Source: Azolla caroliniana (lineage: Eukaryota; Plantae; Polypodiophyta). From it: a DNA stretch of 64,000 nucleotides. Position numbers and translations under genes: made by a program. The stretch lies in contig JBHGNT010000016.1 of the NCBI GenBank assembly GCA_043228905.1, forward strand, positions 15,500,001-15,564,000, given 5' to 3'. The notes beneath the pieces were generated by a model, which saw nothing but the letters and a program-made list of their open reading frames with translations, was not told the origin of the DNA and searched no databases. Positions within the stretch are counted from its first letter, which is position 1; each line of letters begins with the position of its first letter. This document shows, piece by piece, positions 1 to 64,000 of the stretch.

Positions 1-100
1 CGAATCGATTAATAGTTGGTTTTTCGGTTTTCAATTTCATTGATTCCATCTGATTTGGTTGATTCTCTTCTTCCCATCCGAAGGGACTTGTTTCCCAACA
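1..100 (-). mobile_element. 5' end of a Copia-type LTR (partial, runs off window)
   Basis: ttcccatccgaagggacttgtttcccaaca (71-100) matches the LTR terminus ttcccatccggagggacctgtttcctaaca at 7070-7099. Confidence 0.7.
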
Positions 101-862
101 TTTGACATGTAGCGGTTGGTGACCCCTACAACATATGCAAGGTCTGGTTAGGTTGTCACCACGGGACTCCCTACGACCGATGCGTAGGGAATTCGGTTCA
201 TGAGCGTTTTCTACTCCTTTGTGGACAGAGAGTCTATGTCCGATAGTCGATGCTACGTTGGGGACAATGTTGGTACCGGCTTCACATGCTCCATGTTGAA
301 GCGCTTCAACAACTTCCGAATATCTATCGGATTAGGAGAGCCATAGGATCTTCTTCATCTAATTTCACTCAATCCACATGCCCAATATATGGAGGGCTTC
401 TCCAAGTTACATCATTTAGAATTTCTCAGGAAGACTTCCCTTTAGGCTTTCCGATCTCTACACCTTCCGAATATCTATCGGATTGGGAGAGCTAGAGGAT
501 CTTTGTCTGATTTCACTCAATCCAATCCACATGCCCAATATATGTCGGGCTTCTCCAAGTTCCTTCATTCAGAATTTCTCATGAAGAATTTGCTTTAGCT
601 TTCCAATATCTGCTTTATCGTTGCCGGCTATAAGCATGTCATCGACTTAAGGGATCATGTAGATCCGGGACTCGTCCGCCAATTGCCAAATGTAAATGCA
701 TGGATGGACTCGGAGCGGTTGTATCCAAGATGCTAGATGTAGGTATCAAATTTGTGATACCACATTCTTGGTGCTTGCTTGAAGCTGTAAAGGTTCTTCT
801 TTTGCCAACATATGAGGTGACCTTTCTCCCCCATCACCGTAAAGCCTACTGGTTGGGGCATG
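101..862 (-). pseudogene. pol: Decayed Copia (Tork/Tnt1-like) reverse transcriptase fragment
   Basis: Minus-strand reading gives NLYSFKQAPRMWYHKFD, VDDMLIAG, PYASVVGS and PDLAYVVGV with stops and frameshifts; close to the RT at 53899-54540. Confidence 0.85.
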
Positions 863-1352
863 TGTTACTCCCCTCTAGAGGAACACACTCGCGGTTACCA
901 CATCGAGTAATCGGATCAAGGTATTGTGGTAGGACGGAGGGGAAGTGCTTTGGGTTGCCTCTCTAACTCTGCTCTTAGCGGGAACACGAAGTGGATTGAC
1001 CCCACCCCAGGGTCACCGGAGGTATCGTACCCTAAGGTTCCCTTGTGACAGGAACTACACGCTCCGATGAACAACGCTCGGCCACAACCGAGCTTAGAAT
1101 CAAACACAGAAAACGGGAAATAAAAAAACACGACACAAAGGAGAGAAGAGTACACAGGATGTTTAATGTGGAAAACCCTGAGAGGGAAAAACCACGGGAG
1201 TCCACAGACTCCAAACTATCACTATATCACAATGATTACAACAGTGAGCTCACGGAGGCAACGACCTCGTGCTCACGATCTTCGCCACAAGCGGCGGTTA
1301 CAACAGAGGCAACGACCTCTTCCTCTCTCTCTCAACTTACCCCTCGCGGTCC

Positions 1353-1358
<6 letters not shown>

Positions 1359-1397
<39 letters not shown>

Positions 1398-1700
1398 TGT
1401 AACGGCTCTCTCTGCCATTGATGTCGATGCCGTCGCCGTCATCTGCAGCCGCTGTCTGCCGCCGTCGGCTCTCTCTCTCTCTCGCTTCCTCGTCTCTGTG
1501 TAACGGCTCTCTCTGCCGTTGTTGTCGCCGTTTAGTGTCGTCGTCGTCGCCGTCGCCGTCGTCTGCAGCCGCTGCCTGTTGCCGACTGTTGTTGTCGTCG
1601 TCCGACGACTACCGCTGTCTGCGGCCATCGCCGTCTGCTACCGTCTGCAGCCGTCTGCCGTTGTTTGACGACTGCCGCCGTCACCGTTGCCGTTGCAGGG
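1359..1700 (+). repeat. (CT)n microsatellite and GCCGTC-rich repeats in the LINE 5' UTR
   Basis: (CT)n at 1359-1394; tgtgtaacggctctctctgcc occurs twice; gtctgcagccg is repeated. Confidence 0.8.
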
Positions 1701-1879
1701 TGTTTCTTCTCCGTTTTCTCTTGACGTTGTGAAGTGCCATTTTCTTGACGAGTTCGTGGGTGGGTTCTTTTGGTGTGCTCATCGCGTGCTACAAAATGCC
1801 GATGTGATTGCGACATACACACAAACGCGGCTAAGTCTCGAACCCATTTATTTTACCTTTTTTTCTTATTGACGCCACA

Positions 1880-2691
1880 ATGACGTCTAAACGAACTAAG
1901 GAACATAAGGATATACAAGACGAGGCTATAAGTAAGGAGGACTTTTTAGATATGTTTAATCGTTTAACAAAAATAGAGATGGATATGAAAAAATGGGTGA
2001 AAGACACTGAAACCCACAAGAAAAAAGATAGAGAGGAAAAAGACGCCCTCAAGGCCGAAATAGAACAACTTAAAGTGGAAAACACTGACCTTAAAAAACA
2101 ACTTAAGGACATCGAGGTATCTCGAGAAGACGGTGAAATATCCTCTATAGAGGAATAAAGGACGAAATTAAAAAAGTTAAAGAGGAAGTTAATAATAACA
2201 TAGAGTTTGCTAAAACGGGTTGGGTAGATGTGGTTAAAAGAAACATTAAAAAAGAAATAAAAGATGAAAATATTGTTAATACCACCCTTGAAGAAGAGAA
2301 AATGCGTCAGGCCCGACGCTTAAATGTACGTGTCACTGGGCTCAAGGAAGGTGCATCCCCAAATGAGGACACACAAACACTTGGGAAAATGTTAGGGTAC
2401 ACAGAGGCCCTACCTATCACCAAAGCATGGAGGGCCGGGCATGACACAACTAGGAAGAGAGCCTTAGTCCTTCAATTTAAAGACTTAGACTCTAGAATCA
2501 CTTTCTTTAAGAAGAGACCAATCCTTCGAGGAATGGGTGGGAACCCCATCTATCTCGATGAAGACCTCACTAAGATGCAAATTGAGCATTGTAAGAGTTG
2601 TATGCCACGAGTTATGAAAGCTCGTAAAGAAGGCCATCGCGCTTTTTACCGAGACGGGCGAGTGATCATAAATGATCGCACTACTAATTGA
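1880..2691 (+). pseudogene. LINE ORF1 (coiled coil plus RRM/CTD-like), one frameshift near 2156
   Basis: Heptad-rich N-terminus, then RRLNVRVTGLKE ... IYLDEDLTK motifs typical of LINE ORF1p. Confidence 0.85.
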
Positions 2692-2697
2692 TGGCGT

Positions 2698-5600
2698 GTG
2701 GCCCATGTGACAGAAAGTTCACTTAGGATGACCCTATGGAATTGTAACAGCGCACTCTGGGCACACCCCGGCTGCCTAGAGGAGATACTAAAGGTATCTG
2801 ATATACTTTTCTTGGTAGAAACACATCAGAGCCCAAATAGAGGACTCCCACGGGTCGAAGGATTCCATTGGGAGTCCGCTTTTAGACAAACCTCACGTCG
2901 ACACACTACTAGGGGATCTGGAGGTGTCGCGATACTGTTTCGTAGAGAGCTACATAATAGGATAGAAATAATGATGATAGACCCAGAAGCTCGTTTTATG
3001 TGGGTGAAAGTCTCCACAAGCAAAGACCAGGCAGTATTTTTCGCCATTTGTTACTTTCCCCCAAAAGGATCCCGTTATAATATTGGTGGCTTGGCGAGAT
3101 TAGTCGATGAAGGAATTCCACATGGGCCTTCTCCATACGAACCCCTATCGGATGACATAATCTGATATTCTTCCCAAGGAGAAGTATTTCTTGTAGGAGA
3201 CTTCAATGCGAGAACCCAATCCTGGTAAATGTTGATCCTTTAGACATAGGCACCACACGTAGATCAAAGGATCAAGGTGCGGATGCCACGAGATTTGGCC
3301 ATCATCTGCTCGAACTTGGCAGCCGGCACCGAATGGTCATATATAATGGTTTAGCTAAGTGGCCGGCCTCGGAAGAGCTCACATGTTTCCCACATGGAGG
3401 AGGGGAAAGCACAGTTGACTATCTAATAGGGCGCCCTAAAGCTACCCACATGATTAACTCCTTCCGAGTGGCCCCATGCCCTATTGGCGCAGACCATAGT
3501 TTCTTATACTTCGAGCTAAAATTGGATATCTCTAAGGTCACCAAGTCTAGTCAACCATGCCATCACACCACAATACATTTCACACATGAGCTCTCTGACA
3601 TATACTCTCAACATGTTCAGGCCCATCTCCCCTCCCTTGATCCCTCCCTACCGTTAGAAAGCCTTAGTACAAAACTCACACACATCCTTCACTCCGCAGC
3701 AACTAGCAGTTTCCCATATACAAAACACTCAAATCAAGGTAGATTAGGATCAATGCCACAAAATAAATGGTATGACGAGGATTGTAGGGACTTACATAGA
3801 CAACTTACAGTATCGCAACTCAATGGTAGTATTACCTCCATACAAGCTCGCAAAGAAATGTGCAAGATGACACGTCGTAAGAGACGAGTGTGGGAGGCAT
3901 CCCAATATTGGGAACTCTACCATATGCTCATGAGTAGCGATTGCGCCACGGCATGGAAGAGACTACGGGAGCCAAAACCACAAACACCCATCGAAGATCC
4001 CGAAACTTGGCACACATATACATAGAGACTTTACCAAATCCCAAACCAACCACCCATTCCAATGCCTTCCACACCCCGACCTACCACGGGGACACTTTTC
4101 ACGACCTCTAGGGTCGTGAAGGTCATAAAGAAATTACAACATAGGAAGTCTATGGAACACACAGGATTGCGAGCAGAACACATTATATATGTGAGAGAGT
4201 GCCTAGCTCCCTTGCTAACTCTAATCTTCAATCGTGTCCTTGCGGAGGGTTTTCCACCATAGTGGACTATGAATACAGTGGCCCCCATACATAAAGGGGG
4301 GGACCCCATGGACCCAAATACATATAGGACCATTATGATAGGCCATACCCTTGCTAAGTTATATGGTGCAGTAATGGAAGCAGAGCTTAGCGACTATATG
4401 GAGACCCTAAACCTTCGTGCACCTGAACAAGCTGGCTTTAGACGAGCCTTCTCCACTATTGATCATATCTTCACACTTAGATGCCTAATTGACCAAACTA
4501 AGGCTCGCAAGAAGAAATTATATTGTTGTTTTGTGGACTTCCGCAAAGCCTTTGACACAGTCCCTAGAGAGCGGTTGTTTGATAGACTTAAAAGCTTGAG
4601 GATACCAGATGATATGGTATGGGCCATCTACGCAATATATGAACAAGTGTCCGGGTGTGTCCGATGCCCAGGTGGCCTATCTAATCGTTTCACTAGCACT
4701 ATTGGTGTAAAACAAGGTTGCCCCCTATCACCGACGCTTTTTGGGATCTACATTGATGAGATCACATATTTTATTGCTCATGAGGGAGGCACCGGAGTGG
4801 TCCTTGGGGATATGTAGGTTCGTATCTTGCTCTATGCGGATGACATAGTTTTGCTCTCCGAATCCGAACACGACCTACAAAGGCACCTTAATGCCTTAGA
4901 TGACTTTTGTGTACAACGAGGATTGGTAGTGAATCTAGGGAAAACGAAAGTCCTTATCTTCCACACATCGGCCCAAGTTAGAGCTAAGTGTCACCTAACT
5001 ATCTCCCATAGCCCAGTCGAGGTGGTTGGATCATACGTCTATCTCGGAGTCACTTTTAGTGCTCGCTCAGGTAAATTTTTTATGACACAGGCAGCGAAGG
5101 ATAGACTCACGAGAGGACATGCATCCCTCTCACTCCTAGAGAGACAATGCCACCAAGCACACTTTCAAGAGCCACGGACTAAAGGGTGGCTCTTTGACTC
5201 ATTACTGACCCCCTCCCTCATGTATGCATCAGCGGTTTGGGCTCCAGGATTACCGTCTTTCATGTGGACGCAATTAGAGAGACCATTGGTGATGATGCTA
5301 TCACGCCAACTCCGAAGCAAATCGACTGTACCACATGACATTATTAGGGTTGAGTTCACGTTACCCCCAATGTTAGTAGAGGCACTTTTTAAACTTGTAG
5401 TCTTCATTCACAGGATACATAGCCAACCACATGATAGAATATCTCATCCAGCCTTTAAGGCCTCTCAATCATTGTATGAGTCCGGCTATACTAGCTCATG
5501 GTATGGCATGATGGTGAGTTGGCTTCTTGCGAATGGTCTAGACATTAATAACCTACCTCCCCTTAGGTACAACCACACGAGTGATAACACTTTAATCTCT

Positions 5601-6401
5601 CATGAGGACCGCAATAAAGTAATACGCCAAGAAATATGGGAAATTTACACTCAGTGTAAATGGATCACCCCACTAGAGCCACTCCCATCTAAAATGTTGT
5701 ACTATAAGAAACACTTCATGCACTTCTCTAAGTTAGGTTTTATCACGCGGCCAAAATATCTAGATGTATTCTTACCACATGCACTAAGGGTTGCCATTGG
5801 ACAACTTAGAATATCATCTCACCAACTTGAGATTGAGAATGGTCGTACTAGTGGAGTCCCTAGGGAGGAAAGGATATGTAGGTTATGTCACATAGAGATA
5901 GAGGATGAGTACCACTTTACATGCAAGTGTCCAACCTATGCCGAGATAAGGGCAAAATACCAAGACATACTTGGTTCGTCTCCCACCCTCCCCAAACTAT
6001 TAGATACTCTAGATATAAAGAAATTAGGCAAATACATTCTAGAGCTAAAACAACACAAAGAGAATAAGTTACAAAATGTTGACAATAATGTTGCTAATGA
6101 TCACGAACATGTAACAAATGAAGTTTTTCAGGAACAGGAGGAGACAACGAATGCCGACACACTTGCACCACTCGGCCTTTCCATTGATGAGGCAGAAAAC
6201 CAGAGAAGAACCAGACATCCTCGGGTGCCGGGTTTCAAAGCAACTCAACGTGATGTGGAAGCAATATTGAAAATAAGGGAATGTGAGCTACACCGCCTAA
6301 AAGCCATGGCTAGGGCACTCTCTACATTGGAACCACGGGTCACACCCACATCAAGACCCTTTGACCCCCCACTTCTTTTCGAGAGGCTTGGGTGGAAATA
6401 A
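2698..6401 (+). pseudogene. LINE ORF2: AP endonuclease, RT and C-terminal CCHC, with several premature stops
   Basis: WNCN, FLVETH, GDFNART, STVDY; QAGFR, FVDFRKAFD, GVKQGCPLSP, LYADD; LRISSHQLEIENGR...CRLC...EDEYHFTCKC. Confidence 0.93.
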
Positions 6402-6759
6402 AATGAGGCTTAGTGTATAGTCACTTTCGAGTATACTACGTATTGTACACTACTAGAACTCTTTTAGTTTAAGTTCTATTTTTTACTTAATTTTATTTTA
6501 GTTATGATGACTGGATAAATACTCTTTTGTTGTAAACCAATTGTCTCATGGGCCAAATTTGGCCTTAGAAGACGTTAATATATCTTTCTTTCTCTCTCAC
6601 TGTACATTGTTACGTGCTCTCTAGTCTTGCACTAACAAGAATGACAACAACACCTTCTAAGTTTGCCCTAAGTCATATTTATACTAATATGACTTTTCGG
6701 CTATTTACAAATATAGCCCCGATGGACTCTCAGAAAACATATTTACGAATATGTCCCTT

Positions 6760-7012
6760 CATCCGGTGAGCACTTCTCACCGGGCCTTCATCATCCGGCT
6801 CTTGCCGGGTACTCCTCATCCGGTTCTCACCGGGTCTTCCATAGCCGAGTACTCCTCATCCGGTTCACACTGGGTCTTTCATAGCCGGGTACTTGTCATC
6901 CGGTTCTCACCGGGTCTTCCGTTGTTGGGTACTTGTCATCCAGTTCTCACAGGGTCTTCCGTTGCCGGGTACTTGTCATCCGGTTCTCATAGGGGGTCTT
7001 CCGTAGCCGGGT
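6760..7012. repeat. 40-bp tandem repeat (~5-6 copies) in U3 of the Copia solo LTR
   Basis: Unit ~ccgggtacttgtcatccggttctcaccgggtcttccgttg recurring every 40 bp. Confidence 0.85.
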
Positions 7013-8017
7013 AGTCCACATTCAGTTTCGGCCTCGGCCGAGTTTACTCATCAATACTATTCTTCTCACTTCCCATCCGGAGGGACCTGTTTCCTAACAC
7101 CTAGCTCGTCTCCTCCAATGACACTCGGAGACACAAACTATTTTCTAGGACTTGCGCAAGAAAACAAGAATTAATATCCTATGGAATCGACCACAACCAA
7201 TTATTGGCCCGTAATTATGCACAGATAATACACTTTAGAGCATACACTAGTCACACAAGATTACCCCACAAAAAGAATGATCTATTAAGAATACACACAG
7301 TTACAAGTACCGATCGACTGTCGGTATAACTTCTATTCCCTTTGAATGTCCTCACCTCTCTCTACAATCCTTGCCTCCAAAAATACACTCGCAGCTCCCC
7401 ATTTCTCAACACTCAGTACTTATATAGGTCTCCTTGCTTCCTATTTTTGGGAAGCAAGGTGCGTTACAATCATTTCCCATCATTAGTTAGTTTTGGTGTC
7501 CTAGTAACGCCTTATTCTGCTTTGGTTGGCTCCACTTTTCCTGTGCTTAGTGTCTTGTCCCCGTTCACACCTTCCGCCATCCTGCTTATCCAACACCTGG
7601 CACTCTTGTGGGATGGTGCATTGTATGTCGAAGCCACAGAAAATCGACAGAATAGGACTAATCGAAAAAAACATCGCCAAAAATTTGAATCTTTCGAATT
7701 ACTCTTAAAAAATGTGCAAGGTGCTCGATGATTTTGGTGAGTCATATGCTTTGTTGTTGAACTCAGTAGTTTGTTGTGTTTGTAGTTGGCCCTCGACCGG
7801 CGGTCGATCTTTTGTTGTCGCCGCTGGTTTATACTCCGCAAGCAATTGTTTTGGTTCCGTGGGCTCTGGCTCCCCCTATTGTTCACTATCTGTGTTTTGG
7901 CCTTTGCTCCATCGTGGCTTCCTTTTCCTCACAACCGTCGACTTGCTCTTCTGCCACTTTGATGGGTGCCTCATGCACCACGTCCGCCTCTCGTTCGTCT
8001 TTGGATTCGCCGGTTTC

Positions 8018-10650
8018 TGTCACAGACATGACAACAATTATGTCAATTATTCCAACTCTTGACCTCTTGTATTATAGTCAAGTGCTATATTGTAACCAAC
8101 ACATCCAAGTACATGGTCGTGTTATGTATATCTTCATAGATTATCTATTCACGTTATAGGAGTTTTTAGAAATTCCTAGAACTAAAGGTTCTAGAATATT
8201 CTCCAAAATATTCTCTAGAATATTCTAATGCATGTATTTCAGCTCATAGTATAAATAATTGTAACGTCCTTGGTCCCTTTCAAGGGATTCGATGCCAGTC
8301 ATTGACACATCAATCTAGTATTCTCGTTTGGCCCCATCTTGTCTCCTTGATCTTCATCTCAATAGCCCCATCATTTGTGCTTCATTCGAGTCCGCATTTG
8401 GTGTGTTCGTGTTAGTTTGAATCCCTTCCAACTGGAAGCACCACCCGTCTCCGTCATCGCCTTTACTTCTAAAGTTACCATCATCACCGTCCTTGCTTCC
8501 GGAGTTACCATCATCAACATCGTTGTCTTCGACATCATCATTTTCAGCACCTCTTCGCCCAACCATTGTCATCATCAACACTACTTATCATCATTTTTAG
8601 GTATCATTTTGCATCACAGTTTTGGTGAGGACTGCGTTCGATTGCTCACCTTCCCAGTTCCGGTGGGGGTCACAAATGCTCACTTTCCTGGTGGGTATTG
8701 GATCATTGCTCACTTACACTGCACTGCATTTTCGTTATAGTTCAAGTCTCGCGCCACATTCTATTGGCGAGGACCGATTTTGATCGCTCACCTTCTAGTT
8801 TCGGTGGGGGTCAAAACCACTCACTTTCCTGGTGGGGATCATGTGGGTTTATCGCCAGCACTACTGTTTGTGCCGTGTCTTGGGTCAACCTCGACTATTT
8901 AGCCTATCATAATAGAAGAAATTGATTCGACTGCTTCACTTGCATTCCTTCGCCCATTGCTGTTCCAGTTCTCGATGAGGGCCGCATGGGCGTGAGGTTC
9001 ATGTTCAGTTCTCGCTAAGGGCCACATGGTTGCTCACGCCCGTACATGTTCAGTCCTTGGTGACGGCCTCATGGTCGCTCACGTCTGTTCGTGTTCAGTT
9101 CTCGGTGACGGCCTCATGGTCGCTCATGTCTGTTCGTGTTCCAGTTCTCGGTGATGGCCACATGGTCGCTCACATCCATCCGTGTTCCAATTCTTGGTGA
9201 GGGCCGCATGGTCGCTCACGCCTGTTCGTGTTTTCGATGAGGACTGCACATGGTCACTCACATTCCAGTTCCCTATGAGGGCCACACATGGTCGCTCACT
9301 CCCATTCCTGTTCCAGTCTCCGATGAGGACCGCACATGGTCACTCACTCCAGCTATTGTTCGTGTTCCACATCCCGGCGAGGACCGACATGGTCACTCAT
9401 GCCCGCAACCTAATGTTTATGTTCCAGTTCCTGGTGAGGACCACACATGGTCGTTCACGCCCGTTGGTGTTCGTGCTCCCTGTGAGGACCGCACATGGTC
9501 ATTCACGCCCGTTGGTATTCACGTTCCAATCTCCGGTGAGGACCGCACATAGTCGCTCACTCCAGCTATTGTTCGTGTTCCAGATCCTAACGAGGACCGA
9601 CATGGTCGCTCATGCCTAGTGTTGTTCATGTTCCAGTTCCCGGTGAGGACCACACATGGACGCTCACGCCCGTTGGTATTCATGTTCCAACTCTTGGAGA
9701 GGACCAACATGGTCTCTCATGCCCGTTGGTGTTCGTGTTCCCCGTGAGGACCCCACATGGTCACTCACACCCATTGGTATTCGTGTTCCAGTTCCTGACG
9801 AGGACCGCACATGGTCGGTCACACCCGTTCGTGTTCCAGTTCTAGTTCTCGGTGAGGACCGCATGGACACTCACATCCGTTCGTGTTCGTGTTCCTGGTG
9901 AGGGCCGTAGATGGTCGCTCATGCTCGTGGGTATCCCAATTCCCGAAGAGGGCCACACATGGTTGCTCATGCCTGTTGGTATTCGTGTTCTAAATCTAGT
10001 TCCCGATGAGGATTGGACATGGTCTCTCACGCCCGTTCGTGTTCAAGTTCCCGTTCCTGGTGAGGACTGAATGGTCACACACTCCGGTTGGTGTTCCAAT
10101 TCTCGGTGAGGGCCGCATGGTCCCTCATGCCCATTCCTATTCCAGCTCCCAATGAGGGCCAAACATGGTCACTCATGCTCGTCAGTGCTCCACTTCCTGC
10201 CTACCCCTACATCACGCCTTCGAAAATGTGGTCATAAAGGGGAGGATAATGTCACAGACATGACAACAATTATGTCAAGATTCGAACTCTTGACGTCTTG
10301 TATTATAATCAAGTGCTATATTGTAACCAACACATCCAAGTACATGGGTGTTATGTATATCTTCATAGATGATCTATTCACATTCTAGGAGTTTTTAGAA
10401 AGTTCTAGAACTGGAAGGAATTCCTCGTTTTTGTGTGATCGAATATTTTAGAGAATATTCTAATCCATGTACTTCAGCTCACAGTATAAATACTTGTAAC
10501 CTCCTTGGTCCCTTTCATGGGGATTCAACGCTAGTCATTGACACATCAATCCAGTATTCTCGTTTCACCCCATCTTGTCTCCTTCATCTTAATCTTAGTA
10601 GCCCCATCATTTGTGCTTTGTTCGAGTCCGCGTTTGGTGTGTCCGTGATA
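8018..10650 (+). mobile_element. Non-autonomous LTR retroelement (TRIM/LARD-like, Tcn1-type cis signals)
   Basis: LTRs 8018-8414 and 10250-10650 both start tgtcacagacatgacaacaattatgtc; exact TSD GTTTC (8013-17, 10651-55); PPT aaaggggaggataa 10236-49; no gag/pol motifs seen. Confidence 0.92.
8960..10190 (+). repeat. Minisatellite array, ~25 units of mostly 45-54 bp
   Basis: Consensus ~gttccagttcccggtgaggaccgcacatggtcgctcacgcccgttggtattcgt. Confidence 0.92.
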
Positions 10651-13095
10651 GTTTCGTCTTCAACTCTTCTTCAGTCCTCGGGTTCTTCCTCAGCTTGGAT
10701 TCTTTCCTATTTGTATTCCTCCAACTCGATGGCAAGTTGCAGCTGCTCATCCTCGAATTCGTCGATTAATTTTCTGATGTCCTCACTATGTGTCTTAACA
10801 AAGGAGTAGAATTCCTCAGTCAGGTCCTCTCAGAGTAGTTTGATGTTGTCTTCATCCATCTTATACAATCCTCGACCTTCTTTACGATGGTTTTTATGAT
10901 CCACCCAGAATATATGGAGTTCACACAAACCATTCCTTTCATCCCCGATTCAGAGCTTCATCGATTTTTTGGTCCAGCCACTACTGATGTCTTTTCTATA
11001 GATGTCTAATTCTACCCTTGCCCATTTCAGATCTCACTCAAAGCTCCTGTAATTCGTTGGCGACTACTTGTGCGTGGTGGTCGTGTTGGGGTTACGTTTC
11101 TTCCAAGCCGGCTAACAATGTCTAAATCCGTGTATCGAATCGATCACGTTCATGCTTTAGTTGGCTTGTCATCTACGCTTCGGCTTCCTCCAATTGCCAA
11201 CTGGATATTTTCAAATCGTGCCAGTATGTCTCGATCGCGTCTTGTTGCAGCTGACCTCCAACTTGGAGGTTTAACAACAACGAATGCTCTTTGGCGAAGT
11301 CGATTAGGAAGTCATTGTGTTTTTTCTGTAGTTGTTCAAATTTCGCCGTTATAGGTTTTTTTGGTCGTGTTTGAGATTCTCTATCTCAGTTTTAAGCACT
11401 TGTTCGAATTCTTCTTCCTTCTTCTTGATTGCTACAGCCGACAACTCTTCCTTTCCCTCAAGCGTGTGGTCAAACTCCTCTTTCTGTGTCCTGAGTGCTT
11501 CGGCCTATTCTTGCTTTGTCTGTGTGATAGTTGTGTTGAGTTTCGTTTGGAGAGTAGGTTTTCGTGTGCTTGCCAAAGCTCATCTCGGAGTTTCTTGACT
11601 ATGGTTGTGGCCCCTTGATGGAGTTGCTTGGCCTTGTTGGCAATCACCATCTGTGCTTTTAATTCCTCCGAGAAGTTGTTGGGGAGGGGTGGTCCAAGGA
11701 TGGCGAGGGTTAGTTCTCAAATTTTGGCATCGTCCTCCCGAAGCTGACGTTCTAATTCTTTGACTTTGGCGGTCGATTCTTTCCATTGCTATATTGCTAG
11801 TTCAGCCTCTTTTCTCGCCTTTTTATTGTTATAGGCCATGCCTTTGGCCTCGTGTGTCATTTTTGCTAGCTCATGGTATACTTCTACGAAGGCCATGTTC
11901 AGTACTGAGAACTCGATTGCCAGGTTGTCGGTTTTTGTGTGGCGCTTCTTGCCGTTTTTTTGCAACGCGGCCTCGTCTTCTTCTTCGATGTCCCCGGCCA
12001 ACGCTTTTTGTATCATTAACCATTCGTCATGTTCTTCTGGCACTCCAACCACTACTACTACTTGTAATCTAGCAAGATGGTCGATTAGCTTGAAAGTAGT
12101 GTCGTGGCGTAAGATGGCTGCGAGCTCAAATACTACGATTGGTATATCGGGGAAGGGCGTATCATCAGAGTTAGGGGATGTTTGTCCCTCCTGCATCTTT
12201 CTTGTGAAAGATGGGTTCATGTGTGTGGAAACAACAACCGTCTTGTCGGGCATGACGACCATTTGTTGGTCGGTTTCTTCGTTATCACTTCTTCATGGCC
12301 GTTCTGGCTACTCGTCACTAGTTTTTCCTTTAATGTCGGCAACGTTTTTTCGACTGGTCGTGCCTTTCCACCGATTCTTCTCATTCCCTTGTGGCTTCTC
12401 AAGATTGTTTCTTTGTCTTGACTGAGACTTGCGGGGTCTTATCCTTTTTATCCCCTCCAGGTCTCTTTGTCAACTGACTGTGCACGTCAGCCGATACCTT
12501 GGAGCTTGGCTCGCTCCTCCCCCGGATCGTGAAGTCTTTGTGAGCACCTTCTACTGATTGCTGTGATTCCAGTTGCTTTGGGGCAGCGTTTGGTTGTGAC
12601 CCTCTTACCGGGGTCATACTTCCTTTCGTAGGGCATTTAGGTGCCTAATCTTGGTTCGTTGACGGTTCTTGGTGCGCCGAGGTTGCGGATTCCTGCCATT
12701 CATGCTTCTTGAATAAATTGCGTTTTGTTTGGGTTGGCAGGGCGAAAGTGGCGGTGGGCTTTCAGTAGTCGATGTTGAGGTGAGGCGGGTAGCGTACCGA
12801 GAGGTAGTGGGCTACCGCTAACAATAGCTTCTTCACGGCCTGCAAGGCCAAGATCCTCGTGCGGAGGGCCTCACCTATCAAGATGCCCCAATTGACCTTG
12901 TCTCCTTTATACGCAACTATGATAAAGTTAGCTTTCTTTTTAGGCATGGCGTATGTTGTGGGGTGGATGCAGGCGATCTCCAGCAAAAAACTCACGAGTT
13001 TGCGGAAGAACTCACCGAGACTTGTCTGTGTCCTATAATCCTTGGCCAAGGAGGAGTACTCCCTGAACCTCCATATTGTGGTCACCACCACATTT
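10651..13095 (-). pseudogene. Fragmented accessory ORF (globular N-part, low-complexity linker, coiled coil) of the Gypsy-like element; continues at ~7740-8017
   Basis: Consecutive minus-strand ORF pieces 12762-13091, 12399-12617, 11789-12262 with E/K/Q-rich composition; same orientation as the 863-7673 LTR. Confidence 0.55.
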
Positions 13096-13127
13096 CAGGT
13101 CGAGCGTTGTTCGGACTTGTTCATTGG

Positions 13128-13947
13128 TTTCAACATATCATCACAGAAATATTCGGCAAGTACATGCATGCCTTTATACAAGTCTTCCTCGACGACTTCA
13201 CAATTTATAGTATAAGAAGCGAACATCTTCGGCATTTACGATTATGTTTAGCACAATGCAGATCGGCGAGGCTTACCCTCAATCCATCCAAGTGTGCGTT
13301 CAGTGTTACAAGTGGTACACTCCTCGGCTATATAGTGAGTAGCGAAGGCATTGCGGTCATCCCAGGAAAAATCAAGGCAATAATCGAGGCACCGACCCTC
13401 AAAAATGCAAAGACCTTGAGTCGATTCCCTCGCCAGATCCAATGGCATAGTCAGATGTTGCGTTACCTAGTCCACTTCGTTACAGCTCTCAACGCGGTAG
13501 TACATCGTACGACATTCAAATGGACAGAAATAGAGAACAAACCATACATGGTCCTGAAGTTCATGTTAACACAAGCACCAGTCGTCCAACCCCAAAACTG
13601 GGCGCACCCATTGCATGTGTTCGTCGACACGTCGGTTGAATCGCAATCAACAGTGCACTAATGCAACTGACCGAGCGGAACTGGTATCGACTGGTCTACA
13701 ATACGAGCCGAAAACTTTCGACCGCCGAACGAAATTACTCCTTGACTGAACGCGAAGCCCTAGGTATGATTTATAAAATAAACAAATTTCGACACTACCA
13801 ATTGGGCCGGAAAATCGTGTTCCATGGTGGACCATGTGGCCCGCCTTTACCTGGTCTCTAAACAATCTCTCACGGGCAAGTTTGGAAGATGGATGTTGTT
13901 ACTTCAAGAGTTCGAATTTCATATACAACATAGGCTAGGAACTCAAC
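13128..13947 (+). pseudogene. pol: Non-chromoviral Gypsy (Athila/Tat-like) RT-RNase H fragment
   Basis: IQVFLDDFTIYS, LNPSKCAF, LLGYIVS, SRKLSTAERNYSLTEREALGM, GRWMLLLQEFEF. Confidence 0.85.
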
Positions 13948-16900
13948 TATGAAAGTGAATGTGTGGAAGTTTAGACAAATTGGCTCAGTTCGATAGCAAC
14001 AGAAAATAGAGACAAGATTTAATGGAAGCTTGGAATACACACACAGAGTACTCGGGAGAGATAGAGAGAGTAGAACAGTAAACTCAATTTCAAAAAATAA
14101 TACTCTATACATACAATGTGCTCAATGAACATTTTTATACAAGTCCTTAAAGGACTAACAGAAGTACTGACAAGTACGTCAATGCTCGTGTTGAGCTATT
14201 GGCAGTAACTCCTAGAATAACTACCTAGTAGTCTAGGAATGTAGACCTCCAATGGCCTACCAGTTCGCACGTGGGTCCAGTTCTCCGATCCGGACACCAA
14301 TCCGGCTCTTGGTTCCGGATACACATCTAGCTCTAACTTACTCAGCCGATCCGGATCAGGTTGAGCTTGTCCGCTCAACACTCCCCCTCAAGCTCAACTT
14401 GAGATCGAATCTCAGTGTCAGTCTTTCCCGATCCTTGCAGATGGTTTTTTCTGGTGTCTTCTCGCCTAGCTTGCACTCCTTGACCCATCCGGTTCCGTTT
14501 CCCACAATCCGTCCGGTTGTGCGCACCTCGACCTTCTCAATTAGCTTTTCTAGTTCAAGAGGCCCATCTCAACTCCTCCGTTGTTCTGACTTCAGCGTTT
14601 CATGACCCGCCAGTTCCTCCATGTTGGCATCGACTTCCACCGCCTTCTAGTTCGATTGGCCTTTTGTTGATTCAGCTCCTCCGAATCGGGTCCCTCCGAT
14701 TCGTTCTAGCTCTTGTCGAATTGGATGTCTCCAATTTGTCCTCAATCTTCAAGCCCTTTACCACATCAGACCATGTCCGGGTCTTGGCCTTGTTTTTCCG
14801 GTCGGCTCTATCCTTCTTGACTTTGCCGCCGTCAATGCTTGTTCTGACTTTTTCAGATGTGCCGACTTCTTCAGTCGACTCGGCTCCCATTTTCTTCTTG
14901 TCTCCCCATTCTTCGATCATTTCCTCCTGCTCTCCGACTACTTTACCTATCTGTTCAGCTTCTGTTCCAGTTCTCCCCTTCAAGTGCGGCACGTCGTGAT
15001 CTTGTAGCTCAAGCATCTCCAAAAACATCTGCAACTTGCCTGATTCCACTGACTTGGTGAAGATGTCGGCAACAACATAGCGAAGTTCGATTTCACCACT
15101 CAAGACCCGCTCGCACACAAAGTGATAATGCACTTCTATGTGTTTCATCCGAGGATGGAACACGGGGTTCTTGGCCAACTCCATACTACTCATGTTATCG
15201 CAGTAGATCGGGATCGGGGTTACTTCGATCCGGAGGTCTTCTAGAAGCCGCCGAAACCATATGGCTTCACAGGTGGCGATGGTAGCGCCCCGTTACTCAG
15301 CCTCAGTGCTCGATAGAGCCAATGTCTGTTGCTTTTTGTTGCTCCACGCAATACCCACGCTACCCAAAGATAACATATACCCTAAAGTGGACCGACGATT
15401 CGAAACGTCAATGCCATCCCAGTCAGCATCTGTATAACTGACTAGGTTTTTCATTATACAGTGTCAGTAAAACAATCTCCGATCCTTAGTGCTGCTAACA
15501 TACCTCGATATTCAGTGCGCGCACTGAAACTGCTCCACAGTTGGCTTCTGCATAAATTGATTGATCACTCTGATCGGATAGCTGATGTCGGGTCGGGTGA
15601 TTATTAGGTAAATAAGGCTTTCGACAATTTGTCAGAACCGTCTTTTGTTGCAAGCCGGTCCGGATTCGGGACCAAGCTTCAGGTTCCGATCCAGGGGTGT
15701 GGAGACTGGTCGACAATCCGTCATGCCGAACTTGTACAACATATTCAACACATAGTGTCGTTGTGAAAGCAATATGTCATCGGGTTATGGATCACATCGA
15801 TCCTAAAGAAATAACGAAGGCCCACTAGATCCTTCATTTCAAATGCCTCCGATAGCTGGGACTTCACTCAGTCGATTTTAGTGAGTCTGGATCCAGTGAT
15901 GACTAGATCATCCACATATAGCTAGATGCACACCATACCTTCTGGGCCTCTGCAGATGAACAGTGATGAGTCGGACTTGGAAACCGCAAGCCCCATCTTA
16001 TGCAACTATTGTGTGATCTTCGAATTCCAAGCACAGGGAGCTTGCTTCAGGCCGTAAAGTGACTTCTTGAGTTGGCACACTCTCAACTTGTTCATCTCCA
16101 ACTGAAAACCGGAGGGTTGGATCATGTAGAGTTGTTCTTCAAGATCGCCTTGAAGAAATGCATTCTTCATGTCCATTTGGTGAAGATGCCACCCCTTTAC
16201 AACATCAACCACTAGCACCACACGAACCGTCATCATCTTCGCTAGCGAAGCGAAGGTCTCGTCGTAGTCGATTCTATGGGTCTGCGCATACCCATTGACC
16301 ACTAACCAGGCCTTGAATACCCACTTGTAGTCGATCAGTTTGCAATGTCGGGGAAGGTCAACCAGGTTCCATGTGTCGTTCGCATTTCGTCCTCCATCGT
16401 GGCCTGCCAGTTCGCGTCTTTCACCACTTCTGTGTAGCTCTCCGGCTCACGCACTTTTGCCACTTTCGTCATGTACGCATAGTGATGCGCCATGTACTCA
16501 TTATACCCATACCGCTTCAGGGGGTTCTTTTGGCAGGTTGATCGACGTAACTTCTCATTAGCCGATTTAAGGGCCCTCTTGGCCGATTTGGACTTCATCT
16601 CTGAAGGTCCATCTTCGAACTTTCTAGAGTTGGATTCGCTCTGATCCAACTCTTCTCTACCAGTGTGGTATTCTAGCATCTTCTTCTTTCCCTTCTCTTT
16701 ACGCGTGAACCGTCTCCTCGGTTCCTTGCGTGGGTAGAGCACGACCAAGTCTCCACTACTCGTCAGCTCGTGTGTTGGCACCTTCTCCCTGATCCGAGTT
16801 TGGATGTAGACAGTCGTCTAGACCGCTTCGGCCCAAGAAAACTTCGGCATGCTCTTCTCTTCCAGCATTGCCACCGCCACCACGACGATCAACCGATTCT

Positions 16901-17892
16901 TCCTCTCGGCTACTTCGTTCTGTTCTGACGTGTATCGGCAGCGGAATTCCCTCCGAATTCCTCTCTACTACAGATAACTTTTTAATTGGCCAGAAAAATG
17001 CTCTTTTCCATCATCCGACCATAGGCACTTAATCTTTCTTTCTGTTTCCCATTCAACTAAACTCTGTATTTTTCTTCTCAATGAGATAGATCCACGTGTG
17101 TCGGTTGTAGTCGTCGATGAAGGAGACGAAGTATCAACTCCCGCCAAGGCTAACATTCTGTGTCGGTTCCAATACATCTAAATGTATTAAATCGAGCTTG
17201 TTATGGCTCCAATTTCTTTCGGTGGGGAGCGGAAGCCGGTGTTGCTTCCTGAGCTAGCGAGCTTCACATATTTGGGCTTTCCGGCCACTGAATTTCGATA
17301 GTACAAACACAACCTATTTCGACTGCAAGTCTTGAAGCTTTTGATAATTGACATGACCGATCCGCTTATGCCCCATGTCGATATCCTACTCAACCTTCTG
17401 TCCTTTTGCGAATAGAGTGGTACCGATGTCATTGGTGTCGAGGATAAACATCCTCCCATCCTGGTGCCCCTACGCAATTATCTGGCCCTCCTACTCGATG
17501 AAGCACCCGAGATGCGTGAATCGAACTTGCATCCCCTGGTTGATGATCTGTCCGACCAACACCAGGTTTTTCGTAATCATCGGAACATGTAACACGTTCA
17601 TCAGCTTCCCTTTTTGTCCGACATGACTTAAAGGGACTTCTCCAACATGTTTGATGAGGTGAGGGGTGTCGTCTCCGGTTTTGACGATTCCCGATTGCTC
17701 CAGTTTTTCCAGGTATGAGAACCACTCTTTATGGCTCATCATGTGATTAGATGCTCTGTAGTCAACGTACCACACTTCCTCTTATTTGGAAGTAGTCTTC
17801 TTTATCGAGTTCATCTTGTGCTTCATCACAAAAGTTGGCCCTTTTCCGGTCTTTCCAGTTCCGGATCCTTCTGATCCATCTGCGTAGTGCGA
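13948..17892 (-). mobile_element. 5'-truncated decayed Copia (same family as 42580-48219)
   Basis: 3' LTR 13948-14380; PPT ctccccctcaag at 14381; RH (KHIEVHYHF), RT (MDMKNAFLQG), INT remnant, PR (WYVDYRASNHM). Confidence 0.9.
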
Positions 17893-18894
17893 TGTCACGG
17901 TAATCCGCACTTGCTTGTTGAAATGGGTCGGGACCGCCTAGGTCTTGGACCAAGGAGCCGATGTGAGAAGAAGGTTGTCCTGAACAGTTTCCGGATATGT
18001 ATCTGCTCTGGATCGATGCCGGGATGCACAGGCTCAGAATCGAAAATTGTTCCGGACCGGTTGCCAGATAGTGGCGAAGAGCTCTCAGGCTCACATACTA
18101 GGTTACACCCACACAAAAAGAAACAGAATAGAGAGAAGGAAACGGGGATGCACAACACATGGAGAGAGTCAGTAAGTTAATGATTAACAGAGAACACAGA
18201 GGGACGACAACATGTCGCGGCCGGCAGCATAGCTTCGAGCTCTACGCATGCACACACACACACAAAGAATGACAGACCTCTAGTCGAGAAGTCACAGGCT
18301 TCCTACGTGAGCAGAGGACTCCACCTTCTTCCCAAAATCAGCACAGAACAGAAGACGGAGGGAACAACAGAGCTTGGATCTCAAACCGGCAACACTTCAT
18401 TCTCCAAAACGATGGATCCCCAAAACAGTTCAAAGCCCCCCTTTTTATAGCACAAGGGGAGGCCAATCCTGTCAACGATTCTCCCTCAGTTTCCTCCCCA
18501 CCCATGATTTATTCTTCTCTTTTCGTGAGACATTAAATTACCCATCAAAATACTACCGCCTAGTACTTCCTAGTCCTACGTTATTTACACATGTTTGTAC
18601 ATAAAGACAACTTTGTGTGCATCCGTGTACACCCTCATTACCGTTGTCCTGAAGGATTCCGGCCAAAGAGAGAAATGGAGCCGAATGCGCGTGAATGGGT
18701 GTGTGCACGGATGCACACAAAAATTAAGTCTTATATACAAACATATGTAAACAACATAGAGCTAGAAAGTACTAGGGAGTAGGATTTAATGGGTACTTCA
18801 AGTTCCGCACAGATAGAGAGGAATACGAGGATTTGATGTGAGGAAATCGGGGAAAATCTTTGTAAGAAAAGTTGACACTGATCACGATGTAACA
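17893..18894 (-). mobile_element. ~1-kb 3' LTR of a Gypsy element with only the PPT left of its internal region
   Basis: Minus strand TGTTAC...GTGACA; PPT aaggggaggt adjacent at 18895-18904; TATA near 18445; starts exactly where the Copia gag breaks off. Confidence 0.65.
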
Positions 18895-19101
18895 ACCTCC
18901 CCTTGTGTGGCAGAGGACTATGCCCATTTCCTAGTCGAACTGTGCTACTGGCGCCGGCCAAATAGTTCGAGAACCATTCAATGTTGGGGGTCACATGAAA
19001 TGTGGCACTGTAGTCCAATAACCACGTGTAGAGTACTTCTTTGATCATCGAGTCCTCTAAGGAGAGGATTTCTCCTGATTGGGTGTTGGCAACATTGATT
19101 T

Positions 19102-22100
19102 TTTCATGAACGAATATAATAGAGTAGGAACAAGCCGAAACTAAGAACTAGGAGAGAGAAAAAGAACAAGAACTTGACTTATGATTCCATAACTAGTGTT
19201 GTTCACCTTGATTAGAATCAAGGTGCACCTAAGTATTTATACAAGAAGGTAGATGTATGTATGCTAGCTAGGAGTATAGAATGCATGAAGATGCATGCAA
19301 GCTAGGAATAGAGAATGCATGAGGATGCATGCAAGCTAGGAACTTCCAATGTTCAATCTACCATACATGAAGTTGGATTTTATACAAGGAGGCATAGATG
19401 GATGTGGCTTAGTTGGTAGGGTTTCCCAATGGAGACCAAGAGTTCTTGACATTATTCTCCCCCTAAGGCCACGGCCGGCTTCAGTGGATACCGTTGATGA
19501 AAATCGTGAATGGCTTCGAGAGGATTTTGTAAATATGTAACTGGTTCCCACGTGGCATCCAAAATGGGGTAACCTTTCCATAAGACCAAATATTAAAGTC
19601 GTCGTCGCCGCAAGCGGGAGTCAAGGATCTAGTGAACCTCATACTCCTCCCTTGTCAAATAATTCCACGGGTGGTGGAGGAGGAGGTTGTTGTCCCGAAA
19701 TTCGAGAAGGATGGTATACTTCAAGCAGAGAGATGTGGAAAACATTGTGAATCTGGAAAGTTGGGGGAAGCACTAACTAGAATGTGACTGGGTTGATTTT
19801 CTCGATGATACAAAAGGAACCTAGCTTTTTGTAGTCTAGCTTCGCGCAAGGACGAGTGGTCGTGATGTGGCGGCGTAGCAACCAAACCATGTCACCGACT
19901 GCAAAGGTCGGCGCGGCCAAGCGATGACAGTTAGTGTGATCCTTATATTGTTTACCAGTGACACAGAGCTCAAGGGAGAGTTCACGATGGACATCTTGTA
20001 AAGTGCGGGCACACATCTCTGTCGACGGATTGACGGAAATCGTGCTAGGATGTCGGTAGCGAATGGGTTTGACATGGTGGCCTGGGCGATTTCGTTGAGC
20101 AAGGAATCATCATGCAGAATGTATGTTACAAACATTTGGAGTTGATCAGGCCGAAGTAAACAATGTGATTGTTGTGAATACACGTCGTCACCTGGGCGTA
20201 GCGCAAAATCCGGTCGCCAAGAGAGGGCATCCTCTTTCCCATGTTGAACGTCAGGTCGAAACAAGATTTTGAAGTCGTAGACAACGAGAAAAGATGACCA
20301 ACGATCCTGACTCCAATTCAACGTATGACTGGTGGTGAAGAAGATAAGATTCTTGTGGTCGGTCAGCACTTGGATACGATGTTGAGCCCCAACGAGATAG
20401 GGTCGCCATTCGGCGAAGGCAGATATGATAGCTGCAAGCTCCTTGTCGTAGACTGGATAATTGATTTCTGGGGCTATAAACTTCTGGGAGTAGAAGGCAA
20501 CCGGATGTAGTGTGTCGTCGTCATCTGGTTGGGACAGAACCACGCCAATGGCGAAGTCGAATGCATCTGTTTCAACCTGGAAGGGTCTCTTGGGGTCTAG
20601 GTGAACCAACACTAGGGCTGAGAGAAAAGTTGCTTTGAGGGTCTCAAAAGCATTGTGTGTTGCAGGGCTCTAGAGAAATGGAGTATCTTTTCGTGTAAGT
20701 TGGATAAGAGGTTGCACAAGGGAAGAAAACCACCCATCTATAAATCTTCTATAGAAATTTGCAAACCTAAGAAATGATTGTACCTCTTTCAAGCGAGTCA
20801 GGAGAGGCCAATCGGTGATTGCTGCCACCTTGTGCTTATCCATTGTGATCCCAGTGGGTGAGATCATGTAACTCAGGAATTCGACAGACGTTCGATCGAA
20901 TTCACACTTCTCACTTTTGGCGTAAGGCCCATATTCCCAAAGTTTGGTTAGAACCAGTTAGACATGTTGTATGTGCTCCTCTAAGTTGGAAGAAAAAACT
21001 AGGATGTCGTCAAGGTAGATTACCATGAAGTGATCGAGGTACTCTCGAAATATATCGTTCATCATGTGTTGGAAGACTGATGGGGCATTGGTAAGGCTGA
21101 AAGGCATCACCTTGTACTCGAAATGCCCATAGCACGTCCAAAAGGTTGTTTTCCACTCGTCGCTAGGCCCCGCGGGTCGATTTTGGAGAAGATACGCCCA
21201 GTTCAGAGTTGATCGAGGAGCGCTATAATTAAGGGCAAGGGATAATGATTACTCACCGTAACTTTGTTGAGACCCCCCGATAATCCACACATAAAATTGG
21301 GGCCCTGGCCAGTGAATTGGAAGGTTGAATAAAGCCCTTCACGAGGTTGTCAGCCAGATATGTGCATAGAGCCTCAAGTTCGGGTTCCGCTAGCCCATAG
21401 ATCGGCGCGAATGGTGAATGCTCATCCGCTTGGATTTTGATTGGGCAATCGTAGGGTGATGTGCCGGTAACCGATCTGCATTGCGCTTCTCGAATATATC
21501 CAAAAAAGTTGTTATATCGTGCAGGCAAATTGTTGACAAAACGGCTAGTGTAGCAACCAAGCTAGAATTGGCCGCATCGGAATTACGAGAATGTACTGAC
21601 CCAACCAGAATAGTCGCACCAAAAAAGTGATGGAGCGATTGCACCAATCCCCTATCGGATTGTGTCTCTCCAACCAAGATAACCCCAAAACAATCGGATG
21701 CCGGGGGGTTACGATGAGGTAGAAGGTTAGGACCTCATGGTGGGGCCCGACTTGAAGTACCAACAGGATAGTAACTTCTGTAACCGCCCTCGAAGAAAGA
21801 ACCCGATTGTTGATCGCTTCAATAGATATGGGTTGTGAGGTGTGGATGGTGGGGATATTATGTGCATGGACAAACGATATATCGATAAAACAAGTGGATT
21901 CTACGAAGTCAAGCAAAGCATGTGAGTGTATTGATGTCAACCCAAAACAAAAACTTACTTGCAAAGAAACCCTCCTAATGGTGGAACGAACTTGTAGGAG
22001 CATGAAGAAGGTGGGTAACGGGAAGCGTCCAACGGCATGGCTCGTACTACAGCCAGACTTGGTCATTTTCCTGTTGTCAAGGAACCTCATCAAGTCGTGC

Positions 22101-23508
22101 ATGGTGGAATTGGTGTCAAGGGCCCCACACCGAGCAGTGGCGGATTACATGGCCAGGGTTACCAGAATAGAAACAGAGCCCATTGTCACGACGATGTTGG
22201 CGTTAGGCATCAGTTAGTGCTTGGAACCGAGCGTGGTCAATCTCCATCAGGGTATGGGAATCGACCTTCATTGTAGGATGAGTATCATTGGGTGATGGTA
22301 AGGTTGGAGTGGGGGGAGAAACTACGACATAGGCCCTGGCTATTGATGTGTTTCAGGAGGAAGATTGAAATCCGTGAATCCCACGTTCTTCCTGACAAAG
22401 TTCGAACAGATGATTATCACATTGGACAGCTTGGGAGATTACTTGAGACAACGATGTGGGCTTCGGAAAGTTCAAGACAAGAGTCTTGACATCGTTTCGG
22501 AGACCACGATGAAAATGGTCGCATAAAACTTGGTCATCCCAACTGACATCACAGGCAATCTAGCGGAACTCTGAAGCATAGACAGAGGCTGGACATGAGC
22601 CTTGTTGGAAGGAATGGAGCTTCGTGAGTGCCGTTTGTCGCTGGTCTGCCTCGCCGAATGCAGCTTCGAGATCAGCAAGGAAAGCGGTGATGTTTTTTAA
22701 GAGAGGGGATGAGGTCTCCACCAAGGGTACAAACCACACTTGGACCAGCCCGGAGAGAAGGGTGTTGATGAAACCAACCTGAGAAAATTCGTTGGCATAC
22801 CGTTGGGGCTGTAATCGGATGATCAACCAAATTTGATTGATGAAGCCGCGAAGATGCACCGTCGTGTCGTTGAATTTATCGGGTAGGCTAACGGTGGGTT
22901 CGAGGACATATGGATGGGAAGAGGAAGTGGTTGGGCCAAGTGCCGATGGTGGTTGTGGCTCGGCAGGTGGTGGGTTTCTTGATGTGACAGATTGAAACTC
23001 TTGTAGTGATTCCCGAAGGATTTCATTTTCGAGTTGAAGTTGTTGCAAGGCTGCCATTACTTGGTTTAGCTTGTCAACAGATTCAGACATGGTAACAATA
23101 TGAGGAAGGTGAACAAACTGTCACAGACGAATATAATAGAGTAGGAACAAGACGAGACTAAGAACTAGGAGAGAGAAAAAGAACAATAACTTGACTTATG
23201 ATTCCATAATTGGTGTTGTTCACCTTGATTAGAATCAAGGTGCACCTAAGTATTTATACAAGAAGGTAGAGGTGTGTATGCTAGCTAGGAATAGAGAATG
23301 CATGAAGATGCATGCAAGCTAGGAATAGAGAATGCATGAGGATGCATGCAAGCTAGGAACTTCCAATGTTCAATCTACCATACATGAAGTTGGATTTTAT
23401 ATAAAAATACATAGATGGATATGGCTTAGTTGGTAGGGTTCAATGAAAACCAAGAGGCCTTGGGTTCAATCCTTACCTTCCACCGTGGTGTGGCATATGT
23501 CTATGACA
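19102..23508 (-). mobile_element. Tcn1-like chromovirus A, decayed, integrase core deleted
   Basis: LTRs 19102-19451 and 23119-23508; TSD GATTT/GACTT; PPT at 19452-65; gag from 23090; PR, RT (YLDD ~21010), RH (VETDAFDFAIG), chromodomain remnant ~19500-19650; deletion junction ~20040. Confidence 0.9.
23416..23484 (+). promoter_or_regulatory. tRNA-like A box/B box module in the 5' LTR of chromovirus A
   Basis: TGGCTTAGTTGG 23422-33 and GGTTCAATCC 23463-72. Confidence 0.65.
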
Positions 23509-24354
23509 GACTTGGTTTAAGTGGGATCGTCCTCGATTCTGCTCAGATCGCCGACCATTGTCTTTCCTCTTGATTGACCAACAGTCGAAAACATTGTGAC
23601 CGGCTTTTTTGTAATGGGTGCAAAATTCGCCTGATCGATTGGTCCTCGACTTCGACCACTATCAGTCTCCCCTCGTTCTTGATCGATTGGTATTCCAAAC
23701 GGTTTTGTCGGCTTGTTTTTTCAATCTACTCGATCGACTGGTGGGCTTCTGCCGATTCGTCGATGGTGAGTCCCATCGATTTTCGCTGAATATCCTTGGT
23801 GAGGACTTGGCCAATCGTCTCATCTAGATTTAGGATCAGACAGCTATTGGCAAATGTCATGCAGAATACCTCCCAACTCGCCGGCAAGCTCGATAGGAGG
23901 GCAAGGGCTTCAACTTCTTCTTCAAAGTTTATCCCTTGGGAGGAGAGCTCAAACAACACCTGGCTAAAGGTGTTGATGTGGGAGGTTGTAGGATCCAACT
24001 CTCTCATCTTCATATTGAATAGTTGTCGAATCAATATGAGTTTTGACGAGGAGGACTTCTTTCGCACACCGCTTGCAACTTCTCCCATAACGAGAAAGTT
24101 GTCGTCTCTAACAATCAACAAACAGTTCAGTTTGAACCGAACCGAAGCACGAAACCACGGCTTAACGGTTTAGCGGTTCGGTTTCGGTTCAGGTTTGGAT
24201 TTTCATAAACGGTTCGGTTCGGTTTCGGTTTGGTTCGGAGGGGGGGGGGGGGGGGGGCCAACAGTTCGGTTCAGTTCGAGCCCTCATCAATTTAACAATT
24301 TCGGTTAAAACGGTTTGAAAACTGTGGTTTAAACCATTTGAAACGACTTAACGG

Positions 24355-25012
24355 TGTCGTGAAGAAAACCGCCCACAAGAGGAATCGGAGGAACAAGGCG
24401 TGGGAAACGGCTCTGCACACACGCGCGCCAAGAAGTACATACGAGGATCCTAGGTGGGTAGATTCGGGGGTATGCAGTTAATGCCAAACGGCCTCTTGAC
24501 GGGCTATAAAAGGAAGAGGAAGAATAGAAGTGGGGATCTCGCGCGGAGAGGACGAAGTGCTGCCGGACCGTTTCTGGGCGTTTCTCTCTCTCTCTCTCTG
24601 TGTTTCCTTGCTTCTGGAGCTCCATAGCTTCTGTGCAGGGTTCTGAGGAGGCTCGCGCTGTTTCGAGGAACGCCCGAGTGCTTCCGGCAGCACCTCCGAC
24701 CTGCTACCCCGTTTGTGTTTCGAAGCGAACAGGCATCGGCATCTGTTCGCCGGCCTGTTCGGTTGTAAACAACCTGTGCCCCATCGAGGGTTGTAGTCGT
24801 GTTAGCCGTTCTTGTTAATACACTTATTTAGTCATTCGCATCTGTCTGTGTCGGTGTCTGTTCGCGTTCTCCGTGCTGAAGGGCCGTGTCCCTGCGTATC
24901 CCCGGTCCTGCGTAGCCGGTTCTCTCTCTTTCTCCTCCCTTGCTTGCTCTTTGGTTCGAGACCCCCGCGGTCCCGCCTCATTTTCACACGCACTTGCGTA
25001 ATTATCTCGACA
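24355..25012 (+). repeat. 5' LTR of Gypsy copy 1
   Basis: TGTCG...CGACA; TATAAAA at ~24505. Confidence 0.97.
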
Positions 25013-25016
25013 TCTT

Positions 25017-25034
25017 TGGTGAACCCGACGTGAA
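25017..25034 (+). promoter_or_regulatory. Primer-binding site complementary to tRNA-Trp
   Basis: TGGTGAACCCGACGTGAA is the reverse complement of the plant tRNA-Trp 3' end (TTCACGTCGGGTTCACCA, from memory). Confidence 0.85.
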
Positions 25035-25056
25035 AGAGGCGGCAGAAGAGCAGGAA

Positions 25057-27183
25057 ATGAGAGGGTCGGATCTCGCAGAGGCCATGGCTTCGGCCGTGGA
25101 TCGGATTGTAAACGCGCGCGAGAGCACCGGTGCCCTCGACAGAGCTATTGAGGCAGTCGTCGGCACGATCGGCCGGTTCGATGGGAAGGATGCCACGAAG
25201 TATTTGGCGTCCTACGGTGCAGAGATGCTGATGCGGGACATTCCGGAAGAAAGGCGTCTGGCCGGATTTCCCCGAGTAGCGATGCCGAGCATCCATGCGG
25301 AGGTGCTCGAGGTGCGGACGGAGAGCCGTACCTGGGAGGAGTTCGAAGGCCGGCTCCTAGAGAAATACGGGCAGGACGACGCGCTCCGGCTTTCGAAGCG
25401 AAGCTTTATGGAATGGGTGGAGTCCCCGGGAAAGGGAAGAAACGCGTCGGCGCTCCTCCGGGAGTTCGAGGAGAACTTCGCACGTCTTTCGGCGCTTGAC
25501 AGGATGATCCTGGATACAAGCCGGGTCCTGCTGTTCGTCAAATCGGTTGACGAGAGGGATCGGAGTCACGTGGGCGCCCTGCTAGAAACCGAAGACGGGC
25601 TCACTACCGACTGGGCGGCTGTCAGGAAGGTCTGTGGCCGTTTCGACAAACGGCGAGAATGGGCGGATGACGGTGCGACCGGGTCGGGCTCGGTCGCAGC
25701 AAGGAAGTTCGAACCAGCGCCACGGGTGCGAAAGGAAGGGACCGGAGAGTGGTTGGAAACCGGTTCGGCTTCGACCGGCGTAGTCACAGGCTCAACCGGA
25801 GGAGCGACGCTGGAGGAATTGACGAAGGCGATAAAGGACCTCCAAATCGCGCAGGCCCGAAGGGAAGGAGGCGAACCGGCTCGTGACCGACGGCCGGCGG
25901 CAGGAAACAGGTGCATGTGGTGCGATGAAGTCGGCCACATTCGGAAGGACTGCGGCGACTTCGCGGAGGCGCTGAGGAACAGGGTGGTGTACCTGTGGGA
26001 AGGACGGGTGCATGCCAGCGACACCCGAAGGACCCTGAGCCGAAACGACGGAAAAGGTGGTATGAAAAGGTTGATGGAAGAGGCGGCGGCCCGGCACGCG
26101 GAAACCGTCCACTACTCGGCGTCGGCCGGCATTCGAGTCGGGGGCGGCGAGGCCCGAAAGGAAAGCAAAGCCGGATTCTGGCCGACGATGCTGGAAGGCC
26201 TTGCCGGTGCAAGGCTTAAAAGGGAGGAATCGGACCGTGCGGAGAAACGGGTACGGGAGATGACCGGGTGGAGCGACCCGGTCGAGGAAAAGACGGGCTT
26301 CGTGGAAGCCGCTTGCCGGAACTACGAGGCTCTAGTAGAAGAGAAGCGGGTGGGGAAACCCGGGGCGACCGGGCCCTCACAACGATACGAGACCCGGTCC
26401 GGGTCACGACGGGACGAAGCCGGCGGGGCCGGTACGCAAGATAAACCCCAGAAGGGTGGATACCGTCTGGGGACGGAGATAGAAAGAACCACGGACTTAC
26501 GAAAGGTCCTGGAGGAACGGATCCTCGACAGCAAGGTGGAGCTGTCGCTACGGGAGGTGCTGGGAATCGCCAAGAAGGAGTTCCACGACTCCATCGTGGA
26601 CTTGGTGAAACGGAAGAGGCTGTCAACGGAGACAGAACCGGAAAGACCGGTGGAAGTGCGGACGACGCACCTAGACGACATGGCGCTGGGAGACGAGTGG
26701 GCGGAAAGCCACTATTCGAGACCACATTGGGCCCGAGCGACCACGGAAACCCCGGTGAAGATCGGCGATGTCCAGGAACCGGTGGTAGCTTTAGTAGACC
26801 ACGGATCGGAGATCAATTTGATGTCCATGGACTTCTATAAGAAGGGCAAATGGCCGATCAACACCAAGCACGGGTGGAAAATAAGGGCAGCAACGCGCAC
26901 CACCGAGGAACTGCACGGGGCCTGTCCGAATGTGCGAGTCAAGATCGGCGATGTCGAGATTGACCAGCACTTCTTCGTGCAGGAGACGTCTTCGCATCCG
27001 GTCATACTGGGAGAGCCGTACATCACGGCGGCGCGAATGGAGACCAAGGTGCTGGACAACGGTTCGGCCTATGCGCGGGTCAAGAGCCAGGACGGGCGCC
27101 ATTCGGTCCAGTTTTTGACGGTCAGGCCGAACCACGAGCGTAACCGCGACTCCCTCGGTTCCGATAACCGAGAGGATTTTTAG
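25057..27183 (+). CDS. gag: Gag-protease polyprotein
   Basis: First ATG after the PBS; zinc knuckle CMWCDEVGHIRKDC; aspartic protease LVDHGSEINLM ... VILGEPY. Confidence 0.93.
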   Translation: MRGSDLAEAMASAVDRIVNARESTGALDRAIEAVVGTIGRFDGKDATKYLASYGAEMLMRDIPEERRLAGFPRVAMPSIHAEVLEVRTESRTWEEFEGRLLEKYGQDDALRLSKRSFMEWVESPGKGRNASALLREFEENFARLSALDRMILDTSRVLLFVKSVDERDRSHVGALLETEDGLTTDWAAVRKVCGRFDKRREWADDGATGSGSVAARKFEPAPRVRKEGTGEWLETGSASTGVVTGSTGGATLEELTKAIKDLQIAQARREGGEPARDRRPAAGNRCMWCDEVGHIRKDCGDFAEALRNRVVYLWEGRVHASDTRRTLSRNDGKGGMKRLMEEAAARHAETVHYSASAGIRVGGGEARKESKAGFWPTMLEGLAGARLKREESDRAEKRVREMTGWSDPVEEKTGFVEAACRNYEALVEEKRVGKPGATGPSQRYETRSGSRRDEAGGAGTQDKPQKGGYRLGTEIERTTDLRKVLEERILDSKVELSLREVLGIAKKEFHDSIVDLVKRKRLSTETEPERPVEVRTTHLDDMALGDEWAESHYSRPHWARATTETPVKIGDVQEPVVALVDHGSEINLMSMDFYKKGKWPINTKHGWKIRAATRTTEELHGACPNVRVKIGDVEIDQHFFVQETSSHPVILGEPYITAARMETKVLDNGSAYARVKSQDGRHSVQFLTVRPNHERNRDSLGSDNREDF

Positions 27184-30100
27184 AGAGGACTGCCAAGGCG
27201 TGGGGCCGCGACAGTCCGGATGCTCCGGGAAAACCCCACATTTGTACGATAAAACCGTGTACGACAGGTAGGGTATTTTGCTTCTCCGACAGCGGAGCGT
27301 GTACGATAGTCGGCATCGGCGGCCGAGAGAAGACAAAGGCGGAGGGGAGACTTCGAGCGTGCGGAGTTCTCGGCCCTGACGAGGAAATCAGCGGAGCCGT
27401 GGAGGCGGTCTCATTCGACGACACCTTGGGGACGCTGGGAAAGGTGGTCGAAGAAGGCCTTAACGAAGACCGGACGATACCGGTGTGTTCCGAGGAGATG
27501 TACGGAGTCATCATGGACTTCGGTCGAGGACTCGAGTCAGTTCGGACGGCCCGCGTAAGCACCAAGTACAAGACTGTGGACCGGAAGGTAAGGCCAGTCG
27601 CGGCACCCTTACCGGAGGACAGCGCGTCGAGAATCAAAGGGGTTGCATCGGACCCTAGTCTACGAGATCCGGCCTGCATAGGGCACACCTTCACCGACGA
27701 GACGCTCCGAGAGCTCAAAATAGGTGGGGGCGGGTTCCTACTGCCGGCGGAGGAAGACCGGTTTCGGAGAATGCTCGGAAGGCACGGGAAAGCCTTCGCA
27801 TTCTCGCCGGAGGAAATCGGGTGCGTTGACCCGACGATCGTGGAGCCAATGGTGATATTCACGGTACCGCATGTACCATGGAATCTCAAGCCAATCCCGG
27901 TTCCGAGAGCTCACATCCCGAAGTTGATGGAGCTGCTGAGGCAGAAAGTTGATATGGGAATTCTTGAGCCGTCGAGCGCCCCATATTCGAATCGATGGTT
28001 TACCGTACCGAAGAAAAACGGTTCGTTGCGCTTCATCCAGGACCTGCAGCCGATCAATCGAGTGACCATTCGGAACGCAGGGATCGGACCGACCATAGAC
28101 GAGTTCGCGGAGGCCTTCGCCGGAAGGTCAATTTACTCGGTCGGGGATCTATACTCAGGGTACGACCAGTTCCAGCTAGCCGTGGAGAGCAGAGACATTA
28201 CGACGATGCGAACTCCCCTCGGCCTAGTTCGGATGTGTACACTGCCGCAAGGAGGGACCAACTCGGTGGCCCACATGGTGAATGCGATGAACAAGGTTCT
28301 GAGGGACTGTATCCCGGACATCACCATGCCGTTTCTGGATGACATCCCGATCAAGGGATGCCCGGTGGAAGAAAAGGACGAGACGATCGGGCCGGACGGA
28401 TGCCGGCGATTCGTGGCGACGCACATCGACGACTGCGAGAAGGTGCTGCAAAGGCTAGAGGATGCGAGACTCACCTTCTCCGGGGAGAAGTCGGCCTTCG
28501 GGCAGTCAGAAATCATGGTGGTCGGACACCTGTGCGGACCATATGGCCGGAAACCGTCTCCGGCAAAGGTAGAAGCCATCTCCGCGATGAAGCCCGACTG
28601 CAGCTCGGTCACGGAAGTACGGAGATTTCTGGGGGCATGCGCGTTCTACCACATATGGATCCCGCATTACGCGCACGTCGCGGAGCCACTGTACGGGTTG
28701 CTGAGAAGGGGGCGAAGTTTCGAATGGCTGGACGAGCACGCGGAGTCGGTCCGAAAGCTGAAAGAGGCCCTTGCAGCGGCACCGGCACTCCGGAAGGCGG
28801 TATACGGGAAGGGCACCCCGGTATTCATAACGGTGGATACCAGTCCGACCGGGATCGGATGGGTCGTGAACCAGGAAGACGAGGACGGCAATCGGTTTCC
28901 GATCCGATTCGGCGCGAAAGTCCTCAGTGAACGACAGCGAGGATACGCCCAGGTTAAACGCGAACTCTGGGGTATTGTTTCGGCGGTTAAGGCCGACAAA
29001 GATTACCTGATAGGGACAGAAGTGATCATCGAGACGGATTGCCTGCCGATTCTCGGTATGGTTTCCGGATGCGCGACCCCGGACCTGGCGATGCTCAGGT
29101 GGATAGCGTACATCAAGTCCCTGGACCCGGAAATACGACACATTTCCGGGAAAGACAACGCCATGGCCGACATGCTTTCGAGGGCGAGGTTCGACGACGA
29201 GGGCGGCATGGTTTCGGAAGACGAAGAAGTCGGCGTGGATTTCTTCGAGGCGGCATACATAACGACCGACGGGATGAGCACTCCGGCGCTTAACGAGTTC
29301 GACGCGAGCAAGTACGACGGGGAGTGGCTGCAGATCGGCGGGTTTTTGAAGACAATGATGCCCGATGCGTCATGGACGAAGGACGAGGCCAACCGGATCC
29401 GGAAGAAAGCATATCGATTCTTTCTCCGAGATGGGAATTTGTGGAAGCACCCGAAGAAGAGGAACGGCGTCCCGCTCCGGGTGGTGGCGATGAAGGAAGA
29501 ACAGGAGGAGCTACTGGCGGCCCACCACGACAGCCCTTGGGCTGGACACCGTGGAACGTGGGCGACTTTTGAGAAGCTGAAGGGGAAGTACTGGTGGCCG
29601 GGATTGTACCGGGACGTGCATCGGTTCGTGTCAACTTGCGAGAGTTGTCAGATGCACTCGATAGTCCGACACCGGGACGGGCTTCGCCCTACGTACCCTC
29701 CGACTATCCACTTCAAATGGATGGTAGATCTGGTGACGATGCCGATGGGGGTAGGACAGATGCGGTATCTGGTCCTAGCACGGGAAGACCTGACGAACCA
29801 GGTGGAAGGCCGAGCTCTTCAGAACAAGACGACCGCGGCCGTGTGTCGGTTCCTAATCGAGGACGTGATATGCCGGTACGGGTGCGTCGGGAAGATCGTG
29901 GCTGACCGAGGGGAGTTGGACGCCGAAGAAGCCGCGGAGCTATTCGACCGGCTGGGGGTCAAGCTCTCGCTCACCACTGCGTACAATCCGGAGGCGAATG
30001 GAAAGGTGGAGCGCGGACACGGACCGATCGTCAAAGCGTTGGTTCGGGCATGCGGAGGCCGAATCGGTGACTGGCCGCGGCTCCTACCTTATGCTTTGTG

Positions 30101-30662
30101 GGCAGACCGGACCACGCACAGTTCGGTAACCGGGTACATGCCGACAGAGCTCATGTTCGGCCAGAAGCCGATCATGCCGATTGAACGGACGATCTCCTCG
30201 TGGGCAACGGTCGACTGGAGGGACGAGATGAGCCGGGAGGAGTTGTTGGCCGCGCGTATACGACAGCTCGAGCGGAGACCGGAGGACGTGGCACTGGCTA
30301 CGGAGAAGCTCCGGGTGGCGAGGACAAAGAACAAAGCCCGGTTCGACCGATCGCACCGGCTACGACCGAAGAAAATCGACGAAGGTGACTGGGTGCTCGT
30401 CTACGACAGCAGCCTCGACAACCAGCACCGAGCAACGCGGAAGTTCGCACAGAGATGGTTCGGGCCGTACACGGTACAGAGCGCCAACGACAACGGGACG
30501 TATCATCTGGCGGAACTCGACGGTACGAGAATAGTGATACCCGTGGCCGGGAAGAGGATCAAAGCTTTCAAGAAGCGGCACGACGACGAACCCGACCCGA
30601 TTCTCCTGGACAGCAGCGACGACCGATCCGAGGCCGAGAAAGGGCCGGCAGGCGAAGAGTAA
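27180..30662 (+). CDS. pol: Pol (RT-RNase H-integrase) in the -1 frame, probably reached by ribosomal frameshift
   Basis: Open from the slippery site; LPQG, PFLDD, VDTS, HHCC, DDE core, GPY/F motif; no chromodomain. Confidence 0.95.
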   Translation, partial: LERTAKAWGRDSPDAPGKPHICTIKPCTTGRVFCFSDSGACTIVGIGGREKTKAEGRLRACGVLGPDEEISGAVEAVSFDDTLGTLGKVVEEGLNEDRTIPVCSEEMYGVIMDFGRGLESVRTARVSTKYKTVDRKVRPVAAPLPEDSASRIKGVASDPSLRDPACIGHTFTDETLRELKIGGGGFLLPAEEDRFRRMLGRHGKAFAFSPEEIGCVDPTIVEPMVIFTVPHVPWNLKPIPVPRAHIPKLMELLRQKVDMGILEPSSAPYSNRWFTVPKKNGSLRFIQDLQPINRVTIRNAGIGPTIDEFAEAFAGRSIYSVGDLYSGYDQFQLAVESRDITTMRTPLGLVRMCTLPQGGTNSVAHMVNAMNKVLRDCIPDITMPFLDDIPIKGCPVEEKDETIGPDGCRRFVATHIDDCEKVLQRLEDARLTFSGEKSAFGQSEIMVVGHLCGPYGRKPSPAKVEAISAMKPDCSSVTEVRRFLGACAFYHIWIPHYAHVAEPLYGLLRRGRSFEWLDEHAESVRKLKEALAAAPALRKAVYGKGTPVFITVDTSPTGIGWVVNQEDEDGNRFPIRFGAKVLSERQRGYAQVKRELWGIVSAVKADKDYLIGTEVIIETDCLPILGMVSGCATPDLAMLRWIAYIKSLDPEIRHISGKDNAMADMLSRARFDDEGGMVSEDEEVGVDFFEAAYITTDGMSTPALNEFDASKYDGEWLQIGGFLKTMMPDASWTKDEANRIRKKAYRFFLRDGNLWKHPKKRNGVPLRVVAMKEEQEELLAAHHDSPWAGHRGTWATFEKLKGKYWWPGLYRDVHRFVSTCESCQMHSIVRHRDGLRPTYPPTIHFKWMVDLVTMPMGVGQMRYLVLAREDLTNQVEGRALQNKTTAAVCRFLIEDVICRYGCVGKIVADRGELDAEEAAELFDRLGVKLSLTTAYNPEANGKVERGHGPIVKALVRACGGRIGDWPRLLPYALWADRTTHSSVTGYMPTELMFGQKPIMPIERTISSWATVDWRDEMSREELLAARIRQLERRPEDVALATEKLRVARTKNKARFDRSHRLRPKKIDEGDWVLVYDSSLDNQHRATRKFAQRWFGPYTVQSANDNGTYHLAELDGTRIVIPVAGKRIKAFKKRHDDEPDPILLDSSDDRSEAEKGPAGEE

Positions 30663-30734
30663 AGGCGGGCCGGTTTTCTCCGTGCCAACTTAATTTGGCG
30701 CATACCGGTGGATGCGCGGTTAGGTGGGGGCGGA

Positions 30735-31392
30735 TGTCGTGAAGAAAACCGCCCACAAGAGGAATCGGAGGAACAAGGCGTGGGAAACGGCTCTGCACAC
30801 ACGCGCGCCAAGAAGTACATACGAGGATCCTAGGTGGGTAGATTCGGGGGTATGCAGTTAATGCCAAACGGCCTCTTGACGGGCTATAAAAGGAAGAGGA
30901 AGAATAGAAGTGGGGATCTCGCGCGGAGAGGACGAAGTGCTGCCGGACCGTTTCTGGGCGTTTCTCTCTCTCTCTCTCTGTGTTTCCTTGCTTCTGGAGC
31001 TCCATAGCTTCTGTGCAGGGTTCTGAGGAGGCTCGCGCTGTTTCGAGGAACGCCCGAGTGCTTCCGGCAGCACCTCCGACCTGCTACCCCGTTTGTGTTT
31101 CGAAGCGAACAGGCATCGGCATCTGTTCGCCGGCCTGTTCGGTTGTAAACAACCTGTGCCCCATCGAGGGTTGTAGTCGTGTTAGCCGTTCTTGTTAATA
31201 CACTTATTTAGTCATTCGCATCTGTCTGTGTCGGTGTCTGTTCGCGTTCTCCGTGTTGAAGGGCCGTGTCCCTGCGTATCCCCGGTCCTGCGTAGCCGGT
31301 TCTCTCTCTTTCTCCTCCCTTGCTTGCTCTTTGGTTCGAGACCCCCGCGGTCCCGCCTCATTTTCACACGCACTTGCGTAATTATCTCGACA
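30735..31392 (+). repeat. 3' LTR of Gypsy copy 1
   Basis: Direct repeat of 24355-25012. Confidence 0.97.
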
Positions 31393-31485
31393 ACGGTTTG
31401 GGTGACAATTTTATAAATAAAGGTAAATTTTATCAATTTAAAAAAAATTGAAAACTGATTTTGACCTAACTTCTAAAAAACGCGT

Positions 31486-31537
31486 CTTCTTCTTCTTCTT
31501 CTTCTTCTTCTTCTTCTTCTTCTTCTTCTACTTCTTC
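31486..31537 (+). repeat. (CTT)n microsatellite
   Basis: ~17 CTT units with one interruption. Confidence 0.95.
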
Positions 31538-34342
31538 GAAAACAAACTCTCGAAGCTCACACAAATAAAGGTATTTCTCCTTCTCCTTCTTCTTGTGTAG
31601 CCTGTGAGTCTGAATAGAGGTGTGTTTAATAATTTTTCATCAAAATAGTCATATTATCAATGATCATTTTCATTTTCTTTTGGTGGTATTCTTGTTTATC
31701 AATCTTGATTTGTGATGGAGATTGCTTTCTCACCAAAGTAATAAGTATGAGAAATTGTAGATACATGGAATGTTAGTTGAATCTTCATAGCTAGTTGTAC
31801 ATGAATATGATTCAGCCTTGTACAATCCAACTTTTGATAAGGACACGATGATTGCAATTCGTTAAGAAGAAGTCATACTTGATTTTGCTAGTTTGACATT
31901 CTTTAGTGTGCTTGTCCTGGCTTTGACCTTTCTTAGATAGCCCACAATGGAAGGCCATAAAGAACTATGTGCCACTATTTTGTAGATTGACATTCGTGTT
32001 TATCAATCTTGATTTGTGATGGAGACTACCTGGAGACTTTAGTGAAGCATATAATAACGTGGATATAGATGTGGAGGATATTGCTATGGAGGATGATGTA
32101 GTGGACTATAGGGTGAGTCAAACAAGATCATTTGTTTAATTACCCATATATTTCTTTTTAGTTTCATACTCTTCTTATTCATGTTTATAAAATAGCACAT
32201 GACTTTTTGGTATTTTCTAAGGTCTTCATTTTTTTATGGATTTTAATGTTTTTTATGCTTCGTATTTAGTTATTTGTTTACATAATTTGACAAATTAAGT
32301 TCCAACAAGCTTTTAGACAGGTGAATTTCAGAAGTTGATTGAGGTTTCAAACAGGTGGGTTTATTCTTCATCTACTTTATAATGTAATCTTTATAAATAA
32401 TAATACATCCACATTTTGTTGTAAACATTAATCAGTAATTTGTTCCTTGTATTTGTGAGGATTACGTTGGACTTGCTACAAGGCTTAGTGAATATGGCGC
32501 TCTAGGATTGATGCTCTATATTATATGGGGGAATTGGTATGCAATGGTTGTTCAGGTAATGGAATGGAATTATGGTATGTGGTTCTGATATGATGATATC
32601 ATATCATTTTCTGGAATTTGGATATGAACTTGTTACTTCGATGTATTACTTATTAGATAATATCTTTCTAGCATGCAGAAATTGTAAATCTAAGGTCAAT
32701 GGCTAATTTCTTGGTAGTGGGTTATACAGGTGCAATTATTTCTTTGGGATAACTGCCCATCTATCTTAGGACCTCATCCATTCCAATGATCCCAGAAAAG
32801 ATTTTTCAAGCAATAATTATCACAATCAAATGTATGATATTCATCGAAGATTTCATGCAAAACAAGCTCGCACGGAATCAAAATTTAATATGTGTCCTGA
32901 AATATCTTGGAGCAACCCTCCTAAGGTAATAGCTTTTCTTTGCCAGTTAACACCTAATACAATAGTTTGCTTATTTGTCACACTCGGTTCTTATTTGTTG
33001 GTAAATATGAAATTTTCTATAGTTCCGGTTGGATCCTACACTATTCATGGGGAAAGCTTAGAAGTAGCAGTACAACAAACCCTATTTCTAGAATAATCTC
33101 TACTTCTGATGCAGTTTATATTATTTCTTAAAAATAATATTACATGGTGGAATAAGAGTTTCACCCTATTTGGACATTGAATCAATGACATTTTGTATAT
33201 ATATATATATATACATGTTTTGAAGTTATTGACATGTAATTGATCATGGAGAAACCCAAAATTCATTTTTATATTGATTAGAAATAAAGCCTACTTGGTG
33301 GAATCAAAGTAATATCACCATGTTTGGACATTGAATTAATATTGTATTATATATACATGTTTGGAAGTTATTGACATATTCTAGCAAGTTTTAAGATTTT
33401 TTTATTATCTTTTATTTATTGTTAGATGTCATCATAAATTTAGCATGTGGGCTTATGTAAATTTTAGAAAAAACATCGATAATTTGTTTATAAAAAGAAA
33501 CCAAAACCAAACCGTGAAACCGTGGTTTTAACGGTTCATAAGTCTTTAGAACCATTTGGTTTAGGTTCGATTTTTTTGTAAACAGTTCGGTTAAGACGGT
33601 TTCGTGGTTCGGTTCGGTTTAAGTTTCAACTTTTTCTTAAGAGCTCAGTTTGAACCGGTTTGGGTTTGGGACCTCCAAACCAAACCGAACTGAACCGAAT
33701 CGTTGCCGATTGTTAGTTTTCTCCTTGGCCATGTTGAAGTAGACGTTCTCGGTTAGATGCATTTGGATGGTGGAATGCACAATTTCGTCTAATGATCTCC
33801 ACTCTTCACTTGACATCGAAGCAGGTTTTTAACTATGTCGAATGGCTTCGACCTGTCTTTTGATGATCATGATATCCTACATCATCTCCTTCCATAGGGA
33901 AAAAATTTTGTCGTTGAACTTTCGGACTTCAACTCCTATACCAGATGTGGAAGCCATATTCCGTTTTGAAAGTGAGATTCTTCACTGACCTAGACTTTTC
34001 CTTCCATTCATTTTGTTGTTTTGTTGCCGCCGAACAGCAAGTCATTCTGATACCACTTGATGTACGATATGCATGGAAGAACGCTTGAGGACTTGTCGTT
34101 TATGCACAACAAACAACATACATACATATGTATCAAGAGGAGTAGATAGACAAAAAGTTAAGCTTCAATGGTGATTCTCGTTATTCTCTATTTTCTCTCT
34201 CTCTCTGAGACTCAAGATACAAAAATGATCAAGAAGATTTTGTTACAATGTTAGGTTATTGCTTATATACTAAGCCCGAACTATTTGGACAGGTTCACAC
34301 ACTAGGATACAAAGTGGAAGGAGTCGACCTTTTATGCCAACA

Positions 34343-34823
34343 CTTCAAACGCATTGGTTCATCAGCCTATCATCTCGCTCTTCCTAATGGCGTTGAAATC
34401 CATCCAGTTTTTCATGTAAGTCGTCTAAAAGAACTTCTTGGTTCTGGCGACAATACAACTACAACTGAAACTCTGGTTACTTCTAAAGAATTATCTTCTG
34501 AACCACATGTGCGTGAGAGAATTCTCGATGTTAAAATGAAACACTTGCATTCTAAAATAATCCGAGAATTTAAAATTAAATGGATGGATAAGTCTATCAA
34601 AGATGCCACATGGGAACATGAAAATACTCTTAGAACTAGATTTCCTAACTTTCCATTGCAAGAGTGCAATGTTTTAAAGAGGGGGGGGAGTATGTTACGG
34701 GCATGACCATATAATATCCCGTGGTAAGTTTTGTCGTAGTATTCTATACACATGGATAAAGTGTGAGGGTTAAACAAGAGTGTAAAGAACGGAAGGATTA
34801 CTTTTATAACTTGGGATTGGAAC
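34343..34823 (+). pseudogene. Chromovirus 3' remnant: integrase C-terminus, chromodomain, PPT and start of 3' LTR
   Basis: AYHLALP...HPVFHVSRLK, KIKW...DATWE; PPT aaagaggggggggag; TGTTAC at 34693. Confidence 0.85.
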
Positions 34824-36711
34824 TGTCAAAGTTAATATGCGAAAGCGTATGACAAACTGGCTCAGCCAGATACCAACAAAACGTAGAGAGAAGGTTTAAT
34901 AGAGAATGCATGGGAGAGATAGAGACAGCAGAACATAAAAACTCAATTCAAAATGATAATACACTACGTGTACATAGAATGTGCTCATAGAGCACTTTTA
35001 TACAAGTCGATAAAGGACTGACAAGTACTTCAATGCTCATACGAGCGACTAACACTGACTCCCAAAATTATGCCTATGTACTAGGCTAGATCCGTAGGCC
35101 TCTAACGGCCTACCGGTTGCAATCCAATCTTGCTCTCTGATTTGGCTCCTGGTTCTAGATACCATCCGAACACCGATCCGGCTCTCCGTTCCAGATACCG
35201 ATCCGGATCCAATTGAGCTTGCTCGCTCAACACTCCCCCTCAAGCTCAACTTGAGGTCAGATCGTGATCTTAGTGTCTACAATAGCCGGTCCTTTCCTCT
35301 GGCTTCTTCTCACGTCTTCCCGCCTTGCTCGCGCTCCTCGTCTAGTCTAGTTCCGCTTCCCACGACCTGCCCAATTCTGCGCACCTCGACCTCCTTGGTT
35401 GGCTTGTTAGCTCAACAGGCCCATCTCAGTGCCTTCGATGTTGTGACTCCGACGCTTATCGACCCATCGGTTCCTCCGTATCGGTGTCGACTTCCGTTGC
35501 CTTCTTGTCCACTTGGCCTTAAGTTGATCCGGCTCCTCCGAATCAAATTGTTGAACCGAATCGGCTCTTGTCTGAGTTGGTAGTTTCCAACTCGTCTTCC
35601 GTTTTCAAGCCCTTCACCACATCGGACCACGTCCAGGTCTTGGCCTTCTTCCGATCGGCTCTATGGTTGCTTGCTCAAATTTGTTCGGATGTGCCGAGTC
35701 CTTCGATCGGCTCGGCTTCCTTTTTCTGCTCATCTCCCCCTTTGGTTCTTTCTTCCTCTCCAGCTCCTTGTCCGGTGCCATCCGTTCTCCCCCTCAAGTG
35801 CGGCATGTCGAGATGTTGTAGACCAAGCATCTCTGAAAAGTGTTGCAACTTGTCCGATCCGAGCGGCTTGGTGAAGATGTCGGAAACCTGCCGATCCGTG
35901 TAAACATACCGAAATTCAACTTCACTGCTCAGGACCCGCTCACAAACAAAGTGATAATGCACTTCTATGTGCTTTGTCCGAGCATGGAATATAGGGTTCT
36001 TGGCGAGCTGTATGATGCTTACATTGTTGCAAGAAATCAGGATCGGGGTCGGTACCTCGATCTCATAGTTTTGCAGTAGTCGTTGAAGCCAGGTGGCAAT
36101 GGTAGGGCCCTGATATTCAGCCTCAATGCTCAATAGAGCCACTATTGACTGCTTTTTGTTGCTCCATGCAACAGTCACGCTACCAAGAGAAAACATGTAA
36201 CTAGAGGTGGATCGGCGATTTGATGCATCACCAGTCCAGTCGGCATCGGTATATCCGACTAGCTTCCTGGCTATACCATGTCGGTATAACAGTCCCCAAT
36301 CCTTCATGCCACTCACATATCACAATAGTCTATGTGCAATGAAGGTCCTCCACGGTTGTCAGGAACAGTACTAAGACAGAGAAGGAATTAGTACTAAAAG
36401 AAGTATTAGTACTAAGAGAGGTGAAGAACTCTCAAGAGAAGGAAAGAGTGAGTGAGAGGGTGGGAGAGAGAGATCGAGAGAGAGAGAGAGAGTGATGATA
36501 AGAAAAGATATATATTATGTGAAGAAAATGTACAGTAGCTAGGAGGCTTAAGACTGGCGTTGAACCGATTTGGTTCGAAATAATGCCTTGTGCCTCCTTT
36601 TATAGTGTTCTAAGGAATACTCCTGAAGTTTCTAGAATGTTCCAGAGAAATCTGGAATATACATCAATTTTCTATAATAAAACATAAATGAAAATAATAC
36701 TCTACGTATTA

Positions 36712-36782
36712 CAATGTATAGTTTAATGGTCAAGAGCTCGACCCATGTAGCATAAGGGCATGGGTTCGAGTCTTGCCATATC
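36712..36782 (+). promoter_or_regulatory. tRNA-like A box/B box module in the 3' LTR of chromovirus B
   Basis: TAGTTTAATGG 36719-29; GGTTCGAGTCT 36763-73; 44-nt spacing. Confidence 0.65.
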
Positions 36783-36788
36783 ATGACA

Positions 36789-39700
36789 CTATCCCCCCTT
36801 TAAAACGACGAGTGTAACGAGTCGTTTTGGATTGAGGACCTGGTTTTTCTGGATATTGACGATGGAAGTCTTCAAGAAGAGCACGAACATTGGTGACATA
36901 CTCTATCGGTTCCCAAGTACTCTCACTGGGACTATATCCTAGCCAATCGACTAGATAGTAGAGCTTGTTGCGAACAAGCTTGGAATCAAGGATGGCGGCA
37001 ACCTCGTACTCAGGTCCATCTTCAAGCTTGATCGGGGGTGGAGGCTGTGTAATACGTCCTAGGTTGTTGTTCTCTTGATAGGGTTCGAGGAGAGAACTAT
37101 GAAACACCAGATGTATCTGAAGTTGTGGAGGTAGATCAAGACGAAAAGCGACATCATTAATCTTTCCTATAATACGGAAAGGACCTAATCGCCGATAATC
37201 CAACTTCTCGCATGGGCGAGTAGTCTTGATGTGTCGTCGGAATAGCCATACCTGATCTCCAATGTAAAAACTAGATGGGAGTCAATGACGATCCGCATAA
37301 ACCTCTCCAAACGATCCTCTGCGCAAGGATGTGTGGACACCTCTGGGGTTTCAAGTACACACCACCGGGGGTGACATCCCGTATAAGCATAAAATGGCGT
37401 AACTTTAGTGGATGCGTGGATAGAGTTGTTATAGGCAAATTCGGCGAAGTGGAGAATATATGCCCAATCATCCTGATGATAGCTAAGAAAGCACCGCAGA
37501 TACTGCTCCAGCGTTTAATTGGTTTGTTCGGCTTGGCGGGCGGTTTGTGGGTGGTAGCCGGAGGAGAGGTTACAAGTGACCTTGAGCATGTTAAAAAGGT
37601 GCTTCCAGAATTTTGACACGAACTGGGGTCCACGGTCGCTGATGATACTATCGGGAAGTCCATGATGCCGACATACTTCATTCATGACAATTTCGGCAGT
37701 GTCTTCACTGGAGATCTCCTTAGTACATGGCAAGAAATGAGCCATCTTCGTATATCGATCGACCACCGTTAGAATCGCATTGAACCCCTTAGAGACTGGA
37801 AGATCTGTGATGAAGTCTAGAGCAATGGATTTCCACGGCTTGCTTGGAATTGGTAATGGTTCTAATAAACCATATGGATGATGCCTTGGCATTTTTGCTC
37901 TGCAGCATGTATCACAAGTCCGAACAAAATCCTCGACAAATTGTCGCATACAGGGCCACCAAAATGATCGTTGTACTAAATGTAATGTTTTAGTACTACC
38001 AAAATGCCCAGCTGTATATGTGCCATGACAGTTTTGTACTACTTGGAAGGCGGCAAGAACCATTAGGAACATACAAAAGTTCTTTAAAGAAGAGTAATCC
38101 ATCATGGTATTTGAATTGCCGATAGTCCGTACCTGTTGGTTGCGATTGTGAACACGACACTCGAGAGGGATCAATTTATGCTAGTATAGCTTGGGCGAAC
38201 ACATCTGTCTTCAAGTCTTCGCGTATGGTATCGATAACGCAGGAATCCATGGGCATGTCAAAGATCTGTGTTACTTGTAGTCGTGTCGGTCCCAAGATGA
38301 CTTGTTTTTGGTTATCGAAAGTTGGCTCACCGGGACGGAGTGCTAGATACGAACGTCGTGATAATGCATCTGCCTTCCCTTGGTGCTTCCCCGGACGATA
38401 TGTAATTTTGAAGTTGAAACGAATGAGGAAGTGGGCCCACCGAGCTTGACGTCGATTCAACACACGAGCATCCTGAAAGTAGGCAAGGTTCTTGTGGTCA
38501 CTAAATACGGTGACCGGATGAGAGGATCCCTCCAGAAAATGCCTCCATTGCATAAAAGAATCCACTATTGCCAATAGCTCCTTATCATGAATTTCATAGT
38601 TGATTTCGGCGGCATCAAACTTGCGTGAGTGAAAAACCACAGGATGTAGCTTCTCATCATTCCCTTGTTCTGACAAAATGCTCCCCAATGCAAAATCCGA
38701 TGCGTCAGCTTCGATAATGAATGGTTTTTCCGGATCGACATGAGCTAGAATCGGAGCCGATGTAAATGCCTTTTTAAGACCCTCGAAAGCCATGTCCGTT
38801 TCTTCAGACCAGATGAACGGTTGTCCCTTCCTGGTAAGTTGTGTGAGAGGTAGAACGATCTTTGAGTAATCTTGTATGAACTTCCGGTAAAAATTGGCAA
38901 AGCCTAGGAAGCATTGCACATCCCACACCGAACGCGGAGTCTGCCATTCTACCACCGTTTTGACCTTAGCTAGGTCCATGGAGATGCCTTCTGACAAAAT
39001 GATGTAGCCGAGAAATTCCACTTGGTTGCACCCGAAGCTACATTTTTCAAGCTTTGCATACAGACCATGTTCTTGAAGTCATTTTAGTACTAATAGTACA
39101 TGAGAATCATGTTCTTCTTGGGTCTTTGAATAAACCAGTAGATCATCCAAATAGATGATCAAACAATCATCCAATAGATCTCGGAATATATCATTAGCCA
39201 TGTGCTGGAAGACTGTCGGCGCATTAGTGAGGCCAAATGGCATGACCGTATACTCGAAGTGCCCATATCTGGTACGAAACGCGGTCTTCCATTCATCTCC
39301 TAGCCGGATCCATACGAGGTTATATGCTCCCCGTAAGTCGATCTTCGTGAAGAACCTGGCACCATTGATCCGTTCTAAAACACTTGAGATAAGGGGAAGA
39401 GCATACCTATTCCTGATTGTAACCTTATTCAGGCTACGGTAATCTACAACGAGACGAAGCGATCCATCCTCTTTCTTGACGAAGAAAATGGGCGCGCTGG
39501 CTGGAGATTTCGAATGCCGAATGAAACCATTTTCCAAATTCTCCTCTATATAGGCCCGAAGGACTTCCAGCTCGGTTGGTGACAAATTGTAGATTGGTCC
39601 CCATGGCGGCTCTTTTCCCGGTTGTAAATTGATGGGGCAATCGTATGGTCGCTGATGAGGAAGTGTGTTGGCTTGTACTTTATCGAACACATCGGCGTAA

Positions 39701-40311
39701 TGACGATACTTCTCAGGAAGTTGAACGGTGGATTCTTCTTTAATGGTGCTGGAGGGGTTTACTGATATTGCAAAGAGGAACATTTCCTCCTTGTGCCCTT
39801 CTTTACACAACTGACGTAGCGAAATGGTTGCCATCTTCTGAGTTGACCCTTGGGTTTGTCGACACCGGATTTATCTTGTTCTCCAATCTATGTCTGGGTT
39901 ATGTAACTCGAACCACGGTAATCCTAAAACTATAGGATGTTCTGGGATACTGATAATATTAAATGATACTACACATGCTAAGTTATCTAGGACAATATTA
40001 ATGGGCTCTGACTCTTCTATGATATTTCCGGAAGCAATGGGACGTCCATCAATGACTACTACAGAGGCTGGACACTAGCGTTTTCTTAGGGATATCTTAT
40101 GAGCTTGAGCAAATTTCTTATCCATAAAGCAAGAGTTAGCTCCGGAATCTAGGAGTGCTAGGACATATACTGGAGGGGTACTTTTAGTACTAGCTATTAC
40201 TTGGGCTACGAACACATCACTAACTTGCTTAGAGGGAATGGAACCACTAATGGGTTGCACAGATCTAGGGTTGTCCAACCAAACGGCTCCTATTTTGGCT
40301 GGACTTAGTCG
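36789..40311 (-). pseudogene. pol: pol of chromovirus B (PR-RT-RH-INT-chromodomain)
   Basis: LLDSGA, YLDD, EADASDFALG, DFITDLP/SDRGPQF, YEVAAILDSK...YLVDWLGY...TWEP; stops and frameshifts. Confidence 0.95.
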
Positions 40312-41456
40312 TTTAACTCTTCTTCTAACTGACTAAGGACATCAAATCTGTTCGCTAGATCTGGGCTATTAGTACTATTAGGACTATCAGATATCCCTAC
40401 TAAAATAGGCTCGGGTTTAGTACAATTAGAACTAGCGACTATTTGGTTTACCTGTCTTCTTGGCCTATGGGGACAATTGATTGCAATGTGTCCTGGACCA
40501 CCACAATAGAGACATAGTCGATTTGTTCGGCATCGCTGCTTTTCTTCTTCGGATAATGGTCCTCGACGACGTGTAGCGTCAATCTCCATCGGAGTCGGAG
40601 TATTCACTGGAGGCGCATTATAGTACTCCCTGGGTAAAGGTTTTGCTACCATTGAGGCGTAGGTGGGCTCTGATCTTGCCCTCGGCATCTGTAGCTGTCG
40701 TTCCGAACGTCGCTCAAAGAGGCGGTTATCACATCTTACCGCGCGACTGATTGCTTCTGTTAAGGACTTTGGCTCTTCAGGGAAAGTCAAGAGTAAATCC
40801 TTGACATCGTTGCGTAAACCATAACGAAATTGCTCCATCAGCGCTTGATCATCCCAAGGGATGTCAGCGGCAAGTAGATGGAAATCTGCAACATATGCAG
40901 AGGCTGGACGGTTTCCTTGGCGTAATCGCCAGATTTTGTTGATTGCGGTCCTTATGCTGTCAGTATCCCCAAAGCATGCTTTAAACTCACCTATAAATTC
41001 TTCAAAGTTGTTGAGTAATGGAGACTCTTTTTCCAACAGTGGAGCGAACCATGCCAACGCTGAGCCACTTAACAGCGTCCCTACTAAACCCACTCGTGAT
41101 GCATCGGTAGGATATCAGGAAGGATGCATTTGAATAACTAATCGTACCTGATTAAGGAACCCTCTAAACTGCGATCGTGTTCCATCGAACTTCGTGGGAA
41201 GGCCAATCTTGGGTTCCTTGTGAATCCCTTGTGTTCCGGGGCCTTGTTGTTGCATCACTACGATGGTTGCTTCGAGTTGTTGCACGCGTAATGTAAGTTC
41301 CCCATGTTGTTGTTGTGTTTGCTGCTTTTCTAAGGAGATTTGTTGAAGATCCCCCAGCAACCGTTGATTTTCTTGTTCCAAAGCAAGGAACTTCTCTTTT
41401 AGGCATTGAAACTCTGAGAAAACAGATTGATATTCCTGAGCGCTAACTGTGGCCAT
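40305..41456 (-). pseudogene. gag: gag of chromovirus B (one premature TGA at ~41115)
   Basis: Coiled coil, PTKFDGTRSQFRGF, LRQG, PTPMEID, CLYCGGPGHIAINC. Confidence 0.93.
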
Positions 41457-41652
41457 GGGATGAAAAGAAAAGAGAAATAAGTGATTAGTATGAAAGGAGA
41501 GAGACAGAAGGAAAAATTAGTTCAAACTGTCAGGAATAGTACTAAACAGAGATAGGATTAGTACTAAACAAAGAGAGAATTAGTACTAGAGAAGGGAAGT
41601 ACTATTAGAACTAAGGGGATGGGACTACGTAAGACTCCCGAGAGGAAGAGAA

Positions 41653-41690
<38 letters not shown>

Positions 41691-41868
41691 CGAGGACGAG
41701 AGATGATGATAACAGATTATATATTATAAGAAGAGTAACAAAAGGGTAGGAAAATCGGTTCAAATTGTCAGGAACAATACTAAGACAGAGAAGGAATTAG
41801 TACTAAAAGAAGTATTAGTACTAAGAGAGGTGAAGAACTCTCGAGAGAAGGAAAGAGTGAGTGAGAGG

Positions 41869-41904
<36 letters not shown>

Positions 41905-42120
41905 TGATAAGAAAAGATATATATTATGTGAAGAAAATGTACAGTAGCTAGGAGGCTTAAGACTGGCGTTGAACCGATTTGGTTCAAAATAATGCCTTGT
42001 GCCTCCTTTTATAGTGTTCTAAGGAATACTCCTGAAGTTTCTAGAATGTTCCAGAGAAATCTGGAATATACATCAATTTTCTATAATAAAACATAAATGA
42101 AAATAATATTCTACGTATTA

Positions 42121-42192
42121 CAATATATAGTTTAATGGTCAAGAGCTCGACCCATGTAGCGTAAGGTCATGGGTTCGAGTCTTGCCATATCA
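42121..42192 (+). promoter_or_regulatory. tRNA-like A box/B box module in the 5' LTR of chromovirus B
   Basis: TAGTTTAATGG 42128-38; GGTTCGAGTCT 42172-82. Confidence 0.65.
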
Positions 42193-42579
42193 TCACAACG
42201 GTCGGCTTCTACATAAACTGGTTGATCACTCTGACCGGATAACTGATGTTGGGTCGGGACTATTTCTTATTGCAGGCCGGTTCGGAGTCAGGACGTAGCT
42301 TCAGGTTCCGGTCCAGGGGGTGTGGACATCGGTCGGCATTCCGTCATGTTGAACTTGTACAACATATTCAGCACAGAATGACATTTGTGAGAGAAATATG
42401 CCGTCAGGGGTTTGGATCACCTCGATCCCAAGAAAATAATGAAGGTCCCCCAGGTCCTTCATTTCAAATGTGTCTAACAACTGGGACTTCACACGGCCGG
42501 TTTCATCGAGTACGGGTCCAATGATGACTACATCATCTACATATAGTACGATGAATAGTGAAGAGCCAGACTTTGAGGC

Positions 42580-45500
42580 TGTAAAGAGTAGCGTGCGGAA
42601 GCAAGTATAAAGACAGAACAGAAGGAAGAACACTCAGGTTTAATGGAGAGCTTGAGCTTACACAGTATACGAGGGAGAGACCGAGAGAGTTTTAGAGAAG
42701 ACACCAAAGGGAGAGTATATTATGAAAGACAAGAAACTATACATATATGTGTTCAATGAACACTTTGTACAAAACCCTAGAAGGACTGACTGGAGTACTG
42801 ACAGTACTTAAATGCTCATTAAGAGCTCCTACACTAACTCCCAAATATATTCCTCATGGAATATCTTTCCTAACGGCCTAACCGATCAGTCCCAGCCGAT
42901 CCGGTCCTCAGCTTCTTCAGCTGATCCGGCCGATGTTGAGCTTGTCTCTCAACACTCCCCCTCAAGCTCAACTTGAGGCTCTTCGGGATCTTCACAGCAC
43001 CGGTTCCTCCTGGCTTCTCGCCTTGCTCGCGCTCCTCGACCTGTTCGACTCTACACGCTTCGACCCTTACGGTCGGCTTGTCTGCTCATGTGACCCTTAT
43101 CAGCTCTTCTGTTGTTGCGATGTTGACGCTTCTCCTACTGCCTTTTCTTCCGCTTAGACCTCGGTTGATTCAGCGTATCTGAATCAAACATCCGAACCGA
43201 CTCGGCTACCTCCGATCGGTCTTCGCTCTTTTCCGAGTTGGCTGTCTCCAACTCGTCTTCGGTCTTCTCGCCCTCGACAGCGTCATCTTCCCCATGCGTG
43301 GTTGGCTTCGGCTCTCTCCTTCGGTTGCTCCCCTTCTGTCCGCTTCCGGACTTTTCCGCGGGTCCGCCCTCGGCTTCTTCAGCCGATCCGAAGTCAAACT
43401 CGACAACCGAGTCAACAAACTTGGTGTCGCGGTCTCCGCTCCTTTCCTATTGCCTTGCTTGGTCGTTCGGAACTGTTCTCCCCCTCAAGTTTGGCACGTC
43501 AAGGTGACGCAACCCGAGCGCACCGGAGAATTGCCGCAACTTGTCCAGACAAAGAGGCTTGATGAAGATGTCGGCAGTCTGCCGATCCGTCAGAACGTAC
43601 TGAAGTTCAACTTCACCGGAAAGGACATGCTCACAGACAAAATGGTAGTGCACCTCAATGTGCTTGGTCCGTGCGTGGAAAACGGGGTTTTTCGCGAGCT
43701 GGATGCTGCTGAGGTTGTCGCAGTAGATCGTCGTCGAATCTGACACCTCCTCTTGCAGGTCCTTAAGTAGCCGCTTCAACCATATGGCTTCGCATGTCGC
43801 GACAGCCGTTCCTCGATACTCAGCTTCGGTGCTCGACAGTGCAACTATCGGCTGCTTCTTACTGCTCCACGCGATCGCGGCACTCCCGAGGGGGAACGCG
43901 TATCCGAACGTGGATCGGCGATCGGCGGCGTTGCCAGCCCAATCAGCAACGGTGTAGCCGACTAACTGCTCGGCTGCACCGGTCCAATATAGCAGTCCAC
44001 GGTCCTTAGTGCCGCTTACGTACCGCAGTACGCGTTGCGCACACTGAAGGTGCTCTTCGGTAGGTCGCGCCATGAACTGACTGATCACCCCGACTGGATA
44101 ACTGAGGTCGGGTCGGGTGATGGTCAAGTATATGAGGCTTCCGACAATTTGTCGGAACCTCGTCGGATCGCATACCTTTCCCGTATCGGGATGAAGCTTG
44201 ATGGTTCTGTCCAGAGGAGTCGAGACGGACTTACAATCACCCATCCTGAGTTTGAAGAGCATACCCAGCACGTAATGACGTTGGCTGATCAATATGCCTT
44301 CGGGGGTACGGATCACTTCGATCCCGAGGAAGTAATGAAGGTCCCCCAAATCCTTCATGTCGAACGATGCCGCAAGCTGGAGCTTCACGCGGTTGATTTC
44401 ATCTAGGTCGGCGCCGGTGATGACCAAGTCATCAACATATAGTAGAATACTAACCGGTCCGGGTCGACCTTTCCGAATGAACAGAGAAGAGTCCGATTTT
44501 GACGTGACGAAGCCCATCCAACGCAGTTGTTGCGTGATCTTCGCGTTCCAGGCACGCGGGGCTTGCTTCAGTCCATAAAGGGACTTCTTCAGTCGGCATA
44601 GTGCCGAGGAGTTCGTTCCGGAGTGAAATCCGGGGGGCTGTACCATGTACACTTGTTCCTCAAGGTCACCTTGCAGGAACGCATTCTTTACATCCATTTG
44701 ATGTAGGTGCCACACCTTGGCCGCGGCTACTGCGAGCAAAACACGGACGGTCGTCATTTTCGCGACCGGCGCAAATGTCTCATCGTAGTCGATGCCGTGT
44801 TTCTGCACGTAGCCCTTTGCCACTAGCCGAGCCTTGTACCGGTTGACCGAGCCATCGGTGTTGTACTTGACTTTGTACACCCATCTACACCTGATCGGCT
44901 TCACACCCTTCGGTGCGTCAACCAGGTCCCAGGTCTCGTTCTCCGCCAATGTGTGCATCTCTTCCTCCATCGCGGCACGCCAATTCGCGTCTTTAGCCGC
45001 TTCTGCATAGCTCTCCGGCTCACGCACTTCCGCTACACGGGTCATGTACGCATAATGATGCGCCATGTACTCGTTGTATCCGAACTGCAAAACAGGATTC
45101 TTCTGGCGGGTAGATCGGCGTAATCTCACATTAGCCGATGTCGAGGACTTCTCGGTCGACGCGGTCTTCACCTTTAAAGACCCGTCACCGGTTCCCTCGG
45201 AGTCGGACTCGCATCGGTCTGACTCGTTCCTTTCCGTGCCGGAATCCGACACCTTCTTCTTCCCTTTCTCTTTGCGCGTAAGCCGTCTCCTCGACTTCCT
45301 GCGCGGGGAATGCACGGCCGAGTCTCCACTACTCGCCGGCTCTTCATCGGACTGGTCGTACCGACTTAGTCGTCCAATCGGTCCACTTAACCGATTTCGG
45401 GCTCTCTTCACGGGTCTCGATTTCGGGCTCATCCGGAGGCATCTCGGCCTCGCTGACCTCATCGTCAGAGCTCGGATTGGAGTCGAGGTTCGTGGTCGGG

Positions 45501-48219
45501 GGCAGGTAGCAGGACGCGGACTCGTCAAACACAACGTCGCGGCTGACACGCGCTTGTTTGGTGTGAGGGTTATAGCACTTATAACCCTTCTGCTCGTCCG
45601 AGTAACCGACCAAGATTCATTTCTCGGCCTTTGCGTCCAGCTTCCTCCTTTTCTCCTTCGGTATATGCACATACGCAATGCTACCAAACACCCTCAAGTG
45701 TCGCAAGTTCGGCTTCGTTCCGAAATATAGCTCGTGCGCCGACACTTTGTCTACAATCCGATTCTGGATGTATACCGCGGTCCTTACCGCCTCGGCCCAA
45801 TAGAACTTGGGCAAGCTCTTCTCCTCCAGCATTGCCCATGCCGCTTCCACAACTGACCGATTCTTCCTCTCGGCCACGTCGTTCTGCTCTGGCGTGTATC
45901 TACAACTGAATTCGCACCGAATTCCCATTTGTTGTAGATAACCGTTGAATTGACCGGAAAAGTACTCTTTCCCGCCATCCGACCGCATACACTTGATCTT
46001 TCGTCCCGTTTCCGTTTCCACGAACCCTTTGAGGTCCCAGAAACAGTCGAAGACTTCGCTCTTCCTCTCAATGAGGTAGATCCACGTGTGCCGCGTGTGG
46101 TCATCGATGAAGGAGACGAAATATCGGCTCCCGCCAAGACTAATGTTTTGTGCCGGCCCCCATACATCGGAGTGTATAAGGTCGAGCTTGTTCCGGCTCC
46201 AATTTTGCTCGTTGGGGAAAGGAAGTCGGTGTTGCTTCCCGAGCTGGCAGGCTTCACAAATTTGTGCCTTTCAGCCACTAAATTTGGGCAATCTGAACAC
46301 TACCTGTTTCGATTGCAGATCTTGAAGCCGCTGGTAGTTGACGTGGCCTATCCGCTTGTGCCACAAGTCGATGTCCGACTCGGATTTTTGTCCCTTCGCG
46401 AACATTGCGGTGCCGCCGTCAATGGAGTCGAGGATGAACATCCTACCGTCTCTGCGCCCTTGCGCAATCACACGGCCTTCTTCCTCAATGAAGCACCCGA
46501 GGTGTGTAAACCGAACCTCCATCCCTTGGTCGACGATCTGTCCGACCGAGACCAAGTTTTTCGTGATTGTCGGAACGTGCAGCACGTTCATGAGTTTCCC
46601 TTTCTGCCCGACATGGCTAAGGGGAACTTCTCCGACATTCGCGATCGGATGCGGAGTGTCGTCTCCAGTTGCGACTACTCCAGGCTGTATCGGTTTTTCA
46701 ATGTACGAGAACCACTCCTTATGGCTCGTCATGTGGTTTGACGAGCTGGAGTCTACGTACCACACCTCGTCTGATCTCGGGGTGCTCTGTTTCATTGAGT
46801 TTGCTTCGTGTCTCTTCACGAAGACAGACCCTTCTCCGGCTCTCCCGGAGTCTTTGGCGTAGTGCGATCGTTGCTGATTTCCCTTGTGGGTATGTCCGGA
46901 GCCGTTTCCGGAACCAGTTCTCTCCGAATCGGCGCGCTTCTTCCAGCACTCACTTTCCCTGTGGCCTTTCTTGCCACAGTACCAGCACTCCACGATGGCC
47001 TTCCCTTGCCGGTTCTCATCGCTTCGACTTCCCCTGTTTCCGGAGGGTCCGGAGTTGCTGTCGGCATCACTTCGGTGCCTTCTTCCTTGATCTCGTCGGC
47101 CGCCTTCATTGCGCCCCGACTCGGCTCGTCCTCCACGTCCACGGGGCCTATCTCCCTCTGTGTACAGCATTCTGCTGTCAGCGTGCGTGCTTGTAGACGC
47201 ACCCGCGTGGTTCTCCTCTACCAGGAGCATCGACTGTAAGTCGAAAAAGGACGGCGTATTCTCCCGGGTACACACAGCCATTCGGAACGCTCCGAACTTC
47301 GACGCCAAACCTCCGAGACAGATCTGGACCATCTCGCTCTCCTCGATGTTCACCTCTATGGAGGCGAGGGAGTCGCAGATATCCTTGATCTTCGAGGTAT
47401 AGTCCGCCACCGACAAGTCGTGTTGTCGTAGGTTGCTCAACTCATGTCGGAGCTGAAGCTTCCTGGCTGTGGTGATCGCGGCGAAAATCTTCTTCAGATT
47501 TTCCCACGCACCCTTCGGCATCTTTGCATCCCGAACATAGCTCAATAGTTGTTCGCCCACACACGACGCGAAGCAGTATAATACCCTGCTCGCCGATTGC
47601 TCCCACGACGGAAAGTCTCTGTGTGTCGATTCAGGTGCCGCATCATTAGCTCCTTCAACATAACTCCAGTAGTCGTGCCCGAGCAGGTACTGGTGCATCT
47701 TGTAGGACCAAGACGCGTAGTTGGTTATGTCGAGCTTCTCTGTTGGAAGCGAGCTCGCCATGCCTCTATCCATCGTTCTTCTTGTTCTTCTTCGTCAAGT
47801 TGTGTCGGCTGCAGAGAGGTTCTCAACCCTCGCGCTCTGATACCATGTAAAGAGTAGCGTGCGGAAGCAAGTATAAAGACAGAACAGAAGGAAGAACACT
47901 CAGGTTTAATGGAGAGCTTGAGCTTACACAGTATACGCGGGAGAGACCGAGAGAGTTTTAGAGAAGACACCAAAGGGAGAGTATATTATGAAAGACAAAA
48001 AACTATACATATATGTGTTCAATGAACACTTTGTACAAGCCCTAGAAGGACTGACTGGAGTACTGACAGTACTTCAATGCTCATTAAGAGCTCCTACACT
48101 AACTCCCAAATATATTCCTCACGGAATATCTTTCCTAACGGCCTAACCGATCGGTCCCAGCCGATCCGGTCCTCGGCTTCTTCAACCGATCCGGCCGATG
48201 TTGAGCTTGTCTCTCAACA
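42580..48219 (-). mobile_element. Structurally complete Copia element
   Basis: LTRs 42580-42954 and 47846-48219 (about ten differences seen); exact TSD GAGGC; tRNA-iMet PBS 47834-45; PPT 42955-66. Confidence 0.96.
43447..47761 (-). pseudogene. pol: Copia gag-pol polyprotein (two stops, one frameshift)
   Basis: MASSLPTEKL; CWYCGKKGHRESEC; WYVDSSSSNHM; RSDGGKEY; YVDD; KHIEVHYHF. Confidence 0.95.
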
Positions 48220-49835
48220 GAGGCCACAAACCCCATCTTACGCAACCGGTGCGTGATTTTCACATTCCAAGCTCGGGGGGCTTGCTTCAGACCATAAAGT
48301 GACTTTTTGAGTCAGCACACCGCCGACCTGTTAAGCTCCGATTGAAAACCAGGGGGTTGGATCATATAAACCCGTTCTTCAAGGTCACCTTGAAGAAACA
48401 CATTCTTCACATCCAGGGGGTTGGATCATATAGACCCCTTGCCACAACAACAACCAATACCACACGGACCGTCATCATTTTCGCTACCGGAGCGAAGGTC
48501 TCGTCGTAGTCGATTCAGTGGGTCTATGCATATCCCTTCAACACTAATCGGTCCTTGTATTGGTTGACCGAACCGTCGGCATTGTACTTCACCTTGTACA
48601 CCCCCTTGTAACCGATCGGTTTACATAGTCGGGGAGGGTCAACCAGGTCCCAAGTGTCGTTGGCATCGAGTGCCCGCATTTCTTTTCCTAAGCATCACGC
48701 CAATTTTCATCTTTCGTGGCTTTTGCATAGCTCTCCACCTCACGCACTTCCACCATCTTGGTCATATACGCATAGTGATGAACCATGTACTCATTGTATC
48801 CGTACCATTTTCCGGGGTTCCTTTGGCGGGTTGACCGGCGTAATTTTCCGCCATCCGGTTTGAGGCCCTTCTTGGCTAGTTCAAACTTTGTTTCTGAAGA
48901 TCCAATTTTGTTCTGTCTAGATTCAGAATCCCTCCAATTTGACTCTTCGCTATCAGTGTCATATTCCCCTTCTCTGTCCGCGTGAACCGTCTCCTCGGTT
49001 CCTTGCGCGGGGAGAGCACAGCAGAGTCTCCACTACTCGCTAGTTCTTCATCCGACTGGTCATTCCGACTCAGCCACTCATTTGACCCACTTAGCCGGAA
49101 TGAGATCGGACTCTCATCGAGAGTACCGAATTCTTCATCTTTTACCTGAACCTCTCCGGGTTCACTAGCCTCATCCTCCGGAATCAGGTCTTCATTAGGA
49201 GTTGGAGTCGGTAGAGAGTACCATGATGCCAACTCATCAAACTCGACATCTTGACTTACTAGGACCTGTTTAGTTCGGGGTTTATAACACTTATACCCCT
49301 TTTGTTCATGCGAGTAGCCGACTAGTATGTACTTCTCCGACTTCAGATCCAGCTTCCTCCGCTTCTCATCCGGTACATGCACATATGCTATGCTACCGAA
49401 TATCCAAAGGTGTCTAAAATTCGGCTTCCGCCCGAAATATAGCTCATGTGCGGACACCTTGTCTCCGATCTGGTTTTGGATGTAGACGGCCGTTCGGACC
49501 ACCTCAACCCAGTAGAATTTGGGCATGCTCTTCATCTCCAACATTGCCCTTGCCGTGTCGATAATCAACCGGTTCTTTCTCTCAGCCACACCATTTTGTT
49601 CCGCGGTGTATAGGCAGTTGAATTCTCTCCGAACCTTTTTGCTACAGATAACTATTGAATTGGCCAGAAAGGTATTCTTTTCCGCCATCCGACTGCAGGC
49701 ACTTGATCTTTCTTTCTGTTTCCCTCTCGACGAGGCTTTGTAGATTCCAGAAACAGTCGAAGACTTCACTTTTCCTCTCAATGTGGTCGATCCATGTGTG
49801 CCGGTTGTAGTTGTCAATGAAGGAGATGAAATACC

Positions 49836-52800
49836 TATTTGGAATTTAGGTCCCCTCTGGATGGGATCCGAATGAGAACCATACGAGCCAGGTGAAACCC
49901 AAAAACCGGATCGAGGGAATCCGGATGGATATGGTGCAAACCAAATCCAAGGATATATTTGTAAATATGTTAGAGTAAGCCCATTGAGGCTATATTTGTA
50001 AATAGGCCTAAAGTCATATGAGTATAAATATGACTTAGGGAAACCACATAGCGTATGAGAAGGTGGTTATCATTCTTGTAAGTGTGTGTAACCAAGACAA
50101 AGAGAGAGACAGAGAGAGAGAGAGTGAGTGATACGCTATTGTATCTGCTCATTGGCGAAGGGAGATCTCAAGGTCGTTGCCTCTAAGACCTTCATTCTTG
50201 TAACCTCTCTCAGTTCTTCATATAGTGATAGTTAGGAGTCTATGGGCTCCCGTGGTTTTTCCCTATTAGGGTTTTCCACGTAAAACACACTGTGTACTCT
50301 TTATTGTTGTCTGTGTACGTGCATTCTTCTCCTTCTTCCATTTTCTGTGTTTGATTCTCCATAGAGTGCTTGAAGACTCGGTTGTAGCCGAGCAATATTC
50401 CGTGCAATTTCCCATCAATCTAGTATCAGAGCTAACAAGCAAATGGAAGAATCGTTCGACGGCATGTTCAAGCTCACCAGCCCCAACTACTCAGTGTTGG
50501 CATAAAAGGCCGACTCCTTCCACCTTGTATCCGTTTGAGTGTGAACTCGACAATAAGTTAGGCCTTAGTATATAAGTGAATACCTAACATTGTAATGGAT
50601 GACGACGAAAGACGATTGTAATCTCTGAGAGAGAAAACGCGTTGTAATAAGAAGCTTTCCATTAAAGCTCGTATCTATGTAAGTCTCAATCTGCCCTTTC
50701 TACTTTCTGTTTACGTTGTTTGTTGTTCATAGCCAAACAATCCAAACACACACTTCTGCATAACTGTCGACTCATTCACTAACAAGTGGTATCAGAGCTA
50801 TGTTCTGCTATGCGGCGGCAACAGATAACAAAAGAAGAAGCTGAAAGAAAAGACCAGGTCAAAAACATCAAATCCACAGAAAGAATATGGCTTCAACATC
50901 CAGAATGGGAGTTGAAATTAGAAAGTTCGATGGCAAAAACTTTGCCTTGTGGAAAGAGATGATGCAAGATGTGTTGATTATCCGAAGACAACCAAAGCCA
51001 TTCAGCATAAGGAAAAGCCTGCTTCGATGACAACAGAAGAGTGGAGATCAATGGATGAAATAGCACGCTCTACCATCTAAATGCATCTGGCTAAAAACGT
51101 CTATTTCAGCATGGCAAAAGAGACGACATTGTTCTCATTGTGGGAGAAATTATAGGCCGTATATGAGAAGAAGTCCTCATCTTTAAAACTGATATTGATC
51201 AAACAATTGTTCAACATGAAGATGAAAGAGACTGATCCGGCAACCTCCCACATCAACACCTTCAACCAGGTGCTGTCAGAGCTCTCGTCTAAGGGATCAA
51301 CTTCGAAGAAGAAGTGAAAGTCCTTGCCCTCCTATCGAGCTTGCCGGCGAGTTGGGAGGTATTCTGTACGACATACGCCAATAGACAACCGATCCTGAAT
51401 TTGGACGAAACAACCGATCAAGTCCTCACAGAGGACATCAGGCAAAAATCGGTGGAACTAACCATCGATGAGTCAGCAGAAGCCCATCACTCGACCGAGT
51501 CGTTCGACCGACAGAGTCGAATGAAAGAACAAGTCGACAGAATCGGTCGACGCTACAGCTGATCGAAAACAAGGGGTGACCGACAATGGTCGAAGTCGAG
51601 AACGGGCCGAACAAGTGAGTACTGACACACTACAAGAAAGCTGGCCGCAACGTTTCTGACTGCTGGTCAATAAAAAGAAAAGAGAGTGGTCGGCGATCCG
51701 AGCGAAATCGGGGATGTTCCGACTCGGACCACTCTCTAGTCGACAACCAGATCAATGTTGCAGACACCCGATCCAGAGAAATCCTCTCTCTAGAGGACTC
51801 GATGATCGGAGAAGTCCTCTATAGTGCACAAGTTGCACACATGTGGCTACTAGACTTCGGTGCCACATTTCACGTGACCCCCAACGTCTAATAGTTTTCG
51901 AACTATTCAGTTGACGCCAGCGGCACAGTCCGACTGGGAAACGGGTAGGAGTGCAAGATAGTCAGAACATGGGAGGTTCCCATCAGATTGCCAAATGGCA
52001 ACACAATAACCCTACACCAAGTTTGGCACATACCCGATCTAAAGAGGAGTCTGGTCTCCATTGGAATGTTAGCCAAACATGGGTACAGAATGACTCTACA
52101 CGAGTTGACATGGATGATCATCCAAGGAAACCTAAAAATCGAGAGTGGGTACAAGTACAACAATCTATACCCATTGATGGCGATCAACCCTGAAGGGGCC
52201 GTGAACGTAGCCGAAAAGACCGACCCAAACTTATGGCATGGCCGACTCGGCCATATGTCTCAAGCCGGAATTGATCAACTGATGTCGGTTGGCTACCTCC
52301 CGAAACTCCAGGCAAAGACGAACTTCTACGAGCATTGTCGATATGGGAAACAGACCCAAAGTCTGCATTCTCTCCACTACGAGATGGTACGACAACCCCT
52401 GGAGCTCGTGCACACAGACATATGTGGGCCCATGCCAGAGCGATCACTAAGAGGCTCCCGGTACTTCATCACATTCATAGATGACTATACACGGAAAGTT
52501 TGGGCATACTCCATCAAGTCCAAAGATGAAGCGCTCAGGGTCTTCACTCGATGGATATCTAAAGTGGAGAACTGGTCGGGACACAGAGTGAAGTCACTCT
52601 AATCTGATAACGGAGGTGAGTACACCTCCAGAGCCTTCAAATAGTACTTTTCCGAAAAAGGGATCCGGCATCAAAAGACCGTTCCTTACACACCCATGCA
52701 GAATGGGGTGGCTGAACGGATCAACTAAACGATCTACGAGAGGATGACGGCAATGCTCCAGCAAGACGGACTGAAGCTGGAATTCTGGGCCAAGGCATTG

Positions 52801-55800
52801 CAGACGGCAGTGTACCTGATAAATCTAGCGTCGTCAAGAGCAATCAGGCTCGAAGTGCCACAGGCACTATGGTCTGGCAAATAGCCAACTTACGATTGGC
52901 TTCATATATTCGGATGCAAGGCCTACGCGTTCATCCCAAGGGAAAAAAGGACGAAGTTGGCACCCCATGCAACAAAGTGCATATTTCTCGGTTATGGAAC
53001 CGATGGGGACTTCGGCTACCGGCTATGGGACCTTGAGAACCGAAAATTGATCCAGAGTAGCAATGTGGTCTTCAATGAAGACTCTATCTTCTCTCAAAGG
53101 AACCAACAGAAAATAGTAAGCAAGAAGGTATCCTTTGAAGATGACAACGTCATCGTAGAAAGATCGACCCACCGGGCCAAATTAGAGAGTCAACAGACAA
53201 TTGAACTCCAACCAGCCAACACCGAATCGGCCATAAGTCCCAACGTCGAAATTGAAGAAAAAGTCATCAAAGACAGAGCCAAATCGACGAAGGTCAATCA
53301 AGGCAGAGTCAACAAGGGACAAGTCAGAAAAGAGTCGACAACAACCACAGGGGAGAACAACCAGACACCGCCGAAATCCCAAACCAGGGGCGGAATACCG
53401 AACAAGACTCCTGACTCAACTAGTTCAACAAATGCCAATCGTTAAAAGGAACTAATCGAAGAATCTGAACCAAATAATACGGCACCCAAGAGATCTGGAC
53501 GAGCTCGAAGGCAAACAGAATTTTATCAACCGGGCCTTGACTACGTCAACTACACGGATGCAGGCAAACCACACACGTATGACGAAGCTATGGCCGCACC
53601 GGATGCCGAAACATGGCTACAAGCCATGAAATCCGAAATGGACTCGATTCATCATAATCAGACATGGGAGCTGGTCAAACTACCAGTAGGACGAAAGCCG
53701 CTACCTTGCAAGTGGGTATTCCGATACAAATATGTATCTGATTTAGAGAAACCCAAGTATAAAGCTCGACTTGTCGCGAAAGGGTTCAAACAAGAAGATG
53801 GGGTTGACTACGACAAGATATTTTCACCAGTAGTCAAGATGACCACCCTCTGACTCCTACTAGGAGTTGTGGCGACAAAGGACCTAGAGCTAGAGTAGAT
53901 GGATGTAAAGAAGGCATTCCTACACGGAGATCTGGAAGAAGACATATACATGTCTCAATCGGCAGGCTTCACAGTGACGGGGGAGGACAATCACCTCGTA
54001 TGCAGACTAAAGAAAAGTCTATATGTCCTCAAACAAGCGCCGAGAATGCGGTACCAAAAGTTCGACTCCTACATACGGCAGCTTGGATACAACAGATCAA
54101 ACTCCGACCCATGCATGTATGTTCGGCAACTGGCCGACGAGTCAAGGATCTATCTGATCCTATATGTCAACGACATGTTGATTGCAGGAAGCAATCAGGC
54201 AGAGATCAGTAAGCTGAAGCGGAGCCTTCATGCAAAATTCGCGACGAAGGAACTAGGACAAGCCCGACACATACTAGGCATGAGGATAGAGCGAAATTGG
54301 ACAACCAGGACTCTCCGACTCTCCCAGTCCGATTACATCCGCAAAGTGTTGAAGCGCTTCAACATGGAGAATGTGAAGCCCGCACTGACACCGCTTCCGA
54401 CGTTGATCAGACTATCAGATAGAGACTCTCCTGCAACAGACAAGGAGAGAGAGCTTAATGGAAAGATACCCTATGCATCGCTAGTAGGAAGTATAATGTA
54501 CACATCGGCAGTAGGAAGTATCATGCGAAGCCTGCACTGACACCGCTTCTGACGTCGATCAGACTATCGGATAGAGACTCTCCTGCAACAGACAAGGAGA
54601 GAGAGCTTAATGGAAAGATACCCTATGCATCGGCAGTAGGAACCTGATATCAGCAGGTCGGCTAGATGATGAAGGCTACACAGGTAGCATCCAGAACAGA
54701 GTCATGAAATTCAGCAAAGGAAGCCTGATTGTGGCTCCAATCCGGAGCATGCTGGCACATGCAAAGCAACCCAAGACGTTTTGGGCTGACGCGCTGATGA
54801 CGGCGATGTATATGATAAACAGATCACCCTCAGCACCCTTGGATGGAGACACACCACAGAGAGTATGGACCGGTAAAGACATGTCTTACCGGCATCTAAA
54901 GGTGTTTGGGTGTCTCGCATATGTGTGTGTTGCAAAGGACAAGAGAGCAAAGATGGATCTGAAGTCTAGGCCATGCATATTCCTTGGATACGGCAATGAT
55001 GAGTTCGGTTACCGAGTGTGGGATCTGGTCGACAAGAAGGTATTCCAAAGTCGGGACATTATCTTCATGGAGGATAAGACTATTGTCGATTGGGAGTCGG
55101 AGAAAAAGATAACGGATTCCGGGTTTACAGGCAAAGATCAACTGAAGGAGTTGAGGACCCATCCGGTCGGAAGCCAAATGACACTCGAAGAACCGGCTGG
55201 ATTCGGAGCCGAAACCGAACCGACCGAAGAAGAAGAGGACGAAGCTGAAACTAGAACCGGACAAGACCCCGAAATGGATTCTGATGAGGAACAGATGGAA
55301 GAACCGGTTGCCGAAAGCCAAGGACGAATGTATCCGCTAAGGGAGAGAAAAACCCCCTTGAGATTTACGGATCCAGAGCACGTACTGTTGACTGATGGGG
55401 GGGAGCCAGAAGGCTTCGAAGAAGCAAAGAAAGACACCCACAGCCGCAAGTGGTTAAGTGCCATGCAGGATGAAATGGATTCCATGCATGAGAACCACAC
55501 ATATGAACTGATCGAGCTGCCGAAAGGACAGAGGGCACTCCGGAACAAGTAGGTGTACAAACTGAAACCGGGAGACGCTGGAAATCCACCGAGGTACAAT
55601 GCCCAAATCGTGGTCAAGGGTTTCTAGCAGAAGAAAGGAGAGGATTTCGACGAGATATTTGCCCCGGTAGTTAACATGACTTCCATCCAGACGATGTTGA
55701 GCATAGTTGCAAGCATGGACCTCAAGGTAGAGCAACTAGATGTCAAAACGGCATTCCTCCATGGTGACCTTGAAGAAGAAATCTACATGCAGCAACCGGA

Positions 55801-56908
55801 AGGATTTCTGGAGAGAGCGAAGGAGCACCTAGTTTTCCGGTTGAAGAAGAGACTTTACAGTTTGAAGCAAGCTCCTCGGCAATGGTACCGGAAATTCGAC
55901 TCCTTCATGACGGATCAAGGGTACCATAAGATGCAAACCAATGATTGTGTGTTTGTGAAGAAATTTGACAGAGGATATTTCTTGATATTGCTCCTGTACG
56001 TGGACGACATGTTGATCGTCGGACGAGACCAAGTCAAGATACAAATGTTGAAGAAGGCCCTAAACCGGACCTTCTCAATGAAAGAATTGGGTCCGGCAAG
56101 ACATATTTTGGGGATACACATCATCCGGGACCGGTCGAAGAAGTTGTTGTGGTTGTCACAGGAGAAGTACATGACAAAGGTGCTTCAACGGTTCAACATG
56201 TCGGAGGAAAAACTGGTCGGATCTACCCTTCCGGAAAATTACAAGCTATCCGGAAAACAAAGCCCGAAGACGAACGCAGAGAAGATGGATATGATGAAGG
56301 TACCGTATGCCTCTGCTGTCAGAAGTCTAATGTATGCAATGGTGTGCACCCGGCCGGATATCGGATATGCAGTCAGAGTGGTGAGTCAGTTCATGAGCAA
56401 TCCCGGAAAAGAGCATTGGAACACGGCCAAGTGGATACTCCGGTATTTGAAAGGCACTTCGAGTATGTGCCTCTGATTCGGCGCTGGTAAACCCCAACTA
56501 GACGGATTCATGGATTTGGATATGTCGGCTAATGCAGATACCAGCCAGTCTACATCCAGATATGTGATGACTTATGCAGGGGGAGCCGTATCGTGGCAGT
56601 CGAGGCTGCAAAAGTCCGTTGCACTATCAACAACGGAAGCAGAGTATATGGCAGTTGTGGAAGCCGGCAAGGAAGTAATCTGGATGAAGGACTTCATCAA
56701 AGAGCTAGGGATCCGACAGGAGGAATACATGCTCTCCACCTTGCAAAGAACGCAACGTACCACTCCAGGACAAAGCACATCCATCATAGGTATCATTGGC
56801 TCCAGGAGAAGATAGAAGATAAAGACTTCGTGTTGATGAAGATCCACACGGAGGAGAACGGATCGGACATGCTGACCAAGGTGATGACAGCCGACAAGTT
56901 GGACGCGT
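49836..56908 (+). mobile_element. Outer Tork-like Copia (5' LTR, PBS, gag start, PR scrap, INT-RT-RH), internally deleted
   Basis: LTR 49836-50417; PBS tagtatcagagc 50421-32; gag MEESFDGMFKLTSPNYS from 50443; NLISAGRLDDEGY at ~54641; INT/RT/RH remnants 54740-56908. Confidence 0.85.
50495..54642 (+). mobile_element. Inner Tork-like Copia, 3'-truncated and decayed
   Basis: LTR 50495-50784; PBS tggtatcagagc 50787-98; gag from 50887; PR, INT (VHTDICGP) and RT to ~54640. Confidence 0.9.
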
Positions 56909-57764
56909 TGTCGAGATATTACGCAAGTGCGTGTGAAAACGAGGCGGGACCGCGGGGGTCTCGAACCAAAGAGCAAGCAAGGGAGGAGAAAGAGAGAGAA
57001 CCGGCTACGCAGGACCGGGGATACGCAGGGACACGGCCCTTCAGCACGGAGAACGCGACAGACACCGACACAGACAGATGCGAATGACTAAATGTGTATA
57101 TTAACAAAAATGGCTAGCACGACTACAACCCTCGATGGGGCGCAGGTGGGTTACAACCGAACAGGCCGGCGAACAGATGCCGATGCCTGTTCGCTTCGAC
57201 GCACAAAAGGGGGGAGCAGGTCGGAGGTGCTGCCGGAAGCACTCAGGCGTTCCTCGAAACAGCGCGAGCCTCCTCGGAAGCCTGCACAGAAAGCTATGGA
57301 GCTCAAGAAGGAAGGAAAACAGAGAGAGAAGCGTCCAGAAACGGTCCGACAGCACTTCGTCCTCTCTGCGCGAGATCCCTGCAACAGCTCTTTCCTGCTC
57401 CTTATATAGGCCGTTGAGCAGGCCTTCGTCTCAGCTTTATTCCCTGTCCCTTTTGACAGGGATCTCCTCCGATCTTCCCGCATCCGCGTAGTTACGCCGC
57501 CGACTCGTACAGTTCGCGCGCGTGACCGAAAAGACTGTTCGCGCGGTCTTTGTCTCCCCTCGTGTTAGGGCCCGTTCCTGCCGATTATCCTCCTAATTCG
57601 ATTCTATGTACAACTTGGAGCGTGCGCGTGTGAAGAACCGGTTCCTACGCCTCGGTGCGCCGATTCCGCTTAGGGACGGTTTTCTTCACGACATCCGCCC
57701 CCACCTAACCGCGCATCCTCCGGTATGCGCCAAGAGAGTTGGGACGGAGAAAACCGGCCCGTCT

Positions 57765-60700
57765 TCATTCCTCGCCCGTCGGTTCTTCCTCGTTTTCGGA
57801 TCGTTCGTCACTGCCGACCAGGAGAGCCGGGTCGGGCTCGTCGTCGTGTCGCTTCTTGAACGCTTTGATCCGCTTCCCTGCAACCGGTATCACCATTCTC
57901 GTGCCGTCGAGTTCCGCCAGGTGATATGTCCCGTTGTCATTGGCGCTCCGCACCACGTAAGGCCCAAACCACCTTCGTGCGAACTTCCGTGTAGCTCGGT
58001 GCTGGTTGTCGAGGCTGCTGTCGTAGACGAGCACCCAGTCACCTTCTTCGATCTTCTTCGGTCGGAGCCGGTGCGTTCGGTCGAACCTGGCTTTGTTCTT
58101 TGCCCTCGCCACCCGGAGCCTCTCCGCAGCCAGTTCCACGTCCTCCGGTCTCCGCTCGAGCTGGCGTATACGCGCGGCCAACAACTCCTCCCGGCTCATC
58201 TCGTTCCTCCAGTCGACCGTAGCCCACGAGGAGATCGTCCGTTCCATCGGCATGACCGGCTTCTGGCCGAACATGAGCTCCGTCGGCATGTACCCGGTTA
58301 CCGAACTGTGCGTGGTCCGGTCTGCCCACAAAGCATAAGGTAGCAGCCGCGGCCAGTTACCGACTTGGCCTCCGCATGCCCGAACCAACGCCTTGACTAT
58401 CGGCCCGTGTCCGCGCTCCACCTTCCCATTCGCCTCCGGATTGTACGCAGTGGTGAGCGAGAGCTTAACTCCGAGCCGGTCGAACAGCTCCGCGGCTTCT
58501 TCGGTGTCCAACTCCCCTCGATCAGCCACGATCTTCCCGACGCACCCGTACCGGCATATCACGTCCTCGATTAGGAACCGACATACGGCCGCGGTTGTTT
58601 TGTTCGGGAGGGCTCGTCCTTCCACCTGGTTCGTCAGATCCTCCCGTGCTAGGACCAGGTACCGCATCTGTCCTACCCCCATTGGCATCGTCACCAGATC
58701 TACCATCCATTTGAAGTGGATGGTCGGAGGGTACGTAGGGTGAAGCTCGTCCCGGTGTCGGACTATGGAGTGCGTCTGACAGCTCTCGCAAGTTGTCACG
58801 AACCGATGCACGTCCTGGTACTGCCCCGGCCACCAATACTTCCCCTTTAGTTTCTCAAACGTAGCCCATGTCCCACGGTGTCCAGCCCAAGGGCTGTCGT
58901 GGCAGGCCGCTAGCAGTTCCTCCTGATCTTCCTTCATTGCCACCACCCGGAGCGGGACGCCGTTCCTCTTCTTCGGGTGCTTCCACAAGTATCCATCCCG
59001 GAGAAAGAATCGGTAAGCTTTCTTCCGGATCCGGTTGGCCTCGTCTTTCGTCCATGACGCATCCGGCGCCATTGTTCTCAAGAACCCGCCGATCTGCAGC
59101 CACTCCCCGTCGTACTTGCTCGCGTCGAAGTCGTTAAGCGCCGGAGTGCTCGACCCGCCGGTTGTTACGTATGCTGCCTCGAAGAAGTCCACGCCGACCT
59201 CCTCGTCCTCCGAAACCATGGCGCCCTCGTCATCGAATCTCGCCCTTGAAAGCATGTCGGCCATGGCGTTGTCTTTCCCGGAAATGTGTCGTATTTCCGG
59301 GTCCAGGGACTTGATGTACGCTATCCACCTGAGCATTGCCAGGTCCGGCGTCGCGCATCCGGAAACCATGCCGAGAATCGGCATGCAATCCGTCTCTATG
59401 ATTACCTCTGTCCCGATCAGATAGTCCTTGTCGGCCTTCACCGCCGAAACGATACCCCAGAGTTCGCGTTTAACCTGGGCGTATCCTCGCTGCCGTTCGC
59501 TGAGGACCTTCGCGCCGAATCGGATTGGAAACCGATTGCCGTCCTCGTCTTCTTGGTTGACGACCCACCCGATTCCGGTCGGACTCGTGTCAACCGTTAT
59601 GTACACTGGGGTTCCCTTCCTGTAGACGGCCTTTCGGAGCGCCGGTGCTGCCGAAAGAGCCTCCTTCAGCTTCCGGACCGACTCCGCGTGCTTGTCTAGC
59701 CATTCGAATCTTCGCCCTTTCTTCAATAATCCGTACAGCGGCTCCGCGACGTGCGCGTAATGCGGGATCCATATGTGGTAGAAGGCGCATGCTCCCAAGA
59801 ATCTTCGTACTTCCGTGACCGAGCCGCAGTCAGGCTTCATCGCGGAGATGGCCTCTACCTTTGCCGGAGACGGTTTCCGGCCATATGGCCCACACAAATG
59901 TCCGACCACCATGATTTCCGACTGCCCGAAGGCAGACTTCTCCCCCGAGAAGGTGAGCCTCGCATCCTCTAGCCCTTGCAGCACCTTCTCGCAGTCGTCA
60001 ATGTGTGTCACCACGAATCGCCGGCATCCGTCCGGCCCGATCGTCTCGTCCTTCTCTTCTACCGGGCATCCCTTGATCGGGATGTCGTCTAGAAACGGCA
60101 TGGTGATGTCCGGGACGCAGTCCCTCAGCACCTTGTTCATTGCATTCACCATGTGGGCCACCGAGTTGGTCCCTCCTTGTGGCAGCGTACACATCCGCAC
60201 TAGGCCGAGGGGAGTTCGCATCGTCGTAATGTCTCTGCTCTCCACGGCTAGCTGGAACTGTTCGTACCCTGAGTATAGATCACCGACCGAGTAAATCGAC
60301 CTTCCGGCGAAGGCCTCCGCGAACTCGTCTACGGTCGGTCCGATCCCTGCGTTCCGAATGGTCACCCTATTGACCGGTTGCAGGTCCTGAATGAAGCGTA
60401 ATGACCCGTTTTTCTTTGGTACGGTAAACCATCGGTTTGAATACGGGGCGCTCGACGGCTCGAGAATGCCCATATCAACTTTCTGCTTCAACAGCTCCAT
60501 CAACTTCAGGATGTGAGCTCTCGGAACCGGAATTGGCTTGAGATTCCACGGTACATGCGGCACCGTGAATATCACCATTGGCTCTACGATCGTCGGGTCT
60601 ACGCACCCGATTTCCTCCGGTGAGAATGCGAAGGCTTTCCCGTGCCTTCCGAGCATTCTCCGAAACCGGTCTTCCTCCACCGGCAGTAGGAACCCGCCCC

Positions 60701-61247
60701 CACCGATCTTCAGCTCGCGGAGCGTCTCGTTGGTGAAGGTGTGTCCTATGCCGGCCGGATCTCGTAAGCTGGGGTCCGATGCAACCCCTTTGATTCGGGA
60801 TTCGCTGCCCTCCGGTAAGGGCGCCGCAACTGGCCTCACCTTCCGGTCCACAGTCTTGTACTTGGTGCTAACTCGGGCCGTTCGTTCCGACTCGAGCCCT
60901 CGACCGAAGTCCGCGATGACTTCGTACATTTCTTCGGAACATACCGGTATCGTCCGGTCTTCGATAAGGTCTTCTTCGACTACCCTCCCCAGCATTCCCA
61001 AGGTGTCGTCGAAGGAGACTGCCTCCACGGCTCCGTTGATTTCTTCGTCAGGGCCGAGAACTCCGCACGCCCGAAGTCTCCCCTCCGTCTTTGTTTTCTC
61101 TCGGCCGGCGATGCCGACCATCGTACATGCTCCGTTGTCGGAGAAGCAAAATTTCCTACCTATTGTACACGGTTTTATCGTACAGATGTGGGGTTTTCCC
61201 GGAGCATCCGGACTGTCGCGGCCCCACGCCTTGGCAGTCCTCTCTAA
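57765..61247 (-). CDS. pol: Pol (RT-RH-INT) in the -1 frame
   Basis: Open ORF of more than 1100 aa, colinear with 27180-30662. Confidence 0.95.
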   Translation of the reverse strand, partial: LERTAKAWGRDSPDAPGKPHICTIKPCTIGRKFCFSDNGACTMVGIAGREKTKTEGRLRACGVLGPDEEINGAVEAVSFDDTLGMLGRVVEEDLIEDRTIPVCSEEMYEVIADFGRGLESERTARVSTKYKTVDRKVRPVAAPLPEGSESRIKGVASDPSLRDPAGIGHTFTNETLRELKIGGGGFLLPVEEDRFRRMLGRHGKAFAFSPEEIGCVDPTIVEPMVIFTVPHVPWNLKPIPVPRAHILKLMELLKQKVDMGILEPSSAPYSNRWFTVPKKNGSLRFIQDLQPVNRVTIRNAGIGPTVDEFAEAFAGRSIYSVGDLYSGYEQFQLAVESRDITTMRTPLGLVRMCTLPQGGTNSVAHMVNAMNKVLRDCVPDITMPFLDDIPIKGCPVEEKDETIGPDGCRRFVVTHIDDCEKVLQGLEDARLTFSGEKSAFGQSEIMVVGHLCGPYGRKPSPAKVEAISAMKPDCGSVTEVRRFLGACAFYHIWIPHYAHVAEPLYGLLKKGRRFEWLDKHAESVRKLKEALSAAPALRKAVYRKGTPVYITVDTSPTGIGWVVNQEDEDGNRFPIRFGAKVLSERQRGYAQVKRELWGIVSAVKADKDYLIGTEVIIETDCMPILGMVSGCATPDLAMLRWIAYIKSLDPEIRHISGKDNAMADMLSRARFDDEGAMVSEDEEVGVDFFEAAYVTTGGSSTPALNDFDASKYDGEWLQIGGFLRTMAPDASWTKDEANRIRKKAYRFFLRDGYLWKHPKKRNGVPLRVVAMKEDQEELLAACHDSPWAGHRGTWATFEKLKGKYWWPGQYQDVHRFVTTCESCQTHSIVRHRDELHPTYPPTIHFKWMVDLVTMPMGVGQMRYLVLAREDLTNQVEGRALPNKTTAAVCRFLIEDVICRYGCVGKIVADRGELDTEEAAELFDRLGVKLSLTTAYNPEANGKVERGHGPIVKALVRACGGQVGNWPRLLPYALWADRTTHSSVTGYMPTELMFGQKPVMPMERTISSWATVDWRNEMSREELLAARIRQLERRPEDVELAAERLRVARAKNKARFDRTHRLRPKKIEEGDWVLVYDSSLDNQHRATRKFARRWFGPYVVRSANDNGTYHLAELDGTRMVIPVAGKRIKAFKKRHDDEPDPALLVGSDERSENEEEPTGEE

Positions 61248-63370
61248 AAATCCTCCCGGTTTTCGGAATCGAGGGAGTCGCGGTTACGTTCGTGGTTCGG
61301 CCGTACCGTCAGAAACTGGACCGAATGGCGCCCGTCTTGGCTTTTGACCCTCGCGTAGGCCGAACCATTGTCCAGCACCTTGGTCTCCATCCGCGCCGCC
61401 GTGATGTACGGCTCTCCCAGTATGACCGGATGCGAAGACGTTTCCTGCACGAAGAAGTGCTGGTCGATCTCGACGTCGCCGATCTTGACTCGCACATTCG
61501 GACAGGCCCCGTGCAGCTCCTCGGTGGCGCGCGTTGCCGCCCTTATTTTCCACCCGTGCTTGGTGTTGATCGGCCATTTGCCCTTCTTATAGAAGTCCAT
61601 GGACATCAAGTTGATCTCCGATCCGTGGTCCACCAAAGCTATCACCGGTTCCTGGACATCGCCGATCTTCACCGGGGTTTCCGTGGTCGCTCGGGCCCAG
61701 TGTGGTCTCGAGTAGTGGCTTTCCGCCCACTCGTCTCCCAGCGCCATGTCGTCTAGGTGCGTCGTCCGCACTTCCACTGGCCTTTCCGGTTCTGTCTCCG
61801 TTGACAGCCTCTTCCGTTTCACCAAGTCCACGATGGAGTCGTGGAACTCCTTCTTGGCGATTCCCAGCACCTCTCGTAACGACAGCTCCACCTTGCTGTC
61901 GAGGATCCGTTCCTCCAGGACCCTTCGTAAGTCCGTGGTCCTTTCTATCTCCGTCCCCAGACGGTACCCGCCCTTCTGGGGTTTATCTTTCGTACCGGCC
62001 CCGCCGGCTTCGTCCCGTCGTGGCCCGGACCGGGTCTCGTATCGTTGTGAGGGCCCGGTCGTCCCGGGTTTCCCCACCCGCTTCTCTTCTACCAGAGCCT
62101 CGTAGTTCTGGCAAGCGGCTTCCACGAAGCCCGTCCTTTCCTCGACCGGGTCGCTCCACCCGGTTATCTCCCGTACCCGTTTCTCCGCGCGGTCCGATTC
62201 CTCCCCTTTAAGCCTTGCTCCGGCAAGACCTCCCAGCATCGTCGGCCAGAATCCGGCTTTGCTTTCTCTTCGGGCCTCGCCGCCCCCGACTCGAATGCCG
62301 GCCGACGCCGAGTAGTGGACGGTTTCCGCGTGTCGGGCCGCCGCCTCTTCCATCACCCTTTTCATACCACCTCGCCCGTCGTTTCGGCTTAGGGCCCTTC
62401 GGGTGTCGCTGGCATGCACCCGCCCTTCCCACAGGTACACCACCCCGTCCCTTAGCGCCTCCGCGAAGTCGCCGCAGTCCTTCCGAATGTGGCCGACTTC
62501 ATCGCACCACATGCACCTGTTTCCTGCCGCCGGCCGTCGGTCACGAGCCGGTTCGCCACCTTCCCTTCGGGCTTGCGCGATTTGGAGGTCCTTTACCGCC
62601 CTCGTCAATTCCTCCAGCGCCGCTCCTCCGGTTGAGCCTCTGACTACGCCGGTCGAAGCCGAACCGGTTTCCAACCGCTCTCCGGTCTCTTCCTTTCGCA
62701 CCTGTGGCGCTGGTTCGAACTTCCTTGCTACGACCGAGCCCGACCCGGTTACCCCGTTATCCGCCCATTCTCGCCGTTTGTCGAAACGGCCACAGACTTT
62801 CTTGACAGCCGCCCAGTCGGTAGTGAGCCCGTCTTCGGTTTCCAGCAAGAGGCCCACTTGCTCCCGATCCCGGTCGTCGACCGACTTGACAAACAGCAAG
62901 ACCCGGCTCGTGTCCAGGATGGTTCGGTCGAGCGCCGAAAGGCGCGCAAAGTTTTCCTCGAACTCCCGGAGGAGTGCCGACGCGTTTCTTCCCTTCCCCG
63001 GGGACTCCACCCATTCCATGAACCTTCGCTTCGAAAGCCGGAGCGCGTCGTCCAGCCCGTATTTCTCTAGGAGCCGCCCTTCGAACTCCTCCCAGGTACG
63101 GCTCTCCGCCCGCACCTCGAGCACCTCCGCATGGATGCTCGGCATCGCGACTCGGGGAAATCCGGCAAGACGCCTTTCTTCCGGAATGTCCCGCATTAAC
63201 ATTTCTGCACCGTAGGACGCCAGATACTTCGTGGCATCCCTCCCATCGAACCGGCCGATCGTGCCGACGACCGCCTCAATAGCTCTGTCGAGGGCACCGG
63301 TGCCCTCGCGCGCGTTTACAATCCGATCCACGGCCGAAGCCATGGCCTCTGCAAGATCCGACCCCCTCAT
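61244..63370 (-). CDS. gag: Gag-protease polyprotein
   Basis: Colinear with 25057-27183; CCHC knuckle and DHGSE protease motif. Confidence 0.93.
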   Translation of the reverse strand: MRGSDLAEAMASAVDRIVNAREGTGALDRAIEAVVGTIGRFDGRDATKYLASYGAEMLMRDIPEERRLAGFPRVAMPSIHAEVLEVRAESRTWEEFEGRLLEKYGLDDALRLSKRRFMEWVESPGKGRNASALLREFEENFARLSALDRTILDTSRVLLFVKSVDDRDREQVGLLLETEDGLTTDWAAVKKVCGRFDKRREWADNGVTGSGSVVARKFEPAPQVRKEETGERLETGSASTGVVRGSTGGAALEELTRAVKDLQIAQARREGGEPARDRRPAAGNRCMWCDEVGHIRKDCGDFAEALRDGVVYLWEGRVHASDTRRALSRNDGRGGMKRVMEEAAARHAETVHYSASAGIRVGGGEARRESKAGFWPTMLGGLAGARLKGEESDRAEKRVREITGWSDPVEERTGFVEAACQNYEALVEEKRVGKPGTTGPSQRYETRSGPRRDEAGGAGTKDKPQKGGYRLGTEIERTTDLRRVLEERILDSKVELSLREVLGIAKKEFHDSIVDLVKRKRLSTETEPERPVEVRTTHLDDMALGDEWAESHYSRPHWARATTETPVKIGDVQEPVIALVDHGSEINLMSMDFYKKGKWPINTKHGWKIRAATRATEELHGACPNVRVKIGDVEIDQHFFVQETSSHPVILGEPYITAARMETKVLDNGSAYARVKSQDGRHSVQFLTVRPNHERNRDSLDSENREDF

Positions 63371-64000
63371 CTTCTGCTCTTCTGCCGCCTCTTTCACGTC
63401 GGGTTCACCAAAGATGTCGAGATATTACGCAAGTGCGTGTGAAAACGAGGCGGGACCGCGGGGGTCTCGAACCAAAGAGCAAGCAAGGGAGGAGAAAGAG
63501 AGAGAACCGGCTACGCAGGACCGGGGATACGCAGGGACACGGCCCTTCAGCACGGAGAACGCGACAGACACCGACACAGACAGATGCGAATGACTAAATG
63601 TGTATATTAACAAAAATGGCTAGCACGACTACAACCCTCGATGGGGCGCAGGTGGGTTACAACCGAACAGGCCGGCGAACAGATGCCGATGCCTGTTCGC
63701 TTCGACGCACAAAAGGGGGGAGCAGGTCGGAGGTGCTGCCGGAAGCACTCAGGCGTTCCTCGAAACAGCGCGAGCCTCCTCGGAAGCCTGCACAGAAAGC
63801 TATGGAGCTCAAGAAGGAAGGAAAACAGAGAGAGAAGCGTCCAGAAACGGTCCGACAGCACTTCGTCCTCTCTGCGCGAGATCCCTGCAACAGCTCTTTC
63901 CTGCTCCTTATATAGGCCGTTGAGCAGGCCTTCGTCTCAGCTTTATTCCCTGTCCCTTTTGACAGGGATCTCCTCCGATCTTCCCGCATCCGCGTAGTTA

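Follow-up and report, generated by a model that had tools for sequence, protein, structure and literature searches.

An outward-facing tRNA-promoter-like module in the LTRs of self-priming chromoviruses, a candidate DNA site for host TFIIIC and TFIIIB

In a lineage of Ty3/gypsy chromoviruses that prime their own reverse transcription, the outer edge of U3 carries an A box and a B box of the tRNA-gene type, antisense to the element; this module may serve as a DNA site for host TFIIIC and TFIIIB that keeps the Pol II promoter of the LTR open in heterochromatin, a reading which we prefer tentatively and hold to fall a little short of an even chance. The two boxes and the fixed distance between them have been preserved although the tRNA shape is gone, and the elements therefore likely recruit the transcription factors of host tRNA genes; by the pattern of base conservation, retained boxes and spacing together with lost stems fit selection on a DNA site, not a passenger sequence or a tRNA product.

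The window, that is, the whole stretch of 64,000 nt analysed here (Azolla caroliniana, contig JBHGNT010000016.1), holds one full chromovirus copy on the minus strand, which sits inside a Copia element as judged by flanking Copia homology. The first-pass annotation had placed it at 36712-42192; the LTR pair and the target site duplication ACGGT (36352-36356 and 42198-42202) correct its limits to 36357-42197. The 5′ LTR spans 41766..42197, with U3 at about 42197-41981, and the 3′ LTR 36357..36788; the two differ at 11 positions in a 433-nt comparison. The largest open piece of gag lies at 40308..41114 (PF03732, PF19259) and pol at 36786..40197, encoding PR, RT, RNase H, IN, an SH3 domain and a chromodomain; the Ty3/gypsy order PR-RT-RH-IN followed by a C-terminal chromodomain is what a Tcn1 or Tf1/Sushi chromovirus should have. 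The chromodomain that had been claimed is confirmed at 36859..37008 (PF00385, E 1.5e-13; residues 92-141 of the translated segment 37281-36786), and its translation has Y, W and Y at the positions which, going by HP1, we take to form the aromatic cage. Stops and two frame changes break up pol; aligned to protein P0001, it needs three frames and shows 6 stops, a count made on pieces that overlap slightly. “Autonomous” is thus apt for the lineage, which codes for gag-pol, but not for the window copy itself, because that copy is broken.

Independence from a tRNA primer, also claimed before, is borne out. A predicted Pol II TATA box (42008..42013, LTR position 185) lies about 115 nt further into the LTR than the A box, and the predicted RNA 5′ end (41969..41980, LTR position 218) is a self-primer of 12 nt complementary to the primer binding site (PBS) at 41752..41763, 2 nt behind the 5′ LTR; the same arrangement occurs in 10 related loci with a PBS match of 10-12 nt. 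The polypurine tract (PPT) occupies 36789..36801. The nearest named proteins are fungal (57% and 53%), followed by vertebrate ones (45-52%) and a grass element (43%); for a homologue, the ESM Atlas added generic fungal/vertebrate Gypsy likeness only, and no relative was found in viral contigs.

Both LTRs of the window copy contain the module as annotated. In the 5′ LTR the A box is at 42128..42138 and the B box at 42172..42182, in the 3′ LTR they are at 36719..36729 and 36763..36773; the box starts are 44 nt apart and the B box ends 15 nt from the 5′ end of the LTR. All four boxes read on the plus strand, opposite to the element, which makes the module antisense. An AT-rich stretch (42086..42120, plus strand), a putative seat for TFIIIB, precedes the A box, and between the boxes lies a tRNA variable-loop block (positions 44-48; 42164..42168, plus strand), which is conserved outside the textbook boxes. 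Both boxes match the general consensus sequences fully, at tRNA-like spacing. The strict A-plus-B pattern occurs three times in the window (the two LTR modules and 23422-23472), compared with a mean of 0.19 and a maximum of 1 in 100 block shuffles. No LTR-LTR difference falls in the boxes, which carries little weight, as about 0.6 would be expected there from 11 in 433.

The conservation of the module was assessed in 36 sequences (35 loci of depth at least 6, and the window copy), which collapsed to 19 families, 16 of them with the module; in three (L110, L124 and L145) it is absent or damaged. Of 78 loci, 13 had been dropped for lack of a usable LTR start. As the families are related, their counts do not represent independent events. 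Had the boxes been no more conserved than neighbouring U3, the proposal of a functional module would have failed; in a MAFFT alignment of all 19 dereplicated families, including the three module-less ones, the mean majority is 0.89 for the 12 box columns versus 0.62 for 120 other U3 columns. Among the 16 module families the pairwise identity of the A-box core is 0.87 (that of the B core would be circular, the families having been chosen by it), compared with 0.40 for positions 9-13, 0.38 for the spacer, 0.39 upstream, 0.49 for the free B-box positions 57/59/60 and 0.42 for fourfold codon sites (60 of 120 pairs). T8, A14, R15, T16, G18 and G19 of the A box are kept across the 16 families; G10 is present in only 5 and C61 in 12, which would make some of the modules weak as promoters, while the remaining core positions are retained in 15 or 16. 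The spacing of the boxes is 44 nt in 13 families and 43 nt in three, in real tRNA matches mostly 44-45, and the distance to the LTR edge ranges from 18 to 63 nt. AT content upstream of the A box is 81%, as against 66% in the 70 nt of U3 that follow, and is higher in 12 of 14 families. Within the family of the window copy, the A-box variants reaching at least 5% are, among those listed, at positions 9-12, with none at 8 or 13-19; this reading covers the A box, the B box being too near the contig end. Over 42162-42169, no variants of at least 5% were seen in three DNA runs.

These values bear on the simplest alternative, that the head of a tRNA gene or SINE fell into an ancestral LTR and has been carried as a neutral passenger. 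Boxes do decay in single low-depth copies, as it would predict, but columns near 0.9 beside a spacer that has sunk to the level of fourfold sites, and a spacing constant to within 1 nt while adjoining distances vary by tens of nt, leave it largely refuted and, on the strength of the alignments, scarcely credible. Two smaller observations concern the B box: a CpG asymmetry among the 16 families (G57>A in 4, C56>T in none, the latter circular), and a T at position 56 in one of the 19 unselected families (L110).

A tRNA ancestry of the module is supported. Its 17-nt variable-loop/T-arm word falls inside an ARAGORN tRNA in 77 of 87 viral-contig matches, and a profile built from LTR modules alone also matches tRNA genes that had not been selected through this word, among them L024 8648-8707 (E 4.6e-6). 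The retained part corresponds to RVTGG and GTTCRA, the core promoter motifs of plant SINEs (PMC7315354). A working tRNA gene can be rejected: cloverleaf positions pair in 46% of cases, as in shuffles (46%), and neither ARAGORN nor Rfam calls a tRNA in the window module. RNAalifold returns an empty consensus fold for either strand.

A module that is a working Pol III promoter might nonetheless act through its RNA. Antisense transcription from the 3′ LTR would run over the PPT, the hairpin preceding it and the chromodomain, and would likely damp replication or feed small-RNA control. Such a role agrees with the joint retention of A box, B box, tRNA-like spacing and AT-rich upstream region and with the constant orientation; in the window copy the first T4 downstream of the 3′ B box is at 36825, past the PPT, which would give an RNA of about 113 nt spanning it. 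We nevertheless consider it unlikely, since a conserved fold is missing and the families share no position for a T4+ terminator (across the 16, the first T4 after the B box is 12 nt to >250 nt away or absent, with the L109 distance anchored 7 nt off); moreover, two of the 16 have a T4 within the spacer, about the shuffle level (0.18), and a transcript from the 5′ LTR would consist of random flank.

Positions 20-23 and the block 44-48, the latter with 82% pairwise identity among the 16 families, are conserved outside the textbook boxes and have no obvious need in a TFIIIC site. Sequence complementary to tRNA in 3′ LTR RNA has precedents in the 3′ half of the bipartite primer site of Ty3 and in the tRNA-like tract of HIV-1 U3; these elements are tRNA-primed and match one tRNA, whereas the lineage described here self-primes and shows consensus-type conservation with fixed spacing. 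By analogy, the module might act in genomic RNA, with U3 pairing to the D and T arms of a host tRNA, or to the self-primer, and so aiding strand transfer or dimerisation. Its place just behind the PPT, its orientation and conserved blocks spanning positions 14-23 and 44-58 would suit such pairing, and tRNA complementarity of the Tyl3 3′ LTR is on record (PMC5014426). The proposal is improbable all the same: apart from the self-priming, self-primer and U3 box show no covariation (in 7 elements, cognate duplexes have a mean of -6.7 kcal/mol and non-cognate ones of -8.3), there is no wobble bias (20 cells of G>A plus T>C, 20 of A>G plus C>T), variation is free at positions 49-51 and 59-60, and two separate duplexes would not need rigid spacing.

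The module is a property of one branch. Among 58 near-relative loci, 46 have a profile match in the LTR that follows the chromodomain, and of the 12 without one, 5 stop short of the module; among 20 distant loci none has a match. The feared absence from most family members thus did not materialize; the near loci apparently come mostly from one set of assemblies. The near loci sampled form a single branch (SH-aLRT 99) in a quick tree of 25 rows, which contains no Tcn1-labelled reference. Hence the module does not characterise self-priming-type chromodomain elements at large, and it is dispensable for chromovirus life in general because related chromodomain lineages manage without one. The family is very abundant, with 3,400-5,900 contigs per run; run X18, whose assignment as RNA is a guess, gave two contigs at a depth of about 3, too little to bear on expression, and showed an 86-nt cyclic form. 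Abundance would suit a module of more use to other elements or to the host than to the element carrying it, as a Pol III landing pad for retroelements that target tRNA genes or as a chromatin-organising TFIIIC site. This is very improbable, as it leaves unexplained why replicating lineages retain the boxes, among the matches listed ends do not pile up upstream of the A box, and distant lineages lack the module.

We therefore return to a DNA site for TFIIIC and TFIIIB. The module would have been captured once, from a tRNA gene or the head of a tRNA-derived SINE, in the ancestor of the lineage, and would have been copied into both LTRs via U3. Binding of TFIIIC is quite probable. TFIIIB would occupy AT-rich sequence lying between the module and the Pol II TATA, which are 113-174 nt apart. 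Any Pol III would run outward, in the 5′ LTR away from the promoter of the element. Our best guess for the function, which we put at slightly under even, is that the module opens the promoter or acts as a barrier; least certain of all is that a barrier or nucleosome-free region, and not an RNA, brings the benefit. Fission-yeast tDNA and B-box barriers likewise combine A box, B box and AT-rich upstream sequence beside silent chromatin, and the module likely works similarly; these barriers require the A box and an upstream TATA and work in either orientation (PMC2040200). They are loci of the host that stay in place, most of them true tRNA genes, whereas the LTR module is mobile, unstructured and a putative barrier. 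As the yeast barriers are orientation-independent, a barrier by itself does not explain the constant antisense orientation. In a stronger form, which is possible but more doubtful, this heterochromatin-seeking lineage would have domesticated a host tRNA promoter as a portable insulator, the TFIIIC/TFIIIB site of each new copy shielding its LTR from silent chromatin, and would seed plant genomes with very many Pol III sites that face outward. For the question of how chromodomain retrotransposons stay active after insertion in silent chromatin, the lineage offers a defined and testable cis-element; if the barrier idea is right, mutating two short boxes should silence the LTR. The lineage further implies that these plant genomes hold mobile TFIIIC sites in large numbers.

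Among the closest known systems is Helenus/TRIMp3, which also has tRNA-derived, conserved A and B boxes in both LTRs and no working tRNA; according to PMC10886601, these elements are non-coding, 311-1263 bp long and tRNA-primed. The window element, by contrast, is 5.8 kb with gag-pol, a self-priming PBS and an antisense module, unlike Helenus, which is non-coding, under about 1.3 kb, tRNA-primed and, as seen in Helenus-1_SMo, sense-oriented; the Helenus module is thought to drive its own transcription, whereas this lineage has a TATA-type promoter and a module directed outward. The suggestion that such chromoviruses are the source of Helenus-like LTRs finds no support: the one plant Helenus, Helenus-1_SMo, has its tRNA-like part in sense and an internal region beginning with a tRNA-type PBS (PMC10886601), and Kojima connects the fungal Helenus elements with Copia and the animal ones with tRNA-primed Gypsy (PMC10886601). 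Kojima also notes there a partial tRNA likeness in “not a few” Repbase LTRs, the analysis being limited to short TRIMs. Cassandra is alike in having a small-RNA gene promoter in the LTRs of a plant element but, as described in that source, its promoter is of 5S rRNA type, in sense, in a non-autonomous element, and transcribes the element. Plant Tcn1 chromoviruses and the Tf1/Sushi group share self-priming, an aromatic-cage chromodomain, closeness to fungal and vertebrate elements and, presumably, the seed-free plant setting; no tRNA-like U3 module is described for them in the accessible parts of PMC6317226 and PMC2864245, and distant loci of that type lack one. The literature searched, with Repbase and subscription papers outside its scope, does not describe such a module for any autonomous plant element; the lineage extends LTRs with a tRNA promoter beyond tiny non-coding TRIMs to elements that code for proteins, in opposite orientation.

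Equivalent modules had also been proposed for two other families in the window, which holds in part. A Phygy-like family (24355-31392) was considered as well and rejected, as it has a sense B-like box alone and no A box. The non-coding self-priming derivative at 8018-10650 keeps mainly the B box, with the variable-loop block, antisense in its 3′ LTR (10271..10309, minus strand; profile E 2e-4), and no A box was found 42-46 nt from it. The element at 19102-23509 represents a second family of self-priming chromoviruses, which falls outside the main branch, and the module profile reaches only E 0.28 there; its 3′ LTR lacks the B box, but its 5′ LTR has a full A-plus-B module of different sequence, antisense and with a spacing of 41 nt (23422..23472, plus strand).

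The element at 36357-42197 (minus strand) is a Ty3/gypsy chromovirus with LTRs of ~432 nt each (11 differences between the pair), a TSD (ACGGT), a PPT and a self-priming PBS, with 12 nt complementary to LTR position 218; a TATA box precedes that position by 33 nt. The copy encodes Gag, RT, RNase H, integrase, SH3 and a chromodomain but is dead, since its pol aligns to the best relative, the element protein P0001, in three frames and with stops (83% over residues 1-717). The focal family is very abundant, as thousands of contigs from three organisms (A, B and C) match its LTR; in its features, the lineage fits Tcn1. Across the window, Copia, LINE and Gypsy elements are nested in each other.

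Both LTRs of the focal copy carry in U3, antisense to the element, the A box and B box which the first-pass annotation had placed there, 44 nt apart; the strict A+B pattern occurs three times in the window versus 0.19 times in shuffles. Neither ARAGORN nor Rfam calls a tRNA on this module (the two boxes and a variable-loop block between them). Nonetheless the module is tRNA-derived. A 17-nt word that starts before the B box and extends into it has 87 matches in viral contigs, 77 of them inside tRNA genes, and a profile trained on LTR modules alone picks up further tRNA genes among those viral-contig loci. A single contig of 116 nt (depth 2.8) from X18, one sequencing run whose RNA nature is a guess, lies on window 42118-42188; its first and last 30 nt overlap, giving an 86-nt cycle over the module whose bounds are ~18 nt upstream of tRNA position 1 and 7 nt past C61. 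This cycle, which is not among the contigs listed from three DNA runs, could stem from a tandem copy in DNA, from a circular RNA or from an error.

Loci were selected on integrase end and chromodomain, independent of the module, and 78 were kept from 363 confirmed stretches. Of 58 near loci (protein identity 47-89%), 46 matched the profile in the LTR behind the chromodomain, 16 of these being the profile's own training set; among 20 distant loci (48-54%) there was no match. Five of the 12 near loci lacking a match lie on contigs that stop short of the module; the others are interrupted, rearranged or damaged. A profile-independent motif score gave the identical near/distant split (a score of at least 13 occurs in 0.25% of shuffles). 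A quick tree (LG+G4, 49 rows, SH-aLRT as the sole support measure) puts the focal copy on one branch with the 24 near loci that were included (SH-aLRT 99), and outside that branch stand the distant loci and a second self-priming chromovirus family of the window (19102-23509, minus), sister to the element protein P0119. There, ~43 nt including the B box are present in the 5′ LTR and missing from the 3′ LTR; with its 41-nt spacing and an E of 0.28 to the profile, this module, seen in a single copy only, may be a separate capture.

The module is real and under selection. Contigs of depth at least 6, dereplicated at 80%, gave 19 families with a mean identity of 57% across the LTR's first 130 nt; when their boxes were checked against other U3 in an unsupervised alignment, the majority base averaged 0.89 at 12 box columns versus 0.62 at 120 other columns. 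Among the 16 module families, pairwise identity is 0.87 at T8/A14/R15/T16/G18/G19 and 0.82 at 44-48, as compared to 0.40 at positions 9-13, 0.38 in the spacer, 0.39 upstream, 0.49 at 57/59/60 and 0.36 at 62-72; fourfold codon sites give 0.42. The spacing of the boxes is 44 in 13 of these families and 43 in three, whereas C61 lies 18 to 63 nt from the LTR edge and, in seven elements, the A box 113 to 174 nt from the TATA box. G10 is kept in five of 16 families and C61 in 12 of 16, which counts against a strong promoter; in the focal family, the A-box variants among those listed fall on positions 9-12.

No tRNA-like shape is kept: stem values are 0.62 (T), 0.36 (acceptor), 0.49 (anticodon) and 0.55 (D), versus 0.95, 0.82, 0.89 and 0.84 in 53 tRNA-type matches, pairing in modules (46%) equals that of shuffles, and no consensus fold was found on either strand, nor a terminator common to the families. 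That the module pairs with a tRNA at the RNA level is disfavoured; its substitutions have no visible wobble bias, and it does not covary with the self-primer, which has at least four forms within the lineage. What is seen instead (consensus positions kept, N positions free to vary, a rigid spacing, no RNA shape) points to a protein complex reading DNA, and as the kept cores are those used for finding plant SINE promoters (PMC7315354), we infer from sequence that TFIIIC binds the module. TFIIIB would then sit on an AT-rich stretch on the side towards the Pol II promoter; the AT content of the 35 nt upstream of the module exceeds that of the next 70 in 12 of 14 families. The likeliest benefit would be a barrier or open region, given the position at the extreme edge of U3 and a chromodomain suggesting silent targets; fission yeast tDNAs with A box and TATA intact act in this way (PMC2040200). 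The constant outward orientation may keep Pol III traffic off the Pol II promoter, or it may reflect a role for antisense RNA made from the 3′ LTR.

Helenus likewise has tRNA boxes within its LTRs but, unlike these elements, is short, non-coding and tRNA-primed, and sense-oriented in the one plant family examined. The suggestion that these elements are the source of Helenus found no support; Kojima (PMC10886601) has the autonomous partners of Helenus using Pol II and sharing little LTR sequence with it. In our literature search, we met no description of autonomous plant elements whose LTRs bear a tRNA promoter that is antisense and shared by a whole lineage.

The non-coding LTR element at 8018-10650 (plus; TSD GTTTC, PPT, self-priming signature) has an interior of 45-54 nt tandem repeats, LTRs 87% identical, an RNA start resembling that of the lineage and a B box kept in one LTR; it is probably a non-autonomous derivative. 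Two young Phygy-like elements with open ORFs (24355-31392, plus; 56909-64000, minus) have LTR pairs whose aligned parts are 99.8% and 100% identical, a tRNA-type PBS similar to the Rfam RSV PBS model, a sense B-like box ~58 nt inside the LTR 3′ end and a 4-nt NCGN target site, the last a feature of Phygy elements (PMC6317226). Together with plant and leaf metagenomes among the datasets with matches, a Phygy-like element with this target site points to a seed-free plant as the probable host. Beside a decayed LINE-like element (~1880-6400, plus; RT match), a minus-strand B-like box without A box lies at 1843. Conserved right before the PPT is a short block that resembles a hairpin and contains the word ACTCGT repeatedly (window 36802-36830; loci such as L084, L101, L119 and L140); it occurs in the module-bearing branch and also in some distant loci without module. 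In several families the self-primer region reads as sense B-box consensus (window 41966-41975, minus; loci L087, L092, L096 and L123), in two different registers and without upstream A box; in the focal family, this region also forms an inverted repeat with the 7 nt that precede the predicted start.
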